The translations under genes were made by a program, and so were the position numbers. DNA of 64,000 nt, taken from contig SVBF01000007.1 of the NCBI GenBank assembly GCA_015058945.1, positions 66,230 to 130,229 on the forward strand, in the 5' to 3' direction. The notes beneath the pieces were generated by a model that saw only the letters and a list, made by a program, of their open reading frames with translations, did not search any database and was not told the origin of the DNA. Shown piece by piece: positions 1 through 64,000 of this stretch (positions within the stretch are counted from its first letter, which is position 1; each line of letters starts with the position of its first letter). This DNA comes from Erysipelotrichaceae bacterium (GTDB lineage Bacteria > Bacillota_I > Bacilli_A > RFN20 > CAG-826).

Positions 1-543
1 TTTAAACTGTTTTAACTTTGAAGCAAGATGAACGGAATAAGCAAAGTCAACCAGCATTGCGCCAATCACCATTCCAACAAAATATGTATAGATAAGATTC
101 TCACTTATCCAGGAGATGCCTTCCACCAAAACTGGATTCAATAGGAAATAGTACAAAGAGCCAACAACCAACCATATTAAAGAAAACGACGGACAAATGA
201 TGCCCATGATATTCCCCTTGCGGTTTGAATAATCCCATAACTTAATTTTGAGACCTTTTATAAATATGAGGCCGGCGACAAATTCTATTAACGTCATTCC
301 AACCCCGATGATGGCGACACGAGCAACAATATCCCATGCTTGAGAATTAATTCCTAAAGGGATGTTGCTGACTCCATATAGAACAATTACCCCAAAACCA
401 TAAATTGGTAAGTAAGGTCCAGTTAAAAAGCCGGGATTCATCCATTTCTTTTGCGAGACAAATCTGCGGAAGAAAAGTTCTATTACCCATCCTAGCAATG
501 AGCCAATTACAAATAGGGTCGATATTATTACTAAATATTTCAT
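1..543 (-). CDS. Polytopic membrane protein resembling the putative ABC-transporter type IV family (DUF1113-like); C-terminus lies beyond the window start
   Basis: Hand translation of the reverse complement from ATG at 543 gives at least 181 aa with no stop (MKYLVIISTLFVIGSLLGWVIELFFRRF...NPGFLTGPYLPIYGFG...). It is not in the ORF track because it is truncated by the window edge. GC is about 35-38% against about 57% for the window. Confidence 0.5.
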   Translation of the reverse strand, partial: MKYLVIISTLFVIGSLLGWVIELFFRRFVSQKKWMNPGFLTGPYLPIYGFGVIVLYGVSNIPLGINSQAWDIVARVAIIGVGMTLIEFVAGLIFIKGLKIKLWDYSNRKGNIMGIICPSFSLIWLVVGSLYYFLLNPVLVEGISWISENLIYTYFVGMVIGAMLVDFAYSVHLASKLKQFK

Positions 544-620
544 CGCTTTAATTTTGACTAGGATTGTACAAAGGGACAAGATGACTGGAATCAAGTTCAG
601 CAATTAATGGATGCCAGCTC

Positions 621-660
621 TAAAATAAAAACCAACAATAAATTGTTGGCGTTTGTTTGC
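621..660. terminator. Bidirectional rho-independent terminator (hairpin CCAACAATAAATTGTTGG flanked by A-run and T-run)
   Basis: Perfect 7-bp stem at 632-649 with A-rich 5' flank and T-rich 3' flank. It sits 3' of the minus-strand tRNA pair. Confidence 0.6.
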
Positions 661-662
661 TT

Positions 663-739
663 TGGTGACCTGTACGGGATTCGAACCCATGAATGTATCC
701 TTGAAAGGGATATGAGTTAAGCCACTTCTCCAACAGGCC
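663..739 (-). tRNA. tRNA-Glu (anticodon TTC)
   Basis: The reverse complement folds as a cloverleaf: acceptor GGCCTGT/ACAGGTC, anticodon stem TATCC/GGATA with loop CTTTCAA, T-arm ATGGG-TTCGAAT-CCCGT, encoded CCA. The 3' half is nearly identical to B. subtilis tRNA-Glu. Confidence 0.8.
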
Positions 740-742
740 ACG

Positions 743-817
743 TGGCGCTCAGCATAGGATTCGAACCTACAACCGATCGGTTAACAGCCGATTGCTCTAC
801 CGTTGAGCTAGCTGAGC
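743..817 (-). tRNA. tRNA-Asn (anticodon GTT)
   Basis: RC reads GCTCAGC-TA-GCTCAACGGTAGAGC-A-ATCGG-CTGTTAA-CCGAT-CGGTT-GTAGG-TTCGAAT-CCTAC-GCTGAGC-G-CCA, 75 nt. Confidence 0.85.
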
Positions 818-900
818 ATTGCCTTATTCAGGCGAGCAATATCATAAGCGTCTCGAAAACGCTTTGCAACGATTTATCGAACAAATAAAACGAGGGTGAG

Positions 901-1134
901 TTACTCGTTAAGCTTTGCTTCGACAGAACGGAAGAGGTCCGAGACCGTCTTGAAAGAAGAGAGTTCCTCCGTTTCGAAAGAAACGCCAAAGCGATCTTCC
1001 AAGTCCAAGCACATCTCCACCACGTCGAGCGAATCGAGCCCGAGATCGCGTAGGGATTTGCTTTCGTCGACGTTCTTCACGCCGAGGCGCTCCGCGAACA
1101 TCTCGCGGAATTGTTCCATTTTGGTTTGTGACAT
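901..1134 (-). CDS. acpP: Acyl carrier protein
   Basis: 77-aa product MSQTKMEQFREMFAERLGVKNVDESKSLRDLGLDSLDVVEM... with the phosphopantetheine-attachment DSL motif; GAGGT RBS 7 nt upstream. The track ORF 901..1197 extends upstream of the likely start. Confidence 0.8.
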   Translation of the reverse strand: MSQTKMEQFREMFAERLGVKNVDESKSLRDLGLDSLDVVEMCLDLEDRFGVSFETEELSSFKTVSDLFRSVEAKLNE

Positions 1135-1306
1135 ATTGGATACCTCGCGAATATTATAGGGAAGCGCCTGTCTAAAGACAAACAAAAGCCCAAGCAATGC
1201 CTGGGCCTTGGGAGAAGACTCCCCAATAGCCAGTTTCCTGGCAGCGCGACCGACGCCATCCTAGCCATAACGCCTACATGGTCGCCAAAACGATGAGCTA
1301 GGATGG

Positions 1307-1471
1307 CTACCCGATTTGGAATCTGTTGCTCACGAAGGACGTCTCTTGGTCCACGCGGTCGCTGATTTTCTTTGAGGAGCGATCGAACACGCCCCACATC
1401 ACCCCCGCGACGGCGGAGAAGAGCAACAGCACGAGCAACATGCCGAGCAATTGGCCTTTGATTTCAGACAT
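1307..1471 (-). CDS. 54-aa hydrophobic small protein; candidate Flp/pilin-like subunit of the adjacent Tad-like locus
   Basis: Below the ORF-track cutoff. ATG at 1471 is preceded by AGGAGG. Translation is MSEIKGQLLGMLLVLLLFSAVAGVMWGVFDRSSKKISDRVDQETSFVSNRFQIG. It has a single TM helix but lacks the canonical G/XXXXEY Flp motif. Confidence 0.4.
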   Translation of the reverse strand: MSEIKGQLLGMLLVLLLFSAVAGVMWGVFDRSSKKISDRVDQETSFVSNRFQIG

Positions 1472-1485
1472 AGTGGCCTCCTTTC

Positions 1486-1833
1486 TTAACTGACGTAATA
1501 TCCGACGACGGCGCTGCGCCTTACGCTGACGCGCATCGTTGACTTAGAAACGATAAAAGGGTCGTATCCCTTCTCAAGGTAATAAGTGATGGTTTCCCCG
1601 ATGCGGAAGAGTGGCTTCTTCCCATCCTCATAACGAAACGTCGCCCCATAAGAAGAAATCAATCGTTCCGTGGTTTCATTGACAGTGCCATCGCTCGCAA
1701 TCCGATAACTCACGACGGTGCCGAGGGCATCCAAACTGGCTTTTACGCTAGCCAGGTTCATCATGTCACCGGCCAAAAAGAGGACCGCCATCAAAAACGT
1801 TAGGGACAATAGCAAACCAAGTTTATAAGACAT
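1486..1833 (-). CDS. Membrane-anchored small protein (possible TadE/pseudopilin-like)
   Basis: 115 aa, N-terminal TM helix, overlaps the upstream gene by 11 nt (translational coupling). Confidence 0.5.
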   Translation of the reverse strand: MSYKLGLLLSLTFLMAVLFLAGDMMNLASVKASLDALGTVVSYRIASDGTVNETTERLISSYGATFRYEDGKKPLFRIGETITYYLEKGYDPFIVSKSTMRVSVRRSAVVGYYVS

Positions 1834-2494
1834 CGAGCATACCCCCCATGATTTCGACCAAAGAGAGGGTCAAAGCGAGCATCGCGATGCCGCTTCCGGC
1901 CAGCGGAAGGAACGCCATCGTATCGAGGGTTGAGAGGCGTCTCTCCTTATCCATCGCGTAGCGAACATCCGATAATTTGCCGAAAAGACGCTGGAATTGA
2001 CGGATGTAAAGTCCGTTTGTGCCATCATCGATGATGCGATAAACGGAGAGCATCACTTCCTTGATGGATATGTCTTCGAATATCGCGGCGAAACGGACGA
2101 ATGGGGCGACCGATTTATCATTGTCGATATCCTCGAGTAACCGCCTTAGATGCGCCTTCATGTCCTCACTTGCGTAATCGACGATCCTCTCGATCGCGTT
2201 ATACACGGTGAAGCCATCGTTGACGAATACGCCGAAATACGTGAAGAGCTCCACGAACTCCGCCACATAGGCGTCTAACCTTGCGCGCCGCTTCGCCCCA
2301 TAACGGGTAAAGAACCAATACGTGTATAGAAGAAACGCCAAGGCAGGAAAGATCAATAAGAATCCAAGACCCTTCCATAAATAAACCAAGGCGAATAACC
2401 CGGCGAAAACAGCAACCCCGATAAAGTATCGAGTCATCTCCTTTCCAAAGCTAAGGCCGAGGAAGGACAGAGTTTGCTTGAGCTTTGCCATGAT
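1823..2494 (-). CDS. Type II secretion system F-domain membrane protein (TadC-like)
   Basis: Likely start MAKLKQTL. It has multiple TM segments and follows the TadB-like gene in the same operon. Confidence 0.55.
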   Translation of the reverse strand: MMAKLKQTLSFLGLSFGKEMTRYFIGVAVFAGLFALVYLWKGLGFLLIFPALAFLLYTYWFFTRYGAKRRARLDAYVAEFVELFTYFGVFVNDGFTVYNAIERIVDYASEDMKAHLRRLLEDIDNDKSVAPFVRFAAIFEDISIKEVMLSVYRIIDDGTNGLYIRQFQRLFGKLSDVRYAMDKERRLSTLDTMAFLPLAGSGIAMLALTLSLVEIMGGMLDVL

Positions 2495-3197
2495 GCCCTC
2501 CTTTCTTTTGCCACGGTGTTTTCTTGGTGAGGAACGATACGTAGACCACGGCCGACCCAAGAAGGAACAAATAGAAGAAACATGTCGCCGCTAGATAGAT
2601 GAGGTTCGTCGTTAACTGAGAGAAAAACGAAGACAGTCCAAAGCGCATGAAACCCATGATCGCGGCAGCCATTATCCAAAGGAACGCGAATCCCGCCGCT
2701 TTGCGCGCGGCCATCTTTTGGTATGCCCTGCCCGTCTCTTCGACGCGCGAAGCCTCCGCCGTCAGTTCGGACGAAAGTTTAAGGACGTCCCCTCCGCGAT
2801 TCAGATACAAATCGAGGACGCTGAGGAACATCGCGTAGATGTTTTGACCGAAGTAATTGGTGAGATACGTGACTTTGTCTTTGGCTTCCATCGTCGCCAA
2901 GGTTTCGTCGAGGGCGTGGAACTCTTTGCCCATGGGTTCGCCCGCGCTCTCAAAAGCCTTGTCCAGCGAAACGCAAACCGATAGAGTCACCAAAAAGCCA
3001 TGGATGAACAAATAGCATTCGTGGCGTTTTCGGTTTTCCTCGCCATACGCCCGGACGCAGGGGATCACGACAAGGAAAGACGCGAATAACGCCAAAGCCC
3101 CTACTCCAAGGCCGAGATACCATTGTCCCGTCGATAGGAAACCTAAGCCGCCCAAAAGAAGGCAACAAGCTAGGCAAAGTACCACGTCATTCTTCAT
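2451..3197 (-). CDS. Type II secretion system F-domain membrane protein (TadB-like)
   Basis: Start MKNDVVLCLACC is preceded by GGGGGAGGAAG and overlaps the ATPase stop. It is a polytopic membrane protein. Confidence 0.55.
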   Translation of the reverse strand: MKNDVVLCLACCLLLGGLGFLSTGQWYLGLGVGALALFASFLVVIPCVRAYGEENRKRHECYLFIHGFLVTLSVCVSLDKAFESAGEPMGKEFHALDETLATMEAKDKVTYLTNYFGQNIYAMFLSVLDLYLNRGGDVLKLSSELTAEASRVEETGRAYQKMAARKAAGFAFLWIMAAAIMGFMRFGLSSFFSQLTTNLIYLAATCFFYLFLLGSAVVYVSFLTKKTPWQKKGGHHGKAQANSVLPRP

Positions 3198-4173
3198 TTG
3201 GCTTCCTCCCCCGTTTCTTTTCCTCATAAAGCATGGTGATCGAACGATCGGCTTCGCGGATGCGCCCGATCGAAGAAATCCTTCGCACCACACGCCCATC
3301 CACGGTTTGCTTGCCCACCAAAACCAAAAGGTCGAAATGATGGTAGATGTCACCGAGAAGATCCTCGCAGGTCGATTTCGTGTCCCCCGCCATAGCTAGA
3401 CGCGCCATGCGGTATGGCATCCCCTGGATATCCTTCGCGTGAATCGTCGTGATGATGGGGTGCCCGGACATCACGCAATTCAAGGCCGAAAGGAATTCCG
3501 CGCCCCGGCTCTCCGCGAGGACGATGTAGTCCGGATTGTTCCGCAAGGCGTTACGGATCAACGAGTCCGCCTTGCCATCCTCAAACCGGTCGTCCTCCAT
3601 CCAGAAGGTCATGTCGGTCATCCCATCCGCCCGGCAACGTTCGAGTTCGCCGATGTTATCGATGACGATGACCCGCGTCGCCACAGGCAGATTCATGAGG
3701 AGGTATTTCTGTAATTCCGTCTTCCCAGCACCGGTGATGCCACCGATCGCGATCGACTCTCTTTTGGCTAAGGCATCCAATAGGATCTTTTTGGTCTTGC
3801 CGGGAAAGAACGATTCGTCGTCGCTTACCGCCGAGCCGTCATGGCATACGCGGATGTTAAACGTGTAGACCTTTTGTTCGTAAACGCGCCCGATGGAAAG
3901 AAAGGCTGCGTTCAACCGATAACGCGAGAAAGAGACGTCGAGGATCGGCGAGGTATAGGAGAACTGCTGCTCGCTCATGTTCGCGATCTGTCGCAAAAAG
4001 GCGCCGATATCCTCGTTCTTCGCTTCGATGTTCGACCGTTTTCTCCCCTGAAACGAATCCTGATAGAAAATGGCTTCGCCGTTAAAGGAGACGTCCGTCA
4101 CGCTGGGACGCAAAAGCAAAGGCCTTAAGAATGACTCCTCAACATATGAGGTGATGCGTTCGAGATTATTCAT
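3187..4173 (-). CDS. CpaF/TadA/VirB11-family secretion ATPase
   Basis: Walker A GGITGAGKTE, the DYIVLAESRGAE box, and GHPIITTIHAKD (the CpaF His-box region). Likely start MNNLERITSY (329 aa). Confidence 0.75.
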   Translation of the reverse strand: MNNLERITSYVEESFLRPLLLRPSVTDVSFNGEAIFYQDSFQGRKRSNIEAKNEDIGAFLRQIANMSEQQFSYTSPILDVSFSRYRLNAAFLSIGRVYEQKVYTFNIRVCHDGSAVSDDESFFPGKTKKILLDALAKRESIAIGGITGAGKTELQKYLLMNLPVATRVIVIDNIGELERCRADGMTDMTFWMEDDRFEDGKADSLIRNALRNNPDYIVLAESRGAEFLSALNCVMSGHPIITTIHAKDIQGMPYRMARLAMAGDTKSTCEDLLGDIYHHFDLLVLVGKQTVDGRVVRRISSIGRIREADRSITMLYEEKKRGRKPNEE

Positions 4174-4567
4174 GGTTATCCGTCCTTTCGATGAAGAATT
4201 GCGCTTTTCGCGTTTTTTGGATGATGTCGTCGATCTCGACGTAAAAGATGATCTCGATGGACCGGGAAAAGTCTTTTCCCTCCGCTGAAACGCGCGTATC
4301 GAGGCTACGCAAGCCGAATTCGTATTCACGGCAATACGGGGCGAGGTTCACCGCGTAATAACGTTCGAGCCGTTCCTCGAGCTTTGGCATAAAGAAGTAC
4401 GGCGCGCCATAGTAGTTCCCGTTTCGGTCCGCGACCACGACGCATTCCTCAAGCAAGCCCTTATATAAGCCGAGGTAGGCCGATTCGACGCCACTAAGGC
4501 AATAGACGCGATGAAAGCCGACCAAAGTCATAAGCAAAGCGATGCCGGACAAGAAGAGGTGCGTCAT
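4166..4567 (-). CDS. Small membrane-anchored protein of the Tad-like operon
   Basis: MTHLFLSGIALLMTLVGF... There is an ATGA overlap with the upstream gene and an 8-nt overlap with the ATPase start. Confidence 0.45.
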   Translation of the reverse strand: MTHLFLSGIALLMTLVGFHRVYCLSGVESAYLGLYKGLLEECVVVADRNGNYYGAPYFFMPKLEERLERYYAVNLAPYCREYEFGLRSLDTRVSAEGKDFSRSIEIIFYVEIDDIIQKTRKAQFFIERTDNHE

Positions 4568-5586
4568 CGTCTCATCCCTCCTCCGACGACGCAATAATCG
4601 GCTTGATCACAGGGCCCAAAGAGGCGTCGGTCGCTGAAACACGACCCCATCAAGATGACCTCGTCGCCGTAATGTCCGGCGTTTTTGAGGACGATCTGAT
4701 ATTCGTAAAGCGCGTCGTCATGTCCCTCCCTTAAGGGCAGAAACAGTTGGTCGCTTTGAAATAACGGCTCACCGACGATCGGCACCGCATACGCCTGATA
4801 GTCGACCCGCGAATAGAAATAGGTCTTCGTCAGGGAGAACTTATACGTCGGGATGCCAAGCCTCCCCCTACCGACCTTAGCCTTTAATGGAATTACCCCA
4901 TAGCCGCCATGGTTCTCGGCGATCTTGGAAAAATCGTCACGATAGCTAAGCAGCCTTAGTTCCGCCTCCGGATTCTCGTTCGGCGCCAAATAACGGTTCA
5001 GGTATTCCAAGGTGATGGAAGACAAAGGGAATTTCCGATTGGGCAGATTGTTCCCGAAGACGACCCCATGCGACGAATAGCCCTCGCGATAGATCTTGCG
5101 CTCGCTTGCGTCCACCAATGGGTCATAGGCATATAGGTCATGTCCGGTTTCGACCACTTCGTCCTTCATGAAGGCGATGAGCCCGTTATCGTGCCCCACC
5201 TTCACGTTTTCCTTCACCCGCAGGTGCATTCTTGAGTAATCAAGCCCTGGGTAATACGGATCGCGCGACAAACCGAAATAGAACGTCACGACCTCCCCTT
5301 CCTCCAAGTACCAGCCATTTAAGCGAAAGACATAGGTGCGGTAAGCGCCATTAAGCTCCATCGTGGCGGAAGGGCGATAGTCGACGACCGACCATCTGCC
5401 GCTTGACGCGGAGACGTCCGCATACCCATAGCAGGAAGGATATTTGTTGGCCAGAAAGCGGATCATGATCTCGCAATCGTGCCCATCCACCACCGGCCCC
5501 ATATACCATCGAAAACCGGGATCGGTGGATGCACCCAAGCACAATAAAGTCGCAGGAATGAAGAGAAAACGGCGCAAAACACTCAT
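4564..5586 (-). CDS. Secreted protein of unknown function (signal peptide)
   Basis: 340 aa, N-terminus MSVLRRFLFIPATLLCLGASTDPGF. It is the first structural gene of the Tad-like operon. Confidence 0.6.
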   Translation of the reverse strand: MSVLRRFLFIPATLLCLGASTDPGFRWYMGPVVDGHDCEIMIRFLANKYPSCYGYADVSASSGRWSVVDYRPSATMELNGAYRTYVFRLNGWYLEEGEVVTFYFGLSRDPYYPGLDYSRMHLRVKENVKVGHDNGLIAFMKDEVVETGHDLYAYDPLVDASERKIYREGYSSHGVVFGNNLPNRKFPLSSITLEYLNRYLAPNENPEAELRLLSYRDDFSKIAENHGGYGVIPLKAKVGRGRLGIPTYKFSLTKTYFYSRVDYQAYAVPIVGEPLFQSDQLFLPLREGHDDALYEYQIVLKNAGHYGDEVILMGSCFSDRRLFGPCDQADYCVVGGGMRR

Positions 5587-5918
5587 ATTTCTCTCCTTAA
5601 GTAACTGAATATTTCTCTCCGTTTCAATTCGAATTCTCGCGGCGCAAAAAGGTTTTCGTCATAAAACCAAAACGGGTAGACGCGATGCTTCTCAAGCACT
5701 TCCGCGACCAAGATCCGTTTGCCCTTCTCGTCGAGCGAATCGAAGTAACGGCGGATCTTGATGAGGAAGCTGCGCGCATGGCTAGGCGGCAAGCGGAGCA
5801 ATTCGTCGTAACGGAGATCGTAGACGTGGTAATCGGGGCTCTTGCCGATTTGAAGCAAGTAGGCCCGGTATCTTTTTCGGATACTCTCCTCGTGACGCGG
5901 TGACAGGTTGATGTCCAT
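5583..5918 (-). CDS. Small basic protein of unknown function (possible regulator of the Tad-like operon)
   Basis: Likely start MDINLSPRHEESIRKRYRAYLL, preceded by GGGAGG. The upstream part of the track ORF overlaps gmk antisense and looks non-coding. Confidence 0.45.
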   Translation of the reverse strand: MDINLSPRHEESIRKRYRAYLLQIGKSPDYHVYDLRYDELLRLPPSHARSFLIKIRRYFDSLDEKGKRILVAEVLEKHRVYPFWFYDENLFAPREFELKRREIFSYLRREI

Positions 5919-5973
5919 TCTAGGTACCTCCCACCAACATATAGGAGGCGAATTTCGATTTTTGCTCAAAAAA

Positions 5974-6549
5974 ATGAAAAAACTTTTTCGTGGCTTCTTT
6001 ATAATGGTGGAAATGATTTTGCTCGTCGGCGCCTCAGCCTCTGGAAAAACCGAAATCGCGAAGCGTCTCGCTTCCGCTTTTTCGATTACCAAAGCCATCA
6101 CCCATACCACCCGTCCGATGCGCAAAGGCGAACGTCAGGACGTCGATTACCATTTCGTGACCGTGGACGATTTCCTCGCCTTAAAGGAAAAGGGCGGCTT
6201 CGTCGAAACCACCTTCTATAACGGCAATTACTACGGTTGCTCCAAAGCGGAGACGGGCGACGACAAATGCATCATCCTCGACCCCGCGGGCATCTCCTCC
6301 TTTTTATCGCTCCATAACCCCAATATCGTCACCTTCTTTTTACGCACCAGCGACGCCACGAGGGAATATCGCATGCGCTTACGCGGCGACGAAGAGGAAT
6401 CGATCCGTAAGCGCCTCGCTAACGATAAGGATACCTTCGACGAAAAACGCCTCCCCCACGTCGATTATGTCATCGACGCGGACGAGGAGGACGTTCCTAC
6501 GCTGACCGAAAAGATATATTCGCTCTATCAGAAGCGTCTTGGCCGTTAA
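5974..6549 (+). CDS. gmk: Guanylate kinase family protein
   Basis: P-loop GASASGKTE and TTRPMRKGERQDVDYHFV. The start is ambiguous (ATG 5974 or ATG 6004). Confidence 0.7.
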   Translation: MKKLFRGFFIMVEMILLVGASASGKTEIAKRLASAFSITKAITHTTRPMRKGERQDVDYHFVTVDDFLALKEKGGFVETTFYNGNYYGCSKAETGDDKCIILDPAGISSFLSLHNPNIVTFFLRTSDATREYRMRLRGDEEESIRKRLANDKDTFDEKRLPHVDYVIDADEEDVPTLTEKIYSLYQKRLGR

Positions 6550-7832
6550 TCGACCTTCCGACGCGGATGGAAATAAGCCAAGGCCTCTTCCGTCGTGAAT
6601 GGGGTCGCTTTTTTCACGATGACGTCCACTTTGCCGATGGTGACGATGTCGCCTTCTCTTGCAAAGCGTCCGAGGCGGTCGCTTAGCCAGCCGGAAAGCG
6701 TCTCCACGCCATCCTCGAGCTCTTGCTCATCGATGTGGAAATACTCAAAGAAGTCTTCGATGTGGACCGAACCCTTGACGCGATAGACGTTGCGCTTGTC
6801 CGTCTTTTCGATCTCCTCGGAGATCGGTTCGGACTCGTCGAACATCTCGCCCACGAGTTCCTCCAAGATGTCTTCCATCGTGAGGATGCCGTCGTTGCCG
6901 CCGTATTCGTCTTTGACGAGGACGATATGGTGATGGCTTTGCTTCATGGCCTTGAGGATCAAGGAGATTTCCATCGTGCGGGGTACGCTAAGAATAGGCA
7001 ACATGAAATCATTCACACTGACCTTGTCAGAGCGTAATAACGCCTTCTGGACCTCTTTTAGGGGCAAATAGCCAAGGACGTTATCCAAATTCTTGTCGTA
7101 GACGATGATGCGGCTATGGATGAGCTTGCCGGTCTCGACCGCCTTGGTGAGGTTATCGGTGACCTCAAAGCCCTCGACCTTGATGCGCGGGGTCATGATC
7201 TCGTAGGCGCAGGTGTCCTTGAATTCGATCGCGTCGGAAAGCATTTCGGACTCATCCTCGTCGATGATGCCTTCCTCCTCAATCGTGTCCACCATGGCCT
7301 GCAGCTCGTCGTCACTTGGCACGACGGTGTCCGGCTTAAGGCGGGAGAACAAAGGCTTGGTGATGGTCCTCGCGAGGAAAGAGACGCTCTCCACGATGGG
7401 ATAGAAGACGTAACGGAGCACCTTCACCGGTTTGACGAAGGCGATGGACAAAGCGAAACTATGCGCCTTGCCGATGACCTTGGGCAAAATCTCACCGAAG
7501 ATCAAAATGACGAGCAACAAGACGAGTTCGTTCACCGTCGCCATCATGTCCCGGTTTTCATTAAGGAAAGGCAGATCGATGCGGGTTAGCGCCGCGGCGA
7601 AGGAGGAGGCGAGGATGTTGACGAGGTTGTTGCCAAAGAGGATGGTGACGATCGTGTGGTCGTAATGCTCGGCCATCTCCGCGGCCGCCAAAGCGCCCTT
7701 CGTGCCTTTTCTGCGAAGCCGCTTCACCGACACGGTCCCATAAGTCATGTCCGCGCAAGAGAAGAAAGCGCTGCAAAGCAACAAGATGGCAATGAGGACG
7801 ATATAGATCGAAAGCTGGACGTAGGGATTCAT
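6546..7832 (-). CDS. CNNM/HlyC-CorC family transporter (DUF21 + CBS pair + CorC_HlyC)
   Basis: 428 aa with an N-terminal 4-TM DUF21, CBS domains and a C-terminal CorC-like transporter-associated domain. Confidence 0.75.
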   Translation of the reverse strand: MNPYVQLSIYIVLIAILLLCSAFFSCADMTYGTVSVKRLRRKGTKGALAAAEMAEHYDHTIVTILFGNNLVNILASSFAAALTRIDLPFLNENRDMMATVNELVLLLVILIFGEILPKVIGKAHSFALSIAFVKPVKVLRYVFYPIVESVSFLARTITKPLFSRLKPDTVVPSDDELQAMVDTIEEEGIIDEDESEMLSDAIEFKDTCAYEIMTPRIKVEGFEVTDNLTKAVETGKLIHSRIIVYDKNLDNVLGYLPLKEVQKALLRSDKVSVNDFMLPILSVPRTMEISLILKAMKQSHHHIVLVKDEYGGNDGILTMEDILEELVGEMFDESEPISEEIEKTDKRNVYRVKGSVHIEDFFEYFHIDEQELEDGVETLSGWLSDRLGRFAREGDIVTIGKVDVIVKKATPFTTEEALAYFHPRRKVD

Positions 7833-8815
7833 CGTCTCACCCTCGCTTTCGAACTCTCGCCGATGGAACCCACGAGTTCTTCGAGCACGTCCTCCATCGT
7901 GACCATGCCGAGGATCTTGCCTTGGTTACGGACGATCGCGATTTGAGTATGGTGCAATTTGAAGCCGTCCACCAGGTCGTCGAGATGGACCTTGGGGGTG
8001 ACGAAATAGGGACGCTGCACGAACTCGATGTAGTTGACGGAAGGATTCTTGAAATAGGCGGTGAGGTAGTTCTTCACCACGAGCACGCCGACGATCTTGT
8101 CTTTGTTCTTGAAATAGACGGGGATGCGGGAATAGGGGCAATCCTTGATGAAATCGCGAAGTTTCTTGCCGTCTAGCCCATCCGAGTCCACCATCGCCAT
8201 CTTGTTTAACGGGGTGAATACCTCGCGCACGGAGGTATCGGCGAAATCCAACGTGTTCTGGATGATCTCGGATTCATTCTCCTCGAACACGCCCCCTTCC
8301 TCCGCCTCATCGATGGCCGAGGTGAAATCCTCTTCCGTGAGGGCCACTTCAGCCTTGGCTTTAAAGGCGCGGCGGAAGAGATAGTTCAAGCCGCGGAAAA
8401 GCATGATGAGCGGATATAAAAGGACACTGATCCCAAAAAGCGGATAGCAATGGACCTTGGCGATGGCGTCGGGGATGTTCTTGCCGATGAGTTTGGGCAG
8501 CGTATCGGCGAAGAGGAAGAAGATGATCGCCATGATGATGGAGGCGATCAAGGAGACGGTCGCGTCGGGGATAACGCCGTTAAAGAGGTGCAGGAAAAGG
8601 AAGGTCGATAAGGTGGACACCATGATGGAGGCCACGTTATTGCCGATGAGGGTCGTGATTAGGGTCGTCTCGAATTTATCGCAGAGCCGTAGGATCAGGC
8701 GCGGGGTTCTTTTCCCCTCGTCGGCCGCGGCCATGTATTTATAGCGGTTAATGCAGGCGAAGGCGGTTTCGGACGCGTTGAAGAAGGCGCTTAGGATCAA
8801 TAGGACGAAAATCAA
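7829..8815 (-). CDS. CNNM family protein (DUF21 + CBS pair), paralog of the downstream gene
   Basis: 328 aa with a TTG start and a 4-nt overlap with the next gene. Confidence 0.7.
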   Translation of the reverse strand: MIFVLLILSAFFNASETAFACINRYKYMAAADEGKRTPRLILRLCDKFETTLITTLIGNNVASIMVSTLSTFLFLHLFNGVIPDATVSLIASIIMAIIFFLFADTLPKLIGKNIPDAIAKVHCYPLFGISVLLYPLIMLFRGLNYLFRRAFKAKAEVALTEEDFTSAIDEAEEGGVFEENESEIIQNTLDFADTSVREVFTPLNKMAMVDSDGLDGKKLRDFIKDCPYSRIPVYFKNKDKIVGVLVVKNYLTAYFKNPSVNYIEFVQRPYFVTPKVHLDDLVDGFKLHHTQIAIVRNQGKILGMVTMEDVLEELVGSIGESSKARVRR

Positions 8816-8924
8816 AGTGATACTAAGCCAATCGGGGATACTGTCCAGAAGCCACCACCTCCTTTGTGCCGACTTGCACGTATATGACTATATCAAATAA
8901 AGGGCTTCCCTTGAAGAGCGCGCC

Positions 8925-8965
8925 CACGAGTTCAAGAAAAGCGGCCCCTTGATTGAGGAGCCGCT
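8925..8965 (-). terminator. Rho-independent terminator of the repeat-protein gene
   Basis: Hairpin AAGCGGC...GCCGCTT (8938-8965) with a T-rich tail in the minus sense. Confidence 0.45.
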
Positions 8966-8977
8966 TCATGAGTCGGA

Positions 8978-11158
8978 TTAATCGTCGTCCTTATCCGAAC
9001 CGGTGGGCTTGTAGTCCTTCAGCTCATCGGCCCAGTTATGGGGTTCGATCTTGCCTTGCTCGAGGCCGTTCTTCTCCATGACGTCGGCAATGAGTTGCTT
9101 CGCGCGGCGGACGGAGAGGTCGCTCTTGACCTTGAAGACGAGCGGGATGTCGCGATAGACGCCCTTATGGCCCGCGTCTTGGACGGGGAGGGTGCTGTTC
9201 TGGTAATCCTTCGGATCGAGGGCGAAGTAGAGCTTGAGGCCCTTGCCGGCGACGGTTAGCTTGACGAAGGTGACCTTGTGGAGGCGGAAGGTGTCGCCCG
9301 AATTGGAGACGCGGGATTTCACGCCGTAGGACATGATCTCGGCCTTGAGTTCGTTATAGTTCGACTTCATCTCCTTGTCCGCTTGGACCATGCGGGTGGG
9401 GAAAGGAATGCGGATGATCTTGTCGTGCGGGGGAAGATTCGGGTTGACCTGGCCGACGACGCGGGGCGCCGGTTCCTCTTCCTCGACGACCTCGGGCTCC
9501 GGTTCAGGTTCGGGTTCGGGCTCGGGCTCGGGTTTCGGTTCGGCCGGCTTCACGATGATGTTGACCACCGGGAGCTGCGGCTCTTCCTTGGGTTCTTCCT
9601 TGGGCTCGGGGTTGGGTTCGGGGTTGGGTTCGGGGCGGACGATGTCGGATTCCTTGAGGACCACGGTGACGGGCGGGACCTTCTCCTCCTTGACGGGGGC
9701 GACGTCCTTGAGTTCGGCGCGGATGACCTCGCGGATGAGGTCGAGGGTCATTTCCTGCTCTTTCTTGGGTTCTTCAGGGGCCTTCTTGGCGAGTTCGGCG
9801 GCGATGATGGAACGGATGTCCTCCGCGGTCAAAGACGGGGACTTCGCGGCTTCCTCCGCTTCCTTGCGGGCAGCGGCTGCGGCTTCCTCACGGGCCTTCT
9901 TGAGCTCTTCCTCACGGGCCTTGGCCGCCTCTTCTTCGGCGGCTTTGCGCTTGGCTTCCTCATCGAGTTCGCGGCGATGGGCCTCGAGCTCGTCACGGAT
10001 CACGGCGCGGACGTCCACAGGTTCCTCGTGGGGCTTTTCTTCCTCGGGGGCTTTGGACTTGGCGAGTTCGGCGGCGATGATGGAACGGATGTCGTCGGCG
10101 GTGAGGGAAGGAGCCGGTTCCTCTTCGACGAGGATCTCGGATTCTTCGGGGGTTTCACCGTCTTCTCCGGTGGAGAGATAACGGCCAAGTTCTTCGGAGA
10201 AGATCTGGCGGACGTCTTCGGCGGAGAGGCCTTTCTCTTCCGGCTTAGGAGTGCTCGGGACATTGACGATGACGGGCTGGTCTTTCTTGGTGCCCATCTC
10301 TTCCTGGACGATCTTGCGGATGTCTTCGGCAGTGAGCGGCTTCTCGCCGGTGATGGCGCCTTGGATTTCGCTCACGGGGACGGCGTTCTTCTTCGCGCCG
10401 GGGGCGGTGGAGACGGGTTCGCCGTTAGAGGCGGGGGCATAGGTGTTGATATATTGGACTAAGAGAGGTCCTTGGATGCCAGGGGCAGCCGGAGGCGGGA
10501 CCATGTCGGCGGCATGACGCTCGGGGTAGCCACCGGAAGCGAGGGCGGCTTCGGCGGCGCGGGCGGAATCCTCGGAGGAGAGGTCTTCGTCATGGATGAC
10601 CATGACTTCGTCGCTATTACGGACATCCTTGGTCGGATACGGGAGCTCGGCGAGCAGACGGAGTTCGCTGATGAGACCGACGAGGAAGAGGATGAAGCCG
10701 ATGAGGAAGAGCAAGGCCGGGATGAAGAAGATCAACACGAGCCACTGCTGTTGCTGGGCGATATAGGCGATGAAGACCTGGTAATAACCGAACGGAAAGT
10801 CGGTGTGCGGGTTGGGAAGGAAGAAGGTCAGGTTGATGAAGAAATAGATCATCGCGATGCCAAGGAGCGCGCCGACGCTGACCCAGGCCGCGGGGCCGTG
10901 TTTCTTACGAATCGCCATGACGATCTGGACGATCAAGAGGATGAGGATGACCGCGCAAAGGCCGATGTTCACATAGGACATGACGCTGAGCGGGTTGAAC
11001 ATGGCGCCGAGCGCGGTGCCGAAGTTCTGGAAGATGTAATCGGAACTATAGAAGCTCTTGAAGTCCTGGAACATGTTGCCCATGAACAGGAATAAGGCGA
11101 AACCGCCCAACATCAAAAGCAAACCGATAATCGATGTGATCGCTACTTTCTTTTTCAT
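8978..11158 (-). CDS. Membrane-anchored repetitive protein (N-terminal TM bundle, Glu/Pro/Lys-rich low-complexity linker with PEPN/PEPE runs, C-terminal globular domain)
   Basis: Start MKKKVAIT is preceded by GGAGGGAG. There are four degenerate L(S/T)A(E/D)D(I/V)RxI repeats, EAAKAREEELKKAREEAAAAARKEAEEAAK helices and (PE)n tracts encoded by GGTTCGGGCTCGGG-type repeats. Long antisense ORFs exist here only because of GC richness and the repeats. Confidence 0.7.
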   Translation of the reverse strand: MKKKVAITSIIGLLLMLGGFALFLFMGNMFQDFKSFYSSDYIFQNFGTALGAMFNPLSVMSYVNIGLCAVILILLIVQIVMAIRKKHGPAAWVSVGALLGIAMIYFFINLTFFLPNPHTDFPFGYYQVFIAYIAQQQQWLVLIFFIPALLFLIGFILFLVGLISELRLLAELPYPTKDVRNSDEVMVIHDEDLSSEDSARAAEAALASGGYPERHAADMVPPPAAPGIQGPLLVQYINTYAPASNGEPVSTAPGAKKNAVPVSEIQGAITGEKPLTAEDIRKIVQEEMGTKKDQPVIVNVPSTPKPEEKGLSAEDVRQIFSEELGRYLSTGEDGETPEESEILVEEEPAPSLTADDIRSIIAAELAKSKAPEEEKPHEEPVDVRAVIRDELEAHRRELDEEAKRKAAEEEAAKAREEELKKAREEAAAAARKEAEEAAKSPSLTAEDIRSIIAAELAKKAPEEPKKEQEMTLDLIREVIRAELKDVAPVKEEKVPPVTVVLKESDIVRPEPNPEPNPEPKEEPKEEPQLPVVNIIVKPAEPKPEPEPEPEPEPEPEVVEEEEPAPRVVGQVNPNLPPHDKIIRIPFPTRMVQADKEMKSNYNELKAEIMSYGVKSRVSNSGDTFRLHKVTFVKLTVAGKGLKLYFALDPKDYQNSTLPVQDAGHKGVYRDIPLVFKVKSDLSVRRAKQLIADVMEKNGLEQGKIEPHNWADELKDYKPTGSDKDDD

Positions 11159-11261
11159 TTTGCTCCCTCCGCAAAAAGTTCGTTGATTTAGTGTAATACA
11201 TGCTCGCGTGCGTTGCAACTAAGGAAAATATTGCAAAACCCCGCTATTTATCCCGCTTCGC

Positions 11262-12137
11262 CTATTTTTTCGCGCAGAAAATGCGCAAACCGGAATCCAT
11301 TGCCTGAATATGGACGTTACCCATCGGCCCCTTCTCCCCGTCGAGGTCCCAAGGAAGGGGGTATTCGACCTCGATCTTGAAGTCGCTGGCGATGATTTTG
11401 ACGGTGCGCATCTTGAACAAAAGATAATGCAGCAAACCGTTGAAGATGCCGGGTTTGGTCAAAAAGAGCTCGAATTTCCCATCGTGGATGCTGGAGCTGC
11501 CCAAATTGATGGGGAAACCGCCCACGTTCTTGCCGTTAAGACAGAGAATAAAAGGGGTGAAGACATCGTAATCGACCCCATCGGCGACGATGTGGGTATG
11601 GATTTTCTTGGGCGCGAAGGCCTCCCCCACCGCCCGGAAATAATAGGCGATCCTGCCGATGCGCTTCTTGTATTTGCGCGGGGTGACATAAGGGATGTCC
11701 GCAAAGGCTCCGATCGCGGCGACATAGGTGAAGTAATCGTCGTTGATCTTGCCCATGTCAAAACCGCAGGAATGCCCTTCCTCGATGATCTTGAGGGCGC
11801 GGCGAAATGAGCCGTGGATGCCGAAATTGCGTCCCACGTCGCATACCGTGCCGCCATTGATGTAGCCTAGCGTCGGCGCGTTTTCCCTACCGATCAACGA
11901 GGCGGCGATATGGTTGAACGTGCCATCCCCGCCGGAAAAGATCAAGGCGTCATAAACGCCGCAGGCCTTTTGGGCCCGCTCGACGCCATCCTCCATCGAG
12001 GAGGTGAGGACGACGTCAAGGGAATCAAAGCAACGGGAAAGGCGCGACTTCACCTCGTCGATGTGACGGTTCACCACGCCGGTGCCCGTCGCCTCGCTAT
12101 AAAGGAATAACGCTCTCCCCCGTCCCATGTTGATCAC
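11262..12137 (-). CDS. Diacylglycerol/lipid kinase family protein (DAGK_cat, YegS/DgkB-like)
   Basis: The SGGDGTFNHIA catalytic motif. Confidence 0.75.
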   Translation of the reverse strand: MINMGRGRALFLYSEATGTGVVNRHIDEVKSRLSRCFDSLDVVLTSSMEDGVERAQKACGVYDALIFSGGDGTFNHIAASLIGRENAPTLGYINGGTVCDVGRNFGIHGSFRRALKIIEEGHSCGFDMGKINDDYFTYVAAIGAFADIPYVTPRKYKKRIGRIAYYFRAVGEAFAPKKIHTHIVADGVDYDVFTPFILCLNGKNVGGFPINLGSSSIHDGKFELFLTKPGIFNGLLHYLLFKMRTVKIIASDFKIEVEYPLPWDLDGEKGPMGNVHIQAMDSGLRIFCAKK

Positions 12138-12637
12138 TTGATGCGTTCGGGTTCGATCGCCTCTTCGCCCACGAGTTCCGCCTTAAGGATGCGCACGGGC
12201 GTGACGGGACGGTCGCGACGGTCGGTTTTGGAACTCGCGATACGGTCGACGACCTCCATGCCTTCGACGACTTTGCCAAAGGCGGCGTATTGGCCGTCGA
12301 GGAAACGGTCGTCCGCGTCGCAGATGAAGAATTGGCTGCCGGCGGAATCGAAGGCCTGCGAACGGGCCATGGAGATGACCCCGCGGTCATGATGCAACGG
12401 ATTGTTGAAGCCGTTGACCTTGAATTCGCCCTTGATGGCATAGCCGGGACCGCCGATGCCGATGCCCTCGGGGTCGCCGCCTTGGATCATGAAGCCCTTG
12501 ATGACGCGGTGGAAGATGAGCCCGTCGTAGAAGCCTTGGCTCACGAGATAGGCGAAGTTCCTCGCGCTATTGGGCGCGGCTTCGTAATCGAGTTCGATCT
12601 TGATGTCGCCCAGGTTTTCGATGTGTAAGATGACCAT
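12134..12637 (-). CDS. ppiB: Peptidyl-prolyl cis-trans isomerase, cyclophilin type
   Basis: HRVIKGFMIQGGDP...FFICDADDRFLDGQYAAFGKVVEGMEVV. Confidence 0.85.
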   Translation of the reverse strand: MVILHIENLGDIKIELDYEAAPNSARNFAYLVSQGFYDGLIFHRVIKGFMIQGGDPEGIGIGGPGYAIKGEFKVNGFNNPLHHDRGVISMARSQAFDSAGSQFFICDADDRFLDGQYAAFGKVVEGMEVVDRIASSKTDRRDRPVTPVRILKAELVGEEAIEPERIK

Positions 12638-12665
12638 GTTGTTCTCCTATTGGATCTAGATAAGT

Positions 12666-13679
12666 CTACTCTAAGTAGTCGATGATGAGGTTTTCGTTTT
12701 CGTAGGACACCTTCGCCTTCGCGCCGGTCTTGATCGGCATGGAGGGGGAAAGATGGCCGAGGTCGACGTCCATTAAGATCGGGACGCCGAGTCCGCCGAG
12801 CATGTCGGTCGCGGCGTTGAAGCGGTCGACCCCGAGGATCTCCTCCCGCCCGGAAAGCGCCCGGCCGATGAGGAAGCCCTTCGCGTTATCGAACCATCCC
12901 GCTTCGCGTAGCTCGAAATAGGCGCGGCGGATGGCTAAGGCGTTCAGGTCGCAGGCCTCGAGGAACCATATCGTGCCCTCGGGGTGGTCGCGGTTCCATT
13001 TTTTCACCTGGTCGAAGCGCGTGCCACAGAGGTTAGCCAGGCAATCCAGACACCCGCCGAGCAACGTGCCCTCGAACGGTCCCTCGTATTGATGCGAGAC
13101 GATGATCTTGGGTTGGCTTAACCGATATCCCCATAAGGGGTGTTCCTCGTTACGGCGCGAGATGGACCACTTGGGGTAGCCCTCGAAATGGGTTTCGCCA
13201 TGAAGCATCCGCATCGCGTCCTTTTCGCTGAGGCGCCACTTCTTTTGGAAGAATTGCCCCGCGCAGGGACCATAGATCGCCATCATGTTCGCCAGAGTCG
13301 GCAATAGGAAAGTCAAATTGGTGTTGTCCGAAAAGCCCATGAACCATTTGGGCTCACCCTTTTTCAGGGCCTCGAAGTCGAGGTAAGGGAGCATCTCGCA
13401 CATCGTCTCTCCCCCGCCGACGGAAAGAATAAGCTTTGCTTCGGAGGCGAAGGCGTCTTGGATTTCCTTGGCCCTTTCTTCGCCCGAAGCGGAGCAGGCC
13501 ACGCCATCTGCGCGACGGATGTTCGGCCCTTCCTCCACGCGATATCCGGCTTTCCTTAGCCTAGCGATGGAAACGTCGAGGCGCGTCAGATAGGGTTCGA
13601 TCACGCAGCCAAAAGACGGCGCGACGAGGGTGATCAGGTCACCATCTTTAAGGAACTTGGGTTGTCTCATGGGAAACAC
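12666..13679 (-). CDS. LD-carboxypeptidase (peptidase S66, LdcA/MccF-like)
   Basis: GDLITLVAPSFG...GFSDNTNL, the S66 family signature. Confidence 0.7.
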   Translation of the reverse strand: MFPMRQPKFLKDGDLITLVAPSFGCVIEPYLTRLDVSIARLRKAGYRVEEGPNIRRADGVACSASGEERAKEIQDAFASEAKLILSVGGGETMCEMLPYLDFEALKKGEPKWFMGFSDNTNLTFLLPTLANMMAIYGPCAGQFFQKKWRLSEKDAMRMLHGETHFEGYPKWSISRRNEEHPLWGYRLSQPKIIVSHQYEGPFEGTLLGGCLDCLANLCGTRFDQVKKWNRDHPEGTIWFLEACDLNALAIRRAYFELREAGWFDNAKGFLIGRALSGREEILGVDRFNAATDMLGGLGVPILMDVDLGHLSPSMPIKTGAKAKVSYENENLIIDYLE

Positions 13680-13689
13680 GATACCACAC

Positions 13690-13731
13690 TTTGGGTTTTT
13701 AGAAAGACAAAGCCCCCGCTTTCGCGAGGGC
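13690..13731 (-). terminator. Rho-independent terminator downstream of tRNA-Glu(CTC)
   Basis: GCCCTCGCGAAAGCGGGGGC hairpin followed by TTTGTCTTTCT in the minus sense. Confidence 0.55.
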
Positions 13732-13744
13732 TCAAGTCACCATT

Positions 13745-13819
13745 TGGTGACCCCAACAGGAGTCGAACCTGTCATTGAACCTTGAGAGGGTTCCGTCTTA
13801 ACCGATTGACCATGGGGCC
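13745..13819 (-). tRNA. tRNA-Glu (anticodon CTC)
   Basis: RC reads GGCCCCA-TG-GTCAATCGGTTAAGAC-G-GAACC-CTCTCAA-GGTTC-AATGA-CAGG-TTCGACT-CCTGT-TGGGGTC-A-CCA. It lies immediately 3' of gltX. Confidence 0.75.
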
Positions 13820-13872
13820 GAATTCGGGCGAGCACTATTTAAGCACGCGCCCAAAGATGTGGCAAATGTTTT

Positions 13873-15534
13873 TTATAGGGAGGCGATGACTTTGGCTAAG
13901 CGCGCGTCCGTTTTCGCCTTGCCGAGGATCTCCAAGATCTCGTGGAGGTTCGGGGATTGGTTGGAGCCCACCACCGCGACGCGGAGAAGTTCGGCGCAGT
14001 CGGAGACCGATCCGACGAAGGCGGAGGGGTTCTCCTTATATTCCTTATTGGATAAGGCGAAGCCGTGGGCGCCGCCGATGGATTTGATGGATTCGAACCA
14101 CGTCGGCTCATCGACGCCGAAGGGCATCTTCTCCCTCACGTCGGAGAGGAAGGCCTTGATGAGGTCGTGCCCCACTCCCTCCTTGAAGGGAAGGCCACCG
14201 GAAAGGATCTGGTCATATTCCTCGTCGAAGAAGAAACGGATGAGGGGATAGATGTCGCCGTACTTCGCGTAGTCCTTGCGCGGGTTCTTGCGGTCCTTCT
14301 CGATGTTGAGGATCGCCTTGAGGTAAGCCGGGTCGGCCTTGATGGCCGCATCGAGCTTCGGATCATAGGCGGAAGCATAGGCGCGAACCTGCTCGAACTC
14401 CTTGTCCAAAGGCATCCTGGCGATCAACTCCTTGGAGAAATAGTTGAGCTTATCCTGGTCGAAGAGCGCGCCTTCGAGGGCGATCTTCTTGATGGAGAAG
14501 GGGAACTTCGCGAGGTCGAAGGACTTGTTGGCGATGGTCCACTCCTCGAAGTTGGAGTTGGCGATGGACATGAGATAGACCAATAGCGACTCCGTCGGAT
14601 AGCCTTGCTCCAAGAAGAAGCTCACGGCGGCCTCGGGGTCCTTGCGCTTGGAGAGTTTGCGCTTGTTGCCGTGGTCGAGCTTCATGATCGACGGAATATG
14701 GGCGTATTTGGGCGCCTTCCAACCGAGGGCGCGGAACATGTCGAGGTGGATCGGGGTGGAGGGGATCCATTCCTCGCCGCGGGAGATGAGGGTCGTGCGC
14801 ATGAAGTGGTCGTCGCAGACGTGGGCGAAGTGATAGGTCGGGAGGCCATCGGACTTCAGGATGACGACGTCGGTGTCATTGTCCTGCAACTCGATCTCGC
14901 CGCGGATCGCGTCGACGAACTTGGTTTTGCGCTCATGGTCGCCGTTGCTATAGAAGCGGATGACCCAAGGGACGCCGGATTTGATACGGGCGACGCGCTC
15001 TTCGTTAGAGAGGTTGCGGTCGCGGGCGTAGACGCCGTAATAGCCGGGGAGCACCTTGCTCTCCTCCTGCGCCTTGCGGATGGCATCGAGGTCCTCCGGG
15101 GTGCAGAAGTCGGGATAGGCCCTGCCGCGGATGATGAGCTCCTTGATGACGGTCTTGTAGATCTCGGCGCGGGCGGACTGCTTATAAGGTCCGTAGGCAC
15201 CTTTGTCACCCTCGGGGAAATAGCCTTCGTCGGCGATGATGCCAAAGTGGGCGAGCTGGTCGATGAGGTCGCGCTCGCTGCCGGCGATGGTGCGCTTGGT
15301 GTCGGTGTCCTCCAAACGGAAGAAATAGACGCCGCCGCTCTTCTTCGCGGTCATGTAGGAAATCATGGACGTGAAGAGGCTGCCGGTGTGGAGAAAGCCC
15401 GTCGGGGATGGGGCGAAACGGGTGACCTGCGCCCCTTCGGGAAGATTCCTTAAGGGATAGCGGGCCTCCAAGTCCGCGATCGTGGTTTTTATTTCCGGGA
15501 ACAACAGTTCCGCGAGTTCTTCGTTACTGACCAT
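13873..15534 (-). CDS. gltX: Glutamate--tRNA ligase
   Basis: Class I HIGH-like PSPTGFLHTGSL and KLSKRK motifs, 553 aa. Confidence 0.85.
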   Translation of the reverse strand: MVSNEELAELLFPEIKTTIADLEARYPLRNLPEGAQVTRFAPSPTGFLHTGSLFTSMISYMTAKKSGGVYFFRLEDTDTKRTIAGSERDLIDQLAHFGIIADEGYFPEGDKGAYGPYKQSARAEIYKTVIKELIIRGRAYPDFCTPEDLDAIRKAQEESKVLPGYYGVYARDRNLSNEERVARIKSGVPWVIRFYSNGDHERKTKFVDAIRGEIELQDNDTDVVILKSDGLPTYHFAHVCDDHFMRTTLISRGEEWIPSTPIHLDMFRALGWKAPKYAHIPSIMKLDHGNKRKLSKRKDPEAAVSFFLEQGYPTESLLVYLMSIANSNFEEWTIANKSFDLAKFPFSIKKIALEGALFDQDKLNYFSKELIARMPLDKEFEQVRAYASAYDPKLDAAIKADPAYLKAILNIEKDRKNPRKDYAKYGDIYPLIRFFFDEEYDQILSGGLPFKEGVGHDLIKAFLSDVREKMPFGVDEPTWFESIKSIGGAHGFALSNKEYKENPSAFVGSVSDCAELLRVAVVGSNQSPNLHEILEILGKAKTDARLAKVIASL

Positions 15535-15592
15535 GGGAGTACCTCTTTTTTATGGCGCAGGAATTATAGCGAGCGCAAAAAGAAACTTCCAC

Positions 15593-15622
15593 TTGATTAG
15601 GGGAAATTATCGGCTCTATAAT
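15593..15622 (+). promoter_or_regulatory. Sigma-70-type promoter for tRNA-Gly (TTGATT -35, 18 nt spacer, TATAAT -10)
   Basis: TTGATTaggggaaattatcggctcTATAAT ending about 20 nt before the tRNA 5' end. Confidence 0.6.
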
Positions 15623-15643
15623 ATGCAAGCCCTCAGGGGTCAT

Positions 15644-15717
15644 GCAGGTGTAGTTCAATGGTAGAACATTACCTTGCCAAGGTAAATACGCGGGTCCGAT
15701 TCCCGTCACTTGCTCCA
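15644..15717 (+). tRNA. tRNA-Gly (anticodon GCC)
   Basis: GCAGGTG-TA-GTTCAATGGTAGAAC-A-TTACC-TTGCCAA-GGTAA-ATAC-GCGGG-TCCGATT-CCCGT-CACTTGC-T-CCA. Confidence 0.85.
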
Positions 15718-15729
15718 GAAAGCAAAGCA

Positions 15730-15758
15730 AAAAGCCCGGATGATTCCGAGCTTTTTTC
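15730..15758. terminator. Bidirectional terminator (AGCCCGGATGATTCCGAGCT + T6)
   Basis: Hairpin with one bulge followed by TTTTTT; it serves tRNA-Gly (+) and the 3' end of the membrane-protein gene (-). Confidence 0.5.
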
Positions 15759-16785
15759 ATTCTTGGCCGTGGTCTTCCTCGTAGGAATGAAGCGCGTCCT
15801 CCGAGGTCTTAAGCGCCTGGCGCAACCCCTCGAGGTAATCCTCGTCATAGCGGGGATCCTTGGCCGCCATGGCGAGCAACTCCTTCGTCACCGCGACCTG
15901 GTTTTTGTAGAAATAGACCTTCCGCAATAGAAAGAAGGACTTCGTGAGCACCCCAAACCAGGGGAGATAGGCGGCGAAGACGAGGCTCATCACGGCGAGT
16001 CCCACGCTACAGGCGATCGCGTAATCGACCGTGAATAGGAAGCTCACCCCCGCCCCAAGCGCATAGCCTAAGGGCACGGCGAAGAACATGCCATAGGTCC
16101 GTTTGAAGATTAGCGGCATATATTCTTTCTTCGCCAAGGCGAAATAACGGTTGTAGTAAAAGGTCGCGAAGCCTCCCGGCTGCTCCCCCATCACCAAGAT
16201 CAGCGACGGGCGCAAACTATAACGCACGAGCCACCACAAAAACGTGCAGAAAGCCGCCCCCACCCCAACGCAAAGCGAGACGGACATATAGCGCAATAAA
16301 GGCACCGAGGCGTCCAAGATCGCGTAAGCCCCCTCGACGTCGCCGGCAAGATAGGCGTCGGCAACCCTAGCGTAGTCACTTTGGAAGAGTGGGTCGACCG
16401 CGTTAGCGACGAGCCCATACACCAGCAAACAAAGCGCAAGGCCGATGAAAAAAGAGCCGATCGACTTGGCCAAATTGACGAAGACGCGGAAACAACCGAA
16501 AAACGGCGGCCGGAAATAGGCGCCGTATTGCTTTAAGGTCAACCGATGGCTCGGCGTGACGCTTTTCTCGGCGTAGACGTCCGCGATGGCGATGAAACCG
16601 AAATAAAACGGCAACGCGAAGAGACAAAAGGCGAGCACCCCTACCGCGACCGAGACCAGGCATAAGGCAGAGCAGATCAAGCAGAGCAGGAAAAAGGCAA
16701 AGGAAAGGGCGACGTACTTACCGCCGCCTTCCTTCAAGGTTTTCCTCGCGGTGACGACCACCGCTTCTTCCTTAGCCGCGCGCAT
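15757..16785 (-). CDS. Polytopic membrane protein of unknown function
   Basis: 342 aa with multiple hydrophobic helices and no recognizable catalytic motif. Confidence 0.55.
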   Translation of the reverse strand: MRAAKEEAVVVTARKTLKEGGGKYVALSFAFFLLCLICSALCLVSVAVGVLAFCLFALPFYFGFIAIADVYAEKSVTPSHRLTLKQYGAYFRPPFFGCFRVFVNLAKSIGSFFIGLALCLLVYGLVANAVDPLFQSDYARVADAYLAGDVEGAYAILDASVPLLRYMSVSLCVGVGAAFCTFLWWLVRYSLRPSLILVMGEQPGGFATFYYNRYFALAKKEYMPLIFKRTYGMFFAVPLGYALGAGVSFLFTVDYAIACSVGLAVMSLVFAAYLPWFGVLTKSFFLLRKVYFYKNQVAVTKELLAMAAKDPRYDEDYLEGLRQALKTSEDALHSYEEDHGQE

Positions 16786-17398
16786 GGGTCTGGTTGAGCT
16801 CGGCGAAGTCGCGCGCCGCCACGGCGATGTCGCGCGGGTCGAGCGGATCCTCCGGTCCCGATTCGAGTTCCTCGATGAGCTTCGGGAAATCCTTCAGCGA
16901 GGAGACGTAATTGTCATGCCCCTTCGGCTGATAAGGGGTCCAATAGCAGTCGTCGTTTACGAGGACGATCGAGATGAACATGCTCTCGTCGATCCCCGAC
17001 ATCAGGGAAAGACGCTGCACCCTGAGGCGGTTGGTGACCAAGGGATTAGGGACGTAACGCCCGGCGTTCTTATGGAAGAAGATCCAGGAAGGATTGTCCT
17101 CCTTCGTCGCCAAGGCGCCGTCATAGTAACGGTCGCGGATGCAATAGAAGAACTTGTTGCCGATGAGGATGTGGTCGATGTGGAACTCCTCCTGCTCCGC
17201 GGTGCGGTTGCTGAAGCGATTGATCAGGTAGAAGTCGTTATCCAGGGCGACCCGGTATACCTTACGGTAATACATGCGCACCGTGTGATGGGCGCAGAGG
17301 TAGCGTTTCACCGGCCCATAGAGGAAGAGAAACAAAAACGCCAAGCCCGCGGTCATCGCGGCGACGATGAAAAGCGTAAGCTCGACGTTATAGGGCAT
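16772..17398 (-). CDS. NERD domain protein with N-terminal TM helix
   Basis: HIDHILIGNKFFYCIRDRYYDG matches the nuclease-related domain core. Confidence 0.6.
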   Translation of the reverse strand: MPYNVELTLFIVAAMTAGLAFLFLFLYGPVKRYLCAHHTVRMYYRKVYRVALDNDFYLINRFSNRTAEQEEFHIDHILIGNKFFYCIRDRYYDGALATKEDNPSWIFFHKNAGRYVPNPLVTNRLRVQRLSLMSGIDESMFISIVLVNDDCYWTPYQPKGHDNYVSSLKDFPKLIEELESGPEDPLDPRDIAVAARDFAELNQTHARG

Positions 17399-17400
17399 TC

Positions 17401-18120
17401 TTAGCAGAATCTTTCCGCGGCGGTGATGGCCACCTCGATCATCTCGGTGAGGCCGGTCTGACGCTGCTCGGGGGTGAGTTGCCCCTCATCGACGAACGAA
17501 TCCGAGATGGTCAAAAGGCAAAGCGCGCGCTTGCCCGCCAAGGCGGCGTTGACGTAGAGGGAATAGGCCTCCATCTCGACGGCGAGGATGCCGAGCTTCG
17601 CCCAGCGTTTCCACACCTCTTTGTCGAAGTTATAGAAGAGGTCGGCGGAAAGGACGTTGCCGGCGTGGGCGGTGATTCCCCTTTCCTTCGCCGCCTCATA
17701 GGCGCCATACATCAAGTCGAAGTCGGCGCAGGAAGAAAGGGTCGCGCCGTTGAGGCTGAACTGGTTCGGCCAGCTCGATTCGGTCGAGGCGGCCTCGGCC
17801 AAGACGATGTCGCCGAGTTTGACTTTGGTATTGTAGCTTCCCGCGGTGCCGATGCGGATGATCGCCTCGACGCCATAATGCTTGAAGAGCTCGTGGGAAT
17901 AGATGCCGATCGAAGGCATGCCCATGCCGCTCGCCATGACGGAGATGCGCTTGCCGGACTTGGTGAAACCGGTGTAGCCGTTGATGCCGCGGACGGAGTT
18001 GACGAGCTTGGCGTCTTTGAGGAACGTCTCCGCGATCCATTTGGCGCGGAGCGGGTCTCCGGGCATGAGGACGACTTTGGCGAAGTCGCCGTTGACGGCG
18101 TTATTGTGTGGGGTGGGCAT
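17401..18120 (-). CDS. deoD: Purine nucleoside phosphorylase, DeoD type
   Basis: GDFAKVVLMPGDPLRAKWIAETFL...SVMASGMGMPS, a close match to E. coli DeoD. Confidence 0.9.
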   Translation of the reverse strand: MPTPHNNAVNGDFAKVVLMPGDPLRAKWIAETFLKDAKLVNSVRGINGYTGFTKSGKRISVMASGMGMPSIGIYSHELFKHYGVEAIIRIGTAGSYNTKVKLGDIVLAEAASTESSWPNQFSLNGATLSSCADFDLMYGAYEAAKERGITAHAGNVLSADLFYNFDKEVWKRWAKLGILAVEMEAYSLYVNAALAGKRALCLLTISDSFVDEGQLTPEQRQTGLTEMIEVAITAAERFC

Positions 18121-18164
18121 GATAAATCCTCCTACTGATCTAGGGCTATTCTACTCTTATTCCG

Positions 18165-19940
18165 TCATTCGACGGTGACGGATTTGGCCAAATTGCGGGG
18201 TTTGTCGATGGGCAGCCCCTTTTCTAGTGCGACGTAATAGGCGAAAAGCTGCGCGACCACGACGAGCACGTTCGGGGCCAAATAGGGTTTCACGTCCGGG
18301 GCGATGAAGGCGTCCTCGGGGCTAGAGACCTTATGGAGCGAGAAGATCAATAACTTGGCCTTGCGGGCACGAAGTTCCTCGAAGTTGTTGCGGATGGACG
18401 AGGCGACCTCCGGATCGGAGACCAAGCCCACGACCAAAGTGCCCGGTTCGATGAGGGCGATGGGGCCGTGCTTGAGTTCCCCGCCGGGATAGGCCTCGGC
18501 ATGGAGATAGGCGACTTCCTTTAGTTTCAGCGCCCCTTCCATCGAGGCGAGGAAATCGTATCCCCTGCCCACGAAGAAGGCGTCTTTGTTCTTGGTGACT
18601 TGTTTGGCGAGGTCATGGATCTCCTCCTTGCGGGAAATCACTTCGTGAAGTGCCTCGGCGACGCGGTCGATCTCCGCCACGACGGCGTTTTCGTTCTTAA
18701 GGGCGGCGCATAGCAACGCGAGGAAACAGACCTGGGCCACATAGGACTTCGTCGAGGCCACCGCGACCTCTAACCCGGCGTAAAGGAGGAGCGAATAGGT
18801 CGCTTTGCGCTCGATGGTCGAGCCTTTGGTGTTGGTCGCGGCGATGGTGATGCCGCCGGAGGCGTTGATGATCTTCTGGCAACGGATCAAATCGGCGGTC
18901 TCGCCCGACTGGGACATCAAAATGAAGATCGTGTCGTCGCTCACGTCATAAGGGTCATAGGCCCATTCGGAGGCGATCGACACCAGGACCGATTTGCCTA
19001 AGGGGCGGAAATACTTCGCGCCCATCTTTGAAGCGTAATAGCTCGTGCCGCAGGCGAGGAAATGGATTTTCTTCGCGGAACGTAGCGCCTTGATCATGTT
19101 GCGGTTGAAAAGGAACTCGGAGCCGTCGTAGTAATTGTCCACGAGGCGCTTGACGACGCTCGGGATTTCCTCGATCTCCTTGATCATGTAATGGGGATAG
19201 CCTTCGAGGTCGCTCTTGAAGAGGTCGACGTTACGGGTCGCGAACACCGGTTTGACCAAGACGCGGTCATGGTAGATCTTGAGGTCGTCGGCCTCGATAT
19301 AGCCGTAATCGCCGTCTTCCAAATCGACGAAGCGCGAGGTGTAATCCACCATCGGCACCGGGTCGGAGGCGAGTAGCCCCGCCCCTTTGGCGACGCCTAG
19401 AAGAAGCGGGCTCGCCTTCTTCATGAAATAGAGGCGGTTCGGCTCTTGGGCGAAGATGATCGCGCAGGCGAAGGAACCTTCGAGGGCCTCCATGGTCTGG
19501 GCCAAGGCCTCAATCACCGAGCCGGAGCGCAAAAACAGGCGTTCCAAAAGATTCGCGATGACCTCGGTGTCGGTCTCGGTGTGGAATTGGTAGCCGCGGA
19601 CGGTGAGTTGCTGACGCAGCGGGCGGAAGTTCTCGATCACCCCGTTATGGACGATGGTGAAGAGCTTTTGGTTGGATTGATGGGGATGGGCGTTAAGCGC
19701 GTTAGGCTGCCCATGGGTCGCCCAGCGCGTATGGGCGATGCCGACGGTCGGGGCGATGTTCTCGCTCACGACGGCCTCAAGGGAGCTGACGCGCCCGGAG
19801 ACTTTCTGGACGATGACTTCGCTCGATTCGTAATAGGCGATGCCCGCGGAATCGTAGCCGCGGTATTCGAGTTTCTTAAGCCCGGTAAGCAAATATTCGC
19901 GGAGATTGATGTTCCCCACCCCACCGACGATGCCGCACAT
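18165..19940 (-). CDS. glmS: Glutamine--fructose-6-phosphate aminotransferase
   Basis: The N-terminal MCGIVGG Ntn-hydrolase start plus SIS domains. The start overlaps the glmM stop. Confidence 0.9.
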   Translation of the reverse strand: MCGIVGGVGNINLREYLLTGLKKLEYRGYDSAGIAYYESSEVIVQKVSGRVSSLEAVVSENIAPTVGIAHTRWATHGQPNALNAHPHQSNQKLFTIVHNGVIENFRPLRQQLTVRGYQFHTETDTEVIANLLERLFLRSGSVIEALAQTMEALEGSFACAIIFAQEPNRLYFMKKASPLLLGVAKGAGLLASDPVPMVDYTSRFVDLEDGDYGYIEADDLKIYHDRVLVKPVFATRNVDLFKSDLEGYPHYMIKEIEEIPSVVKRLVDNYYDGSEFLFNRNMIKALRSAKKIHFLACGTSYYASKMGAKYFRPLGKSVLVSIASEWAYDPYDVSDDTIFILMSQSGETADLIRCQKIINASGGITIAATNTKGSTIERKATYSLLLYAGLEVAVASTKSYVAQVCFLALLCAALKNENAVVAEIDRVAEALHEVISRKEEIHDLAKQVTKNKDAFFVGRGYDFLASMEGALKLKEVAYLHAEAYPGGELKHGPIALIEPGTLVVGLVSDPEVASSIRNNFEELRARKAKLLIFSLHKVSSPEDAFIAPDVKPYLAPNVLVVVAQLFAYYVALEKGLPIDKPRNLAKSVTVE

Positions 19941-19942
19941 AA

Positions 19943-21265
19943 TCAAATCCTCCCGATGGCTTCGAGCACGGAATCGACCGCGCCGAGGCATTTTTCATGG
20001 TCAAAGGCCTCCGCCATCACGCGGATGAGTGGCTCGGTGCCGGAAGGACGGACCAATAGACGCCCTTCGTCGGCCAGTAGTTCCTCCGCCTCTTCGATCG
20101 CTTTTTTGACGCCTTCGTCTTCCAAGGCCAAGGCGATTTTCTCCCGCGAATCGAGGCGGACGTTTTTGAGGATCTGCGGATAGACGGCGAGTTCGGGGAG
20201 CTTGGCATAGATCCCCGGCTCCAAGACATAGAGGTTCAGGAGGTGGATCATCGACAAAAGCCCATCGCCGGTATTGAGGTCGTCGAGGTAGATGACGTGC
20301 CCAGATTGCTCGCCGCCGAGGGAAAGGCCCTCCTCTTTGAGGCGGGCTTGCACGTATTTGTCGCCGACGGAGACGATGTCGAAGCGGATGTTTTCGTTAT
20401 CGAGGGCCTTGCGGAGCCCAAAATTGGACATGACGGTGATGACGACTTTGTTCTTGCGGAGTTTCCCGCGTTTGGCCAAAGCCATCGCGTTAAGGAAGAT
20501 CTGCGCGTCGCCATCGATGATTCTGCCGCCTCTAGCGATGGCCATGAAGCGGTCGGCGTCGCCATCGAAGCAGACGCCCAAATCGTAATCGCCTTCGAGG
20601 AAACGTTCCCTCAGCGCCTCGATGTGGGTGCTGCCACAGCCCTCGTTGATGTTGCGCCCGTCCGGACTAGCGGCCAAAAAGGTCGCCTCAAGCCCCATGG
20701 CGGCGAATAGGCGCGGCGCCAAAGCGCTCGCGGAGCCGTTAGCCAAATCGGCGAGGATGCGTAGCCCCTTTACTTCGGGGGCGGCTTTGGAGAGCAGCCA
20801 GGAAAGGTAATCGTCTTTCTCCGCGTTGGCCTCGACTCGCCTGCCGCCACCTTTCGCTAACGGGAGATTGGGCAACTCGATGAAGTCTTCGATGCGGGAT
20901 TCGATGTCCGCGGAAATTTTTTCCCCTTCCGCGTTAAAGACCTTGATGCCGTTATCGCGGTAGGGATTATGGGAGGCGGAGATCATCACGCCGAAATCGG
21001 CGTCGCCCTTGCGGACGAGATAGGAGACCGAGGGGGTGGAGGAGACGCCGAGGTCCTTGACTTCGCCCCCCGCGTCCACGACGCCTTGGGAGAGCGCCTC
21101 GGACAAAGCGAGGCCGGACTCACGTGTATCGCGCGACAATAAAATCGACTTCGGCGCACCGAATCCATCGCCGCCGAGAAAACGGCCGATGCGGTAAGCC
21201 AGGGCGTCGTTAAGGACATCGCCATAGCGGCCGCGCACGCCGTCGGTGCCGAAATATCTGCCCAC
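19943..21265 (-). CDS. glmM: Phosphoglucosamine mutase
   Basis: GTDGVRG...SASHNPYRDNGIKVF. Confidence 0.9.
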   Translation of the reverse strand: MGRYFGTDGVRGRYGDVLNDALAYRIGRFLGGDGFGAPKSILLSRDTRESGLALSEALSQGVVDAGGEVKDLGVSSTPSVSYLVRKGDADFGVMISASHNPYRDNGIKVFNAEGEKISADIESRIEDFIELPNLPLAKGGGRRVEANAEKDDYLSWLLSKAAPEVKGLRILADLANGSASALAPRLFAAMGLEATFLAASPDGRNINEGCGSTHIEALRERFLEGDYDLGVCFDGDADRFMAIARGGRIIDGDAQIFLNAMALAKRGKLRKNKVVITVMSNFGLRKALDNENIRFDIVSVGDKYVQARLKEEGLSLGGEQSGHVIYLDDLNTGDGLLSMIHLLNLYVLEPGIYAKLPELAVYPQILKNVRLDSREKIALALEDEGVKKAIEEAEELLADEGRLLVRPSGTEPLIRVMAEAFDHEKCLGAVDSVLEAIGRI

Positions 21266-21266
21266 G

Positions 21267-22097
21267 TTATTCTTTCCCTTCGCTTTCGTCGAGGACGGAA
21301 TTCATGGCCATGTATTCTTTGAAACGGTTGAAGAAATCCCTGGGGGAGACGGTCTCGAGCTCCGCCTGATAGGCGATGGAGATGCGACCGGTTTCCTCGG
21401 AGACGACGACGGTGACGGCGTCGACTTCCTCGGAGATGCCGATGGCGGCGCGATGGCGGAGGCCATATTTGCCGGGGAGCGGGCGGGTGGTCGGAAGGTA
21501 GGCGACCGCCGCGGCGAGGATCATGTCGTTGCGGATGATGACCGCGCCGTCATGGAGACGGGTGCCTTTGTAGAAGATGGTCTGCAATAGTTCGGAGGAA
21601 ACCGGGGCGTTGATCATCGTGCCGTTATGGCAGAACTCAGTGAGGGAATCCTTCTTCTCCAGCGTGATGATCGCGCCGACTTTCTGGTCGGACATCGAGA
21701 GGACGGCGTCGCGGATCTCGGCATAGACGGCGTCGCGGTCGAAGAGCACCTCCGCCTTCTTATGGCGGCGGAAGAACGAGAAGCCCTTGGCCTTGCCGAT
21801 CATGTTGTTGCCGATGAAGGTGCGGGACTCGTTCTGGTTCGCGACGAAGAAGAAGACGAGCCCGGCGACGAGGGCGATGGCAAAAGCCACCACCGGCAGC
21901 CATAAGCCAAAGAGCCAGCTGACCGCCAGGAGGATTTCGACGAGCACCAAATAGACGCGCGGCAAAGTCCTACGGAAGATGACAAACAAGGGGATGTCCC
22001 CCACCAAGGCGAGGGTGAAAACCACGGCGAGCGAAATCCAATTCTCGGGCTGATCGAGATGGAAGGCGGGGGATTGGACGATGTCGAGGATACGCAT
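21267..22097 (-). CDS. cdaA: Diadenylate cyclase CdaA
   Basis: Three N-terminal TM helices plus a DisA_N domain (GAIITLE...GTRLHDGAVII...GLRHRAAIGISEE). Confidence 0.85.
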   Translation of the reverse strand: MRILDIVQSPAFHLDQPENWISLAVVFTLALVGDIPLFVIFRRTLPRVYLVLVEILLAVSWLFGLWLPVVAFAIALVAGLVFFFVANQNESRTFIGNNMIGKAKGFSFFRRHKKAEVLFDRDAVYAEIRDAVLSMSDQKVGAIITLEKKDSLTEFCHNGTMINAPVSSELLQTIFYKGTRLHDGAVIIRNDMILAAAVAYLPTTRPLPGKYGLRHRAAIGISEEVDAVTVVVSEETGRISIAYQAELETVSPRDFFNRFKEYMAMNSVLDESEGKE

Positions 22098-22183
22098 GGT
22101 TCGTGGTGTAATACAAATTATATGATAACCGCCAATATTTGCTTAAGCAAAGGTTAGATGCGCAAAAAATGGCGTTTTTGCGA

Positions 22184-22813
22184 TCATAAACCGTCGGGAA
22201 AAGAGGTGTGGGCGCCGAATTCCTTTTCGGGCGCCCCGAATTCCTTCTCCCCGAGCTTGATGGCCTTGATGAGGAAGGCCATGTTGCGGCCGAGGTTACG
22301 CATGGTCTGCAAGCCCTCGACGTCTTTCTCGACGTCCTCGGCGCGGAAGCCGTGCACCTCGTTCCAATAGGTGCTCGTGGCGATGGGCATGCCGCAGATG
22401 CCGAAATACTTGTAGATTTCGTCTAGTGCCGTGGTCGACCCGGCGCGGCGGGAGGAGACGACCGCGGCCCCCACTTTCATCGTCTTCGAGAAATGGGAGG
22501 AATAGAAGAGGCGATCGAGCAAGGCACGCACTGAGCCGTTGATGCCGGCGTAATATACCGGCGCGCCGACCAAAAGTCCTTCGGCGGATTCGAATTCTGC
22601 GTTGATCTGGTTGACGATGTCGTCATGGACACAGCGCCCGGAACGGTGGCAAGCCCCGCAGCCTAAGCAACCGCGGATCGCGGCGGAACCGAGTTCGAAA
22701 CGGACTGTTTCGATCCCTTCTTTCTCGAGGACGTTGACCACTTCCTCGAGCCCCCTGGCGGTGCAGCCTTTCTTATGCGGGCTGCCGTTGACGACGACGA
22801 CTTTCATGCGCAT
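22184..22813 (-). CDS. Iron-sulfur flavoprotein / NADPH-dependent FMN reductase family
   Basis: VVNGSPHKKGCT...CLGCGACHRSGRC. The C-terminus has a tandem EKEFGAP/EKEFGAH duplication. Confidence 0.65.
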   Translation of the reverse strand: MRMKVVVVNGSPHKKGCTARGLEEVVNVLEKEGIETVRFELGSAAIRGCLGCGACHRSGRCVHDDIVNQINAEFESAEGLLVGAPVYYAGINGSVRALLDRLFYSSHFSKTMKVGAAVVSSRRAGSTTALDEIYKYFGICGMPIATSTYWNEVHGFRAEDVEKDVEGLQTMRNLGRNMAFLIKAIKLGEKEFGAPEKEFGAHTSFPDGL

Positions 22814-22872
22814 TTTCCTCCTATCTTTAATTATTCTTGCAAAGCAAAACCGCGCAATACTAGACTTTCCGC

Positions 22873-23088
22873 ATGGAAGACATCCATAAACGCGTCCTTC
22901 GCATCGCCCAAAACGGCCTCGTCGCCGCGCTTTATTACGGGCTCAACCTCTTCGCCTGCATGGGCTACGTCGCCATAGGGGAAGCCATCGCCTTAGGCAT
23001 CGGCTATGCCGTCTTCATGGGTTTGATCCGTAACCAGGGCTTCATGAAAGTCCTCGCCCCCACTAGACACGCCGAGGTCAAATGCTGA
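22873..23088 (+). CDS. Small membrane protein (hypothetical)
   Basis: 71 aa with two hydrophobic helices; overlaps the start of the HAD gene. Confidence 0.35.
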   Translation: MEDIHKRVLRIAQNGLVAALYYGLNLFACMGYVAIGEAIALGIGYAVFMGLIRNQGFMKVLAPTRHAEVKC

Positions 23089-23663
23089 TGGAGCGCAATG
23101 GCATCGTCCTCTTCGATTGCTTTGGCCTATTCGCTAGTGACGGCATGGTCGACTATTTTCATCGCCATGAGGTGAGTCTCGAGGTGAAGGACCGTTTCTG
23201 CGCCCCCGCCGATCGCGGGGAAAAGAGCTTGGACGAGGTCCTTGCCGAAATGGCCGAATATTTCCATGAGCCCGTCGAAAAACTAAGAAGGGAAACCATC
23301 GGCACGATCCGCGTCAACGAGGGCATGGTCGACTTGCTTCGCCGCCTAAGGAAACACCATTACGTCGCCTTGCTCTCCAACTGTATGAAAGGCAGTATGG
23401 AGGCTTTCTTCGGGGGCACCGATTTCCTCTCCCTCTTCGACGCGACTTTCCTTAGTTGCGACCTCGGTCTCATCAAGCCGAACGCGGATTATTACGCCTA
23501 TTGCCTCGATAAGTTGAAAACCTATCCCGGGCCCATGGTCTTCTTCGACGATAACCCCGCGAATGTCCTCGGGGCGAAAAAAGCCTCCGTCGACGCCGTC
23601 AGGTTCTTAAGCCAAGAAGGGTGCGAGGAGGAACTTCTTCGTCGGGGTTACCGCCTTATTTGA
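23082..23663 (+). CDS. HAD-superfamily hydrolase
   Basis: The VLFDCFG motif I region and a C-terminal FFDDNPANV motif. Confidence 0.65.
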   Translation: MLMERNGIVLFDCFGLFASDGMVDYFHRHEVSLEVKDRFCAPADRGEKSLDEVLAEMAEYFHEPVEKLRRETIGTIRVNEGMVDLLRRLRKHHYVALLSNCMKGSMEAFFGGTDFLSLFDATFLSCDLGLIKPNADYYAYCLDKLKTYPGPMVFFDDNPANVLGAKKASVDAVRFLSQEGCEEELLRRGYRLI

Positions 23664-24441
23664 TGTTGCCGTTTTTCCTAAATGTCGCCATAGCGGCCTC
23701 TTCGGTCATCTCGTAGAGGCCTTTTTTGAGCAAGACGTCGACGCCTTCGATGGTCGATCCGCCGGGGGAACAGACTTCCTCCCCGAGCTTTTTCGGGGAC
23801 TTATCCGAAGCGAGGGCAAGTTTCGCCGCGCCTTCCGCCATATGGAGGGCGTAGGAGGTCGCCTCCTCTTTGGTTAGGCCCATCTTCGCGCCGGCTTCGG
23901 CGAGGGCGTCGAGGAAGTAATCGAGATAAGCCGGGGCGGAACCGGTGATCACGCTCGCGGCGTTGATCTTCTCTTCCTCGATTTCGCATAAGACGCCGGT
24001 ATCCTTCATCAAATCGGCGAAAATCTTCTTTTGTTCTTCGCTCACCTGATCGCCATAGGCGACGAAAGTGAAACCCTTCTTCACCGCGATGGGAGTGTTG
24101 GGCAAAATGCGGATGACGGGATGGGAGGGAAGGGCGGCGCCAAGTTCGGCGATGGAGATGCCCGCGGCCATCGAAACGACGACCGCACTTGTGGAAACGG
24201 AGGCGATTTTGCGTAGCAATCCCTCGATATCGCCAGGTTTCACTCCCAAGAAGATGAAGTCACTATCATGGACGATCGAACGGGCGTCCATCACGAAGCA
24301 ACCCCTGCCGATCCTCTTGCTTAAGTCGACGGCTTTCTGCCGGTCTTTGTCGCATAAAAGCAACCGAATGGACGGATTGTTCCGTAAGGCGTAGGCGATG
24401 CTGCCGCCCATATGTCCGGTGCCGATGAATCCAATCTTCAT
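23656..24441 (-). CDS. proC: Pyrroline-5-carboxylate reductase
   Basis: MKIGFIGTGHMGGSIA Rossmann N-terminus and a ProC C-terminal domain. Confidence 0.85.
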   Translation of the reverse strand: MKIGFIGTGHMGGSIAYALRNNPSIRLLLCDKDRQKAVDLSKRIGRGCFVMDARSIVHDSDFIFLGVKPGDIEGLLRKIASVSTSAVVVSMAAGISIAELGAALPSHPVIRILPNTPIAVKKGFTFVAYGDQVSEEQKKIFADLMKDTGVLCEIEEEKINAASVITGSAPAYLDYFLDALAEAGAKMGLTKEEATSYALHMAEGAAKLALASDKSPKKLGEEVCSPGGSTIEGVDVLLKKGLYEMTEEAAMATFRKNGNIK

Positions 24442-24529
24442 ATGCGTACCTCCGCCCCATTACTTTAACCGAATGTGTGAAAAGGAAAAGTGACTTCGCG
24501 CGCTCGAAACGATAAAATAAGGTCAACAC

Positions 24530-25501
24530 ATGGGAAACGACCTCAAGGAACGCATCGAATCCTTTCGCACCATCGTCCTATGCTCTTTGACGCCGAAGGA
24601 CGATCCTTTTTCGACGCCCTTCGATTACCTCGCGGGCGACTTTGCCTTCTGCGGCTTGCCCCACTACCGGAACCTCAATGAACTGATCGCGGGCATCGAC
24701 GAACATAGCGAGGTCGCCGTCGGCATCGGCTATAAGGCGTTCTGCGAGGATATCCGCGAATCGATCCTCACCCTGATTTCCCGCGGAGGCAAAACCTCCT
24801 ATATCATCCCTTTCGCCCATCCGGAAAAGACCCATAACTTCCTCATGGCGATCTCCAGCCAAGGCCAAAACCTCTGCTTCTTCTTTTCCTTCTTTGACAA
24901 CAACACCGCCTTCGACTTCGATTCGTTCGCGAAGGGTTCGTTCAAAGACCGCCTCACCGGGCTATTCAACTTCGCGACGATGAAGAACCACCTTTCGACC
25001 AATCGCCGTAACGGTTATCTTTGTCTTTTCGACCTCAATAAGTTCAAGCATATCAACGACGCCTATGGCCATGGCACGGGCGACGACGTTTTGGTGTTGC
25101 TCGCCAAATACTTAATCGCCATCTGCTCCATGGAAGAGATCTACTACCGTAGGGGAGGCGACGAATTCCTGATTCTCATCCTCGATAACGGTTTATCCCA
25201 CGCCCTTAAGCTCGTCGACATGATCGAGGGCTACCTCGAATCCTTGCCCAAAAACGAACTTAAGGAGCATGCCGGGCTCGAATGCTCCGCCTCCTTTGGC
25301 TTATTGGAATTGAAGTACGACGAGGAAGGTCATGGCATCGACAGCGAGCTCCAACTGAAGCTCGTCGACCTCGCAATGTATCAGGCCAAATTGGCCAAGC
25401 GGCGTTACCACGTCATCAGCGACGAGGACGCGAAGTGCATCATCGAAGAGGGCGACCTCGACGAACGACTCGCCAAGCTCTATTCCGCGAACAATCGATA
25501 A
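24530..25501 (+). CDS. GGDEF-domain diguanylate cyclase with N-terminal domain of unknown function
   Basis: RLTGLFNFATMKNHL...GDDVL...YYRRGGDEFLILIL. Confidence 0.75.
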   Translation: MGNDLKERIESFRTIVLCSLTPKDDPFSTPFDYLAGDFAFCGLPHYRNLNELIAGIDEHSEVAVGIGYKAFCEDIRESILTLISRGGKTSYIIPFAHPEKTHNFLMAISSQGQNLCFFFSFFDNNTAFDFDSFAKGSFKDRLTGLFNFATMKNHLSTNRRNGYLCLFDLNKFKHINDAYGHGTGDDVLVLLAKYLIAICSMEEIYYRRGGDEFLILILDNGLSHALKLVDMIEGYLESLPKNELKEHAGLECSASFGLLELKYDEEGHGIDSELQLKLVDLAMYQAKLAKRRYHVISDEDAKCIIEEGDLDERLAKLYSANNR

Positions 25502-25526
25502 AGACGGCAAGGATGCCGCCTTTTTC

Positions 25527-25985
25527 TTAACCGATTACAGCTAACGCCTCGTCGATTATGGCCGTGTCGAATCCGAAATCGCGATATCCTCGACGGACCG
25601 TCTCCACATATGAAGCATCCGGGCGGCCAGGTTTCATGCCTTCGACCATGACGTAGGCAAAGCAATGCAGTCTTTTCTTTCTTCCGTCCAAGGAGACCTC
25701 GAGGTCGAAATCTTTCTTCACGTAATAATCGGGGAAGCCTTCATAGACATCCAGCGACCGCTCATCCTCCGGCCCTATCTCGAACACCCCGACCGGGACG
25801 ATATGCCCAGCAGCGGGTTCGATGGTCAAATGATATCTTCCATATCCCTTAAATAGGAGGCGGTAGTCCTTAATGACGCCCACCCCTACCCGTTTCGCCT
25901 CAGGACACCTCACTTGCATTTGCCTGAGGTTAAGATTGCTCCCATAGGCTAAGTAATACCTGGTTTTGTCGTTGTTTTGGTTCAT
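25527..25985 (-). CDS. Gamma-glutamyl cyclotransferase-like (AIG2/GGACT family)
   Basis: YYLAYGSNLNLRQM. The start at MNQNN is preceded by GAGGAGAG. Confidence 0.65.
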   Translation of the reverse strand: MNQNNDKTRYYLAYGSNLNLRQMQVRCPEAKRVGVGVIKDYRLLFKGYGRYHLTIEPAAGHIVPVGVFEIGPEDERSLDVYEGFPDYYVKKDFDLEVSLDGRKKRLHCFAYVMVEGMKPGRPDASYVETVRRGYRDFGFDTAIIDEALAVIG

Positions 25986-26154
25986 GGTTTCTCTCCTCTT
26001 TTTTCCCATTATCACTAGGTTTTTTCAGGGTGAAAAGAGGGGTATCTGGCTGCGCATAATGGCCGGGTGAAGACACGGTGCGAGGGCACGAAGACGCCTG
26101 CCCACGCAGTACCTTATTCTTTTCGCGCACGGGTGCTTAAGCAGCGGCGCACGC

Positions 26155-26186
26155 CCACAAAAAAAGGCGAGCTTTATTAGCCCGCC
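26155..26186 (-). terminator. Rho-independent terminator for the lipoprotein gene
   Basis: GGCGGGCTAATAAAGCTCGCC hairpin + T7 in the minus sense. Confidence 0.55.
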
Positions 26187-26204
26187 TAAATGATCTAAAA
26201 CGAA

Positions 26205-26708
26205 TTAGATGTTGTACCTACCGATCGCTTCGTCGAGGCGGGCGTTCAGGCCTCTGGTCCACTTGACCGCGTCACCGGTGGCGAAAGCGACATAAGCCTT
26301 CTTCGAGGTGTTGACGACGCCAGTCAAGACGCGGGAGAGGTATTCGCCGAGCTTGTCGGCCACGATCGCCTTGTTGACCGCGACGAGTTCATTGCCTTCG
26401 CCGTCCGAAGTGACGACGACAAAGGAATGGGTGCTCGTGCTCTCACCGGTGTAGGAGAAGGCGAGATTGGCGCCGATGTCGGCGGTTTGGGCGGCCTTCA
26501 CTTCGGTGGAGCCATAGGAGATCTTCACGTCGAGGGCTTCGGGGACGTCGAAATAGATTTTGCCCATGGCGACAAAGTCGATGTAGGTCGGTTGGGCGAT
26601 AGAGGATTCCGCTTGGGATGCTGGGGGAACGGAGCCGGATTGTTGTTCACCGCAAGAGGCGAGGAGCATGAGGCTCGCGATGGCGAATAAGGGAGTTTTA
26701 AGTTTCAT
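26205..26708 (-). CDS. Lipoprotein of unknown function
   Basis: Signal peptide with an LLASC lipobox. Confidence 0.65.
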   Translation of the reverse strand: MKLKTPLFAIASLMLLASCGEQQSGSVPPASQAESSIAQPTYIDFVAMGKIYFDVPEALDVKISYGSTEVKAAQTADIGANLAFSYTGESTSTHSFVVVTSDGEGNELVAVNKAIVADKLGEYLSRVLTGVVNTSKKAYVAFATGDAVKWTRGLNARLDEAIGRYNI

Positions 26709-26826
26709 GGTTTTGCTTCCTGTTGTTTGGATATTTTATCACTTATTGGCACACAGGCGTGAAGCTGGGCAAGAGGAATGGGTCCGTGACCGGCATATTT
26801 TGCGGAAGAATCCGCGCAAAAAGGGT

Positions 26827-28089
26827 TTATTTTGCGAAGGATACCGTGACTTTGGTGCCTTTGCCGACTTCGCTCTCGACCTTCATCTCGACCGACCCGA
26901 CCTGGCGCAGACGGTAACGGATGTTGTTGAGCCCGACGTGCTCGTTGGACTCGAAGTCGACTTTGTCCATGTCAAAGCCAACGCCATCGTCGATGACCTC
27001 GACGACATAACGGTCGCTTTCTTCATAAGAACGTAACGTCAGCGTCCCGCCCTCGACTTTCTTCAATATGCCGTGACGGACGGCGTTTTCCACTAAGGGC
27101 TGCACGCTAAGGGGCGGGACGTAGAAATCGGTCGCGGCGATGTCATAGACGACGCTAAGCCGCTCGCCGAAGCGGATCTTTTCCAAGGAGAGGAAGGCGC
27201 GGATATGGCTTAGCTCGTTGTCAAAGGCGATCATCCGGTTCTCCGTGAGGGAGGAAAGGTTCGCCCGGAGATATTCGGTGAAGTCGTCCAAAGCCGCCTG
27301 GGCTTTCTCGGGATCGATGGTGATCAAGGTCGAGATGGAGGAGAGGGAATTGTAGATGAAGTGTGGCTGAATCTGCGAAAGCATGACCCGGATTTGGGCG
27401 TCGCGCACCTTCTCCTCCTCACTCGCGAGGAGGATGTTGCGTTCCAAGTTGAGGAAAAAGAAGAGCACCTCGGTCGCCACGATGATGGAGAGATAGGCGA
27501 TCGCGTATCCTGGAAAGGCATCCTGGAAGGCGATGGCCACCACCGGCAAAAGACAATAGACCGCGAAGGCGATCTTCTCCCGGAGCTTCACCTTCTTGGA
27601 GAAGAGCGCATAGAAGAAGATGACCGCGAGCATCACGAACTGGTAACCCTGGGAGATTGGGAGCAACGGCAAACGGACATATTTTCCGCCTTGGGCCTCG
27701 AAGAACATCGGCACGAAGAGGTTCAGCACGTCGAGGAAGACGAACACCGCGAGCAAAGAGACGTTGAGGATGGCGAAGATCTTCGCCGTCTTCTTTTCCG
27801 GTTCCACATAACGGAGCATGTAGATGAAGAGGAAGAAAACCTCGAGGTTGTTCGCGATGTAAAAACCGGTATAGAAACCGCGGATCAACGCGTCGCTAGG
27901 CACATTGGCGCGCAAAAAGACGAAAGTGAAATAAGCGGCGAAATGGATGGCGGTGAAGGCGAGGAAGGCCAGCAAGGCGTTCTCGTCCTTACGCCGCTTT
28001 TTCTTCGTGGCGAGGTAGGCGATATGGACCAAAAAGATGACGATGCCGATCAGGCAGACGGTCGCGTTGAACATCGCGTTGTTTTCCAT
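26827..28089 (-). CDS. Sensor histidine kinase, LytS/YehU-type (polytopic N-terminus + His_kinase + HATPase)
   Basis: QIQPHFIYNSLSSISTL H-box and a C-terminal GHKL domain. It is the last gene of the peptide-export operon. Confidence 0.8.
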   Translation of the reverse strand: MENNAMFNATVCLIGIVIFLVHIAYLATKKKRRKDENALLAFLAFTAIHFAAYFTFVFLRANVPSDALIRGFYTGFYIANNLEVFFLFIYMLRYVEPEKKTAKIFAILNVSLLAVFVFLDVLNLFVPMFFEAQGGKYVRLPLLPISQGYQFVMLAVIFFYALFSKKVKLREKIAFAVYCLLPVVAIAFQDAFPGYAIAYLSIIVATEVLFFFLNLERNILLASEEEKVRDAQIRVMLSQIQPHFIYNSLSSISTLITIDPEKAQAALDDFTEYLRANLSSLTENRMIAFDNELSHIRAFLSLEKIRFGERLSVVYDIAATDFYVPPLSVQPLVENAVRHGILKKVEGGTLTLRSYEESDRYVVEVIDDGVGFDMDKVDFESNEHVGLNNIRYRLRQVGSVEMKVESEVGKGTKVTVSFAK

Positions 28090-28099
28090 ATCCCTTCCA

Positions 28100-28142
28100 T
28101 TTTACAACAAAGAAAAGGCCGCCGTGGCAATAACCGCGGCGG
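28100..28142 (-). terminator. Hairpin/terminator-like element between the rSAM and HK genes
   Basis: CCGCCGCGGTTATTGCCACGGCGG followed by CCTTTTCTTTGTT in the minus sense. It may attenuate rather than terminate. Confidence 0.35.
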
Positions 28143-28160
28143 AACCTTGCAAACGGGGAA

Positions 28161-29558
28161 TCAATCGATGTCGAGCGGGTTCTCGACGCGCCACTCCCCC
28201 ATCTTCGCGAGGACTTTCTCATACCACCCGTTCTCGAAGAAGAGGCATTTGGTGACGTCTTCGTGGAAATAATCTTGGTTTGGCGAATAGAGCAAGCCTA
28301 GTCCCGGGCAACCGCCGTTGCAGGCTTTGTAATAACGGCAGTTGCCGCATTTGTCGTTCTTCACGATTTGCTTTAACAAAGGCGCCGTCGCGAGGTTCAC
28401 GTAATCGCTATGTTTCAATAGTTCGCTTAACGGGGTCTTCAGGCAATTGCCCAAACTGATGCCCTTCTCGAGGAAATAGCCGGACATCTGAAGGCAAGGC
28501 ACCACTTCGCCGCTGCTCGAGACCGCGATCATGCCACGGGTCCCCTTGCACATGGGGATGCGAATGTTGAAGTCTTTCTTGTTGCAGGCGATCGGCACGA
28601 GTTCGTAGCTCTTTTGATTTGGATGCAGGCGCATGTATTGCCAAATGTCGATCTTCATCTTCAACCCGCTTTGGGCGTAAGCGGAGGCAAACTCGAGCAT
28701 GCGGTCGTAATATTCCTCGATCGATAGGCTCGACTGAGGCGAGTTCTTCTCCCACCGCGGCGCTTCGGTCGTGCGGATGATGCGCATCTCGTTGACGCCC
28801 ATCTGCTCGAGCAAAGCCGCCGTCTTCATCATGACGTCAACGTTTTTGCGGTTGACCTGGACCTGCGCCTTCACGCGGAAACCGTTATCTAAGCAGAGCT
28901 TTATGGCTTTGAGGGTCAATTCCTCGGCCTTGGGATGCTGACGGATCCAATTGTGGTAGCAGACGCCGTCATAGGAGATCTTGATCAAGGGACGGCAGCC
29001 GAGTTCCTTGAACACGTCGAGCATCTTTTGGTTCAAAAGCAGGCCGTTGGTGTTGAGCTCGAAGATCATCATGTCGCGTTCGTAGATGGCGCGGACGATG
29101 TCGAGGAAGCGCTTATGGACGAGGGGCTCCCCACCGGTCAATGTGAAGGCGTTGACGCCGACGTCTTTCGCCTGGTCCAAGATCGAAAGGATCTGCTCGA
29201 AACTTAGCTCCGAGTTCAGCGGCGCGTTGTCCTTCGCGTTAAAGCAATGGAGACAATTGAGGTTGCATTTGCCCGTCACCATGAGGTTCATGCGCGGGAA
29301 ATAAAGGTTGTCGTATTCCTTGAAACGGGACCATTCGCTCGGCTTTTGCCCCTTCTCACATTCCTCGATGAGGCCTTGGCGGAGCAAGTCCTCGAGGACG
29401 GGGCTAGGCTTTAAATCGGTCACGCCATCGCAACGAAGCAGGCATTCCATTTCCTCCGCGGAGACGCCAAAGGCGCAGTCCATCCCCTTACGGTAGACCG
29501 CGCGGTCGAGAAAGAGCCATTTCCTTAAGGCGATGTGGTCCTTCAGTCGGTAAAACAT
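28161..29558 (-). CDS. Radical SAM enzyme with C-terminal SPASM domain (peptide-maturase type)
   Basis: CNLNCLHC radical-SAM cluster motif near residue 98 and a C-terminal Cys-rich CGNCRYYKACNGGCPG. The first ~90 residues could be an RRE-like domain. Confidence 0.8.
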   Translation of the reverse strand: MFYRLKDHIALRKWLFLDRAVYRKGMDCAFGVSAEEMECLLRCDGVTDLKPSPVLEDLLRQGLIEECEKGQKPSEWSRFKEYDNLYFPRMNLMVTGKCNLNCLHCFNAKDNAPLNSELSFEQILSILDQAKDVGVNAFTLTGGEPLVHKRFLDIVRAIYERDMMIFELNTNGLLLNQKMLDVFKELGCRPLIKISYDGVCYHNWIRQHPKAEELTLKAIKLCLDNGFRVKAQVQVNRKNVDVMMKTAALLEQMGVNEMRIIRTTEAPRWEKNSPQSSLSIEEYYDRMLEFASAYAQSGLKMKIDIWQYMRLHPNQKSYELVPIACNKKDFNIRIPMCKGTRGMIAVSSSGEVVPCLQMSGYFLEKGISLGNCLKTPLSELLKHSDYVNLATAPLLKQIVKNDKCGNCRYYKACNGGCPGLGLLYSPNQDYFHEDVTKCLFFENGWYEKVLAKMGEWRVENPLDID

Positions 29559-29587
29559 AATGGTCGGTCCACCTTAAAACGAAGAAT

Positions 29588-30343
29588 CTATTGCCCGTCG
29601 AAGAACGCCCAATCGTATTGGGTCATGTATTCGCCGCGATACTGACGGATCGCGTCTTTGTTGCCCTTCTTGTATTCATAGGCGTCGCATTCCACCTTGG
29701 TCACGTCGATGAAGCATTCGGTGTAGCGCTTGACGAAGACGCCTTCCGCCCCCGCTTTGTTGAGAGTGTTTTGGATGTCGGCGATGAGGTTCCTCAAATA
29801 GGAGGGATGGTCCTCTTCCCATAAGACGGCGTTAAGTTCGTTGATGTGGATCGCCGAGCCCTCGCGGTCGACGAGGTAGGCAAAAGCCTCTTTCGATTTC
29901 TTGTAGGAGAAGCGCAAAGGTTCGCCGTCCCAGAAGGCCTCGAAATTGCCGAAGCACTTGATGCGCAGCTTCCGTTGCTTCGAGGAAATGGGATAACGGA
30001 GGTGGCTTAGTTCCTCCATGATCTTGGCCTTGCTCACCGGTTTGGTGACATAACCCGAGGCATGGATTTTATGGGCCTCGAGGGCGTATTGGTCATAGGC
30101 GGTGACGAAGATGACGTTGATCTCTGGGTTAACGAACTGCAGCCTTTTGGCGAGCTGGACGCCGTTAGTGCCAGGCATCTCGATGTCGAGGAATGCGAGG
30201 TCGAAAATCTGCTCCTTCGTGGCATCCATCGCTTCCTTGGAATTTGAAAAAGAGTGCGTTTTTGCGTCCGGAATGGCCTCTTTTACGGCTTTTTCGAGAC
30301 GTAGGAGCTGCAAGGGCTCGTCATCGACCAACATGATGTTCAT
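29588..30343 (-). CDS. Response regulator, REC domain + SARP/OmpR-type winged-helix with truncated BTAD
   Basis: N-terminal MLVDDEP...DLAFLDIEMPG receiver, then a C-terminal RIKCFGNFEAFWDGEPLRFSYKKSKEAFAYLV segment and WAFF. Confidence 0.75.
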   Translation of the reverse strand: MNIMLVDDEPLQLLRLEKAVKEAIPDAKTHSFSNSKEAMDATKEQIFDLAFLDIEMPGTNGVQLAKRLQFVNPEINVIFVTAYDQYALEAHKIHASGYVTKPVSKAKIMEELSHLRYPISSKQRKLRIKCFGNFEAFWDGEPLRFSYKKSKEAFAYLVDREGSAIHINELNAVLWEEDHPSYLRNLIADIQNTLNKAGAEGVFVKRYTECFIDVTKVECDAYEYKKGNKDAIRQYRGEYMTQYDWAFFDGQ

Positions 30344-30372
30344 CTTCTTCCCTCCGTCCGAATTTTCAGGGT

Positions 30373-32262
30373 TTAAAAACGCTTCTTGAGCACGAGCATG
30401 TTCTTGCCGTTGATGCGATCATAGGCGCATTCGGTCATGATGCTCTTGACGATATGGATGCCAAGTCCACCGACGTGGGCGAGGCTTTGCTCGGTGCCGA
30501 CGTCAGGGTTATCGACGTCGAGCTGATTGAACGGCTTGCCGTGGTCGATGACCGTGAGGACGAATTCGTTCTCGTCTTCGTTGAAGAGGAGGCGGAGGAA
30601 GACGTCGCCCGTCCCATCGGAGTCGGCATAACCATAGTTGATGATGTTGGACACGAGTTCGTCGCCGACGATGACGAGTTTGTTTTTGAAGTCGTCGGGG
30701 AAATGGTGTTCCTCGCCGAAGCCGCTAATCATGCCGAGGATCTGCGGGACGCTCTCCTTCGCCGCGGCGAAGCTCTGCTCCTTATAGGAATAGGAGCCGC
30801 CGCGGTATTTGAGGGTCAGATAAGTGATGTCGTCGCTTTGGGGCGCCCCAGCCACGAAGGCGTTGACGTCGTCTTTGATGGAACGGTGGAGTTCGACGAC
30901 GCTGCCATAGGGGCGGCGGTTCATCGTCTCAAGGAAGCGCTTCTCGCCATAGAAATCTCCGGCCCCGTTACGCGCCTCGGTGACGCCATCGGTATAAAGG
31001 GTGATGCTTTCGCCGGGCTTAAGGACGATGGTCTCGTCGCGGACGAAGACATCCTTGAAGCAGCCTAAGAGAAAACCGGAGTTGCAGGTGAGGTAATGAA
31101 AATCCTGGCTTAGGCCCACGATCGGGGGGTTATGGCCCGCATTAGCGAACTGCAACGTCCCATCGCGCTTATTGAGGATGGCGAGGAAGGCCGTGACGAA
31201 CATGCTGGATTTGTTGCCCTTGAAGATGGACGCGTTGATATCAGCGAGGATCTGCGAAGGGGTCTTGCCCGAAGTCGCCGCGTCGCGGAAGGAGGTGATG
31301 GTCTTCATCATGAACATGGCCGCGGGCACGCCTTTGCCGGAGACGTCGCCGATGAGGATCGCGACATGGTCGTCGTCGATATCGACATAGTCATAGAGGT
31401 CGCCGCCGACTTCCTTGGCCGCGCGTAGCTCCGCCACGATCTCGACGTCCTTGGAGGAGATGGTCTCGGAGGGCAACGTGTTCATCTGGATGTCCTTCGC
31501 GACCTCGAGTTCGGTCTTGCTCTTCTGGTATTCGCCGTTGACGCTGATCTCGCTCTCCATCAAGTCGTTCGTACGACGGTTGAGGAAGTACATCGAGAGG
31601 AAGAGCAACGTGACGAAAAGCGCCCTGCCGAGGTAATAGTTCGCGAAAATGTTGATGAAGCGGTTCTCCCCCACTTTCCCGAGGTCGACCAGATATTGCC
31701 ATCTGCCTTGGGCGGTATCGGGGTAGGCGTCGGGGAGGAGGCGGTTATAGATGAGCTGGGATTCCTTGTCAAGCTGACCGGAGAAGAGGTTCGCGTCGAA
31801 TTCGCCATAGAAAACGCCAAGGCCAAGGGCGATGAGCATCTCGATAAGGACCGCGATGAAGATCGACCGGCACACCTTGGGACTGTAATAATGGGCCGTT
31901 AACGCAATGCAAACCGCCCATCCGAGCACGGCGTGCTTGGGCATGATGACGTTCAAGACGCCGATCGCGAGGACGAAGAGGCCAAGCAGGAAGTATTTGT
32001 ACTTCGGATGCGCCAGGAATTTGGACTTTATCCAAAACATCGGCGAAACCAAGAAGAAGATGGTGATCGGAATGACGATAATCGTCATCCGGTAGGTGCT
32101 CTCGCCGACGGTGAAGAGCTTGAAGAGGTATCCGAAATAGACGAGGAAAAGCAAAATCGCGGTGAAAAGCGCCGCGAAGGACATGTGCCAGTTCGCGCTG
32201 CGCTCGTTTACGAGATATGCTTCGCGGCTCTCTTGTTCCGCCTTCATTGCTTCATTCCCCAA
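30373..32262 (-). CDS. Membrane-bound PP2C (SpoIIE-like) phosphatase fused to an RsbW/SpoIIAB-like GHKL serine-kinase domain
   Basis: About 8 TM helices, then PP2C motifs GDVSGKGVPAAMFMM and TDGVTEA, then a C-terminal ELVSNIINYG...DHGKPF...GGLGIHIV (N, G1, G2 boxes). Confidence 0.75.
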   Translation of the reverse strand: MGNEAMKAEQESREAYLVNERSANWHMSFAALFTAILLFLVYFGYLFKLFTVGESTYRMTIIVIPITIFFLVSPMFWIKSKFLAHPKYKYFLLGLFVLAIGVLNVIMPKHAVLGWAVCIALTAHYYSPKVCRSIFIAVLIEMLIALGLGVFYGEFDANLFSGQLDKESQLIYNRLLPDAYPDTAQGRWQYLVDLGKVGENRFINIFANYYLGRALFVTLLFLSMYFLNRRTNDLMESEISVNGEYQKSKTELEVAKDIQMNTLPSETISSKDVEIVAELRAAKEVGGDLYDYVDIDDDHVAILIGDVSGKGVPAAMFMMKTITSFRDAATSGKTPSQILADINASIFKGNKSSMFVTAFLAILNKRDGTLQFANAGHNPPIVGLSQDFHYLTCNSGFLLGCFKDVFVRDETIVLKPGESITLYTDGVTEARNGAGDFYGEKRFLETMNRRPYGSVVELHRSIKDDVNAFVAGAPQSDDITYLTLKYRGGSYSYKEQSFAAAKESVPQILGMISGFGEEHHFPDDFKNKLVIVGDELVSNIINYGYADSDGTGDVFLRLLFNEDENEFVLTVIDHGKPFNQLDVDNPDVGTEQSLAHVGGLGIHIVKSIMTECAYDRINGKNMLVLKKRF

Positions 32263-32268
32263 CGATTA

Positions 32269-32562
32269 TTAGAGCTTCTCGATTTTCATCAGGTTCTGGA
32301 AGCCGACCATCTCGAAGATGTCGTAGACCCCAGAGGGGACGCGGACGAGGCGGGTATCGTCGTAACGCTGCTTGAGGCGCACGATGATGCGAAGTCCGGC
32401 GGAGGAGATGTAACGGAGCTCCGCCATGTCGACGACGATGGAGCTCGGCTCGGTCGATTTGAGGATCTCCTCGACCTCCTTCTCCACCTCCTCGGAGTTG
32501 AAAGAGTTGAGTTCGCCCTCCAAATAGAGGGTCAACACTTTGTTTTCGATGGTATGTTTCAT
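32269..32562 (-). CDS. STAS-domain anti-sigma-factor antagonist-like protein
   Basis: 97 aa with the LRYISSAGLRIIV STAS core and a conserved Ser. Confidence 0.75.
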   Translation of the reverse strand: MKHTIENKVLTLYLEGELNSFNSEEVEKEVEEILKSTEPSSIVVDMAELRYISSAGLRIIVRLKQRYDDTRLVRVPSGVYDIFEMVGFQNLMKIEKL

Positions 32563-32573
32563 ATAAGGCCTCC

Positions 32574-34748
32574 TTATTTTGTGTCTAGCCTTTGCCGTTC
32601 GACGAGTTCGGCGAACCGGCCTTTTTTCGCTAATAGCGATTCATAGTCCCCGCTTTCGACCACGCGCCCGTCCTCGAGCATCAGGATGCGGTCGGCATGC
32701 TGGATGGTCGAGAGGCGATGGGCGATCACGATGCGGGTGCAGTTGAGCTTGTCGATCGCTTCGGAGATGCTCCGCTGCGTCTTGTTGTCGAGGGCGCTCG
32801 TGGCCTCGTCGAAGATGAGGATCTTCGGACGATGGACGATGGCCCGGGCGATCATGATGCGCTGCTTTTGCCCGCCCGAGATGCCGCCTTGGCCCTCGGA
32901 GATGACCGTCTTCATCTTCATCGGCATCGCGCGGATGTCGTTGGCGATGTCGGCGATTTCCGCCGCCTCCCACGCGTCTTTCTCGGTGAGGTTCGGGGCG
33001 GAGATGATGATGTTGGACAAGATGTCCGCATGGAAGAGGTTGCCCCCTTGCATGACGGTACCGATCTTGCGCCGCAACGAAGGCAAGTCGATGTCGTCCA
33101 TCGGAATGTCGTCGTAGAGGATGGTGCCAGAAGTCGGTTTCTCGAAGCCGAGAAGCAAACGCACGAAGGTCGATTTGCCGCACCCCGTCCTACCGACGAT
33201 GGCGACGTATTCGCCTTCGCGAATGTCTAACGACAGGTGGTCCAAAACATCCGGTCCGCCTTCATTATACTGGAAAGAAACATTGTCGAAACGGATATTT
33301 CCGTTCACGTGTTCCATGACGATTTTGCCTTGGATATTCTCGCTTTCGGCGGAGAGGATCGGTCGCGCGAGCTCAAATAACGGGGGCACCGTGAAGGAGA
33401 CCTCCACGATGCGGCCCACCGAGACGAAGGCGGCGGAGAGGATGCCATAGCTCGTCACGAAGGCCATGTAGTCGTCGACGGCGACGTTATATCTCGCGGC
33501 GAGGAAATAGATCGCCACGTTGCCGAGCAAAGTGATGAGCAAGGTGATCGCCGGGGCCAAGCGGATGATCAGCGGTGGGCTATAACGTGCCCTCGCGGCA
33601 CGATAATACACGCTCGCCCATTTGGCGAAGACGCGCTTCTCCGAGCCGGAGAGGCGGATCTTTTGGATGCCGTTGATCATCTCGTAGGTCACGCCGGACT
33701 CTTTGGAGGAGAGCTCGAGTTGTTTGGTCATGTGCCCCTTTCGCACGACGGAGACGATGACGGTGAACAAGGTCGAGGCGACCAGAATCAAAACGACGGG
33801 CAGGATCAACACGGGGGCAAAGCCCGCGAGCTGGAAGAGGTAGACCAAGGACATCACCGAGGAGATCAAGGCCGCGAAGATGCCGTTGACGATGGTGTTC
33901 GCAAGCAGTGGCACCGCGTTGAAGCGGGCGGTCATCTCGCCGGTGTTGTATTTCTTGAAGAAAGAGGGCGGTAGCGAAAACACGCGCATCATCGTCGCCT
34001 CCTGGATCGCCTTCTCGCGACGGATGGCGATATGCGAATTGACGAAGGTCTGCACCGCCTTGAGGAGCAATAAGCCGGTCGCGGTCGCGACGACGTAGAT
34101 CGAGATCGCGACGTATTGGACGATGTTTTTGTCCTGCACCACTTCGCCGGTCAAGATCTTGGTGAGGTAAGGCAAAAGCGCCCCGACCCCCACCACCGAT
34201 GCGGAGAGCACGCCATAGACGACCGTCTCCCAAAGGCGGATCGATTTGCGGATGTAACGGATGTATTCCTTTAACGACACCTTTTGGGTCGGCAGGGCGC
34301 GGTAGAAGCTATAGGCCTCCGCCTCGAGCTTATCGAAGATGCTTTCGGCGAGGCGCGTCTTCTTGCCCGTCTTGAAGTTGACGTAATAATAGCCCTTCTC
34401 GCCGCGAGGCAAGAGGACGACCGGGTTATGGCCCTCCTTGGTGAAGACGAGCAAAGGCGAAAGGTCGCCTTCTTTGATCGAGTCCTTGAGTTCGACCTTA
34501 TGGTATTGGATCTCATAGGGACGGAGAGCGTAATTGAACTTCTCCATCAGGGTGACGATGGAAGAGGGGATGTCGCCGAGCTGATGATGGTAGAAGGAAA
34601 GGACTTGGGCGACGGCTTGGTTCTCGCGCAGCGCTTTCTCGTCGAGCTGCCCGGAGGTATCCATTCCGGCGAGCGAACGGAAAGAATCCTCGAACGTCGC
34701 TTCGTCGAGTTTTCTGCGTTTGGCGATTTGTTCTTCGAACCAGCCCAT
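32574..34748 (-). CDS. NHLM-type bacteriocin-system ABC transporter, ATP-binding/permease subunit with non-peptidase N-terminal domain
   Basis: The N-terminal ~170 aa lack a catalytic Cys, then 6 TM, then an ABC ATPase (GRTGCGKST, LSGGQKQR, ILIFDEATS). Confidence 0.75.
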   Translation of the reverse strand: MGWFEEQIAKRRKLDEATFEDSFRSLAGMDTSGQLDEKALRENQAVAQVLSFYHHQLGDIPSSIVTLMEKFNYALRPYEIQYHKVELKDSIKEGDLSPLLVFTKEGHNPVVLLPRGEKGYYYVNFKTGKKTRLAESIFDKLEAEAYSFYRALPTQKVSLKEYIRYIRKSIRLWETVVYGVLSASVVGVGALLPYLTKILTGEVVQDKNIVQYVAISIYVVATATGLLLLKAVQTFVNSHIAIRREKAIQEATMMRVFSLPPSFFKKYNTGEMTARFNAVPLLANTIVNGIFAALISSVMSLVYLFQLAGFAPVLILPVVLILVASTLFTVIVSVVRKGHMTKQLELSSKESGVTYEMINGIQKIRLSGSEKRVFAKWASVYYRAARARYSPPLIIRLAPAITLLITLLGNVAIYFLAARYNVAVDDYMAFVTSYGILSAAFVSVGRIVEVSFTVPPLFELARPILSAESENIQGKIVMEHVNGNIRFDNVSFQYNEGGPDVLDHLSLDIREGEYVAIVGRTGCGKSTFVRLLLGFEKPTSGTILYDDIPMDDIDLPSLRRKIGTVMQGGNLFHADILSNIIISAPNLTEKDAWEAAEIADIANDIRAMPMKMKTVISEGQGGISGGQKQRIMIARAIVHRPKILIFDEATSALDNKTQRSISEAIDKLNCTRIVIAHRLSTIQHADRILMLEDGRVVESGDYESLLAKKGRFAELVERQRLDTK

Positions 34749-34761
34749 CCGTTCCTCCTTC

Positions 34762-36930
34762 CTACTCGTTGGTCACGAGCTCATAATACGGTCCTTTGGC
34801 CGCCATGAGCTCCTCGTGGGTCCCCTGCTCCGCGATCTCGCCGCCCTCGAGCATGACGATCAAATCCGCGTCGCGGATGGTCGAGAGACGGTGGGCGATG
34901 ACGATGGTCGTGATGCCCCTGGCCTTGACGGCGCGGACGACGTCGTATTCCGTCTTCGCGTCGAGGGCGCTCGTGGCTTCGTCGAGGATGATGATGCTCG
35001 GGTCGGCCGCGAGGGAACGGGCGATCTCCAAACGCTGTTTCTCGCCGCCGGAGAAGTTGCGCCCGCCTTCGAGCACCGCCGCGTTATACCCGCCTTCGCG
35101 CTGCATGATCTGGCGATGAATCTGGGCGTCGTTGCAGGCCATGATGATCTCGTAGTCCTCAATGGACTCATCCCACATGCGGATGTTGTTCGCGACCGTG
35201 TCCTCATAGAGGGTGATGTCCTGATCGACGACGGCGATGGAAGAGGTGAAGATCTCGTGGTCGATCTCCTCGATTCGCTTGCCATCAAAGATGATTTCGC
35301 CAGACCACGGCGAATAAAGGCCAGAGATCAGTTTGGAGAGCGTCGACTTGCCGCTGCCGGTCGAGCCGACGATCGCCACCTTTTGACCCTGCTTGATCTC
35401 GAGGTTGAAGTGGCGCAACACGGGTTCGTCCAAGGGCGAGTAGCCGAAGGTGACGTCGCGCAGGACGAGGTTGCCCTTGACCTTGGCGACGTTATCCATG
35501 GCCACCGAACGGGTGACGTTGGCGTCGAGGGGGTATTCGATGACGTCGTCGACGCGCTCCATCTGGGTGCGCATCTCCTGCAGGGTCTGACCGCTGTTGA
35601 TTAAGGTCATGGCCGGGGACATGAATAAACTCAAAATCGCCTGGAAGGACAAAATGGAACCGACGGTGAACTGGCCCTTGATGACGTAATAGATGCCGAG
35701 GACCAACACCGAATAGTTCGCGATAAGCGTGAGGAAGGCGGGCAAGATGCCGAGGGTTTGGTTCACCCGCGACATGCGGATCTTGCCTTTGGTGACGTTT
35801 TCCTCGACCTCCGCCCAGGTGTCGTAATAGGCCGCCTCGGCGCCGTTGCTCTTGATGGTCTCGATCATCTCGATGCCTTTGGAGGTCATGGCGGAAAGCT
35901 TGGCGGCATCGCGGGATTGGACGCGGGAGATGTTGACCCTGATCTTGGAGATGCGGTTGGAGATGAAGCCGTTGAGGACAATCGTCACCACGCCAAGAAG
36001 GGCGAGCGTCGCGCTTTTTTGGATCATGATGGTCAGGTAGACGACGATCATGATGGCGTTGAAGAAAAGCGGCGCGAAGACGTTCACGAGCGTTTCGGCG
36101 ATCGAGGCGTTCTCGCTTTGGCGCGACTGCAGATCGCCAACCATTCTCTGGGAGAAGAAATTGATGGGGAGGCGGAGGATGCGCCACATGTAGGATGTCG
36201 AGCCGATGAGGTCGAGTTTGCCGCTGATCTTATACGAATAGAGGGCCTGCACCCCCGTCACGACGACCTGCAGCAACCCGATGAGCCCGAACAAGGTCAA
36301 AAAGGGATAGAGCCAATCCGGGTTACGCCCGGCGAGCAGATAGTCGACGAAAACCTGCTCCATCGCCGGGGAGATGATGGTGAAGAGGTAGACGACGACC
36401 GAGGTGATGGAAAAGAACGCCATCAGAGGCACCGCGCCTTTGAGGCGGCGCTTAGCAAAGCCGATGATGGACTTCTTCTTGCCGCCGGGGACGAATTCCT
36501 CGGTGGGGACGATCTCCAAATAGACGCCGGTGAAGTACTCGTCGAAGGTCGCGACGTCGAGTTTCATCTGCCCACGCGCGGGGTCGTTGATGTACACCTT
36601 GTTGCCGCGGAAGCCGGAGACGACGACGAAATGGCCGCCGTTCCAGTGGACGATCGCGGGGAACTTGCCCCGCTGCTTGAGCTTCAACGCGTTAAGGGCG
36701 TAGCCTTTCGTGGCGAAGCCGTACTTACGGGCCGCTTGGAGGATGTTCTTCGCGCTCGAGCCGTTACGGGAGACGCCGCAATCGACGCGTAGTTGCTCTA
36801 ACGGCACCCATTTGCCGTAATAGGCCATGACCATGGCCAAAGAAGCCGCGCCGCATTCGAGGGCCTCGAGCTGCATGATGATGGGGACGTTGGCGACCCC
36901 TTTGGTTTTGGGCGTCTTGACCTTTCTCAT
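34762..36930 (-). CDS. ABC transporter with N-terminal C39 double-glycine peptidase domain (peptidase/permease/ATPase)
   Basis: QLEALECGAASLAMVMAYYG and HFVVV C39 motifs with TM and ABC domains. ATG at 36930 forms an ATGA overlap with the upstream gene stop; the track ORF start 36984 lies inside the upstream ORF. Confidence 0.8.
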   Translation of the reverse strand: MRKVKTPKTKGVANVPIIMQLEALECGAASLAMVMAYYGKWVPLEQLRVDCGVSRNGSSAKNILQAARKYGFATKGYALNALKLKQRGKFPAIVHWNGGHFVVVSGFRGNKVYINDPARGQMKLDVATFDEYFTGVYLEIVPTEEFVPGGKKKSIIGFAKRRLKGAVPLMAFFSITSVVVYLFTIISPAMEQVFVDYLLAGRNPDWLYPFLTLFGLIGLLQVVVTGVQALYSYKISGKLDLIGSTSYMWRILRLPINFFSQRMVGDLQSRQSENASIAETLVNVFAPLFFNAIMIVVYLTIMIQKSATLALLGVVTIVLNGFISNRISKIRVNISRVQSRDAAKLSAMTSKGIEMIETIKSNGAEAAYYDTWAEVEENVTKGKIRMSRVNQTLGILPAFLTLIANYSVLVLGIYYVIKGQFTVGSILSFQAILSLFMSPAMTLINSGQTLQEMRTQMERVDDVIEYPLDANVTRSVAMDNVAKVKGNLVLRDVTFGYSPLDEPVLRHFNLEIKQGQKVAIVGSTGSGKSTLSKLISGLYSPWSGEIIFDGKRIEEIDHEIFTSSIAVVDQDITLYEDTVANNIRMWDESIEDYEIIMACNDAQIHRQIMQREGGYNAAVLEGGRNFSGGEKQRLEIARSLAADPSIIILDEATSALDAKTEYDVVRAVKARGITTIVIAHRLSTIRDADLIVMLEGGEIAEQGTHEELMAAKGPYYELVTNE

Positions 36931-37319
36931 TGCGCGTTTCCGAACAGGAATTCGATCGGTCGGACCTCGCGATAGATGACGCAAAAGGGGTATTCGCCGT
37001 CCGCGACGTCAAACACCGACGCCATCACGCTTGACCCTTCGACGAAAGTGATCGAGCCTTCCTTGCCTGAGATGATGACCTTTTGCCCCACCGCGATCTT
37101 GGGACGGTCGTCCACTTGGACCAGTAACGTCGCCTCCCCATCGAGGACCTCGGCCGTGCCGAATGCCCGAAGCGGGAGGATGGTGAGCGTCGACCAGAGG
37201 AAAAGAGAAAGCAGCGAAACCGCCACCGAGGCCAGAATGACCCAGGTGACCGGCGAGGTGCGCTGGAGGTGACGGTTGAGCTCCTCCGGGCTCGAAATGT
37301 TCGCTTCGCTCTTCTTCAT
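36927..37319 (-). CDS. Mini HlyD-like secretion/membrane-fusion protein (N-terminal TM + beta domain)
   Basis: 130 aa; TM helix then VQVDDRPKIAVGQKVIIS...GSITFVEG, resembling an HlyD C-terminal barrel. It is the first gene of the operon. Confidence 0.45.
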   Translation of the reverse strand: MKKSEANISSPEELNRHLQRTSPVTWVILASVAVSLLSLFLWSTLTILPLRAFGTAEVLDGEATLLVQVDDRPKIAVGQKVIISGKEGSITFVEGSSVMASVFDVADGEYPFCVIYREVRPIEFLFGNAQ

Positions 37320-37366
37320 GGGGGCAAAAAGGAAAAGGTTTTCGTTTGATTATAGTGTACGCACGA

Positions 37367-37410
37367 GCGCAAAAAAAGCGCGAACACGCGTGTTTTCGCG
37401 TCGCGCTTTG
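37367..37410 (-). terminator. Rho-independent terminator of the deoxyribosyltransferase gene
   Basis: GCGCGA...TCGCGC stem followed by T7 in the minus sense. A TATAAT-like element for the downstream operon follows at about 37345-37355. Confidence 0.55.
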
Positions 37411-37495
37411 CTTGGGGTTATTTGGATAAGCCGGAGGCGAAGAGAGTGCCGGAAGGGCCGACCGCGACCGGCGGGGTAAGCGGCTTTATCTCGAT

Positions 37496-37969
37496 TTAGA
37501 GTTCGTGGTGGTCCAAATATTCCGTCAACGCGGCGATGGCCTGCTCGCCGTTGCTGCCCACGAAAAGCGCGTTGAGGCAGCCACTTATCATGGGATTATA
37601 GGTAAGCTTCATCGTCTCCACACGGGAATCGGTGCGGAAACCATAGCAAGGTTTGCCGATCGCATAAGCCATGCCGAGTTCGACGCAGGTCCCATCGTCG
37701 GGCACGCGTCCGTCGAGGATGGCGAAGAAAATGTCCGCCTTCTGCACTTCGTTCCAATCCCTGGCGAAGATCTTCTTGACGAGGTCCGCTTCGTTTAGCC
37801 CGGTGAGTTCGGCGGCTAGATAGCCGTCCCTCTGAGGAAGAAAAACCTTGTAGCCATATTCTTCGAGGATATGGACGATCTTGAGGTTGTATTCGAGTTC
37901 GGCCGCGCTGAACAAGGGAGCGGCGAAATAGATGCTCTTTGCGCTTTTCTTCATATGCTTGTCTCCCAT
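37496..37969 (-). CDS. Nucleoside 2-deoxyribosyltransferase family protein
   Basis: IYFAAPLFS...E N-terminal signature and a conserved C-terminal region. Confidence 0.65.
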   Translation of the reverse strand: MGDKHMKKSAKSIYFAAPLFSAAELEYNLKIVHILEEYGYKVFLPQRDGYLAAELTGLNEADLVKKIFARDWNEVQKADIFFAILDGRVPDDGTCVELGMAYAIGKPCYGFRTDSRVETMKLTYNPMISGCLNALFVGSNGEQAIAALTEYLDHHEL

Positions 37970-38027
37970 CGCCGTATTCGCTTTGCCACATTATACCCTA
38001 CGCTCATGCCAAATAAGGATTGTTCCT

Positions 38028-38061
38028 AAAGGGAAAACAAAACCGCCATAAAGGACGGTTT
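38028..38061 (-). terminator. Weak terminator after the precursor peptide gene
   Basis: AAACCGTCCTTTATGGCGGTTT hairpin + TGTTTTCCC in the minus sense. Confidence 0.4.
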
Positions 38062-38077
38062 GTGGGTCGACCTCGGA

Positions 38078-38299
38078 TCAGGAGTCGATTTTGCGCTGCC
38101 CCAACGGCGTATCCTTGGGTTGGTCTTTGTCGTCGTCGCCGCCGCATCCGCCGCCGGAGACCGCGTCGAGCTGCTCGTCGCTAAGTTCTACGCCCTCGTC
38201 CTTGGCAAGCTGGAGGAGGTCGAAGGTGTTGTCGCATTCGGCGACCTTCTCGATCTGGTCCGCGGTGAGGCCTTTGAGCAATTCCTGTTTGACGTTCAT
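38078..38299 (-). CDS. Nif11-type leader peptide precursor with double-glycine cleavage site and 23-aa acidic single-Cys core
   Basis: MNVKQELLKGLTADQIEKVAECDNTFDLLQLAKDEGVELSDEQLDAVSGG | GCGGDDDKDQPKDTPLGQRKIDS. A GGAGGAA RBS lies 7 nt upstream. The track ORF extends upstream of the real start. Confidence 0.75.
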   Translation of the reverse strand: MNVKQELLKGLTADQIEKVAECDNTFDLLQLAKDEGVELSDEQLDAVSGGGCGGDDDKDQPKDTPLGQRKIDS

Positions 38300-38447
38300 G
38301 GTGTTTCCTCCTTCGTCTTGCCCATATCTTAGAAGGGCGTTTGTCACAGACTTGCCACACATTGGAAAAACTTTGGAAGTCCCGCCCAACATCGATACAT
38401 ATCCCGGGCGTATTATTGGACTTTACATTTGTATAGCCCTTATCCTT

Positions 38448-38489
38448 ATATTTTATATAAAAGAAGGCCGCGCGACGAGGCGCGGCCTT
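38448..38489 (-). terminator. Strong rho-independent terminator of preA
   Basis: AAGGCCGCGCCTCGTCGCGCGGCCTT with AT-rich tails on both sides. Confidence 0.65.
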
Positions 38490-38506
38490 TGGTTCAGCCT
38501 GATGAT

Positions 38507-39775
38507 TTAGGACACCTTGTCGAAGCTATCCTGCAGTTTCAACCGTTCCAGTTTGAGTGGTTTGCGGCCTGGTTTTAGGACACGCTCGCCGAGCTTAATC
38601 GCGGAGACGGGGCAAACGAGTCCGCAGAGCAAGCAGCCCACGCATTTGTCCTTGTCGCAATGGGGTTTGCGCTTTTCCTCGTCCCACTTCATCGCCTGGT
38701 GGGCGCCGTCATAGCAAGAGATGACGCAACGTCCGCAGCCGATGCAGCGGTCCGCGTCGATCTCGGGATAGGCCTTGTAGTCGCGGTTAAGCTCCTCGGC
38801 GGGGATGATGTTCTTGTTCGCGAGTCCGACGAGGTCCTCCAGCCGATCGACCCCTTGCTCCTCCATGTAGAAGGATAGGCCTTCGCAAAGATCCTCGACG
38901 ATGCGGTAGCCGTATTGCATGATCGCCGTGGTGACCTGCAACGTCTTCGCGCCGAGCAAGATGAATTCGGCCGCGTCCTCCCAGGTCTCGATGCCCCCGA
39001 TGCCGGAGATCTCGAGGTCTTTGAGCTTCGGATGGGAACGCATCTGCTGAATGAAGCGCAACGCGATCGGTTTGACCGCCTTGCCCGAGTAGCCGGAGAT
39101 GGACGATTTGCCGTCGATGATCGGCAAGCCTACCTTCGCGTCCAGATCGAGGTTGATGATGGACTTCACCGTGTTGATCGCGGAGATGCCGTCGGCCCCG
39201 CCTTCGATCGAGGCGATCGCGGGGTCGCACATGTCGGTGATGTTCGGGGTCATCTTCGCCATGAAGGGCAAGTGGGTGGAACGGCGCACCGCCGCGCAAT
39301 ACTTACGGCATAGCTCCGGATTGGAACCGACGTCGCTGCCCATCGCGTGGGACGTCATCTGGGGGCAGGAGAAATTGAGTTCGATCATGTCCGCGCCGGC
39401 CTCGGTGACGAGTTTGGCGAGCTCTTCCCAATCCTGCTCGTTGCTGCCCATGATGGAGGCGATCAAGACGCGGTCGGGATAGTTCTTCTTGAGGCGGCGC
39501 AAATCGGCGAGGTTTTCCTCGAGGGAATGTTCGGCGATCTGCTCCATGTTCTTGAAGCCGACGAAGGGAGAGCCTTCCTTGGCCAAGGCATCGAAGCGCG
39601 GCGAGACCTCATCGATGAGGTAATGCTTGGGGCCGATGGTCTTGAAGACCACGCCACCCCAGCCGGTGTCGTAGGCTTTCGCGCACATGTCGTAGCAATT
39701 GCCTACCGGCGAAGAGGAGAGACAGAAGGGATTGGGGAAACGCACCCCCATGAACGTGATGGATAAGTCTTTCAT
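38507..39775 (-). CDS. preA: NAD-dependent dihydropyrimidine dehydrogenase subunit PreA (DHOD-like TIM barrel + 2x[4Fe-4S])
   Basis: Flavin TIM-barrel N-terminus and a C-terminal [11 protein letters not shown]...[12 protein letters not shown] ferredoxin domain. Confidence 0.8.
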
Positions 39776-40956
39776 CGTGCTTCACCTCCGAGATAGGCAT
39801 CGACCCGCCTTGCGGCTTCTTTGCCCGTTTTGACCGCGTAGACCACCGTCTTGTCGCCCTCGACGATGTCGCCGGCGTAGAAGACGTTATCGTGGTCTTT
39901 GGGTTCGCCTAGGCCGCCTTCGGCCCGGGTTTGGCCAACGGCCAAGACAATCAGGTCGGCCTTGAGTTTCAACTCGATTTCGTTTTTGCGGTGCCTAAAG
40001 GAAACGATGCCACCCCTACCCGTGGACACGGGGACGAAGCCGTCATAGATGGACACATTGTGCTTTCTGGCTAACTCGAGTTCCGCCCTCGACGCCTTAA
40101 ACTCGTCGAAGGTCTCGTAGACGACGTCGCTCACTTGGGCGACGCCGAGTTTCTTGCAGGTCGTCGCCACGTCCATCGCCACGTCGCCGCCGCCGACGAT
40201 GACGACGTGATCATAGGGTTTGACGCGGCCTTTCTTGGCCTTTTTGAGGAAATCCACCGCGGTGATCGCGCGCTTATTGCCTTCGAACAAAGGCAAAGTC
40301 TTGCCTAGGCCAAAGCCATCGGCGACCACCACCGCGTCATAATGTTTCCTTAGTTCCTCCACGTCGTTAACGGGGCTAAAGAGGGAGATCTTCACCCCGA
40401 GGGATTCGATGCGGGAGATCTCGTGGTCCAAGACGCGTTCGGGGAGGCGGTATTCGGGGATGCCGAAACGGAGGCATCCGCCCGCCTTCCATTCCTTCTC
40501 GAAGACGAGGACCTCGTAGCCGAGTTTGGCTAGGCTCGCCGCCGCGGTTAAGCCGGCGGGGCCAGAGCCCACCACCGCGACCTTCTTGCCTTTATAAAGC
40601 GATGGTTTTTCCACCTTCATCTTGAAGGCTTCCTCCATGTCCGTCGCGTAACGTTGCAGCCGCGCGATGTCGATGGGCTTATCGATGCCCGAACGCGAGC
40701 AGCCCTTCTGGCAATAATGCTCGGTGGGACAGACCCTGGCGCAGATCGCGCCGAGGGGGTTGTTGTCGTGGATGGTCTTCGCCGCCCCTTTGACGTTTTT
40801 GAAACGGATGGAGCGGATGAATTTGGCCGGGTCGGTTCCGGCGGGGCACATCTTGGAGCAAGGGGCGTCGAGGCAAAGCAGGCACCTGGACGCCTCTTCC
40901 ATCGCCAAAACGGGCGTGAAAGACGGGGTTTCTTCGGGGAATTGTGTTTTAGCCAT
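39772..40956 (-). CDS. preT: Dihydropyrimidine dehydrogenase subunit PreT (GltD-like)
   Basis: N-terminal Cys cluster, [24 protein letters not shown] and a second GGGDVAMD Rossmann fold. Confidence 0.8.
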
Positions 40957-40980
40957 AAAAAGGGCCTTCCTTATTTGGGT

Positions 40981-41016
40981 TTATTGTAACAGGAAAAGCC
41001 TCCCTTTTGGGGAGAG
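40981..41016 (-). terminator. Terminator-like hairpin after the PP2C gene
   Basis: CTCCCCAAAAGGGAG hairpin + CTTTTCCTGTT in the minus sense. Confidence 0.4.
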
Positions 41017-41042
41017 AAGAAAAAGGCGATGCCCTCGCCCGT

Positions 41043-42482
41043 TCATTCCTTGCCTTGATATTTGAGGCTTAGCAGGGTGATATCGTCGCTTTGGGGCGCC
41101 TCGAGGACGAAGGAGGCGATGTCCGCCTTCACCGTGGCGTGGAGGTGTTCCATGGAGTCGAACTGTTTGCCGGTGAGGCAGGAGAGGAAGCGCTTCTCGC
41201 CATAGAAGTCCCCCGACGCGTTACGCGCCTCAGTAACGCCGTCGGTATAGAGGGTGAGGCTCTCGCCCGGCTTAAGGACGATCTCCTCATCGGTCACGAT
41301 CGCGTTATCGAAGCAGCCAAGGAGCAAACCCGAGGAGCATTTGAGGTAATCGTATTTGCCCCCTTGCCCAAGGATCGGGGGATTATGGCCCGCATTAGCG
41401 AACTTCAAGGTCCCGTCGCGCTTATCGAGGATCGCGAGGAAAGCCGTCACGAACATCGCGGCCTTATTGCCTTTGACGATGGAGGAATTGATGTCCTTAA
41501 GGATCTGCGAAGGGGTCTTGCCCGCGGTCGCGAAATCGCGGAAGGAGGTGATGGTCTTCATCATGAACATCGCGGCCGGGATCCCCTTGCCGGAGACGTC
41601 GCCGATGAGGACCGCGACGTGGTCTTTGTCGATATCGACGTAGTCGTAGAGGTCGCCGCCGACTTCCTTCGCGGCGTTAAGCTCGCCGATGATCTCCACC
41701 CCATCGGAGAGGACCGCCTTGGTGGGCAAGGTGTTGATCTGGATGTCCCTGGCGACGTTAAGCTCGGTCTTGGCCTTCTCTTGCTCGTCGTGAACCTTGA
41801 TCTCGTCGTCGAGGAGGCGATAGGTGCGCTGATTGAGGATGTTGGACACCATGAAGAACAGCGTCACGATGGCCGCGCGGGGGAAGAAATAGAAAATCAG
41901 CACTTTGACGTAACGGTTATCCCCGTGGGCGATGCGGTCCTGAAGCAACGCCACGCGCTCCTCCAAGGTCTCGACCGTGCCGATCGTGCCATCGGATAAG
42001 ATCACTCCGCCGCCAAAGAGGTTCTCGTCGAACTCGCCGAAGAACATGCCGAGGTAGATGCAGCAAAGCATCGAGAGGATGCTCACCGCGTAGACGACCC
42101 TGCCGATCGTGGGGTTGTAATAATGGTTCGCGATCAAAATGACGAACGGCCAGAAGAGCAGGCTATGCTTCGGCAAGAAGACGTTGAGGGCGAAGATGAC
42201 CGCCATCAAGGAAAAGAGGATGAAATATTTGTACCCCGGCCTGCGGATCATGTCGGTCTTTAAGAAGAAAAGCGGCAGGAACATCAACACGGCCACGATC
42301 GGGAAGAGGATGTTCACCATCACGAAGAACTGCTCGGGGATGACGAAGACGCGGACGACGTAAAGGAGCCAAATGACCAGGGACAAAATGCCGGCCGCGC
42401 CATTGACGTAGCTCATGTACTTGTTCGCGTCGGCCTCGTGGTTGTAATAGGCCTGCTGGTATTCCTGTTTCCTTTTCGGCAT
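41043..42482 (-). CDS. Membrane-bound PP2C (SpoIIE-like) phosphatase, paralog of 30373..32262 without the kinase domain
   Basis: GDVSGKGIPAAMFMMKTITSFRDFATAGKTPSQIL... is nearly identical in its motifs to the fused paralog. Confidence 0.75.
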   Translation of the reverse strand: MPKRKQEYQQAYYNHEADANKYMSYVNGAAGILSLVIWLLYVVRVFVIPEQFFVMVNILFPIVAVLMFLPLFFLKTDMIRRPGYKYFILFSLMAVIFALNVFLPKHSLLFWPFVILIANHYYNPTIGRVVYAVSILSMLCCIYLGMFFGEFDENLFGGGVILSDGTIGTVETLEERVALLQDRIAHGDNRYVKVLIFYFFPRAAIVTLFFMVSNILNQRTYRLLDDEIKVHDEQEKAKTELNVARDIQINTLPTKAVLSDGVEIIGELNAAKEVGGDLYDYVDIDKDHVAVLIGDVSGKGIPAAMFMMKTITSFRDFATAGKTPSQILKDINSSIVKGNKAAMFVTAFLAILDKRDGTLKFANAGHNPPILGQGGKYDYLKCSSGLLLGCFDNAIVTDEEIVLKPGESLTLYTDGVTEARNASGDFYGEKRFLSCLTGKQFDSMEHLHATVKADIASFVLEAPQSDDITLLSLKYQGKE

Positions 42483-42564
42483 GGTTTATCGTTTTTGGGT
42501 TCTTTTCAGTTTAGCAAAACGAGGCCATTTAAAACAGCGTTTTACCGATACTTATGCGGCGATG

Positions 42565-43665
42565 TCAGTCGATTTGAGGCTCAGGTTCCGGCTCTTCCTC
42601 GACGGAGTCGTTCTTGAAGTTGGCCGCGTATTCCTCATCGTATACGTCGATGGGCTGACCGTTCTCGTCGTACTCCTGGACGAGGTCCTGGGCGACGCTA
42701 TTCTGGAACTGTTCGTTGCCTACGGGCGGATGCTGCTCGTCATAGTCCTCGATCCCGGCCTCGCGCTCGGCGCGGCGTTCCCTGTTGCCGTTCATGATGG
42801 TCTCGTAGACCTGTTCGCCCTTACGCTGCTGCTGGCTGGTTAACAGGAGGTTATAGCTGAAGGCGGCGCGTTCTTTCCTCGTGCCGCTGAGGCGGTTGAT
42901 GTCTTCTTGGCTCGGCAGGCCATCCTCCGGATCCCAACTAGGGAAGACGTGGCGGAGGTATTCGGTCGCGGCCTTGTCCAAGGCGTCCAAGTCGCCATGG
43001 AGGACGTGGTTTGGTTTATTGAAGGCCTCATAGACCTGCCTGAGGTTCGCGTAGGCCGTGGAATACTTGCCAAACATCCCGGCGACGAGGCCCGGCTTGG
43101 TGTTCTCGAAGGCTTTGTCGAGCTGCGCCTTACCGCGGTAATTCGCTTTGAGGCGGGCCATGAAGTCGCGCCCGGTGGCGTCGACTTCATAGGCGTCGAT
43201 ACGTTGGGACATGGATCCGTCGAAATCGCCGGAGAGGACGGCGGACATGACCTGAAGGTCATTGAGACGTTTCTGCCCTTCCGGGGAATTGTCGTTTCCT
43301 CCCGCCTCGATCTGGATGAGGCGCGTGGTTTCGCCTTGGAGGTATTGCACCGGCTCGAGCATGAACTGACGGTATGGCGCGTCTTCTTCGTCACTGAGGT
43401 TCGGGTCGACGGATTCGTTAGGAATGACGATGCTCTTCTTTCGCCTTAAGGTGAGGGATGCGTCGGCGATTTTCATCTTCGCGATGTGGACGGCCTGCTC
43501 GAAGGGGACGTCACGGTTTTGCCCCGCCCCATAGGCGAGCAAGTAACGGGTGGTGAAGGCCATCTTGTCCTCGAGGTTCTCCAAGGAATCCATGCTGCTC
43601 ATGTAATCCGCCATGGAGATGTACTTCACTTTTCTGAGTATTTGTTCGCTTAGGATCTTCGGCAT
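42565..43665 (-). CDS. Hypothetical cytoplasmic protein, family A (acidic C-terminus)
   Basis: 366 aa, N-terminus MPKILSEQILRKVKYISMAD. It is paralogous to the next gene. Confidence 0.6.
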   Translation of the reverse strand: MPKILSEQILRKVKYISMADYMSSMDSLENLEDKMAFTTRYLLAYGAGQNRDVPFEQAVHIAKMKIADASLTLRRKKSIVIPNESVDPNLSDEEDAPYRQFMLEPVQYLQGETTRLIQIEAGGNDNSPEGQKRLNDLQVMSAVLSGDFDGSMSQRIDAYEVDATGRDFMARLKANYRGKAQLDKAFENTKPGLVAGMFGKYSTAYANLRQVYEAFNKPNHVLHGDLDALDKAATEYLRHVFPSWDPEDGLPSQEDINRLSGTRKERAAFSYNLLLTSQQQRKGEQVYETIMNGNRERRAEREAGIEDYDEQHPPVGNEQFQNSVAQDLVQEYDENGQPIDVYDEEYAANFKNDSVEEEPEPEPQID

Positions 43666-43801
43666 CGGTCTTTCCTCCTGCTTGCGGTTATTCTAGCATT
43701 GGCGCCGTCACAAAGGTGTCACACGGCGAAAATGGCGCGTTTTCCTTAGAAAAACAAAGGAAAACCCTCGCTTGGGGCAAGGGTGTTTCCATGTGTTTGG
43801 C

Positions 43802-44890
43802 TTAGGCCTCGACGGAAGGCTCCTCGTCGTCGTTAACGAGCCCTTTCTCCATCTCGGATTCCTCCTCCACCGAGTCATCGATGAGGCTATCGTCATCATC
43901 GCTTAAATCGAGGACCAGGTTTTGCCTATGCTCGTTCTCTTCGGCGGGCTCGGGCCCTTTGATGGCCTCGACCGATTCGGCGGTCATCTCCTTGCGGGCG
44001 GCCTGGCCGACGATGGGCTTGAAGACCTCGTTATTCGCCTTTTGCTCGCGGATCGAGGCGAGGAGGTGTTCAGCGAAGCCTTCCTTTGGCTCACGGACGC
44101 GGAGGCCGACCGCGTTCTCCGCGGCGGAGCGGGTCGAAGCCTTGTAGTCGAGGTATTGGCTGGTCGCTTGCTCCAAGGCGTCCAAGTTGCCGTAAAGCGC
44201 GTGCTTGGGGTTATTGAAGGCGGCGTAGACCTCGTCGAAGTTCTTGCCGGCGTTGGAACGGGTGCCGAAGGTCCTGGTGAACCAGCTCGGACGGGTCACA
44301 TTCTCCATCTTTTTGAATCTCTCGCGGCCAAGGTATTTGGCCTCCATGCGGGCTTTGATGTCGAGGGGAGCCGTGCCCTTTTCCTCCATGGTGAGGATGC
44401 CGATGGACTTCTGGGTGTTGAGTTCCCGGCTTAAGCGGATGCAGTTCTCCTTGAAGCTGATTTCCTCATTAAGCTCCAAGTCCTGGTCCGAGATCTCCTT
44501 CACGCATTTCTCCGCCTTGCTCTTGAGGTATTCGGCGGGATGGCCGAGGAAGAACTGGTTCTCGATATCGTCCTTCTCGTCTTCGGCATAAGGGTTGACC
44601 GCCTGCTCGTTAAAGTCGATATAGAGGTCAGCGGGATCGGGTCCTTCCTCGTCGTTATAGATCTTGTCGCGAAGCTTTTTGGATTCGTCGACGAGTTTGA
44701 GCCTGGCGAGGTGGACGGCCTCCTCGAAGCTATAGTCGGTGGCTCTGCCATCGGCCCCATGGGAGAGGAGGCAATTGGTCGCGAACTCCACCTTGTCGTC
44801 GAAGTTCGGGATCATGTCGAGCTGACGGTAAAGGTCCGCCATCGAGGTATATTTGGCTTTTTGGATTTTCTCTCTCGTGATTTTCGGCAT
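43802..44890 (-). CDS. Hypothetical cytoplasmic protein, family A paralog
   Basis: 362 aa, MPKITREKIQKAKYTSMAD; shares VYAAFNNPKHALYGNLDALEQATSQYL with the neighbour. Confidence 0.6.
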   Translation of the reverse strand: MPKITREKIQKAKYTSMADLYRQLDMIPNFDDKVEFATNCLLSHGADGRATDYSFEEAVHLARLKLVDESKKLRDKIYNDEEGPDPADLYIDFNEQAVNPYAEDEKDDIENQFFLGHPAEYLKSKAEKCVKEISDQDLELNEEISFKENCIRLSRELNTQKSIGILTMEEKGTAPLDIKARMEAKYLGRERFKKMENVTRPSWFTRTFGTRSNAGKNFDEVYAAFNNPKHALYGNLDALEQATSQYLDYKASTRSAAENAVGLRVREPKEGFAEHLLASIREQKANNEVFKPIVGQAARKEMTAESVEAIKGPEPAEENEHRQNLVLDLSDDDDSLIDDSVEEESEMEKGLVNDDEEPSVEA

Positions 44891-44960
44891 GGTTTTATCC
44901 TCCTTTTCCCTGAGGGACGCCCATATTATTCACCCCCGACTGTCACAACCGTGCCACAAA

Positions 44961-44999
44961 TGAGAAAAATTAACGAAAAACCCGCGCAAATCACGCGGG
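44961..44999 (-). terminator. Rho-independent terminator of the nucleosidase gene
   Basis: CCCGCGTGATTTGCGCGGG + TTTTTCGTTAATTTTTC in the minus sense. Confidence 0.6.
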
Positions 45000-45019
45000 T
45001 AAACGTCTCTAGGTTGGAA

Positions 45020-45808
45020 TCAAAGCGATTCGAGCATTTTTAGCACGATCGCGTTGGATTGCTCTGCGGCCTCGTCCATGAAGTCCACATAGGATTCGTG
45101 CGCCATGCCATCGGCCTTATCGCTTAAGGTCCTCATGATGACGAAGGGTTTCTCGTAGGTTTGGCATACCTTCGCGACCGCCGCGCCTTCCATCTCGCAC
45201 GCATAGGCGTCGAATTCTTTGTTCAAATAAGCCACGTAGTCGGATGAGGCGATGAACTGGTCGCCCGAAGCGATCACACCCTTGAACACCTTTTGATCCT
45301 TGAGAACCTTCAAGGAGGATTCATAGGCCAAGTCCACGAGCGCGGAGTCGCATTCGTAATATTCGCCCGGCTCAAAGCGGCCGGGGTCTCCCCCATACCA
45401 GACGAAGCCGTCGTTGCCCTGATAGCCATAATCGTGTTCCACCACTTTCGTGCCCACGACCTGGTCGAGGACGCTCTCCTCGTCCTTGGTGCCGCCGGCG
45501 ACGCCGGTGAAGATGACTTGGGAGAGGTCGTAATGCTCCATGACGCTGGTGAAGCCGCTGGAAGCGTTGATCTTGCCGATGCCCGAACGGGAGATGACGA
45601 CGTCTTTGCCCTTTAAGGTACCGACATGGGCCTCGGCGTTGCCAAAGGTCTTCGTCTCGCGGATCGAGGCCTCCTTCAAAAGGAGCTCGATCTCGACGTC
45701 CATCGCCGAGAAGACGCCGATATATGACTTAGGGGCTTGGTTCCCGCATCCGGCGCAAGAAATCATCATGGTAAGTAACAAAGGGAAATGAGATAGACGG
45801 TTTTTCAT
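45020..45808 (-). CDS. MTA/SAH nucleosidase family lipoprotein (PNP_UDP_1 fold)
   Basis: Start MKNRLSHFPLLLTMMISCAGC (lipobox) is preceded by AAGGAGGGA. The GVAGG and EMEGAAVA motifs are present. Confidence 0.7.
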   Translation of the reverse strand: MKNRLSHFPLLLTMMISCAGCGNQAPKSYIGVFSAMDVEIELLLKEASIRETKTFGNAEAHVGTLKGKDVVISRSGIGKINASSGFTSVMEHYDLSQVIFTGVAGGTKDEESVLDQVVGTKVVEHDYGYQGNDGFVWYGGDPGRFEPGEYYECDSALVDLAYESSLKVLKDQKVFKGVIASGDQFIASSDYVAYLNKEFDAYACEMEGAAVAKVCQTYEKPFVIMRTLSDKADGMAHESYVDFMDEAAEQSNAIVLKMLESL

Positions 45809-45983
45809 GGTATCCCTCCTTTCGTGGACGGGTGAGAAAGCGCGCTTCATCGCCAACCCAAAATGATAAGGAATAACGCGGGCGATATCACCTTAGAATT
45901 TCCAAACGCCTCATTCCTCGCCCCGAAGAATCACCCCTTCTTGATGTTTTTTGCGGATTTTTGTTGATTTTTGATGATTTCTG

Positions 45984-45998
45984 TTGAAAGCGCTTTCT
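45984..45998 (+). promoter_or_regulatory. Candidate catabolite-responsive element (cre) upstream of the fructose operon
   Basis: TTGAAAGCGCTTTCT fits WTGNAANCGNWNNCW exactly, 40 nt upstream of fruR. Confidence 0.5.
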
Positions 45999-46037
45999 TT
46001 TTATGACAAAGTATGGTGAATTCCAGCCCCAATCTTC

Positions 46038-46784
46038 ATGTTAAAAGAAGCCAGGTTCTCCAAAATCATCGACGCCGTGAACACCCATAAATATGTGTCG
46101 GTGCATTCTTTGATGGCCCTCACTTCCTCCAGCGAATCCACCATCCGCGCCGATTTGATCGAACTCGACCACCAAGGCAAGCTCATCCGCCTTCGCGGCG
46201 GCGCCCAAGCCATCAACGACGAGACGCTTTCCTACGAGCTATCCGTCGAGCAGAAAATGGAGATCCAATCCGGGGCCAAAAAGGCCATCGCCATGAAAGC
46301 CCTGACCTTCATCCGCCCCAAAACCCTCATCTATCTCGACGCCGGTACTTCCACTTACGCTCTCGCGGAAGAACTGAACGTCCCCGGCGTCACCGTGGTG
46401 ACCAATTCCTTCCTCATCGCCCGCAAGGTGATGTCCCAAGGGCTCAAGGCCTATGTCGTCGGCGGGGAAATCAAGCTCTCCACCGATGCCTTGGTCGGTT
46501 CCTTTGCCCAGGAAAGCGTGTCGAGGTTCCGCTTCGATTTGGGTTTCTTCGGCGCCAACGGCATCGACTTGAAGGCGGGTTTCACCACCCCCGACCTCGT
46601 CGAGGCCGCGATGAAGAGGACGGCCTTCGACCACTGCGAGAAAGCCTATGTCCTCGCCGATTCCACCAAGTTCGACGTCGTCACCGCGGTGAGTTTCCAC
46701 CCCTTCGACCCGAACTCCCTCATCACCGACGCCATCGCCAAAGACGCCTATAAGAATCTCAACATATTGGAGGCCAAACCATGA
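46038..46784 (+). CDS. fruR: DeoR-family transcriptional repressor of the fructose operon
   Basis: N-terminal HTH (KYVSVHSLMALTSSSESTIRADLIELD) and a DeoR C-terminal sensor domain. Confidence 0.8.
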   Translation: MLKEARFSKIIDAVNTHKYVSVHSLMALTSSSESTIRADLIELDHQGKLIRLRGGAQAINDETLSYELSVEQKMEIQSGAKKAIAMKALTFIRPKTLIYLDAGTSTYALAEELNVPGVTVVTNSFLIARKVMSQGLKAYVVGGEIKLSTDALVGSFAQESVSRFRFDLGFFGANGIDLKAGFTTPDLVEAAMKRTAFDHCEKAYVLADSTKFDVVTAVSFHPFDPNSLITDAIAKDAYKNLNILEAKP

Positions 46785-47683
46785 TCGTCACCCTCACCTT
46801 CTCCCCCGCCATCGACTATGTCGTCGACCTCGATCACCTCGAGAAAGGGGCCATCAACCGCTCCCGCGGCGAACACTGCATGCCCGGCGGCAAGGGCATC
46901 AACGTCTCGATCGTCCTGGCGAACCTCGGCCGCAAATCGATCGCCACCGGCTTCCTCGGCGGCTTCACCGGGGATTACATCGAAGGGGAACTCCGGAAAC
47001 GGGGCATCGAATCCGGCTTCGTCCAAGTCGACGGCAACACCCGCATCAACGTCAAACTCCGCGGCGAAGAAGAGACGGCCATCAACGGCCAAGGCCCCCA
47101 CATCACCGAAAAGCAGATCGAGGAACTCATCGTCTTCTTGGAGAAACTGACCAAAGAGGACCTCCTCGTCATATCCGGCACCGTCCCCTCCTCCTTGCCG
47201 AGCGACATCTACGAAAAGATCTTGGCCCGCATCGAGGACCGCCATGTCCAGCTCATCGTGGACGCGACCGGCGACATCCTGCTCAACACCCTCAAATACC
47301 GCCCGCTTCTCGTCAAACCCAACCAAGAGGAGCTAGAGGAAATGTTCCATACCGTCATTCATGACGAAGAGGAACTCATCGAAAACGCGAAGAAACTATT
47401 GGATTTAGGGGCCAGTAACGTCATCGTCTCCCTCGGCGGGGATGGGGCGTTGCTCGTGGGTAAGGGCATAGCGCCCCTCCACCTCAAAGCCCCCAAAGGC
47501 AAAGTCGTGAACACCGTTGGGGCGGGGGATTCCCTCGTCGCCGGCTTCATCGACGAATACGTCAGCTCAGGAAATATCGCGAAAGCCTTCAGACAAGGCA
47601 TCGCGACGGGCAGCGCATCCGCTTTCTCCGAAGGGCTAGCCACCCGCGAGGAAGTCGAGGCCCTGCTCAATACGATGGAATAA
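46781..47683 (+). CDS. fruK: 1-phosphofructokinase (PfkB family)
   Basis: MIVTLTFSPAIDYVV ... GAGDSLVAGF. Confidence 0.85.
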   Translation: MIVTLTFSPAIDYVVDLDHLEKGAINRSRGEHCMPGGKGINVSIVLANLGRKSIATGFLGGFTGDYIEGELRKRGIESGFVQVDGNTRINVKLRGEEETAINGQGPHITEKQIEELIVFLEKLTKEDLLVISGTVPSSLPSDIYEKILARIEDRHVQLIVDATGDILLNTLKYRPLLVKPNQEELEEMFHTVIHDEEELIENAKKLLDLGASNVIVSLGGDGALLVGKGIAPLHLKAPKGKVVNTVGAGDSLVAGFIDEYVSSGNIAKAFRQGIATGSASAFSEGLATREEVEALLNTME

Positions 47684-47701
47684 GAAAGGAGGATAGAAGA
47701 C

Positions 47702-49708
47702 ATGAAAATAACGGATCTACTATCAGAAAAAACCATCGACGTGGGAGCGTCCGCAGCTTCCAAAGAAGACATCATCCGGCAAGCCGTCGCGCTCATCGGC
47801 AAATCCGGGGCCATCACCGACCTCGAAACCTAACAGAAAGGGGTTTTCAAGAGGGAGGAGGAATCCACCACCGGCATCGGCGAAGGCATCGCCATCCCCC
47901 ACTGCAAATCCGACGTCGTCGCCAAGCCGGCTCTAGCCGCCATGGTGATCAAAGACGGGGTCGACTATGCCTCCCTCGACGGGGAAAAGGTCAACCTCCT
48001 CTTCCTCATCGCCGCCCCCAACTCCGAGGATAACGTCCACCTCGACGTCCTCGCTCGCTTAAGCGAAATGCTCATGGACGAGGCGTTTAAGAACAAACTC
48101 ATCGCCGCCAAGAGCAAAAAGGAATTCCTCAAGATCATCGACGAAGCCGAGGCCGGCAAGCTCGAAGAGAACGAGGAATCCGTGCAGTTCCCCCGTGTCT
48201 TGGCCGTCACGGGTTGCCCCACCGGCATCGCCCACACCTACATGGCCGAACAAGCCTTGAAGGACAAAGCGAAGGAGATGGGCATCTCCATCAAAGTCGA
48301 GACCAATGGTTCCGGCGGCATCAAAAACGCCTTGACCGACGAAGAGATCGAACGCTGCGAAGGCATCGTCGTCGCCGCGGACGTCCAAGTCGAAATGGAC
48401 CGTTTCGCCGGCAAGCGCGTCGTCCAAGTCGCCGTCGCCAAAGGCATCCATGAACCCGAGGCCTTGATCAACCAGGCCCTCGATCCCAATACCCCCGTCT
48501 TCAAAGCGGGCGAAGAGAGGAAGACCTCCGGCGGCGGAGGAAAGCAATCCATCGGCCGTCAGATCTACAAGCACTTGATGAGCGGCGTGAGTCACATGCT
48601 CCCCTTCGTCATCGGCGGCGGTATCCTCATCGCCATCGCCTTCTTGATCGACACCATCGCCGGTAACGCCGGCAGCAGCGCCTTCGGCTCGGTCAACCCC
48701 GTCGCCGGTTGGTTCAAGACCGTCGGCGGCTATGCCTTCAACTTCATGGTCTGGGTCCTGGCCGGCTTCATCGCCTACTCCATCACCCGCCAGAGCAAAG
48801 GCGCCCTCGCCGTCGGTATGGTCGGCGGCTTCATCGCGACCCAATCCAACTTCAACATCCTCGCCTCCATCATGGGCGCGGATTACCCCTATGAGGCCAA
48901 CGCCGGCTTCCTAGGCGGCATCGTGGCCGGCTTTGCCGCGGGCTATATCGTCCTCGGCCTCAACCGCCTCTTCTCCTTCTTGCCAAAGTCCTTGGATTCC
49001 CTCAAGGCCACGCTGGTCGTGCCGGTGCTCGGCACCCTTTCCATCGGCCTCACCATGTACTTGGTGAACACCCCGCTCATCTACGTCAACATCGGCTTCA
49101 CCAACATGTTGAACTGGCTCGCCAACAACAACCTCACCATCCTCCTCTGCGCCTTGCTCGGCGGCATGATGGCCGTCGATATGGGCGGCCCCGTCAACAA
49201 AGCGGCCTACGTCTTCGCCGTCGGCTCCTTGGCTTCCGCTAGCGCCACCAACCCCTCCGGCTACATCATCATGGCGGCCGTCATGGCCGGTGGCATGGTC
49301 CCGCCGTTAGGCATCGCCATCTCCGCCAACCTCTTCCCACAGAAGTACAACAAGTCCGAGCGCCGCGACGCCTACGTCAACTACGTCATGGGTGCCTCCT
49401 TCATCACCGAAGGCGCCATCCCCTTCGCCGCGAGCGACCCCTGGCGCGTCATCCTTTCCAGCGCCCTCGGCAGCGCCGCCGCCGGCTTATTCACCGGACT
49501 CTTCGGCTGCCAGCTCTTGGCCCCTCACGGCGGCGTCTTCGTCCTCGCCACCATCCAACCTTCCGGCTGGACCATCCTGCTCTACCTGCTCGCCATCGTC
49601 ATCGGTTCCTTCATCACCGCCCTCATGCTTGGTATCCTTAAGAAGAACCATGCCAATCCCGAGTTAGGCAAATGGAAAGGCATCAACTTCCCCTGGACCA
49701 AAAAATAA
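47702..49708 (+). pseudogene. fruA: PTS fructose transporter IIABC with in-frame TAA at codon 44 (47831-47833)
   Basis: ATG at 47702 (MKITDLLSEKTIDVGASAASKEDIIRQAVALIGKSGAITDLET*) continues in the same frame through the EIIA His motif GIGEGIAIPHCK into the track ORF 47942..49708 (IIB VLAVTGCPTGIAHTY, then IIC). Confidence 0.6.
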
Positions 49709-49728
49709 ACGAATAAGGAGGATCAACC

Positions 49729-49986
49729 ATGAAATCGTTCGTTTACGTCATCAAAGACAAAGAAGGCATCCACGCCCGCCCCGCCGGGGTCGTCGTGGCC
49801 GAAGCCAAGAAATACGCCTCTGCCGTCTCCATCGAGAACAAAGGCAAAAAGGCCGACCTCAAGCGCATCTTCGGCGTCATGTCGCTATGCGTGAAGTCCG
49901 GCGAAGAAGTCAAAATCACCTGCGAAGGCGCCGACGAAGAGGCCGCCTCCGCCGCGTTAGAGACCGTCTTCAAGGAAAACCTCTGA
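49729..49986 (+). CDS. ptsH: Phosphocarrier protein HPr
   Basis: GIHARPAG and 85 aa. Confidence 0.85.
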   Translation: MKSFVYVIKDKEGIHARPAGVVVAEAKKYASAVSIENKGKKADLKRIFGVMSLCVKSGEEVKITCEGADEEAASAALETVFKENL

Positions 49987-49987
49987 T

Positions 49988-51631
49988 ATGGGTTCCTATA
50001 AAGGTTCCCGCGTCTTTGAGGGATATGCCCTTGGCAAACTCGCCGTCTATGCCACCGTCAAGGTGGAGAAGGCGGCTGGCTTAGGCCAAGACAAAGAATT
50101 CGCCCGCTTCGAAAAAGCCAGGGCCGCCACCATCGCGGCCTTGGATCGCTCCTACATGGAGACCCTCTCCAAACTCGGGGAGGAGGAAGCCGCCTTGTTC
50201 GCCACCCACAAACTGATGGCGGAAGACCTCGACTTCGAAGACGCCGTCCGCGCCGAACTGGAGACCGGCGTGTCCGCCGAATACGCGGTCCACGCCGCCG
50301 GGGGACAGCTCGCCGAGATGTTCGCCTCCATGGATGACGCCTACATGAAAGAGCGCGCCAACGACGTCCGCGAGGTCGCCGCCCGCATCGTCACGGCCTT
50401 GCGCCAAAAGGAAGATGGCTTCGCTTTGACCGAGCCCTCCATCATCCTCTGCGAGGATCTCCCTTCCTCCGAGCTCATGAAGCTCGACAAGAAGCTGATC
50501 CTCGGCATCGTCTTTGCCAAAGGCGGCACCAATAGCCACGTCTCCATTTTGACCCGCATGTTGGAAATCCCCGCCATCTGTGGCATCGAAGATCTCGAGG
50601 TGGACCGCAAGCTCGACGGCATCTTCGCCGTGCTCGACGCCTTAAAGAGCGAGCTGCTCATCGCCCCCGATGGCGACGAGATCTCCAAATACCTCGCGAA
50701 AAAGAAGGAATACGAGGCCAATAAGGCCAAACTCCAGGCCTTCAAAGGCAAGCCGACCTTGAGCAAGGACGGCAAAAAGGTCGAGATCTACAACAACATC
50801 GCCTCTTCCTTCGAGGTCGAAAACGCCCTCCGCAACGACGCGGAAGGCATCGGTCTCTTCCGTTCCGAGTTCATCTATCTCGACGCCAAGGACTACCCCG
50901 GCGAAGAGGAACAGTTCGAACACTATAAGCGCGTCGTTGAGGCGATGGGCGAGAAACAAGTCATCATCCGCACCCTCGACATCGGCGCCGACAAGAAGAT
51001 CGATTACTTCGATCTGCCCGACGAAGAAAACCCTGCCTTGGGCTTCCGCTCCATCCGCATCTGCCGCGCCAGACCCGAGATCTTCCTCGTCCAGCTCCAA
51101 GCCCTCTATAGGGCCTCCGCCTATGGCAACCTCGCCGTGATGGTCCCCATGATCATCTCCCTTGAGGAAGTCGACTTCATCCACCAGATGGCGGCCTTAG
51201 CGAGAGAAAACCTCGACGCCAGAGGCTTGCCCTACAAGAAGGACATGAAGATCGGCATCATGGTCGAGACCCCCGCCGCGGCGGTCTGCTCGGACCTGCT
51301 CGCGAAGAAGGTGGACTTCTTCTCCATCGGCACGAACGACCTCAGCCAATACACCTTGGCGATCGACCGCGTGAACCCCAACCTCTCCCTCTCCTTCAAC
51401 CCCCGTCATAAGGCGGTGTGCCGTCTCATCAAACTCGCGACCGAAAACGCCCATCGGGCCGGTATCCCCATCGGCATCTGCGGCGAACTCGCCCGCGACG
51501 AGAAACTGCTCCCCTTCTTCTTGAGGATCGGGGTCGATGAGCTCTCCGTCTCCCCGGCCTACACCTTATCGTTGAGGAAACAGATCTCTCATATCGATAC
51601 CCGTCAGGTCGACGAAGGAAAATACATCTGA
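49988..51631 (+). CDS. ptsI: Phosphoenolpyruvate--protein phosphotransferase (Enzyme I)
   Basis: 547 aa with the GGTNSHVSILTR phospho-His region and a PEP-utilizing C-terminal domain. Confidence 0.9.
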   Translation: MGSYKGSRVFEGYALGKLAVYATVKVEKAAGLGQDKEFARFEKARAATIAALDRSYMETLSKLGEEEAALFATHKLMAEDLDFEDAVRAELETGVSAEYAVHAAGGQLAEMFASMDDAYMKERANDVREVAARIVTALRQKEDGFALTEPSIILCEDLPSSELMKLDKKLILGIVFAKGGTNSHVSILTRMLEIPAICGIEDLEVDRKLDGIFAVLDALKSELLIAPDGDEISKYLAKKKEYEANKAKLQAFKGKPTLSKDGKKVEIYNNIASSFEVENALRNDAEGIGLFRSEFIYLDAKDYPGEEEQFEHYKRVVEAMGEKQVIIRTLDIGADKKIDYFDLPDEENPALGFRSIRICRARPEIFLVQLQALYRASAYGNLAVMVPMIISLEEVDFIHQMAALARENLDARGLPYKKDMKIGIMVETPAAAVCSDLLAKKVDFFSIGTNDLSQYTLAIDRVNPNLSLSFNPRHKAVCRLIKLATENAHRAGIPIGICGELARDEKLLPFFLRIGVDELSVSPAYTLSLRKQISHIDTRQVDEGKYI

Positions 51632-51641
51632 TCGTCGATTA

Positions 51642-51670
51642 GGCCACGGAGTCCCGTGGCCGTTTTTATT
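51642..51670 (+). terminator. Rho-independent terminator of the PTS operon
   Basis: GGCCACGGAGTCCCGTGGCC + GTTTTTATTT. Confidence 0.7.
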
Positions 51671-51699
51671 TCACCTCATCAAATCATCTCATCAAAGGC

Positions 51700-51870
51700 G
51701 GGCGACGCGCGTGCAGACGTTTTTCTTGAGCACGCGTTCGGGGCGGGTGGCCCAAAAGTTATCGTAGGTGACATCCCAGATGATGCATTGGCCGTCTCAT
51801 AGTAGACGTAGTCCTTCTGCTCGCCGGTAAGCACGTCATAGACGGCTTTGGCAAAATGGAGATCGAAGTT
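51700..51870 (-). pseudogene. Probable C-terminal gene remnant with frameshift
   Basis: The minus-strand translation reads ...AKAVYDVLTGEQKDYVYYE then, after a 1-nt shift, TGQCIIWDVTYDNFWATRPERVLKKNVCTRVARL*. There is no start codon or RBS. Confidence 0.3.
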
Positions 51871-54012
51871 TTATCTTTCCTTTCTGCGTCTCAAGGCGAA
51901 GAAACTTCCAACGGAAAGGATGGAAGCGATCGCGAGGAGGGCAACGACCACCGCCGCACCGTTATTGACTCGGCTAACAGAAAGAGGCTTAGGGACGGAT
52001 GTGAGTTGGATCAGTCCCGCTTCCTTGCGGTTCATGAAGTCGGCTAGGCCATATCTGCTGACGATATAGTCGTAGCGGTCGACGATATCCGCCACCGTCC
52101 CATATTCCTCTTTGTTATGGGTGTAGGTGGTACTCGCGATCCTTCCTTGGGCATCGGGGCTTAAGGCTTTATAGGAGGATGCCACGCTACCCCAAGAAGC
52201 AGTCAGAGCCTCGGCATCGGTAGAGCCATCGCTCTTGCAGGTCTTTGTCCCGTTATTGAAGGCGTCGATAAAGTCCGTCAACTCTTGATTGATCGAAGTG
52301 GTCGCATTGAGCTTATATAGGCTAACCGGGGAATTGGAGGTAGAGGGCTCATAGAGTTTGAAGCGCTCGCTGCCGGATTTTGGGTTATATCGAATCGGCA
52401 ACCCGTTGATTGAGAGGATGTCCTCGCCATAGGAAAGGCTAGCGATTCCTCTTGATGCATCGAATATCGGTTCATTTGTTATTCCGTATTCATTCCCAAG
52501 GAGATAATCTCCATCGGGGAGCTTAACGACGTAGGGCGCGCCACCCAAATCGAAGTTCCTGACGATCTGAACCCTCCTCATATCGATGTCGCGCGATCCG
52601 ACGATCTGGTTGTCGGCGACCTTCGCTTCGAAATAATTCTCCGTGAGGCCAACATAGCCCAGGGAACTGTCGAACAGCTTCGAATGATCCTCATTTTCAT
52701 AGACGAGCAAATAGGTTCCCCGCCAATCCGCAGGCGCATTTGATTCGGTGATTTTGCTGTAACGGGTTGGAAAGTATTCCGCCACGTCGATCGTGTAGGT
52801 GACGGAATAGGAATCGGTATTTTGGTTCATGGTCAAGGTGACGTCGAAGGAACCCTCTTCATTGAGTTCTGCGCCAATCGCCTTAGAGAAGCCGATCCCA
52901 TGAGTGTTCGAAGGCGTAAAGTCGCGATAGGTGATGGGCTGGTCGCCTTTGGTTTTGACGGCATTCACCACGAGCCCCTCGGCTGTGAAGGTATCTCCTA
53001 TGGCATAATGCGTCTTTCCCGGCTTAGCGATTTCAAGAGCGGCGATATGGCTGCTGCCATCGTTGATTTTATAGAGCGCAGGCCACAAATAATTACTATC
53101 TCCAGAGTCAGTGACAACCCAGTGAGAGACATTGGTATCGTAGCGAAGGTAGTTCCCTGGAAAGCCGACGCTTTCGAACTCCCACCGCCCATCTTCGCTA
53201 TCGTAATTGATCTTCCAATCCGCGTTGCCATTTCCGGTTATTGCGATCTTCTTGGAGGAACCGCGAGCTACGGCGCCAAGATAGTTGTACCTGTCATCCC
53301 GTTCGGTAATCGCATAAGCGCCACCCTCTTTTTCTTGCAGCACCCAGACGATGTATTGATCGTTGGTTGTGATGACGTTGTCTTTGATCGTGACGTCTTT
53401 CGCGCCCTGCCCTTCGTTAAAGCTGAAATCGCCCTCATAGAGAGCGTGGGTGCCCGCCGCAATGACATAGTTTCCTCCAGACGAAACGGGGGAAGTGGTT
53501 AATTCGTAATCGCGATAAGCGACTGGGACGATACCGGTCACGTTGATATCAAAGGTCCCTGTGACCGAAGGGCATTCTTTCGAGGTTACCTTCACCGTAT
53601 AGGTTCCGTTCTTTTCAAAAGAAAGGTAGAAGTCGCCGTAACCTTTGTCGAGGTAATAACATGGTTCTTCCCATACCATATCCTCAACTTCTTCTTCATT
53701 CGAATAGACCTTCACGGATACTTCCCGGCTTCCCTTATCCTCCCCGGTTGAATAAGAGACCACGTATTTGACGGTGGCATCGGCTACTGGATAGCCGCCT
53801 CCATCGATCTTCTCTGTATACCCGTCGATGGAAAGATCGATGCTAGAGACGACGACGCCAGCGTCCATCTTCTGTTTGGGAGTGACTAGTGAGACCTTCG
53901 TTTCGCTTGAGAGAGCTTTATCGCCGGATACGATGGTCACGGAGGCCCCTGCTCCTAGAGTCACCATGGAGCCTAGAAGCAATGCCGAGACCTTGGTTAA
54001 TAATTTACCCAT
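51871..54012 (-). CDS. Large cell-surface protein with signal peptide and C-terminal TM anchor
   Basis: 713 aa, N-terminus MGKLLTKVSALLLGSMVTLGAGASV, C-terminus AAVVVALLAIASILSVGSFFALRRRKER. No LPXTG motif. Confidence 0.7.
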   Translation of the reverse strand: MGKLLTKVSALLLGSMVTLGAGASVTIVSGDKALSSETKVSLVTPKQKMDAGVVVSSIDLSIDGYTEKIDGGGYPVADATVKYVVSYSTGEDKGSREVSVKVYSNEEEVEDMVWEEPCYYLDKGYGDFYLSFEKNGTYTVKVTSKECPSVTGTFDINVTGIVPVAYRDYELTTSPVSSGGNYVIAAGTHALYEGDFSFNEGQGAKDVTIKDNVITTNDQYIVWVLQEKEGGAYAITERDDRYNYLGAVARGSSKKIAITGNGNADWKINYDSEDGRWEFESVGFPGNYLRYDTNVSHWVVTDSGDSNYLWPALYKINDGSSHIAALEIAKPGKTHYAIGDTFTAEGLVVNAVKTKGDQPITYRDFTPSNTHGIGFSKAIGAELNEEGSFDVTLTMNQNTDSYSVTYTIDVAEYFPTRYSKITESNAPADWRGTYLLVYENEDHSKLFDSSLGYVGLTENYFEAKVADNQIVGSRDIDMRRVQIVRNFDLGGAPYVVKLPDGDYLLGNEYGITNEPIFDASRGIASLSYGEDILSINGLPIRYNPKSGSERFKLYEPSTSNSPVSLYKLNATTSINQELTDFIDAFNNGTKTCKSDGSTDAEALTASWGSVASSYKALSPDAQGRIASTTYTHNKEEYGTVADIVDRYDYIVSRYGLADFMNRKEAGLIQLTSVPKPLSVSRVNNGAAVVVALLAIASILSVGSFFALRRRKER

Positions 54013-54263
54013 ATTGGTTCATTCCTTTCCGATTCGACCTAAAGAATCCTAAGGTGAAATAATTCTACACTTTATCGAAGATAAATTAAGTCTCGAACCT
54101 AATCTTTATCCAGCAGCGCACCAAACACCGTTTTGGTGTGCGCTAGAGAAATTTTAGTTGTCTTTGAGTCGTCCCGAAATTTTCAAAAAAATAAAAGAGG
54201 ACCTCGACCACGTCGAGGAAATCCGCAAAAATGGAGCGCGATGCGGGATTGGAATCGCGTTCC

Positions 54264-54395
54264 ATAATTTGCCAAGAACAAGAAAAAAATCGGTTCACGG
54301 CAATTTATATTGTGATGGCATGGCATTGTCTGGCCAAGATTTCTAACATATAATTTGCCACGAACAAGAAAAAAATCGGTTCACGGCAATTTATA
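54264..54395 (+). repeat. Two 46-bp direct repeats (1 mismatch, 86-bp period), each starting with a -10-like ATAAT and holding an AATTTGCC/GGCAATTT inverted pair
   Basis: 54264-54309 and 54350-54395; the second copy ends at the RBS of the 54406 ATPase gene. Confidence 0.7.
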
Positions 54396-54405
54396 GGAGA
54401 CGATT

Positions 54406-55872
54406 ATGGTTGGTAGGAAACGAGAACAGCAAAAACTCAAGTCAGCGTTTCAAAGCAGGCGCGCGGAATTCGTCGGGGTCTATGGTCGCAGGCGTGTAGG
54501 CAAAACATATCTTATCAGCGAGTCCTTTGCGGGAAATTTCGTCTTTCAACACGCCGGGCTTTCCCCAGTGGAAGAAGAGCAAAAGGAAGCGGGATTGACG
54601 GAAGAGGAGAGCGCTGAACGCGCAATGCAGAAGCAGCTGGCCCACTTCCACGCTTCATTGCTCCGCGAAGGCGATGCAAATCCCGAGAAACCCAAAAGCT
54701 GGGAGGAGGCTTTCTTTCGCATGGAAAGGCTGATTGCCAAAAAACGCTCTAAGACAAAAAAAGTCGTTTTTCTCGATGAACTCCCGTGGATGGACACCCC
54801 AAAAGCTGGGTTTATCACCGCTTTGGAGGGCTTCTGGAACACATGGGGATGCCACCAAAACGACCTGCTTTTCATCGTTGCTGGATCAGCGACTTCATGG
54901 ATGACGGACAAACTCATCAATAATCATGGCGGGCTTTATGGCAGGCTCACAAGGGAAATCCGCTTGGATCCGATGACCCTTGGGGAATGCAAGGAACTAT
55001 TTAAGGAAAACGGGGTGGTGATTTCCGATTACGACATCGCTCAGGCTTATATGGTTTTCGGTGGTATCCCCTACTACTTGAATCCGATGGAAAGCTGGCA
55101 AAGCCTTGCCCAATATGTCGACGAATGCTTCTTCAGCGGGAAAGCAACGCTAAAGAGGGAGTTCGATCGGCTATTCGAATCCGTGTTCACCAATCCCGAT
55201 ACCATGAAATCCATCGTCAAGGCATTATTTTGCAGACGCATTGGGCTCACCCGCGCCGAAATCGAGGAAAACACGGGGGTTAAAACCGGAGGAGGGTTAA
55301 CGCGTTATCTCAATGCCTTAGCAGACAGCGATTTCATCGTGGAGTATTTCCCGTTTGGAATGGGAAAGAGAGAGCCTTACTATAGGCTAAGCGATCCTTT
55401 TTGCTGGTTCTATCTATCCTTCGTTGAGGGTAAGAAAGGGCTCCCGGCGAACTTTTGGCAGGGGAACACGGCCTCGCAGAGAATCGTTTCGTGGCGAGGA
55501 CTTGCGTTCGAAAACCTATGTTTCCTCCACGTTCCGCAGATCAAGGCGGCCCTTGGAGTCGCCGCGGTGACAAGCGAGGAATCGGCATTCACCAAGCGCG
55601 GGGACAGCCAAGAGCAAGGCGGGCAAATCGACCTTCTCATCCTACGCGCTGATAACATCACCGACCTTTGCGAAGCGAAGTTTGCCTCAGGGAGATACAA
55701 GTTGGGGAAGAGCGAATACCTGAAACTCAGCGATAGAGAGGCGATCGTCAGTGAATTGCTTCCAAAGAAGCATGCGGTTCATAAAGTTTTGCTGACAACC
55801 TTCGGGATTGCCGACAATGAGTATAGGTGGACATTCAATTCGGTCGTCACACTCGAGGATTTAATGAAGTGA
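54406..55872 (+). CDS. ATPase_2 (archaeal-type AAA) + DUF234 family ATP-binding protein
   Basis: Walker A GRRRVGKTYL, Walker B VVFLDELPWM. Paralogous to 56518..57954. Confidence 0.75.
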   Translation: MVGRKREQQKLKSAFQSRRAEFVGVYGRRRVGKTYLISESFAGNFVFQHAGLSPVEEEQKEAGLTEEESAERAMQKQLAHFHASLLREGDANPEKPKSWEEAFFRMERLIAKKRSKTKKVVFLDELPWMDTPKAGFITALEGFWNTWGCHQNDLLFIVAGSATSWMTDKLINNHGGLYGRLTREIRLDPMTLGECKELFKENGVVISDYDIAQAYMVFGGIPYYLNPMESWQSLAQYVDECFFSGKATLKREFDRLFESVFTNPDTMKSIVKALFCRRIGLTRAEIEENTGVKTGGGLTRYLNALADSDFIVEYFPFGMGKREPYYRLSDPFCWFYLSFVEGKKGLPANFWQGNTASQRIVSWRGLAFENLCFLHVPQIKAALGVAAVTSEESAFTKRGDSQEQGGQIDLLILRADNITDLCEAKFASGRYKLGKSEYLKLSDREAIVSELLPKKHAVHKVLLTTFGIADNEYRWTFNSVVTLEDLMK

Positions 55873-55886
55873 GGAAAGAGGCCGAA

Positions 55887-56315
55887 ATGGTTGTTATCCG
55901 AGATATTCGAGAAAAGGATTACCCCGAGGTGGCGCGCATTTGGCGCGATGTCCTCGGTATCCCCGTGACGGATGAGTGCCTAGCGGAAACCTATGACAAA
56001 ATGGGCAAAGACGACCGCTACGCCACTTTCGTCGCGGAAGAGAACGGAAAGATCGTCGGTCTAATCGCGACGGTCGTTTGCCTTGCGATCGGTCATCCTA
56101 GCGGATACACCAAGATCAATGGACTCGGCGTGCTCCCCGAGCATCGGGGCAAGGGAATCGGCAGGATGCTCATAGAAAGGGCTGAAGAGTCCGCGAAGGC
56201 CAATGGGACAATGTATCTCGGCCTTGCTTCGGGGCTTCAGCGCAAGACGGCGCATGCCTTCTATGAACACATGGGTTACCAAAAGACATCCTACTGGTTC
56301 AGGAAAAGGCTTTAG
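55887..56315 (+). CDS. GNAT family N-acetyltransferase
   Basis: Start MVVIRDIREKDYPEV is preceded by GAGGAAAGAGG. Acetyl-CoA motif RGKGIGRMLIERAEE. Confidence 0.7.
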   Translation: MVVIRDIREKDYPEVARIWRDVLGIPVTDECLAETYDKMGKDDRYATFVAEENGKIVGLIATVVCLAIGHPSGYTKINGLGVLPEHRGKGIGRMLIERAEESAKANGTMYLGLASGLQRKTAHAFYEHMGYQKTSYWFRKRL

Positions 56316-56486
56316 GCATTTTATATAGCCCGATTCCGTCTCCAAAAAAGCGTTGATTATTTGTAGGCCAGCCATTGTGCAAAACAATCAATATCTTTTG
56401 ATTCCATCGGAATAATCTGAAAATAGCGGAGCGCGATGCGGGTACAAGGTCAAACGTTGTTTGCTCATTGAACACATTTATAAAAG

Positions 56487-56530
56487 AGCGGTTTTTTGTG
56501 TTTTCATCATTTTCCGCTCAGTTATGTTTC
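56487..56530 (+). repeat. Element E1: GAGCGG-22 nt AT-rich-CCGCTCA inverted-repeat element overlapping the stop codon of the 56518..57954 gene
   Basis: aaagagcggttttttgtgttttcatcattttccgctcagttatg; about 80% identical to E2 at 57995-58040. Confidence 0.6.
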
Positions 56531-57954
56531 GTAAACAAGTCATCGATGGTAATCGCTTTCGAAAAGACATCGCCATACAGGCTTCTTTTTAGGCCAAAAG
56601 TCGAAACGAACACAAGTTGTATGGACTTTCTTGTCCCTAAGTCTTCCCGATACCTTTCCTTTTTGTTCTCCAGATTATCGCGATAATCCTTGTCTACGGC
56701 GAATTCCTGCGACAGGTATTTGATTTCACATAGGGTAGCCACTTTGTCCTTGCGATCGATTACCAAATCAATTTGGGCTCCGTCCTTCCCGTCTTTCGCT
56801 TCCGCCCGGTAGGAATAATCCTCGGACAGAATCCCGGAAATGCCAAGGCTTCCCTTTATCGCGAACAGATGGTCGGAGACAACCCTTTCGAAGGAAAAGC
56901 CCAACCACGCCCTCCTTGAGGACTCGTTATAGGAATTCCTCCAGAAATGCTCGTCCTTCCCAGCGTTCTCCTGAATGAAATGGAAATAAAACAGGGTGAA
57001 ATAATCGGAAAGAACATAAAGGCGCCTTTTCTTTCTGCCAAGGTAAGAGGTCTTTATCCTCGCGAACCCGGACGATACGATCCCTTCGAGCGCCTCCGAA
57101 AGCGCCCCTCCATCGGAAAGGCCGGACCTTTTCGCGATTTCTTCGCGTGGCAAACCCGCTTTTTCTTTAGAGAGAAGCCTCATGATTTTGGCGGATACGG
57201 CGCCTTTGGTGAAAAGCGTTTCGTAAAGCTGTGGGAACTCTCCTTCCAGTTTGGCACCCGGCCTAAAGAAAAGCGCGTCAATGTTCTCGCTCGGCGTCAA
57301 AGCGGGGTCAAGTTTGTTTAAATAGTAAGGTATCCCACCCAAAGCCATATACATCATGACTATCTCGTAACGGGGCCATTCGAATCCCTTTCCAACGAGG
57401 TAACGCTCCGTTTCAAGCAAATTGAAGGGCTGAAGGCTAACCAAATCGGTGTGGCGGTTATATAGGCCGCCTTTGCTTTTCGTGAACTTCTTGTCGATCC
57501 ACGAGGAGGAAGACCCGCACAGGATCAGCATCAGATTGTCTTTTGCGGAAGCATAGTCATTCAAGAAATAATTGAACTCAAAGAGAAAACCGCTCTTCTT
57601 CGTATCCATCCACGGGAGTTCGTCCAAAAAGACGACTACCCTCTTTGAATCGTCAAAAGAGTCTATATGGTGGCGCAGGGAAGCGAAGGCATCGGCCCAA
57701 GTCCGGATTTCACCTTTGCCACGATAGCCGTATTCAAATAAGGCCTCGCTGAATTTGGCAAGTTGTTTCTTCATAGCGGCTTTATGAGTGCCCGTGAATT
57801 TGAAAGAAAGCCTTCCCTTAAACACGTGATTGACCAAAAAGGTCTTGCCGACGCGGCGGCGCCCCTTTACAAGCACAACGCTGAGTTCTCTGGCGGCATA
57901 GGCCCTTTCGAGATCATGTATTTCCGCTTCTCTTCCGATGATGACGCTTTCCAT
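56518..57954 (-). CDS. ATPase_2 + DUF234 family ATP-binding protein
   Basis: GRRRVGKTFL, VVFLDELPWMD; 478 aa. Confidence 0.75.
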   Translation of the reverse strand: MESVIIGREAEIHDLERAYAARELSVVLVKGRRRVGKTFLVNHVFKGRLSFKFTGTHKAAMKKQLAKFSEALFEYGYRGKGEIRTWADAFASLRHHIDSFDDSKRVVVFLDELPWMDTKKSGFLFEFNYFLNDYASAKDNLMLILCGSSSSWIDKKFTKSKGGLYNRHTDLVSLQPFNLLETERYLVGKGFEWPRYEIVMMYMALGGIPYYLNKLDPALTPSENIDALFFRPGAKLEGEFPQLYETLFTKGAVSAKIMRLLSKEKAGLPREEIAKRSGLSDGGALSEALEGIVSSGFARIKTSYLGRKKRRLYVLSDYFTLFYFHFIQENAGKDEHFWRNSYNESSRRAWLGFSFERVVSDHLFAIKGSLGISGILSEDYSYRAEAKDGKDGAQIDLVIDRKDKVATLCEIKYLSQEFAVDKDYRDNLENKKERYREDLGTRKSIQLVFVSTFGLKRSLYGDVFSKAITIDDLFTKHN

Positions 57955-57994
57955 GTGAACATTTTAGAAATAGCGGAATCTTTAATCAATTATA

Positions 57995-58040
57995 TATGAG
58001 CGGTTTTTTTGCATTTTTTAATTTTCCGCTCATTTATGAA
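57995..58040 (+). repeat. Element E2: second copy of the GAGCGG...CCGCTCA element in the 5' region of the 56518..57954 gene
   Basis: atgagcggtttttttgcattttttaattttccgctcatttatg. Confidence 0.6.
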
Positions 58041-58444
58041 CATTTTCTTTTTGCATTATGGGTAGTGCGAGTGCTAAAGTGGCGTCCGCAAAGCAAGTCC
58101 TATAATGTGCTTGGTTCCGGGTTGAAGCGGCGTGGCTTCCGCAAGAGAATCGGTTCAATGCCGTGGGAAATCCCTCGTGGTTCCTTGATTCAAATCGCGA
58201 TAATCGTCGCGTTCCGACACGCTTTAAAAGGGGAATGATGATTCCTGAAGATTTTCGTCCACCAAAATAAAAGCGTTTTTTAAGTGGGCGATTAGTGGGC
58301 CAAGTTTTTGGAAAAGTGCGACTGTATCGGATAAATTTTGGTCATGGTTCACGATGCGGGCCGCCAACCGAGAATTTGTTCACTATTTTTTACCCAGATA
58401 AATTGGTTTTTTACCCAAATAAGAATAGGGTCAATCCTTCAAAC

Positions 58445-58981
58445 CTATGAGTGCTTTATCGATCTCCGAATAGATGGCATCGCACTCCTCTGCGGATACG
58501 ATAGCGGACGGAATCCAAAAGGAGCGAAGGCTTCCAACGCTTTATCGCCGTCGAATAGCGTTTTCGCTTTGGCGTAGGCAAATTGGTTCGCATCGATTTC
58601 GTGTGGTTGGGAAAGGTATAACCTCGTGAAGCGATCCTCTCCGCCATCGAGGCGGCATGAAATCCATTTCCCATTGACCCTTTTCGAGCAATTCCCATCG
58701 TAGGCGATATCATAATCCAAGGCCTTGCGGATGGCGGGAGGGAAACGCTCGGGATGGGCGAATTGCTCCGCGTGGCGAAGCTCGTGGAAAAGATAGAAGG
58801 CCTTCTCGGAATCAGGGCATTCCTTAAGCAATGTGGCGTTCATGAAAACGGTATCCGTTTCCGGGTCATACATGCCGTTTGCTTCCTCGTAACCCTCGGG
58901 CATGTCAAAAGATAGGCGACAAACAAGCCCTGCCTCCAGGCGCAGAGAATCGAATGAGGCGCGATAATCAAAATCGGGCAT
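58445..58981 (-). CDS. HExxH-motif protein (putative zinc metallopeptidase-like)
   Basis: FHELRHAEQF. 178 aa with no signal peptide. Confidence 0.5.
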   Translation of the reverse strand: MPDFDYRASFDSLRLEAGLVCRLSFDMPEGYEEANGMYDPETDTVFMNATLLKECPDSEKAFYLFHELRHAEQFAHPERFPPAIRKALDYDIAYDGNCSKRVNGKWISCRLDGGEDRFTRLYLSQPHEIDANQFAYAKAKTLFDGDKALEAFAPFGFRPLSYPQRSAMPSIRRSIKHS

Positions 58982-58993
58982 TGCGTTTCTCCC

Positions 58994-60367
58994 CTAGAGC
59001 AAATACGCCATGTAACAAGGAAGCGCGACGATTCCGTCGGGACGGACGAAGAGGTTCTTTGGGTGCAGGATGAAGGCTCCCCCGATCCTCGCCTTGAATT
59101 TAGCGACGAACCGCGTCAAGGAGACATTCGCGTAATTCTTCGAGGACTTCACCTCGATGGGGAAAATCTTGGGTTTCGTCTTGCTTCCGTTGGAAAGAAG
59201 GAAGTCGATCTCGATGTCGTTGCGCTTCTTCTCCTCGCTGTAATGGGTGTAGAAATAAAGCTTATGGCCGCTCGCGACGAGCATTTGGGCGATGGCGTTT
59301 TCGTAAAGCATGCCTTCATTGACGGACAGCCTTCCGGACAAGATGGATGCGTATACTTCCTCCGCGATCAGCTCGTTTTCGTCAAAGGCATGGGAAACGA
59401 GAAGCCCGGTATCCCCCATATAGCATTTCACCGCCGCCCGGGATTCGTTGAGGGACAGCCCGACATTGGGGTCCGAGCAGGCGAAGCACTCATTGCAGAT
59501 CATGGAATCCGCGAGCCAGAAAAAGGTCTCCTCGTATTCGGGGTAATTCGTGTCCGATTCGATGAGACGAAGCCTCACCCTCTTCTCGTGCATCGATAGG
59601 AACGAGGGGATCTGATCGAATATGGAAAGGACCTTGGCTTTGTACTTCGCGTCGATCTTCATGATGTCGTCGCGGTAATTCACGAGGATGTCCCTCTTCT
59701 CCGCGTCGCAGTCGGCGAATTGCTTGCGGGCGAGCAGGAATTTGGATAGCGCCTTGGGCATGCCGCCGACCAGCATGTATTGCTTGAACAGCATCATGGC
59801 CCTTTCGTGAAGCCCGCGCTCCAAGGGAATTCTCTTTTCAAAGCAATCCCGGATATAGGGAAGCAATTGCTCTTCCCCGAGAGCCCAGGCGAATTCCTCA
59901 AAGTCCATGGGGTACATCTTGATCTTCCTTTCCTCACTGGGGATCGTGATGCCCTGGACGTTTTGCTTGATGGAGATCAAAGAGCCCGTCTCGATGAAAT
60001 CGTAACGGCCGTCCGCGACGAGGTATTTAATGGCTTCCCTTGCCTTGGGGTAAGCCTGAACCTCATCAAAGATGATAAGGCTCTCGCGCGGATAGAGCGT
60101 CTTCCCGTAAGCGGCGGAAAGCACCATGAAGAACGTGTCGAGTTTTTCGAGGTTGTCGCGGAAGTCGTCGAACACGATGCTGCTCGCTTTGTTGAAATCG
60201 ATGAGGATGTAGGAACGGTAATGGGCTTTGGCGAATTCCTCGACCGCCGTGGATTTGCCGATACGCCTAGCCCCTTCGATGAGCAAGGCCTTCTCGCCTT
60301 TTGATTCATTCTTCCACTTGAGGAGCTTTTCGGTGATTTTTCTTTTGAAAATGATTTCCGGTTCCAT
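58994..60367 (-). CDS. AAA_14 + DUF4143 family ATP-binding protein (COG1373-type)
   Basis: Walker A GARRIGKST, Walker B LIIFDEVQ. Likely ATG start MEPEIIFKRK is preceded by AAGGAGAA. The track ORF begins 18 codons upstream at a TTG inside a direct-repeat array. Confidence 0.75.
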   Translation of the reverse strand: MEPEIIFKRKITEKLLKWKNESKGEKALLIEGARRIGKSTAVEEFAKAHYRSYILIDFNKASSIVFDDFRDNLEKLDTFFMVLSAAYGKTLYPRESLIIFDEVQAYPKAREAIKYLVADGRYDFIETGSLISIKQNVQGITIPSEERKIKMYPMDFEEFAWALGEEQLLPYIRDCFEKRIPLERGLHERAMMLFKQYMLVGGMPKALSKFLLARKQFADCDAEKRDILVNYRDDIMKIDAKYKAKVLSIFDQIPSFLSMHEKRVRLRLIESDTNYPEYEETFFWLADSMICNECFACSDPNVGLSLNESRAAVKCYMGDTGLLVSHAFDENELIAEEVYASILSGRLSVNEGMLYENAIAQMLVASGHKLYFYTHYSEEKKRNDIEIDFLLSNGSKTKPKIFPIEVKSSKNYANVSLTRFVAKFKARIGGAFILHPKNLFVRPDGIVALPCYMAYLL

Positions 60368-60374
60368 GGGATTC

Positions 60375-60460
60375 TCCTTAAAACGCAAGGTAATAATAGT
60401 GAAGTTCGTCTTAAAACGCAAGGTATCTAATAATGATTATCTCCTTAAAACGCAAGGTAT
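60375..60460 (+). repeat. Three direct repeats of CTTAAAACGCAAGGTA (about 33-bp period) in the 5' region of the 58994..60367 gene
   Basis: Copies at about 60375, 60408 and 60443. Confidence 0.65.
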
Positions 60461-60584
60461 CTGTTCCGCGACGAGCTACGATATCATCACAACAAAAACG
60501 ATCTGTGTTCGATTGATCGGAAACACGATTGGAATCTTGCATCCCTCGTTCTTTGAAGCCCGATTTTATCTTCAAATAAAAATG

Positions 60585-60675
60585 CCGAATTTTTGTAACC
60601 CAAATGTAACCCATAAAAATATAAACCCCCGATGGCATCGAGGGAATTTGGCTTTTGGAACGCGATGCGGGAATC
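60585..60675 (+). repeat. About 90-bp element A: tandem TGTAACCCA x2, CGATGGCATCG palindrome and the GGAACGCGATGCGGGAAT motif
   Basis: Highly similar to element B at 62097-62186. It lies 110-200 nt upstream of the 60782 gene. Confidence 0.7.
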
Positions 60676-60679
60676 TTTG

Positions 60680-60742
60680 CACAAATCTCTCGGAGCAAAT
60701 ACCGCAATATTCTCGGTTTAAAATCCACAAATCTCTCGGAGA
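60680..60742 (+). repeat. Two perfect 16-bp direct repeats CACAAATCTCTCGGAG, 45 bp apart, upstream of the 60782 gene
   Basis: 60681-60696 and 60726-60741. Confidence 0.65.
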
Positions 60743-60781
60743 AACATTGATTTCGCAGCGTAATCAGCTTATCATTTTCAT

Positions 60782-62083
60782 ATGAAAACGGAACGAACGA
60801 AGAACTACTTGCCTAGAATCCAAGACAAAGAATTGGAGGATCTTCTTGCCGATTTCGGCGCGGTGTTAATCCGCGGGCCGAAATGGTGCGGAAAGACGAC
60901 GAGTGCAGAGCGCCTCGCGGAGTCCGCGATTTACCTAAACGATCCCGATCATTTGGAAGAGTACGAAGAAATCGCTTCCCAGCAAATATCTTTGTTTCTA
61001 GAAGGCGAAAACCCCCACCTCATCGACGAATGGCAAACATTCCCTTCCGTTTGGGACGCCGTCAGGGGAAAATGCGACCACAGCCCCGACAATGGCCTAT
61101 TCCTCCTCACCGGTTCAATATCGCCTAAGCCTGGTTCGACTAAGCATACCGGCGCGATGAGAATCAGCCGCCTAGATATGGAGTCGATGTCCCTTTGGGA
61201 ATCCGACGAATCGAGCGGCGACGTCAGTTTCGCTGCGCTTTTTAGTAAAAAGAACGGACCAATCAAAGGACGCGCAAAGCTCGATAAGGCCGGCATCACC
61301 GCAGCCATCGTGCGCGGGGGCTGGCCGAAAGCCATCGCCCAACCGCCGAGGAAGCTCTCCCATTACGGTGAGCAAGCCTTCGTTTCCATCTGCGAAACCG
61401 ACATTCAGGAGGCGACCGGTCTAGGTTTGAGCAAAGATACAACCGCCGCCATTTTGGCTTCGCTCGCCCGAAACATCACCATCCCCGTGACCAACGAGAC
61501 CATCATCAAGGACGTCAACGAGCATGGGCAGCCACTGTCCGAGGACACGTTCTACGAATACATCAAAGGGCTCCGTCGTCTCTTTGTCTTGCGCGAGGTC
61601 CCCGCGTGGAACCCGAATGTACGGAGCGCCACCGCCATCCGTTCTATCCCAAAGAAGGAATTCTACGACCCCTCCATCGCCTGCGCCGCCTTGGGTCTAG
61701 GGGTCGATGCCTTGAGCTACGATTTTAAGACGCGTGGATATTTCTTCGAATCGATGGCGGGAAGGGACCTTTCCGTATACGCATCCGCATTAGGCGGTTC
61801 CCTTTCCTATTACCGAGATCGTTATGGGTTGGAATGCGATTTCGTCGTCCATCTTCCCGACGGACGGTATGGCCTATTCGAATGCAAAACCGGAAGCAAA
61901 CACATCGAGGAAGGTTCGGCGCATCTCAACAAACTGCTGAAGCTTATCAAAGAACGTAGGGCGATGGAAAAAAGCGTCGTCCTAAGAGAACCCGAAGTCA
62001 TGGTCATCATCACCGATGGCGAATTCGCCTATCGAAGGGAAGACGGGATCGTCATATGCCCGCTCTCCTGTCTGAAGCCATAG
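60782..62083 (+). CDS. AAA_14 + DUF4143 family ATP-binding protein (COG1373-type)
   Basis: Walker A GPKWCGKTT and Walker B GLFLLTGS region; 433 aa. Confidence 0.75.
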   Translation: MKTERTKNYLPRIQDKELEDLLADFGAVLIRGPKWCGKTTSAERLAESAIYLNDPDHLEEYEEIASQQISLFLEGENPHLIDEWQTFPSVWDAVRGKCDHSPDNGLFLLTGSISPKPGSTKHTGAMRISRLDMESMSLWESDESSGDVSFAALFSKKNGPIKGRAKLDKAGITAAIVRGGWPKAIAQPPRKLSHYGEQAFVSICETDIQEATGLGLSKDTTAAILASLARNITIPVTNETIIKDVNEHGQPLSEDTFYEYIKGLRRLFVLREVPAWNPNVRSATAIRSIPKKEFYDPSIACAALGLGVDALSYDFKTRGYFFESMAGRDLSVYASALGGSLSYYRDRYGLECDFVVHLPDGRYGLFECKTGSKHIEEGSAHLNKLLKLIKERRAMEKSVVLREPEVMVIITDGEFAYRREDGIVICPLSCLKP

Positions 62084-62096
62084 GAAAGACACGGTT

Positions 62097-62186
62097 GTTT
62101 TTGTAACCCAAATGTAACCCATGGAAATGAAATTTCCCCGATGGTGTCAAGGGAATTTAGACATATAGAGCGCGATGCGGGAAATG
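62097..62186 (+). repeat. About 90-bp element B (copy of element A), ending in AGAGCGCGATGCGGGAAATG, abutting the stop codon of the AlbA_2 gene
   Basis: tttttgtaacccaaatgtaacccatggaaatgaaatttccccgatggtgtcaagggaatttagacatatagagcgcgatgcgggaaatg. Confidence 0.7.
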
Positions 62187-63608
62187 CTATTTTTTAAGCC
62201 AAAATTTCTTCCCCTTCGTCGCTTTGCCATTGTTCTCAACGGTCCCGGATGCACACATTTCCTTTAAGGCAAGGCTCACCGTGGCATTGTTCACGGAAAG
62301 CGTTTTTGCCAACTCGGTCACGCTTGCCTCTCCGAGTTCGGCCAAAGCATGGATGATCTTCGTCTCCAAATCCGGGGAATTCGTGGTCAGGTTCTGAGTC
62401 AGCAAAAAGACCAATGTGGTTCGGGACGGGGCGCTCGACTGTTCTAAAATGGGGTCCGGAAAGCCCAAAGCGCGCATTCTCCGATAGATGTTTGGGACGC
62501 CTTCGCCCGCTTTGTCGCCGATCCTCGCGAGATGGAGCAGGTTCATCACCCCCTCGTTCCTTGGGTCGCTTTCGCCGCCTTGCAGAACCTGGATGATGGG
62601 AAGCCTAAGCTTGCCGGCGTTTTTAAAAGTGAGCACGCCGCCGGAAAAAGTAAGCTGCACGCCTCCCGGAAGCAGGTAATCGCAATTAGCGATGGCGTTG
62701 GTCAGCCCTTCGCGGACGCACTCCAAAAGACCTTCTCCGCCGTCTTCGTATAATCCGTTAAGGTGAAAACGGTTCGGTAGCATCGGCTGGATGCGGTTGA
62801 CCACCATATGGTAGAAGTCGAACGCGTTGCCGGTCCACGTCAGGCTCGATGCCTCAAGGCGGTAGTCCCACCTCGACGCGCCGGTTTTGTTTTCCCGATA
62901 GTCGAGGTTATATTCCGGGAAGATCTCCTTGATCATCAGGTAATTACCGAAAAGGAGGACCGCCGCGTTGGTGGGGACGATCTTGCCATTCCCATTTTTC
63001 TTAAGCGCTCCGATATGGAGGAAGAAGTCCTCGTCCGAATCCCCGATAAGGAGGTTGTCCGGATTCCTGGCGTTGAAGATGGAGCGGTATTTCGAAAGCG
63101 TGTCCCGGTTGAGGTCGCCGAATTCATATCCCGCCGCGTTCGGGCGCATGTCAAATTTCTGCGGGACCGCGTCGAGTTCCATCGCCCTCCTCTCGAACGC
63201 GGATGCTGGATAATCGCCGTCGTCCTTCCTCAAATAGCAAAGCGCGGGATTGCCGTTTAGGTATACTGGCTTAAGGGAAATCGGCGCCTCCCTGACCGCG
63301 ATCGCGATGACGGTCTTTCCCTCGACCGACATCACTTGCCATTGCGAATCGTCAACGAGCGCCACGGAAACCTTCGTCTTGTTGTTTATCGCGCTGAAAA
63401 AGGACTTCTTGAGCATCGGCTCATTGGTCACGCCCGTGATGATGTTCTTGGGCTTCTTCTCCTTGACGCCCAAATACATGGTTCCTCCCCGCGTGTTCGC
63501 GAAGCTCGAATAGGTTTCGTACATATTAATTGGCAAGTTGTCGGATGCCTCCTTCAGCTCGATCGTCTGGCTTTCGCGCAAAGTGTATAAATCAACTTGA
63601 TCGTTCAT
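62187..63608 (-). CDS. AlbA_2 (Schlafen-like divergent AAA) + HATPase_c_4 + C-terminal wHTH protein (RecG-like putative transcriptional regulator)
   Basis: 473 aa with an AlbA_2-type N-terminal signature and a C-terminal helix-turn-helix ELAKTLSVNNATVSLALKEM. Confidence 0.7.
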   Translation of the reverse strand: MNDQVDLYTLRESQTIELKEASDNLPINMYETYSSFANTRGGTMYLGVKEKKPKNIITGVTNEPMLKKSFFSAINNKTKVSVALVDDSQWQVMSVEGKTVIAIAVREAPISLKPVYLNGNPALCYLRKDDGDYPASAFERRAMELDAVPQKFDMRPNAAGYEFGDLNRDTLSKYRSIFNARNPDNLLIGDSDEDFFLHIGALKKNGNGKIVPTNAAVLLFGNYLMIKEIFPEYNLDYRENKTGASRWDYRLEASSLTWTGNAFDFYHMVVNRIQPMLPNRFHLNGLYEDGGEGLLECVREGLTNAIANCDYLLPGGVQLTFSGGVLTFKNAGKLRLPIIQVLQGGESDPRNEGVMNLLHLARIGDKAGEGVPNIYRRMRALGFPDPILEQSSAPSRTTLVFLLTQNLTTNSPDLETKIIHALAELGEASVTELAKTLSVNNATVSLALKEMCASGTVENNGKATKGKKFWLKK

Positions 63609-63794
63609 TTGGATATCCTCCCAGAAAAATAATACAACAACCGATTCATTAATTCATTATTTATTCGTTAGAAAAAACTGTTTTTCATTAACAATGTCTA
63701 ATGAATGGCTGCAGAGTGCATGGAAATATTTGTATAGCGCTCCAAAGAAAAAGTTCGGAAATTCGTTCGGCAATCGTGCGGTTAATAAACGTAT

Positions 63795-63835
63795 ATATGA
63801 AAATGTCTCGACGACGCCGAGACATTTTCGTTTGG
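63795..63835. terminator. Bidirectional terminator (11-bp perfect stem AAAATGTCTCG/CGAGACATTTT)
   Basis: gaaaatgtctcgacgacgccgagacattttcgttt with T-rich tails on both strands. Confidence 0.65.
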
Positions 63836-63837
63836 TG

Positions 63838-63855
63838 GAGCACGATGCGGGATTA
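63838..63855 (+). repeat. Sixth copy of the GGAGC(G/A)CGATGCGGGA motif, overlapping the stop of the partial minus-strand gene
   Basis: ggagcacgatgcgggatt. The other copies are at 54233, 56428, 58346, 60657 and 62168, all on the plus strand. Confidence 0.7.
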
Positions 63856-63856
63856 G

Positions 63857-64000
63857 ATAACCGGTGGGATGACTTGGTCCACGACGTCGCCAAGGAAGTC
63901 TTCGGCGTCCTCATAGACAACGGGGTTCGGCTCGATATATAGGTCTTCCTCGAACTTCTTGTTCCAGGAATAACCGTTCGCCTTGAATTCCATGGTGGTC
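63857..64000 (-). CDS. C-terminal fragment of a gene continuing beyond the window end
   Basis: Minus-strand translation ...TMEFKANGYSWNKKFEEDLYIEPNPVVYEDAEDFLGDVVDQVIPPVI* with the stop at about 63854-63856. Not in the track because it is truncated by the edge. Confidence 0.4.

Follow-up and report, generated by a model that had tools for sequence, protein, structure and literature searches.

Site-specific accretion of integrative mobilizable elements (IMEs) and cis-mobilizable elements (CIMEs) has been described in Firmicutes, as in ICESt1/CIME of Streptococcus thermophilus and the tRNA-Lys composites of S. agalactiae (PMC5704250). The ssrA-specific islands of Dehalococcoides likewise lie in tandem, between direct repeats of the 3' end of a small-RNA gene; only some of them carry an integration module, and much of the variation between strains comes from them (PMC3146451). 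The 10 kb island analyzed here, at the right end of the window (the whole stretch of 64,000 nucleotides that was examined), and its counterparts in relatives are like the IME/CIME composites in two respects. An element with a tyrosine integrase and a Rep_trans/MobT-type protein lies at a short attachment site, and integrase-less units stand in tandem with the same attachment repeats, incoming elements using the existing site.

The core motif and its arms

The features of the island, in window coordinates, are as follows.

54157-54232, + strand: arm 1, with direct repeats GTTGTC (54157) and GTCGTCCC (54168), 11 nt apart
54202-54218: hairpin of arm 1, CCTCGAC-CAC-GTCGAGG
54233-54248, + strand: core copy 1, GGAGCGCGATGCGGGA, where a 15.5 kb integrase element inserts in a sister strain
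54249-56443, + strand: unit E, made up of cargo, arm 2 and core copy 2
54406-55872, + strand: ATPase_2/PDC-S27 gene of unit E (Pfam, PADLOC)
55887-56315, + strand: GNAT gene of unit E (Pfam)
56363 and 56374: repeats of arm 2, with hairpin ATTCC-ATC-GGAAT at 56401-56413
56428-56443, + strand: core copy 2
56444-58361, + strand: unit D, made up of cargo, arm 3 and core copy 3
56518-57954, - strand: ATPase_2/PDC-S27 gene of unit D (Pfam, PADLOC)
58284 and 58295: GTGGGC repeats of arm 3, with a weak hairpin near 58318-58330
58346-58361, + strand: core copy 3, GGTTCACGATGCGGGC
58362-60672, + strand: unit C, made up of a P' module, cargo, arm 4 and core copy 4
58389 and 58410: TTTACCCA in the 70-nt P'-arm module of unit C, CGCCAACCGAGAAT...
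58445-58981, - strand: HExxH/DUF6782 gene of unit C (Pfam)
58994-60367, - strand: AAA_14-DUF4143/PDC-S01 gene of unit C (Pfam, PADLOC)
60595 and 60606: GTAACCCA repeats of arm 4, with a hairpin at 60626-60644
60657-60672, + strand: core copy 4
60673-62182, + strand: unit B, made up of cargo, arm 5 and core copy 5
60782-62083, + strand: AAA_14-DUF4143/PDC-S01 gene of unit B (Pfam, PADLOC)
62103 and 62114: GTAACCCA repeats of arm 5, with a hairpin at 62136-62153
62167-62182, + strand: core copy 5
62183-63852, + strand: unit A, made up of cargo, arm 6 and core copy 6
62187-63608, - strand: AlbA_2-HATPase_c_4-wHTH gene of unit A (Pfam)
63764 and 63775: repeats CGTTCGGC and CGTGCGGT of arm 6, with a hairpin at 63805-63823
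63837-63852, + strand: core copy 6
63853-64000, - strand: 3' end of a 364-aa gene, the right flank of the array; a Lipase_3 gene follows outside the window

Six plus-strand copies of the core, (T)GGAGCRCGATGCGGG, lie between 54233 and 63852. When the window was scanned with GGAGCRCGATGCGGG, exact plus-strand matches were found at 54233, 56428 and 63837, one-mismatch matches at 60657 and 62167, and a two-mismatch match at 58346; an additional two-mismatch match, at 32723, is within a coding region. In shuffled sequences 0.77 matches were expected and 7 were never reached. The full 16-mer, with up to two mismatches allowed, matched five times on the plus strand and never on the minus strand of 54001-64000, and had no match on either strand of 1-54000. 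The copies are spaced 2195, 1918, 2311, 1510 and 1670 nt apart and all six lie between real genes, copy 5 ending 4 nt short of the AlbA_2 stop codon (62187) and copy 6 directly adjoining the stop of the 364-aa gene that leaves the window. No further copy was found in the 10 kb past the window end. Across ~1 Mb of related loci the full sites are confined to equivalent arrays, and outside arrays there are a few lone degenerate matches without arm architecture. The first-pass annotation had reported six intergenic 16-mers in the same orientation, two of them at stop codons, and on all these points it was right, as it was in its Pfam assignments. Four of its six coordinates are also correct, while those given as 62168 and 63838 are off by one (62167 and 63837). 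The two-strand count that it had suggested as a check returned a motif that is confined to the array and strictly one-stranded.

The conserved word is 17 nt long, with a T ahead of GGAGC in most copies, and each core copy is the terminal part of a ~100-nt repeat, which had escaped the first-pass annotation. Alignments of 6 and then of 15 sites gave a non-palindromic conserved part, TGGAGCRCGATGCGGG. To the left of the core, direct repeats of 6-9 nt stand in a pair at a distance of 11 nt and are followed by a short hairpin, the whole site taking up ~100 nt; the repeat pair with its 11-nt period is present at -51 to -76 in 6/6 window copies. Repeats of at least 6 nt occur in 52% of 27 distinct sites (7% of shuffles), and hairpins with at least 6 perfect pairs in 67% (5.8% of shuffles). 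The ~100-nt arms are 80-95% alike among themselves. Arm 1 is ~75% alike to the arm of the sister-strain integrase element (GTTGTCCCggaGTTGTCCC), and arm 6 shares 85.7% identity with the right-hand arm of the integrase element from the array of a related species (locus L014); only such arm similarity appears to tie the units to IMEs. To the right of the left core, repeats are recognizable in unit C only. Units A and B lack a classical P' arm, because genes or other repeats sit in this position. The direct repeats of the arms, whose sequence varies by integrase lineage, are putative arm-type sites to which the N-terminal domain of the integrase would bind. As for the hairpin, it may act in termination or be bound by an accessory protein; on the minus strand, three of the arm hairpins have terminator-like scores.

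Integrase elements and unit reshuffling in related arrays

In a sister strain, contig Ga0307898_100004 (L010 plus L002) matches the window through the last base of core copy 1, after which come ~15.5 kb of new DNA, a second core (GGAGCACGATGCGGGA) with its own arm, and then window sequence again. The insert carries genes for Phage_integrase plus SAM_3, a Rep_trans (MobT-like) protein, a CI-like HTH repressor and an MmeI-type restriction enzyme. The integrase in the L014 array is 62% identical to that of the sister strain, and both elements carry Phage_integrase and have core copies at both ends. GTTGTC(C) repeats are found in both arms of the sister-strain IME and an identical 19-mer, CGTGCGGTAATCGTGCGGT, in both arms of the L014 IME. 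By its sequence the integrase is a lambda/Tn916-type tyrosine integrase with putative arm-type sites: it matches PF00589 (E = 3e-16), R198, K236, H302, R305, W325 and Y337 do not vary across 27 homologues, and residues 15-55 can be aligned to the Arm-DNA-bind_4 region (PF14657) of P0067, a distant homologue. Its best NCBIfam neighbors, both weak, are XerC (42 bits) and XerD (41 bits), with cut-offs of ~330; the integron-integrase model TIGR02249 gave 31 bits against a cut-off of 265, over the C-terminal 75 residues only. The match to the Rep_trans domain has E = 6e-20, but the same protein scored only 23.9 bits against the MobT equivalog model, the cut-off of which is 600. No oriT was identified; the sister-strain element was covered except for ~6 kb in its middle.

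The reverse complement of the core has the form of a tRNA 3' end, with T-stem, acceptor strand, U and CCA (a 17-30 nt pattern, compared by eye). ARAGORN and Rfam detected no tRNA, whole or partial, at any of the six copies, and the core thus does not coincide with an intact tRNA gene's 3' end. Relatives of the integrase at 25-33% identity are encoded on the strand opposite to a tRNA, ~100 nt from its 3' end, and these distant relatives adjoin real tRNA genes in the same geometry as the core. Because the core resembles a tRNA 3' end and the distant integrases adjoin tRNA genes, the attachment site probably descends from a tRNA-gene target.

An integrase gene is missing from the window and from the next 10 kb, and tblastn searches with the integrase and Rep sequences gave no match for the window units, so the array of the window strain may be static. 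The recombinase that the first-pass annotation had proposed to look for past 64 kb is thus absent from those 10 kb in this strain; a tyrosine integrase is found at copy 1 in the sister strain, with a homologue in the related species' array. On the five window units Pfam detected only ATPase, GNAT, HExxH and AlbA_2 genes, and each unit is bounded by cores and free of integrase and transfer genes, as CIMEs are. PADLOC placed the AAA_14-DUF4143 genes in PDC-S01 and the ATPase_2-DUF234 genes in PDC-S27, both candidate families. The cargo accordingly includes candidate phage-defence genes, and the defence or selfish role suggested for it earlier holds at the level of candidate families only.

Two comparisons bear on the crossover. 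Core position 6 goes with the left arm in the sister-strain insertion, and core position 16 goes with the right flank when L014 is compared with L015, which match at 100% through the core and are unrelated beyond it. These comparisons place strand exchange within the invariant CGATGCGGG. Unit B is 90.7-93.8% identical in L014, L057 and L058, with neighbors that differ on both sides; four different ones are found on the left and four on the right, and every breakpoint falls inside the core, exactly in its 9-nt invariant part. The window and L014 share 90.7% identity over unit B, compared with 74.6% over the adjacent chromosomal genes (nucleotides of the 364-aa/Lipase_3 gene pair). In the window unit C precedes unit B, and in L058 unit B is followed by the P'-arm module that opens unit C of the window, a module found after the core in four different cargo contexts. 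A 75% identical counterpart of the end of unit E is present in L060. Relatives therefore do vary unit by unit, which the first-pass annotation had named as a check, and the breakpoints fall within the motif. Neither an excised circle nor an empty site was observed for any unit lacking an integrase. At the orthologous locus downstream of PTS enzyme I (EI, window 49988-51631), neither array nor core is present in species with an EI of 97% or 84% identity.

Interpretation and alternative explanations

The insertion at copy 1, the arms and the reshuffling of units together lead us to conclude, with good though not full confidence, that the 16-mer is an integrase crossover site and that the island is therefore an IME/CIME-like site-specific accretion array of integrase-less units. 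In the mechanism that we propose, TGGAGCRCGATGCGGG would be the attachment-site core for a family of lambda/Tn916-type tyrosine integrases borne on small Rep_trans-encoding IMEs of uncultured rumen Bacilli. The 10 kb island would have formed by tandem accretion of five units, each with cargo gene(s), arm and core, equivalent to CIMEs and arranged like integron cassettes. Recombination at the cores would let units enter, leave and change order, mobilized in trans by the integrase of an IME that has inserted into that array, the sister strain being an example of such an insertion. Homologous recombination between the ~100-nt arms, instead of the integrase, could be what reshuffles the units.

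The strongest competitor, which we nevertheless regard as unlikely, is a relic array, in which integrative elements accreted long ago have decayed, the units are now immobile, and differences arose by homologous recombination and deletion. Decay is the standard route to CIMEs (PMC5704250), and it would fit the lack of an integrase near the array of the window strain, the identity of the five-unit block in all contigs of the source species that were seen, and the junctions in L057 and L061 from which core or hairpin has been deleted. However, genes begin or end within 0-4 nt of the left core in unit A and beyond, which random deletion would not do again and again; the repeat pair and hairpin are kept in nearly all arm copies; and unit B is far better conserved than the flanking chromosome and has four different partners to its left and four to its right, the breaks lying exactly within the invariant 9 nt of the core.

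The remaining explanations are much less probable than a relic. An integron remnant (CALIN), with attC sites recombined by IntI as folded single strands, would account for the cassette-like layout of gene(s) followed by a structured site in one orientation, for the two sites that adjoin stop codons, and for defence or toxin-antitoxin cargo; we consider it very improbable, since the integrase falls far below the integron-integrase cut-off and has an N-terminus of the arm-binding type, the sites show by eye no R''/R' pairing and no GTTRRRY, their conserved part is non-palindromic, and the genes lie on both strands with their own upstream regions. Just as improbable is a regulatory element (terminator or operator of the ATPase genes) or an array of Xer/dif-like resolution sites. 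The terminator-like minus-strand hairpins would suit the former and the Xer models, as nearest NCBIfam neighbors, the latter, but the orientation of the motif is fixed relative to the array and not to the genes, the motif is the exact junction of the 15.5 kb insertion, the Xer scores are far under their cut-offs, and the 11-6-11 symmetry of dif is missing. The first-pass annotation had likewise thought a promoter or terminator unlikely. Its own alternative, an uptake or segregation-type polar motif, is not supported: a generic over-represented or polar word (uptake sequence, KOPS/Chi-like) would explain why all copies are on one strand, but such a word, the least credible reading of all, is at odds with the absence of copies from the other 54 kb and from the orthologous loci of related species, with full sites only in equivalent arrays, and with a ~100-nt structured arm at each copy. 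The reading that it had preferred, a recombinase site bounding a modular array, is supported by the array-confined motif, the integrase element at copy 1 and the unit breakpoints inside the core.

A bolder form of the accretion array is possible, although we put it forward only tentatively and with some doubt: an integron-like platform, independent of IntI and attC, in uncultured rumen Bacilli, in which single-gene defence cassettes, all with an arm-plus-core site at their end, would be captured, excised and reshuffled at a tRNA-derived 9-nt crossover by arm-binding integrases that ride along as a Rep_trans IME cassette, several integrase lineages with different arm repeats pooling their cargo at one core.

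Comparison with known systems

Islands, and in Vibrio chromosomal integrons, are known places where defence genes cluster. The present locus offers a concrete and testable mechanism by which banks of defence genes could be assembled in uncultured gut and rumen Bacilli, its parts being a 17-nt core, lineage-specific arm repeats and minimal cassettes of 0.5-2.3 kb. Moreover, PDC-S01 and PDC-S27, which we take to be among the most abundant yet unvalidated candidate defence families, here lie on mobile cassettes, a location that speaks for a defence or selfish role. If integrase-less cassettes are indeed moved in trans, the array would be a second, independently evolved answer to the integron's problem.

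The SCC and pseudo-SCC islands at orfX (rlmH) of staphylococci are also made of tandem recombinase-less cassettes between short direct repeats of the integration site, and like the units proposed here these cassettes can be mobilized by the recombinase of another cassette. They differ in that the recombinases are large serine enzymes (Ccr), the target is an intact protein-coding gene at its 3' end, and the cassettes are much larger. The ssrA islands of Dehalococcoides are ~10 kb or larger, stand beside an intact tmRNA gene and carry metabolic cargo (PMC3146451), whereas here single-gene units are joined at a tRNA-like core without an intact gene. Compared with the IME/CIME composites of Firmicutes, the array holds at least five very small units (0.5-2.3 kb, mostly single-gene), combines several arm-repeat specificities on one core, has no intact target gene, whether tRNA or protein-coding, and shows cassette-like reshuffling between arrays. 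With integrons and CALINs it shares the one-orientation array of gene(s) and structured recombination sites, from which the recombinase can be missing, as well as a cargo rich in defence-type or toxin-antitoxin genes and the shuffling of cassettes. It differs from them in that the integrase is of an arm-binding lineage, not IntI, and travels as one of the units, and in that the site consists of direct-repeat arm, hairpin and 17-nt core in place of a folded attC, with genes on both strands.

A one-strand motif and its cargo

The first-pass annotation described a motif repeated on one strand in the last 10 kb of the window, and this was borne out. The 16-mer core, TGGAGCRCGATGCGGG, has six plus-strand copies there (copies 1-6, 54233-63852), and no copy of the full 16-mer with up to 2 mismatches was found on either strand of the first 54 kb. 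When we searched with GGAGCRCGATGCGGG, again allowing up to 2 mismatches, these copies were matched on the plus strand at 54233, 56428, 58346, 60657, 62167, and 63837, and a seventh match, with 2 mismatches, fell within a coding region at 32723. In dinucleotide-preserving shuffles 0.77 matches were expected and 7 were never attained. Consecutive copies lie 1.5-2.3 kb apart, and no additional copy is present in the 10 kb past the window end. The island has a GC content of 48-51%, versus 55-60% across most of the window. The genes between the copies are those listed in the earlier annotation; each unit consists of cargo, an "arm" of about 100 nt left of the next core, and that core.

Cargo of the array, from left to right
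Unit E, plus strand: ATPase_2 gene and GNAT gene
Unit D, minus strand: ATPase_2 gene
Unit C, minus strand: HExxH gene (DUF6782, weak) and AAA_14-DUF4143 gene
Unit B, 60673-62182, plus strand: AAA_14-DUF4143 gene
Unit A, minus strand: AlbA_2-HATPase_c_4 gene with a winged-helix DNA-binding (wHTH) C-terminus
After the last copy, minus strand: 3' end of a 364-aa gene

Both ATPase_2 proteins match the PADLOC family PDC-S27 (E = 1e-174 and 1e-168) and both AAA_14-DUF4143 proteins match PDC-S01 (E = 3e-104 and 1e-48). These types are abundant candidate defence genes, experimentally unvalidated, that encode ATPase-PD-(D/E)xK nuclease fusions (PMC12988326). The cargo of other arrays includes large ABC-type ATPases, AlbA_2 proteins, and a toxin-antitoxin gene.

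Several cargo genes are accompanied by local repeats. In unit E, two 46-nt direct repeats (54264-54309 and 54350-54395, 98% identical) closely precede the PDC-S27 ATPase gene; each holds the inverted repeat TTGCCAAGAAC...GTTCACGGCAA, and they may be operators that control this gene. On either side of the unit D ATPase_2 gene (minus strand) is a 52-nt repeat (56475-56526 and 57987-58038, 79% identity) containing GAGCGG-N22-CCGCTC, perhaps a regulatory hairpin, perhaps a small repeat element. Upstream of the unit C AAA_14-DUF4143 gene, whose start is at 60367 according to metagenome-contig gene calls, TCTCCTTAAAACGCAAGGTA is present three times in tandem (60373-60461, period ~34 nt); these copies look like iterons or operators. 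The AAA_14-DUF4143 gene of unit B is preceded by two copies of CACAAATCTCTCGGAG (60679-60694 and ~60724-60739; also at 15531-15600 of L014, the array of a related species), and the pair is kept in all arrays containing this unit.

An integrase element inserted at copy 1

We queried public assemblies with the AlbA_2 protein, the 713-aa Big_3-domain protein, and PTS enzyme I (EI; 49988-51631, plus strand). The window's five-unit block was also found in several metagenome contigs. The JGI contig Ga0307898_100004 of a sister strain (loci L002 and L010) matches the window identically through the final base of copy 1 and then continues into ~15.5 kb of new DNA. The left end of this insert has many GTTGTC repeats, while its right end has an arm of its own, GTTGTCCC-gga-GTTGTCCC, a hairpin, CCTCGAC-tgt-GTCGAGG, and a second core, GGAGCACGATGCGGGA, after which the window sequence picks up again at TTGGAATCGCG. 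Three other contigs stop at copy 1 or no more than ~60 nt from it, which may reflect strain heterogeneity at this position.

Genes of the insert (from L002 19615-21422 and L010 14568-21644; ~6 kb mid-element lie outside the recovered sequence)
361-aa Phage_integrase/SAM_3 protein
451-aa Rep_trans protein
CI-like HTH protein
Small HTH genes, including an HTH_3 gene adjoining the right arm
MmeI-type restriction-modification enzyme, adjoining the right arm
493-aa protein without a Pfam match, adjoining the left arm

Since the insertion lies exactly at copy 1 and a core is found at both ends, the 16-mer is the attachment core, present in duplicate, of an element that bears an integrase, which supports the earlier suggestion that the motif is a site for a site-specific recombinase. 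At position 6 the core has G in the chromosomal copy and A in the element copy, and this base goes with the left arm. L014 and L015, both from the related species, are 100% identical to the core end and unrelated beyond it; between them position 16 varies, following the right flank. The exchange therefore takes place within positions 7-15, the invariant CGATGCGGG.

Aligning the copies on the motif revealed a common architecture. Left of every copy, at -51 to -76, are paired 6-9 nt direct repeats spaced exactly 11 nt apart, followed by an A/T-rich stretch and a hairpin of 5-8 bp, often CGAY-NNN-RTCG, whose end is 13-17 nt ahead of the motif; a T and then the 16-mer close each site. The repeat sequences vary between copies (GTTGTC/GTCGTCCC, GTAGGCC, GTGGGC, GTAACCCA (twice), and CGTTCGGC/CGTGCGGT), with position and spacing constant. 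In a set of 27 distinct sites, taken from the window and from related loci, 67% have a perfect stem of 6 bp or more (5.8% of shuffles), and 52% have a repeat of 6 nt or more with a 9-13 nt period (7% of shuffles). In the metagenome annotation, an 82-aa gene has been called across arm 6 and core 6 (L001 9667-9915; window ~63694-63942), on the strand opposite the 364-aa gene; this call over an attachment site is probably spurious. The 17-mer (the core with its preceding T) gave 19 matches in viral contigs, all by chance, in unrelated DNA and without arms.

Relatives of the integrase are metagenomic only, and the catalytic residues R198, K236, H302, R305, W325, and Y337 are invariant in 27 homologues. 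Residues 15-55, at the N-terminus, align to part of a distant full-length homologue, its Arm-DNA-bind_4 (PF14657) region. With 31 bits for the integron-integrase model (cut-off 265) and 41-42 bits for the Xer models (cut-offs ~330), the protein is neither an integron integrase nor a Xer recombinase. A genome-collection scan with the single integrase as query gave no match, and a scan with the integrase alignment recovered nothing but MAGs of Bacilli, Erysipelotrichaceae, and Mollicutes, and this core is absent from most of them. By tblastn, the window itself contains no integrase or Rep gene.

A homologue with 62% identity, P0014, is encoded in L014-L016, in a genome that also carries, as a pair, a Lipase_3 gene and a 372-aa gene; the orthologous pair of the window strain lies to the right of its array (74.6% nucleotide identity). 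The L014 array has one orientation, with cores at 7266, 14493, 15509, 17019, and 18317, and its first unit is a 7.2 kb integrative mobilizable element (IME) with HTH genes, Rep_trans, integrase, LysR, and MatE. Both arms of this IME contain an identical 19-mer, CGTGCGGTAATCGTGCGGT, and its right arm is 85.7% identical to window arm 6. Judged from their sequences, the repeats on either side of the core, alike within an element and differing between integrase lineages, look like arm-type integrase sites. The LysR and MatE cargo (L014 11397-14235) has a GC content of 36-40%, versus ~55% in its surroundings, which suggests that it was acquired recently and from another host. L022 contains a larger element, covered short of its left end.

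Probable exchange of units between arrays

Unit B was found in L014 and L015 (90.7% identity over 1558 nt), L057 (93.8%), and L058 (92.5%), with neighbours that differ between arrays, in agreement with the proposal of a modular array with unit-level variation. At its left junction, four different arms are followed by the core and then by the identical unit start ATCTTTGCACAAATCTCTCGG; at its right junction, a constant GTAACCCA arm and core are followed by four different neighbours. The order in the window is C then B, and in L058 unit B precedes the module that opens window unit C. This 70-nt module (CGCCAACCGAGAAT...TTTTTACCCA x2) adjoins the right side of a core in four settings that differ in cargo, and looks like a P' arm pairing with GTAACCCA-type arms. 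In L060 four cores lie within 3.1 kb and one unit is a BrnA antitoxin; L057 and L061 contain decayed junctions, where the hairpin or core is lost and units are fused.

The integrase-less units may be moved by integrases supplied in trans, or they may be relics, reshuffled by homologous recombination between arms. How precise and how varied the junctions of unit B are speaks for recombination at the core.

Origin, range, and known counterparts

Read as its reverse complement, CCCGC-ATCGYGC-U-CCA, the core is laid out like a tRNA 3' end, with T-stem strand, acceptor strand, discriminator U, and CCA in succession, and a degenerate T-loop-like stretch continues copy 1. No tRNA, intact or partial, or other RNA gene was detected at any copy. 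Integrase relatives with 25-33% identity are encoded close to tRNA genes (Glu, Ile, Arg, Leu, and Thr), ~100 nt from their 3' ends and on the opposite strand, the same geometry as that of integrase and core here. With moderate confidence, we infer that the core derives from a tRNA-gene target. The tRNA-Gly gene at 15644 was ruled out as the source of the motif, as its acceptor stem differs. At 663-817 the window has a tRNA-Glu(ttc)/tRNA-Asn(gtt) pair on the minus strand, within a low-GC stretch (1-2000, 47%). In four loci of distant relatives (L028, L033, L035, and L044) a broad-family integrase abuts the same pair; no integrase is found next to the window pair within the 660 nt present.

Downstream of the EI gene, species with an EI 97% or 84% identical have neither array nor core, which makes the island lineage-specific. 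Among named relatives, rumen 'Bacilli bacterium' MAGs come closest. The 713-aa Big_3 gene (51871-54012, minus strand), left of arm 1, has an island-like GC content of 51% and is missing from the orthologous locus of related species. Because arm 1 is itself an element-type arm, this gene may be part of an older unit whose left core was lost. No convincing degenerate core was found between the EI and Big_3 genes (51631-51871), right of the Lipase gene (L001), or left of the 372-aa gene (L014).

The closest known kind of system is the site-specific accretion of IMEs with cis-mobilizable elements (CIMEs) in Firmicutes, which includes Rep_trans/MobT-type IMEs and in which incoming elements integrate at a resident attachment site (PMC5704250). 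Also close are the ssrA islands that lie in tandem in Dehalococcoides; an integration module is present in only half of them (PMC3146451). Unusual here are the small size of the integrase-less units and their number, their layout of gene(s), arm, and core, in which they mimic integron cassettes, the at least four arm-repeat specificities on one common core, and the lack of an intact target gene.

Follow-up and report, generated by a model that had tools for sequence, protein, structure and literature searches.

What delimits the gene-sized units in this stretch of DNA (64,000 nucleotides, called the window below), and how did they come to lie side by side? A first-pass annotation had seen individual ATPase genes bracketed by paired copies of longer repeat elements, E1 and E2 or A and B, and had likened them to attC- or pdif-bounded cassettes or MITE-mobilised genes. 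We found that positions 54231-63851, a 9.6-kb island in this uncultured rumen bacterium, hold a row of five small gene cassettes of 1.5-2.3 kb, each with one or two genes and each closed by a copy of the 17 bases that end a glycine tRNA gene. The general idea of gene-sized units with direct copies of a recombination-type site at their ends was supported. These are probably mobile cassettes without a recombinase of their own, inserted at a tRNA-Gly end by a site-specific recombinase acting in trans. We read the array, as the best account, as tRNA-island accretion in a variant form that is arranged like an integron.

The cargo consists mostly of candidate anti-phage ATPases (PDC-S27 and PDC-S01) plus a Schlafen gene, and gene orientation is mixed across the cassettes:

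54248-56442, no strand: cassette 1, an ATPase_2 gene and a GNAT acetyltransferase gene
54264-54309 and 54350-54395: 46-nt hairpin element of cassette 1, tandemly duplicated upstream of its genes
54406-55872, plus strand: 488-aa ATPase_2 (PDC-S27), cassette 1
55827-56315, plus strand: GNAT acetyltransferase, cassette 1
56443-58360, no strand: cassette 2, one ATPase_2 gene bracketed by E1 and E2
56518-57954, minus strand: 478-aa ATPase_2 (PDC-S27), cassette 2
58361-60671, no strand: cassette 3, two genes, closing with element A
58445-58981, minus strand: 178-aa DUF6782-like protein, cassette 3
58994-60367, minus strand: 457-aa AAA_14/DUF4143 (PDC-S01), cassette 3
60672-62181, no strand: cassette 4, one AAA_14/DUF4143 gene, closing with element B
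60672-60760: leader of cassette 4, about 100 nt, with CACAAATCTCTCGGAG twice
60782-62083, plus strand: 433-aa AAA_14/DUF4143 (PDC-S01), cassette 4
62182-63851, no strand: cassette 5, one Schlafen gene
62187-63608, minus strand: 473-aa Schlafen AlbA_2/HATPase_c_4/HTH, cassette 5

The PADLOC profile PDC-S27 matched over its full length with E = 9e-174 for the 488-aa protein and 9e-168 for the 478-aa protein, as did PDC-S01 with E = 3e-104 for the 457-aa protein and 1e-48 for the 433-aa protein. Both are candidate defence families whose anti-phage activity is still unvalidated (PMC12988326).

The feature common to all unit boundaries is a 17-mer, not E and not the whole of A or B. This is the "16-mer" of the first-pass annotation, nTGGAGCRCGATGCGGGA, which sits in each intergenic gap separating cassettes and has six copies on one strand over 54231-63851. 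The sequence CGATGCGGG within it occurs 12 times in the window, compared to 1.4 times expected. Six of these occurrences extend to matches of 15-17 nt, all on the plus strand and all intergenic. The other six were rejected as motif copies since they lie inside ordinary coding sequence and are chance matches. The motif copies and the features beside them are as follows:

54202-54218, minus strand: terminator-like hairpin CCTCGAC-gtg-GTCGAGG, then a T-run
54231-54247, plus strand: motif copy 1, ATGGAGCGCGATGCGGG, left end of the array; the tRNA-sense strand is minus
54231-54265: imperfect palindrome ATGGAGCGCGAT-N11-ATCGCGTTCCAT, whose left arm is motif copy 1
56426-56442, plus strand: motif copy 2, GCGGAGCGCGATGCGGG, boundary of cassettes 1 and 2, without a strong hairpin beside it
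58344-58360, plus strand: motif copy 3, ATGGTTCACGATGCGGG, boundary of cassettes 2 and 3, the most diverged copy
60588-60672, plus strand: element A, 3'-terminal segment of cassette 3, with TGTAACCCA twice, hairpin, spacer and motif copy 4
60644-60626 plus TTTATATTTT: element A hairpin CCCCCGATGgcATCGAGGG, a terminator on the minus, tRNA-sense strand
60655-60671, plus strand: motif copy 4, TTGGAACGCGATGCGGG, end of element A and boundary of cassettes 3 and 4
62096-62182, plus strand: element B, 3'-terminal segment of cassette 4, ending with motif copy 5
62152-62136: element B hairpin, partly decayed
62165-62181, plus strand: motif copy 5, ATAGAGCGCGATGCGGG, end of element B and boundary of cassettes 4 and 5
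63799-63829, minus strand: 12-bp hairpin GAAAATGTCTCG...CGAGACATTTTC, 6 nt from copy 6, a "Schlafen-type" cassette end
63835-63851, plus strand: motif copy 6, GTGGAGCACGATGCGGG, right end of the array

The 16-mer had been left unrecognised. Read as its reverse complement, it matches the 3' end of tRNA-Gly(CCC), comprising the T-stem 3' strand CCCGC, the acceptor 3' strand ATCGYGC, U73 and CCA; CCA is also gene-encoded in the tRNA genes of the window genome. At nine related loci from rumen Bacilli, among the matches listed, an intact tRNA gene includes the motif. There, TGGAGCACGATGCGGGA runs on into AATCGAACCCG..., and ARAGORN called a tRNA-Gly(CCC) gene terminating in ...TTCGATTCCCGCATCGTGCTCCA. 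Copy 6, which directly adjoins the stop codon of a gene for a 364-aa lipoprotein, is identical to the 3' ends of the tRNA-Gly(CCC) genes of relatives. Among the matches listed, four of the seven metagenome contigs bearing tRNA-Gly(CCC) break off at most 300 nt downstream of the tRNA, as expected if a variable region begins there.

Most of the features named in the first-pass annotation lie where it placed them. The A/B repeat pair proved real, with 69 of 87 positions matching (79%). Both elements contain the tandem TGTAACCCA pair and both finish in the 16/17-mer; the CGATG/CATCG palindrome ascribed to each is intact in A and has decayed to CGATGGTGTCA in B. They had been taken for the two ends of one AAA_14 unit, but A closes the preceding cassette at its 3' end, and B does the same for the AAA_14 cassette. 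A and B are homologous cassette 3' ends, each consisting of a tRNA-type terminator hairpin and a tRNA end. Terminator-like sites on the minus strand adjoin copies 1, 4 and 5, the one at copy 1 being 13 nt downstream of its CCA end on the tRNA-sense strand. Copies 2 and 3 are degenerate and have no hairpins. The "Schlafen-type" hairpin end recurs in three relatives (L062, L133 and L157), and a diverged version is found in two more (L017 and L131). A hairpin lies 4-25 nt past the CCA end at 24 of 29 sites among the matches listed, and each of the eight intact tRNA genes that allowed an evaluation had one. At unoccupied tRNA-Gly genes, a hairpin of the same kind is a plain terminator.

Related genomes provide a direct view of insertion at the motif. 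These loci are a sample from a genome scan, and the spread of the system is at least that of the matches listed. An empty-site counterpart was found: locus L013 has a lipoprotein gene, a terminator and the uninterrupted junction TTGGAGCGCGATGCGGG/AATCTTTGCAC. Locus L052 has the flanks of L013 with cassette 3 (92% nucleotide identity to that of the window) between the junctions ...GCGATGCGGG/TCGCTAAC and ...CACGATGCGGG/AATCTTTGCAC, so the two loci differ by exactly one cassette. In L131, cassette 5 follows directly behind an intact tRNA-Gly(CCC) gene (1835-1908) and its far end is the tRNA fragment TTCCCGCATCGTGGACCA (3563-3579); homology to the window begins exactly past CGATGCGGG. Cassette 4 lies between two motif copies in L099 (88% nucleotide identity), where its right-hand neighbour differs from the one in the window, and L157 contains another array, which has four copies of the motif and a different set of cassettes. 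Over the 29 sites among the matches listed, flanks of four left-hand families meet at least 10 different right flanks, one of them the tRNA body, and they always do so immediately after CGATGCGGG. All 26 sites whose core is intact have this sequence unchanged, and the adjacent 7 nt to its left differ by cassette.

A cassette consists of one or two genes plus an end module on the plus strand that looks like the tail of a tRNA-Gly(CCC) gene, with a terminator hairpin, then a spacer of about 6-15 nt, then the final 17 nt of the tRNA. The comparisons show cassettes entering at the 17-mer by site-specific recombination, either in a genuine tRNA-Gly(CCC) gene or in a copy that a previous cassette left behind. 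When one arrives beside the tRNA body, it provides the gene with a new 3' end and terminator and displaces the old copy, and the array grows through repeated insertion. Strand exchange may take place within the invariant CGATGCGGG or at its T-loop edge.

Neither the cassettes nor the 10 kb to each side of the array yielded a recombinase gene. There was no match of the Phage_integrase type among the cassette genes, the genes called within 10 kb on either side and ten further open reading frames of the window, and no integrase gene inside the cassettes of the window, L052, L099, L131 or L157. An ICE or IME ancestor or helper element of the cassettes was also not found in this analysis. Since no recombinase was identified, the enzymology is what we infer from the sites: the enzyme would be encoded at another place in the genome or on a helper element, and the likeliest candidate is a tyrosine integrase of a type directed at tRNA 3' ends. 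Some observations count against this reading. The insertion in L052 used a motif copy without a tRNA body to its right, and such a copy might be unsuitable for a classical integrase that requires both arms of the core. The window itself has tRNA fragments only, with no tRNA gene adjoining the array, and the tRNA body shows no significant similarity to the sequence that follows copy 6 on the right (p about 0.2). In this species, the array is identical in 15 of 15 contigs, except for an MmeI-gene variant at the left edge, which gives no sign of turnover in progress. No circular or excised cassette was seen.

Among the closest known systems are tRNA and tmRNA islands such as those treated by Islander and TIGER and the ssrA islands of Dehalococcoides (PMC3146451). 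These share integration into the 3' end of the gene, restoration of the gene by the element with a displaced 3' fragment marking the far end, and repeated integration that leaves a row of fragments in the same orientation. L131 shows the pattern that Islander looks for, an intact tRNA gene with a displaced 3' fragment at the opposite end of the island, but not the integrase inside the island. Tandem islands of this type typically measure from several kb up to more than 100 kb and have an integrase of their own, in contrast to the units found here, which are 1.5-2.3 kb long, hold one or two genes and lack an integrase. Also, the window array has no intact tRNA, and displaced copies are targeted too.

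Another possible explanation is that the cassettes were never mobile as such and are remnants of serial integrase-carrying islands or prophages at tRNA-Gly(CCC), each reduced to its cargo gene. Tandem accretion at tRNA genes followed by decay to integrase-less, att-flanked CIMEs is well documented (PMC5704250), and the tycheposon islands of Prochlorococcus are another documented case of tRNA accretion (bioRxiv 10.1101/2020.12.28.424599). The degenerate, hairpin-less copies 2 and 3 and the IS3 elements near the tRNA in L067 and L133 would fit such decay. We consider it unlikely, since identically bounded units of 1.5-2.3 kb recur elsewhere (cassette 3 in L052, cassette 4 in L099 and cassette 5 in L131), a single cassette exactly separates L052 from L013, and the gaps between cassette genes and boundaries contain no integrase fragments or pseudogene debris. 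The motif-flanked, recombinase-less cassettes do have one mark of a CIME, retained attL and attR with integration and transfer genes absent; a CIME would also descend from an ICE or IME by decay and be mobilised in cis by an element integrating next to it. Like the CIMEs of streptococci (PMC5704250), they are att-flanked, lie in tandem and would need another element's recombinase. In published descriptions CIMEs are ICEs or IMEs that have decayed, and they are usually single and idiosyncratic (PMC5704250), whereas these are uniform single-gene units with identical boundaries across several genomes, each bearing a terminator and a tRNA end. Tycheposon islands are likewise variable islands next to tRNA genes with interspersed partial tRNA copies, older material pushed inward by new arrivals, and defence and niche cargo. 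However, tycheposons carry integrase and replication modules, and integrase-less material in their islands has no clear boundaries, whereas those seen here are sharp and conserved.

E1 and E2 raise a separate question, whether a smaller mobile unit is nested in cassette 2:

56475-56526, minus strand: E1, hairpin of GAGCGG, a 22-nt loop that is A-rich on the gene strand, and CCGCTC, then a U-run
57987-58038, minus strand: E2, hairpin of the E1 type, then TATATAAT on the gene strand

This repeat pair was also confirmed, with 43 of 53 aligned positions matching (81%). GAGCGG-N22-CCGCTC occurs exactly twice in the window (56486-56519 and 57998-58031), compared to 0.19 expected by chance. As reported, E1 overlaps the stop codon of the 478-aa gene and E2 is upstream of its start, by 36-84 nt. 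Both are internal to cassette 2 and are a different kind of element, so they are not the unit boundaries they were taken for. If they were recombination sites, the PDC-S27 ATPase gene and one E copy would form the nested unit. Direct hairpin repeats bracket homologues at 86%, 49% and about 40% amino-acid identity, in hosts spanning 33-55% G+C, and their stems vary yet remain complementary. Copies within a genome are closer (33/34 in L157) than orthologous copies between genomes, and many members of the family are on contigs of about gene length. We still find the nested unit rather improbable. A search for an empty site found none, the downstream copy is absent in three other homologues, and no recombinase is known in the PDC-S27 protein family. 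The TATAAT after E2 and the U-run after E1 fit a promoter or operator and a terminator. The element would probably act as operator and terminator, with E2 probably a promoter or operator; it is a hairpin that accompanies promoters of PDC-S27-type ATPase genes and occurs a second time past the end of the gene. The E-type hairpin recurs in distant homologues of this ATPase.

An integron-like system would have the hairpin and the 3' motif recognised as a folded, attC-like single strand by a dedicated recombinase, with the likeness to a tRNA end due to the evolutionary origin of the site or to coincidence. The array does share with integrons and CALINs its rows of mostly single-gene cassettes, its one-sided sites in the same orientation at cassette 3' ends, a hairpin that is conserved while the sequence varies, and the reshuffling of cassettes between genomes. 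Insertion requires no conserved right flank, and no recombinase adjoins the array, as in CALINs. Chromosomal integron cassettes are known to carry anti-phage genes. However, there is no GTTRRRY/RYYYAAC core within 130 nt of any boundary (searched from 130 nt upstream to 15 nt downstream of all six), no integron integrase (IntI) was found among the cassette genes or the genes called within 10 kb of the array, and the conserved part is a tRNA 3' end. Single-stranded folding gave significant z-scores for copies 1 and 6 only, with the other four unremarkable at -0.6 to +0.7, and there is no sign of single-strand recombination. In addition, cassette genes lie in both orientations, and the same hairpin serves as a terminator at unoccupied tRNA-Gly genes. 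The attC analogy thus fails, and we regard an integron-like mechanism as very unlikely. The pdif analogy did not hold either. IMEX at dif (CTX/TLC/RS1 arrays) and pdif modules are also recombinase-less units that rely on an enzyme from another locus and accumulate in tandem at a single site of the chromosome, but the site here is not dif-like, with 11-12 mismatches in 28 in the best match to E. coli or B. subtilis dif, and the six sites are all direct instead of alternating between XerC/XerD orientations. The MITE analogy fails as well: a MITE-mobilised gene would have terminal inverted repeats and a target-site duplication, but the unit ends are direct 17-mer copies, and the repeat families of the region include no terminal inverted repeats.

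That the 17-mer is a regulatory or insulator motif of the cluster and no recombination site, as its intergenic position beside terminator-like hairpins might suggest, is extremely improbable, since its orientation is constant whichever way the genes point, its sequence is exactly that of a tRNA 3' end, homology between genomes stops precisely there, and the empty and occupied sites of L013 and L052 contradict the idea.

The sequence CGATGCGGG was found 12 times in the 64-kb window, compared to 1.4 expected occurrences. Six of the 12 lie within ordinary coding sequence. The other six are extended matches to nTGGAGCRCGATGCGGGA, all on the plus strand, all intergenic and spaced 1.5-2.3 kb apart. 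These six motif copies bound five gene cassettes, whose genes were assigned to families using Pfam and PADLOC profiles. PDC-S27 and PDC-S01 are candidate defence families in PADLOC.

Motif copies 1-6 (extended CGATGCGGG matches) and the cassettes between them
54231, plus strand: motif copy 1
Cassette 1: ATPase_2 gene, 488 aa, PDC-S27, E = 9e-174; also a GNAT acetyltransferase gene
56426, plus strand: motif copy 2
Cassette 2, minus strand: ATPase_2 gene, 478 aa, PDC-S27, E = 9e-168
58344, plus strand: motif copy 3
Cassette 3, minus strand: DUF6782-like gene, 178 aa, and AAA_14/DUF4143 gene, 457 aa, PDC-S01, E = 3e-104
60655, plus strand: motif copy 4
Cassette 4, plus strand: AAA_14/DUF4143 gene, 433 aa, PDC-S01, E = 1e-48
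62165, plus strand: motif copy 5
Cassette 5, minus strand: Schlafen AlbA_2/HATPase_c_4/HTH gene, 473 aa
63835, plus strand: motif copy 6

The first-pass annotation had described two pairs of repeats, E1/E2 and A/B, each flanking one ATPase gene. Both pairs are present: extended E1 (56475-56526) and E2 (57987-58038) agree at 43 of 53 aligned positions, and A (60588-60672) and B (62096-62182) at 69 of 87. The shared 16-mer, which is the terminal part of both A and B, is more important than the pairs themselves. The genes lie on both strands but the orientation of the motif never changes, so a role as a gene-expression signal was ruled out.

Read on the minus strand, the motif is T-CCCGC-ATCGYGC-T-CCA. 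Its parts are the 3' strand of a T-stem, a 7-nt acceptor strand, the discriminator U and CCA, which is encoded in the tRNA genes of the window genome. A genome collection with one genome per species was scanned for the motif. The matches listed were mostly chance matches in high-G+C genomes, along with rumen Bacilli and Erysipelotrichaceae MAGs. In two of the listed loci (L067 and L083), ARAGORN identified a tRNA-Gly(CCC) gene whose 3' end is the motif. When the motif was lengthened into the T-arm, a metagenome scan returned seven loci, all with this same tRNA-Gly(CCC) and usually with tRNA-Val(GAC) adjoining. The boundary site is the 3' end of tRNA-Gly(CCC). The window species' own copy of the gene was not among these loci (0 of seven on its contigs), and no tRNA adjoins the window array. 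A local alignment suggested a decayed tRNA body to the right of copy 6, but shuffled sequence aligned equally well (p ~0.2), and Rfam gave zero matches for the array region at E up to 1.

All intact tRNA-Gly(CCC) genes in the retrieved loci have a terminator hairpin 8-12 nt past CCA. A hairpin on the tRNA-sense strand, 4-25 nt from the CCA end, was present at 24 of 29 true sites, and a generic terminator scan flagged minus-strand hairpins beside copies 1, 4 and 5. At a cassette 3' end, the hairpin is followed by TGGAGCRCGATGCGGG. This arrangement accounts for A and B, each of which is a cassette 3' end made up of a TGTAACCCA pair, a tRNA-type terminator (noted in the first-pass annotation as a CGATG/CATCG palindrome) and the tRNA 3' end. 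Ends of the A/B type sit directly behind an intact tRNA in three retrieved contigs (L129, L130 and L132). Four of the seven contigs L128-L134, one of them 233 kb long, stop less than 300 nt downstream of tRNA-Gly(CCC), which suggests that a variable or repeated region begins there and regularly interrupts assembly. Cassettes inserted at this site explain such breaks. In L067 and L133, the tRNA is closely followed by IS3-family transposase genes.

An empty site, expected of a mobile unit in the first-pass annotation, was found in a related genome. In the empty locus L013, a lipoprotein gene and a terminator are followed by TTGGAGCGCGATGCGGG joined to AATCTTTGCACAAATCTC. Locus L052 has both of these flanks and, between them, cassette 3 with its DUF6782-like gene and 457-aa ATPase gene, 98% identical to the window in amino acids and 92% in nucleotides. 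Its junctions are GCGATGCGGG to TCGCTAAC and TGGAGCACGATGCGGG to AATCTTTGCAC. In contig L131, a homologue of cassette 5 comes straight after an intact tRNA-Gly(CCC), with the fragment TTCCCGCATCGTGGACCA behind it, and homology with the window starts exactly behind CGATGCGGG. A MAG labelled Candidatus Enteromonas sp. (L099) carries cassette 4, at 93% amino-acid identity, between two motif copies, and its next neighbour is a different ATPase_2 cassette. A second array, with four motif copies, was found in a related organism (L157). It has only the cassette 2 homologue in common with the window array (86% amino-acid identity). The remaining units contain a RhuM-domain gene, a 385-aa gene that is a truncated ATPase_2 and no recombinase, and another AAA_14 gene. 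The cassettes are precisely inserted at the tRNA-Gly(CCC) 3'-end site, with the site on both sides, and the same cassettes occur in different contexts.

Across the 29 sites, four left-flank families were joined to at least ten right flanks, tRNA body included, and the position of the junction was constant. No variation in CGATGCGGG was seen at the 26 sites whose core is intact. Immediately left of it, on the CCA/acceptor side, 7 nt depend on the cassette (TGGAAC, TAGAGC, TGGTTC, CGGAGC etc.), and to its right only a frequent A is held in common. This pattern points to strand exchange within CGATGCGGG or at its T-loop edge. Copies adjoining a tRNA body have a perfect TGGAGCA without exception, as expected if the tRNA must remain functional.

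Within the window species, the array is fixed. Contigs with array genes (15 per look-up) had the same six copies wherever they covered the regions. The only array variant in the species is an HTH gene with an MmeI-type restriction gene, which replaces the sequence from ~100 nt left of copy 1. In the window strain, the replaced segment leads to the gene of a 713-aa Big_3 protein.

Strain variant left of motif copy 1
L002, 19150-21422: 62-aa HTH_3 gene and 986-aa MmeI-type restriction-modification gene
L004, 12440-14712: 62-aa HTH_3 gene and 986-aa MmeI-type restriction-modification gene

In both strains, homology with the window resumes just after GGTTCACGATTCCACTCCGCCACC, which is similar to copy 3 and its right flank. 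A protein search to extend the MmeI variant gave only matches of ~50% identity.

The array is surrounded by ordinary chromosomal genes, namely a fructose-type PTS operon and the Big_3 gene to its left and lipoprotein, lipase and thiol-activated cytolysin genes to its right. No recombinase gene was found among the cassette genes, in the 10-kb flanks or among ten more ORFs of the window; the 364-aa neighbour of the array is a lipoprotein and no recombinase. The cassettes encode no recombinase, and we infer that a site-specific recombinase encoded elsewhere moves them. Most plausibly, this would be one of the tyrosine integrases that target tRNA 3' ends, and it could come from the host or from a helper element. 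A cassette inserted beside the tRNA body would have to complete and terminate the tRNA, which would explain why the cassettes carry a tRNA end and a terminator. In L052, the insertion target was a copy without the tRNA's other core arm. The palindromic sites at array ends, ATGGAGCGCGAT-N11-ATCGCGTTCCAT at window copy 1 (54231-54265) and GATGCGGG-AATTA-CCCGCATC at L062 512-550, may be secondary attachment sites with two recombinase-binding arms.

The cassette idea of the first-pass annotation holds in outline, but its boundaries and its family were wrong, the boundaries being tRNA-Gly(CCC) 3'-end sites. The locus failed the tests for attC-, dif/pdif- and MITE-type units alike, with neither attC cores nor dif-like sites at any array boundary. 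In relatives, the att sites demanded by the definition of a tRNA-targeting island are present, but the integrase is missing. The formal definition of a CIME fits the locus (PMC5704250). In layout, with uniform, recurring single-gene units in array form, the locus is closer to an integron or a CALIN. Functionally, tycheposon-built islands and IMEX arrays at dif are parallels. The array is best viewed as a row of integrase-less cassettes with tRNA-Gly(CCC) 3'-end boundary sites, and is a novel form of tRNA-island accretion with an integron-like layout.

It is possible, at a little under even chances, that this is a dedicated integron-like cassette system built from a tRNA gene in uncultured rumen Bacilli (Erysipelotrichaceae/'Enteromonas'-like MAGs), and neither the debris of a larger island nor ordinary integron cassettes. 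Single-gene, defence-type cassettes would then have the tRNA-Gly(CCC) 3' end and terminator module as their sole recombination site, would be captured by a recombinase from elsewhere at the tRNA gene or at any prior copy, and would be reshuffled among species as whole units. PDC-type single genes travel here as precise, site-specific cassettes of 1.5-2.3 kb whose only mobility feature is the tRNA 3'-end copy with its terminator. The locus is a form intermediate between classical tRNA-linked islands and integron cassette arrays. The motif can serve as a tag in searches for variable-gene arrays of uncultured Bacilli, and the recombinase acting on CGATGCGGG is a concrete search target. PDC-S01 is the commonest single defence locus reported for rumen genomes (PMC13356809, PMC12988326), and it was reported to rank 4th by frequency among prokaryotic defence candidates.

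E1 and E2 were previously taken to bound the ATPase unit of cassette 2, but both lie inside that cassette. The 64-kb window has exactly two occurrences of GAGCGG-N22-CCGCTC (56486-56519 and 57998-58031; 0.19 expected). On the gene strand, each forms a 6-7-bp stem with a 22-nt A-rich loop. E2, located 36-84 nt before the start codon, precedes TATATAAT; E1 overlaps with the stop codon, and a U-run comes after it. Both copies are present at the 86% homologue in L157, 33/34 identical to one another. The 49% homologue in L161, from a 33% G+C organism, has a copy of a different hairpin element, 57 nt long, on either side, and the L169 homologue is bracketed by yet another hairpin repeat. The upstream copy is intact and the downstream copy decayed in L099. 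Cassette 1 has its own version of E in two tandem copies upstream, and three other homologues (L163, L165 and L167) have upstream inverted repeats only, so the bracket is not a universal ATPase_2 trait. The stems vary by locus yet remain complementary, and copies within one genome are more alike than orthologous copies between genomes. The most economical reading is that E is an ATPase-specific operator or promoter hairpin, reused or duplicated as a terminator. We consider it quite improbable that E1 and E2 are recombination sites of a nested mobile unit, although part of the family data fits. The PDC-S27 family of the 478-aa gene (56518-57954) has at least 7,900 members at E < 1e-20, found in Lachnospiraceae, Treponema, Butyrivibrio, Atopobiaceae and Bacilli, and in many clusters of tens to hundreds of sequences the longest contig is just 1.6-2.0 kb, about gene length, as expected for genes with flanking repeats that break assemblies.

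A 46-nt hairpin element, ATAATTTGCCA...GGCAATTTATA, is present in two 98% identical copies within an 86-bp tandem duplication (54264-54395) immediately upstream of the 488-aa ATPase_2 gene; the second copy abuts the ribosome-binding site. Strain L004 has a single copy, and assemblies L155 and L156 break there.

Each family of cassette 3' ends has its own direct-repeat pair with a period of ~11 nt, some 25-45 nt beyond the hairpin; the pairs in the window, L011, L134, L062 and L133 include TGTAACCCA twice, CGTGGTA twice and TTCGGTAA/TGCGGTGA. That these are arm-type binding sites for a recombinase or an accessory protein is no more than an idea, since the TGTAACCCA-type pair is not kept in the L052 copy of cassette 3. 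Three scans of viral contigs for a phage or satellite attP, based on the 17-mer, TGTAACCCAAATGTAACCCA and the leader that follows motif copy 4, gave only chance coding matches and one unrelated provirus. This IMG/VR provirus (L168, 29% G+C), the only viral match to TGTAACCCAAATGTAACCCA, has AATGTAACC three times in tandem at 12040-12299, with more copies of ATGTAACC and GGTTACA nearby that resemble iterons or operator sites. The match is probably a coincidence.

TCTCCTTAAAACGCAAGGTA is present in three tandem copies (60373-60461, period 33-34 nt) at the start of the minus-strand 457-aa AAA_14 gene and upstream of it, and the triplet is kept in L052. Each copy holds a ribosome-binding-site-like AAGGAGA on the gene strand, which is why the ORF list offers a TTG start at 60421; public assemblies call the ATG at 60367. 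The leader, ~100 nt long, lies directly right of motif copy 4 (60672-60760) and contains CACAAATCTCTCGGAG twice. It stands behind a motif copy in four genomes (the window, L013, L052 and L099), and the DNA beyond it differs. The window and L099 continue with an AAA_14 gene and L052 with the 3' side of a glycogen synthase gene, and L013 has other sequence there. The leader may be a cassette 5' module or the leftover of a deleted cassette.
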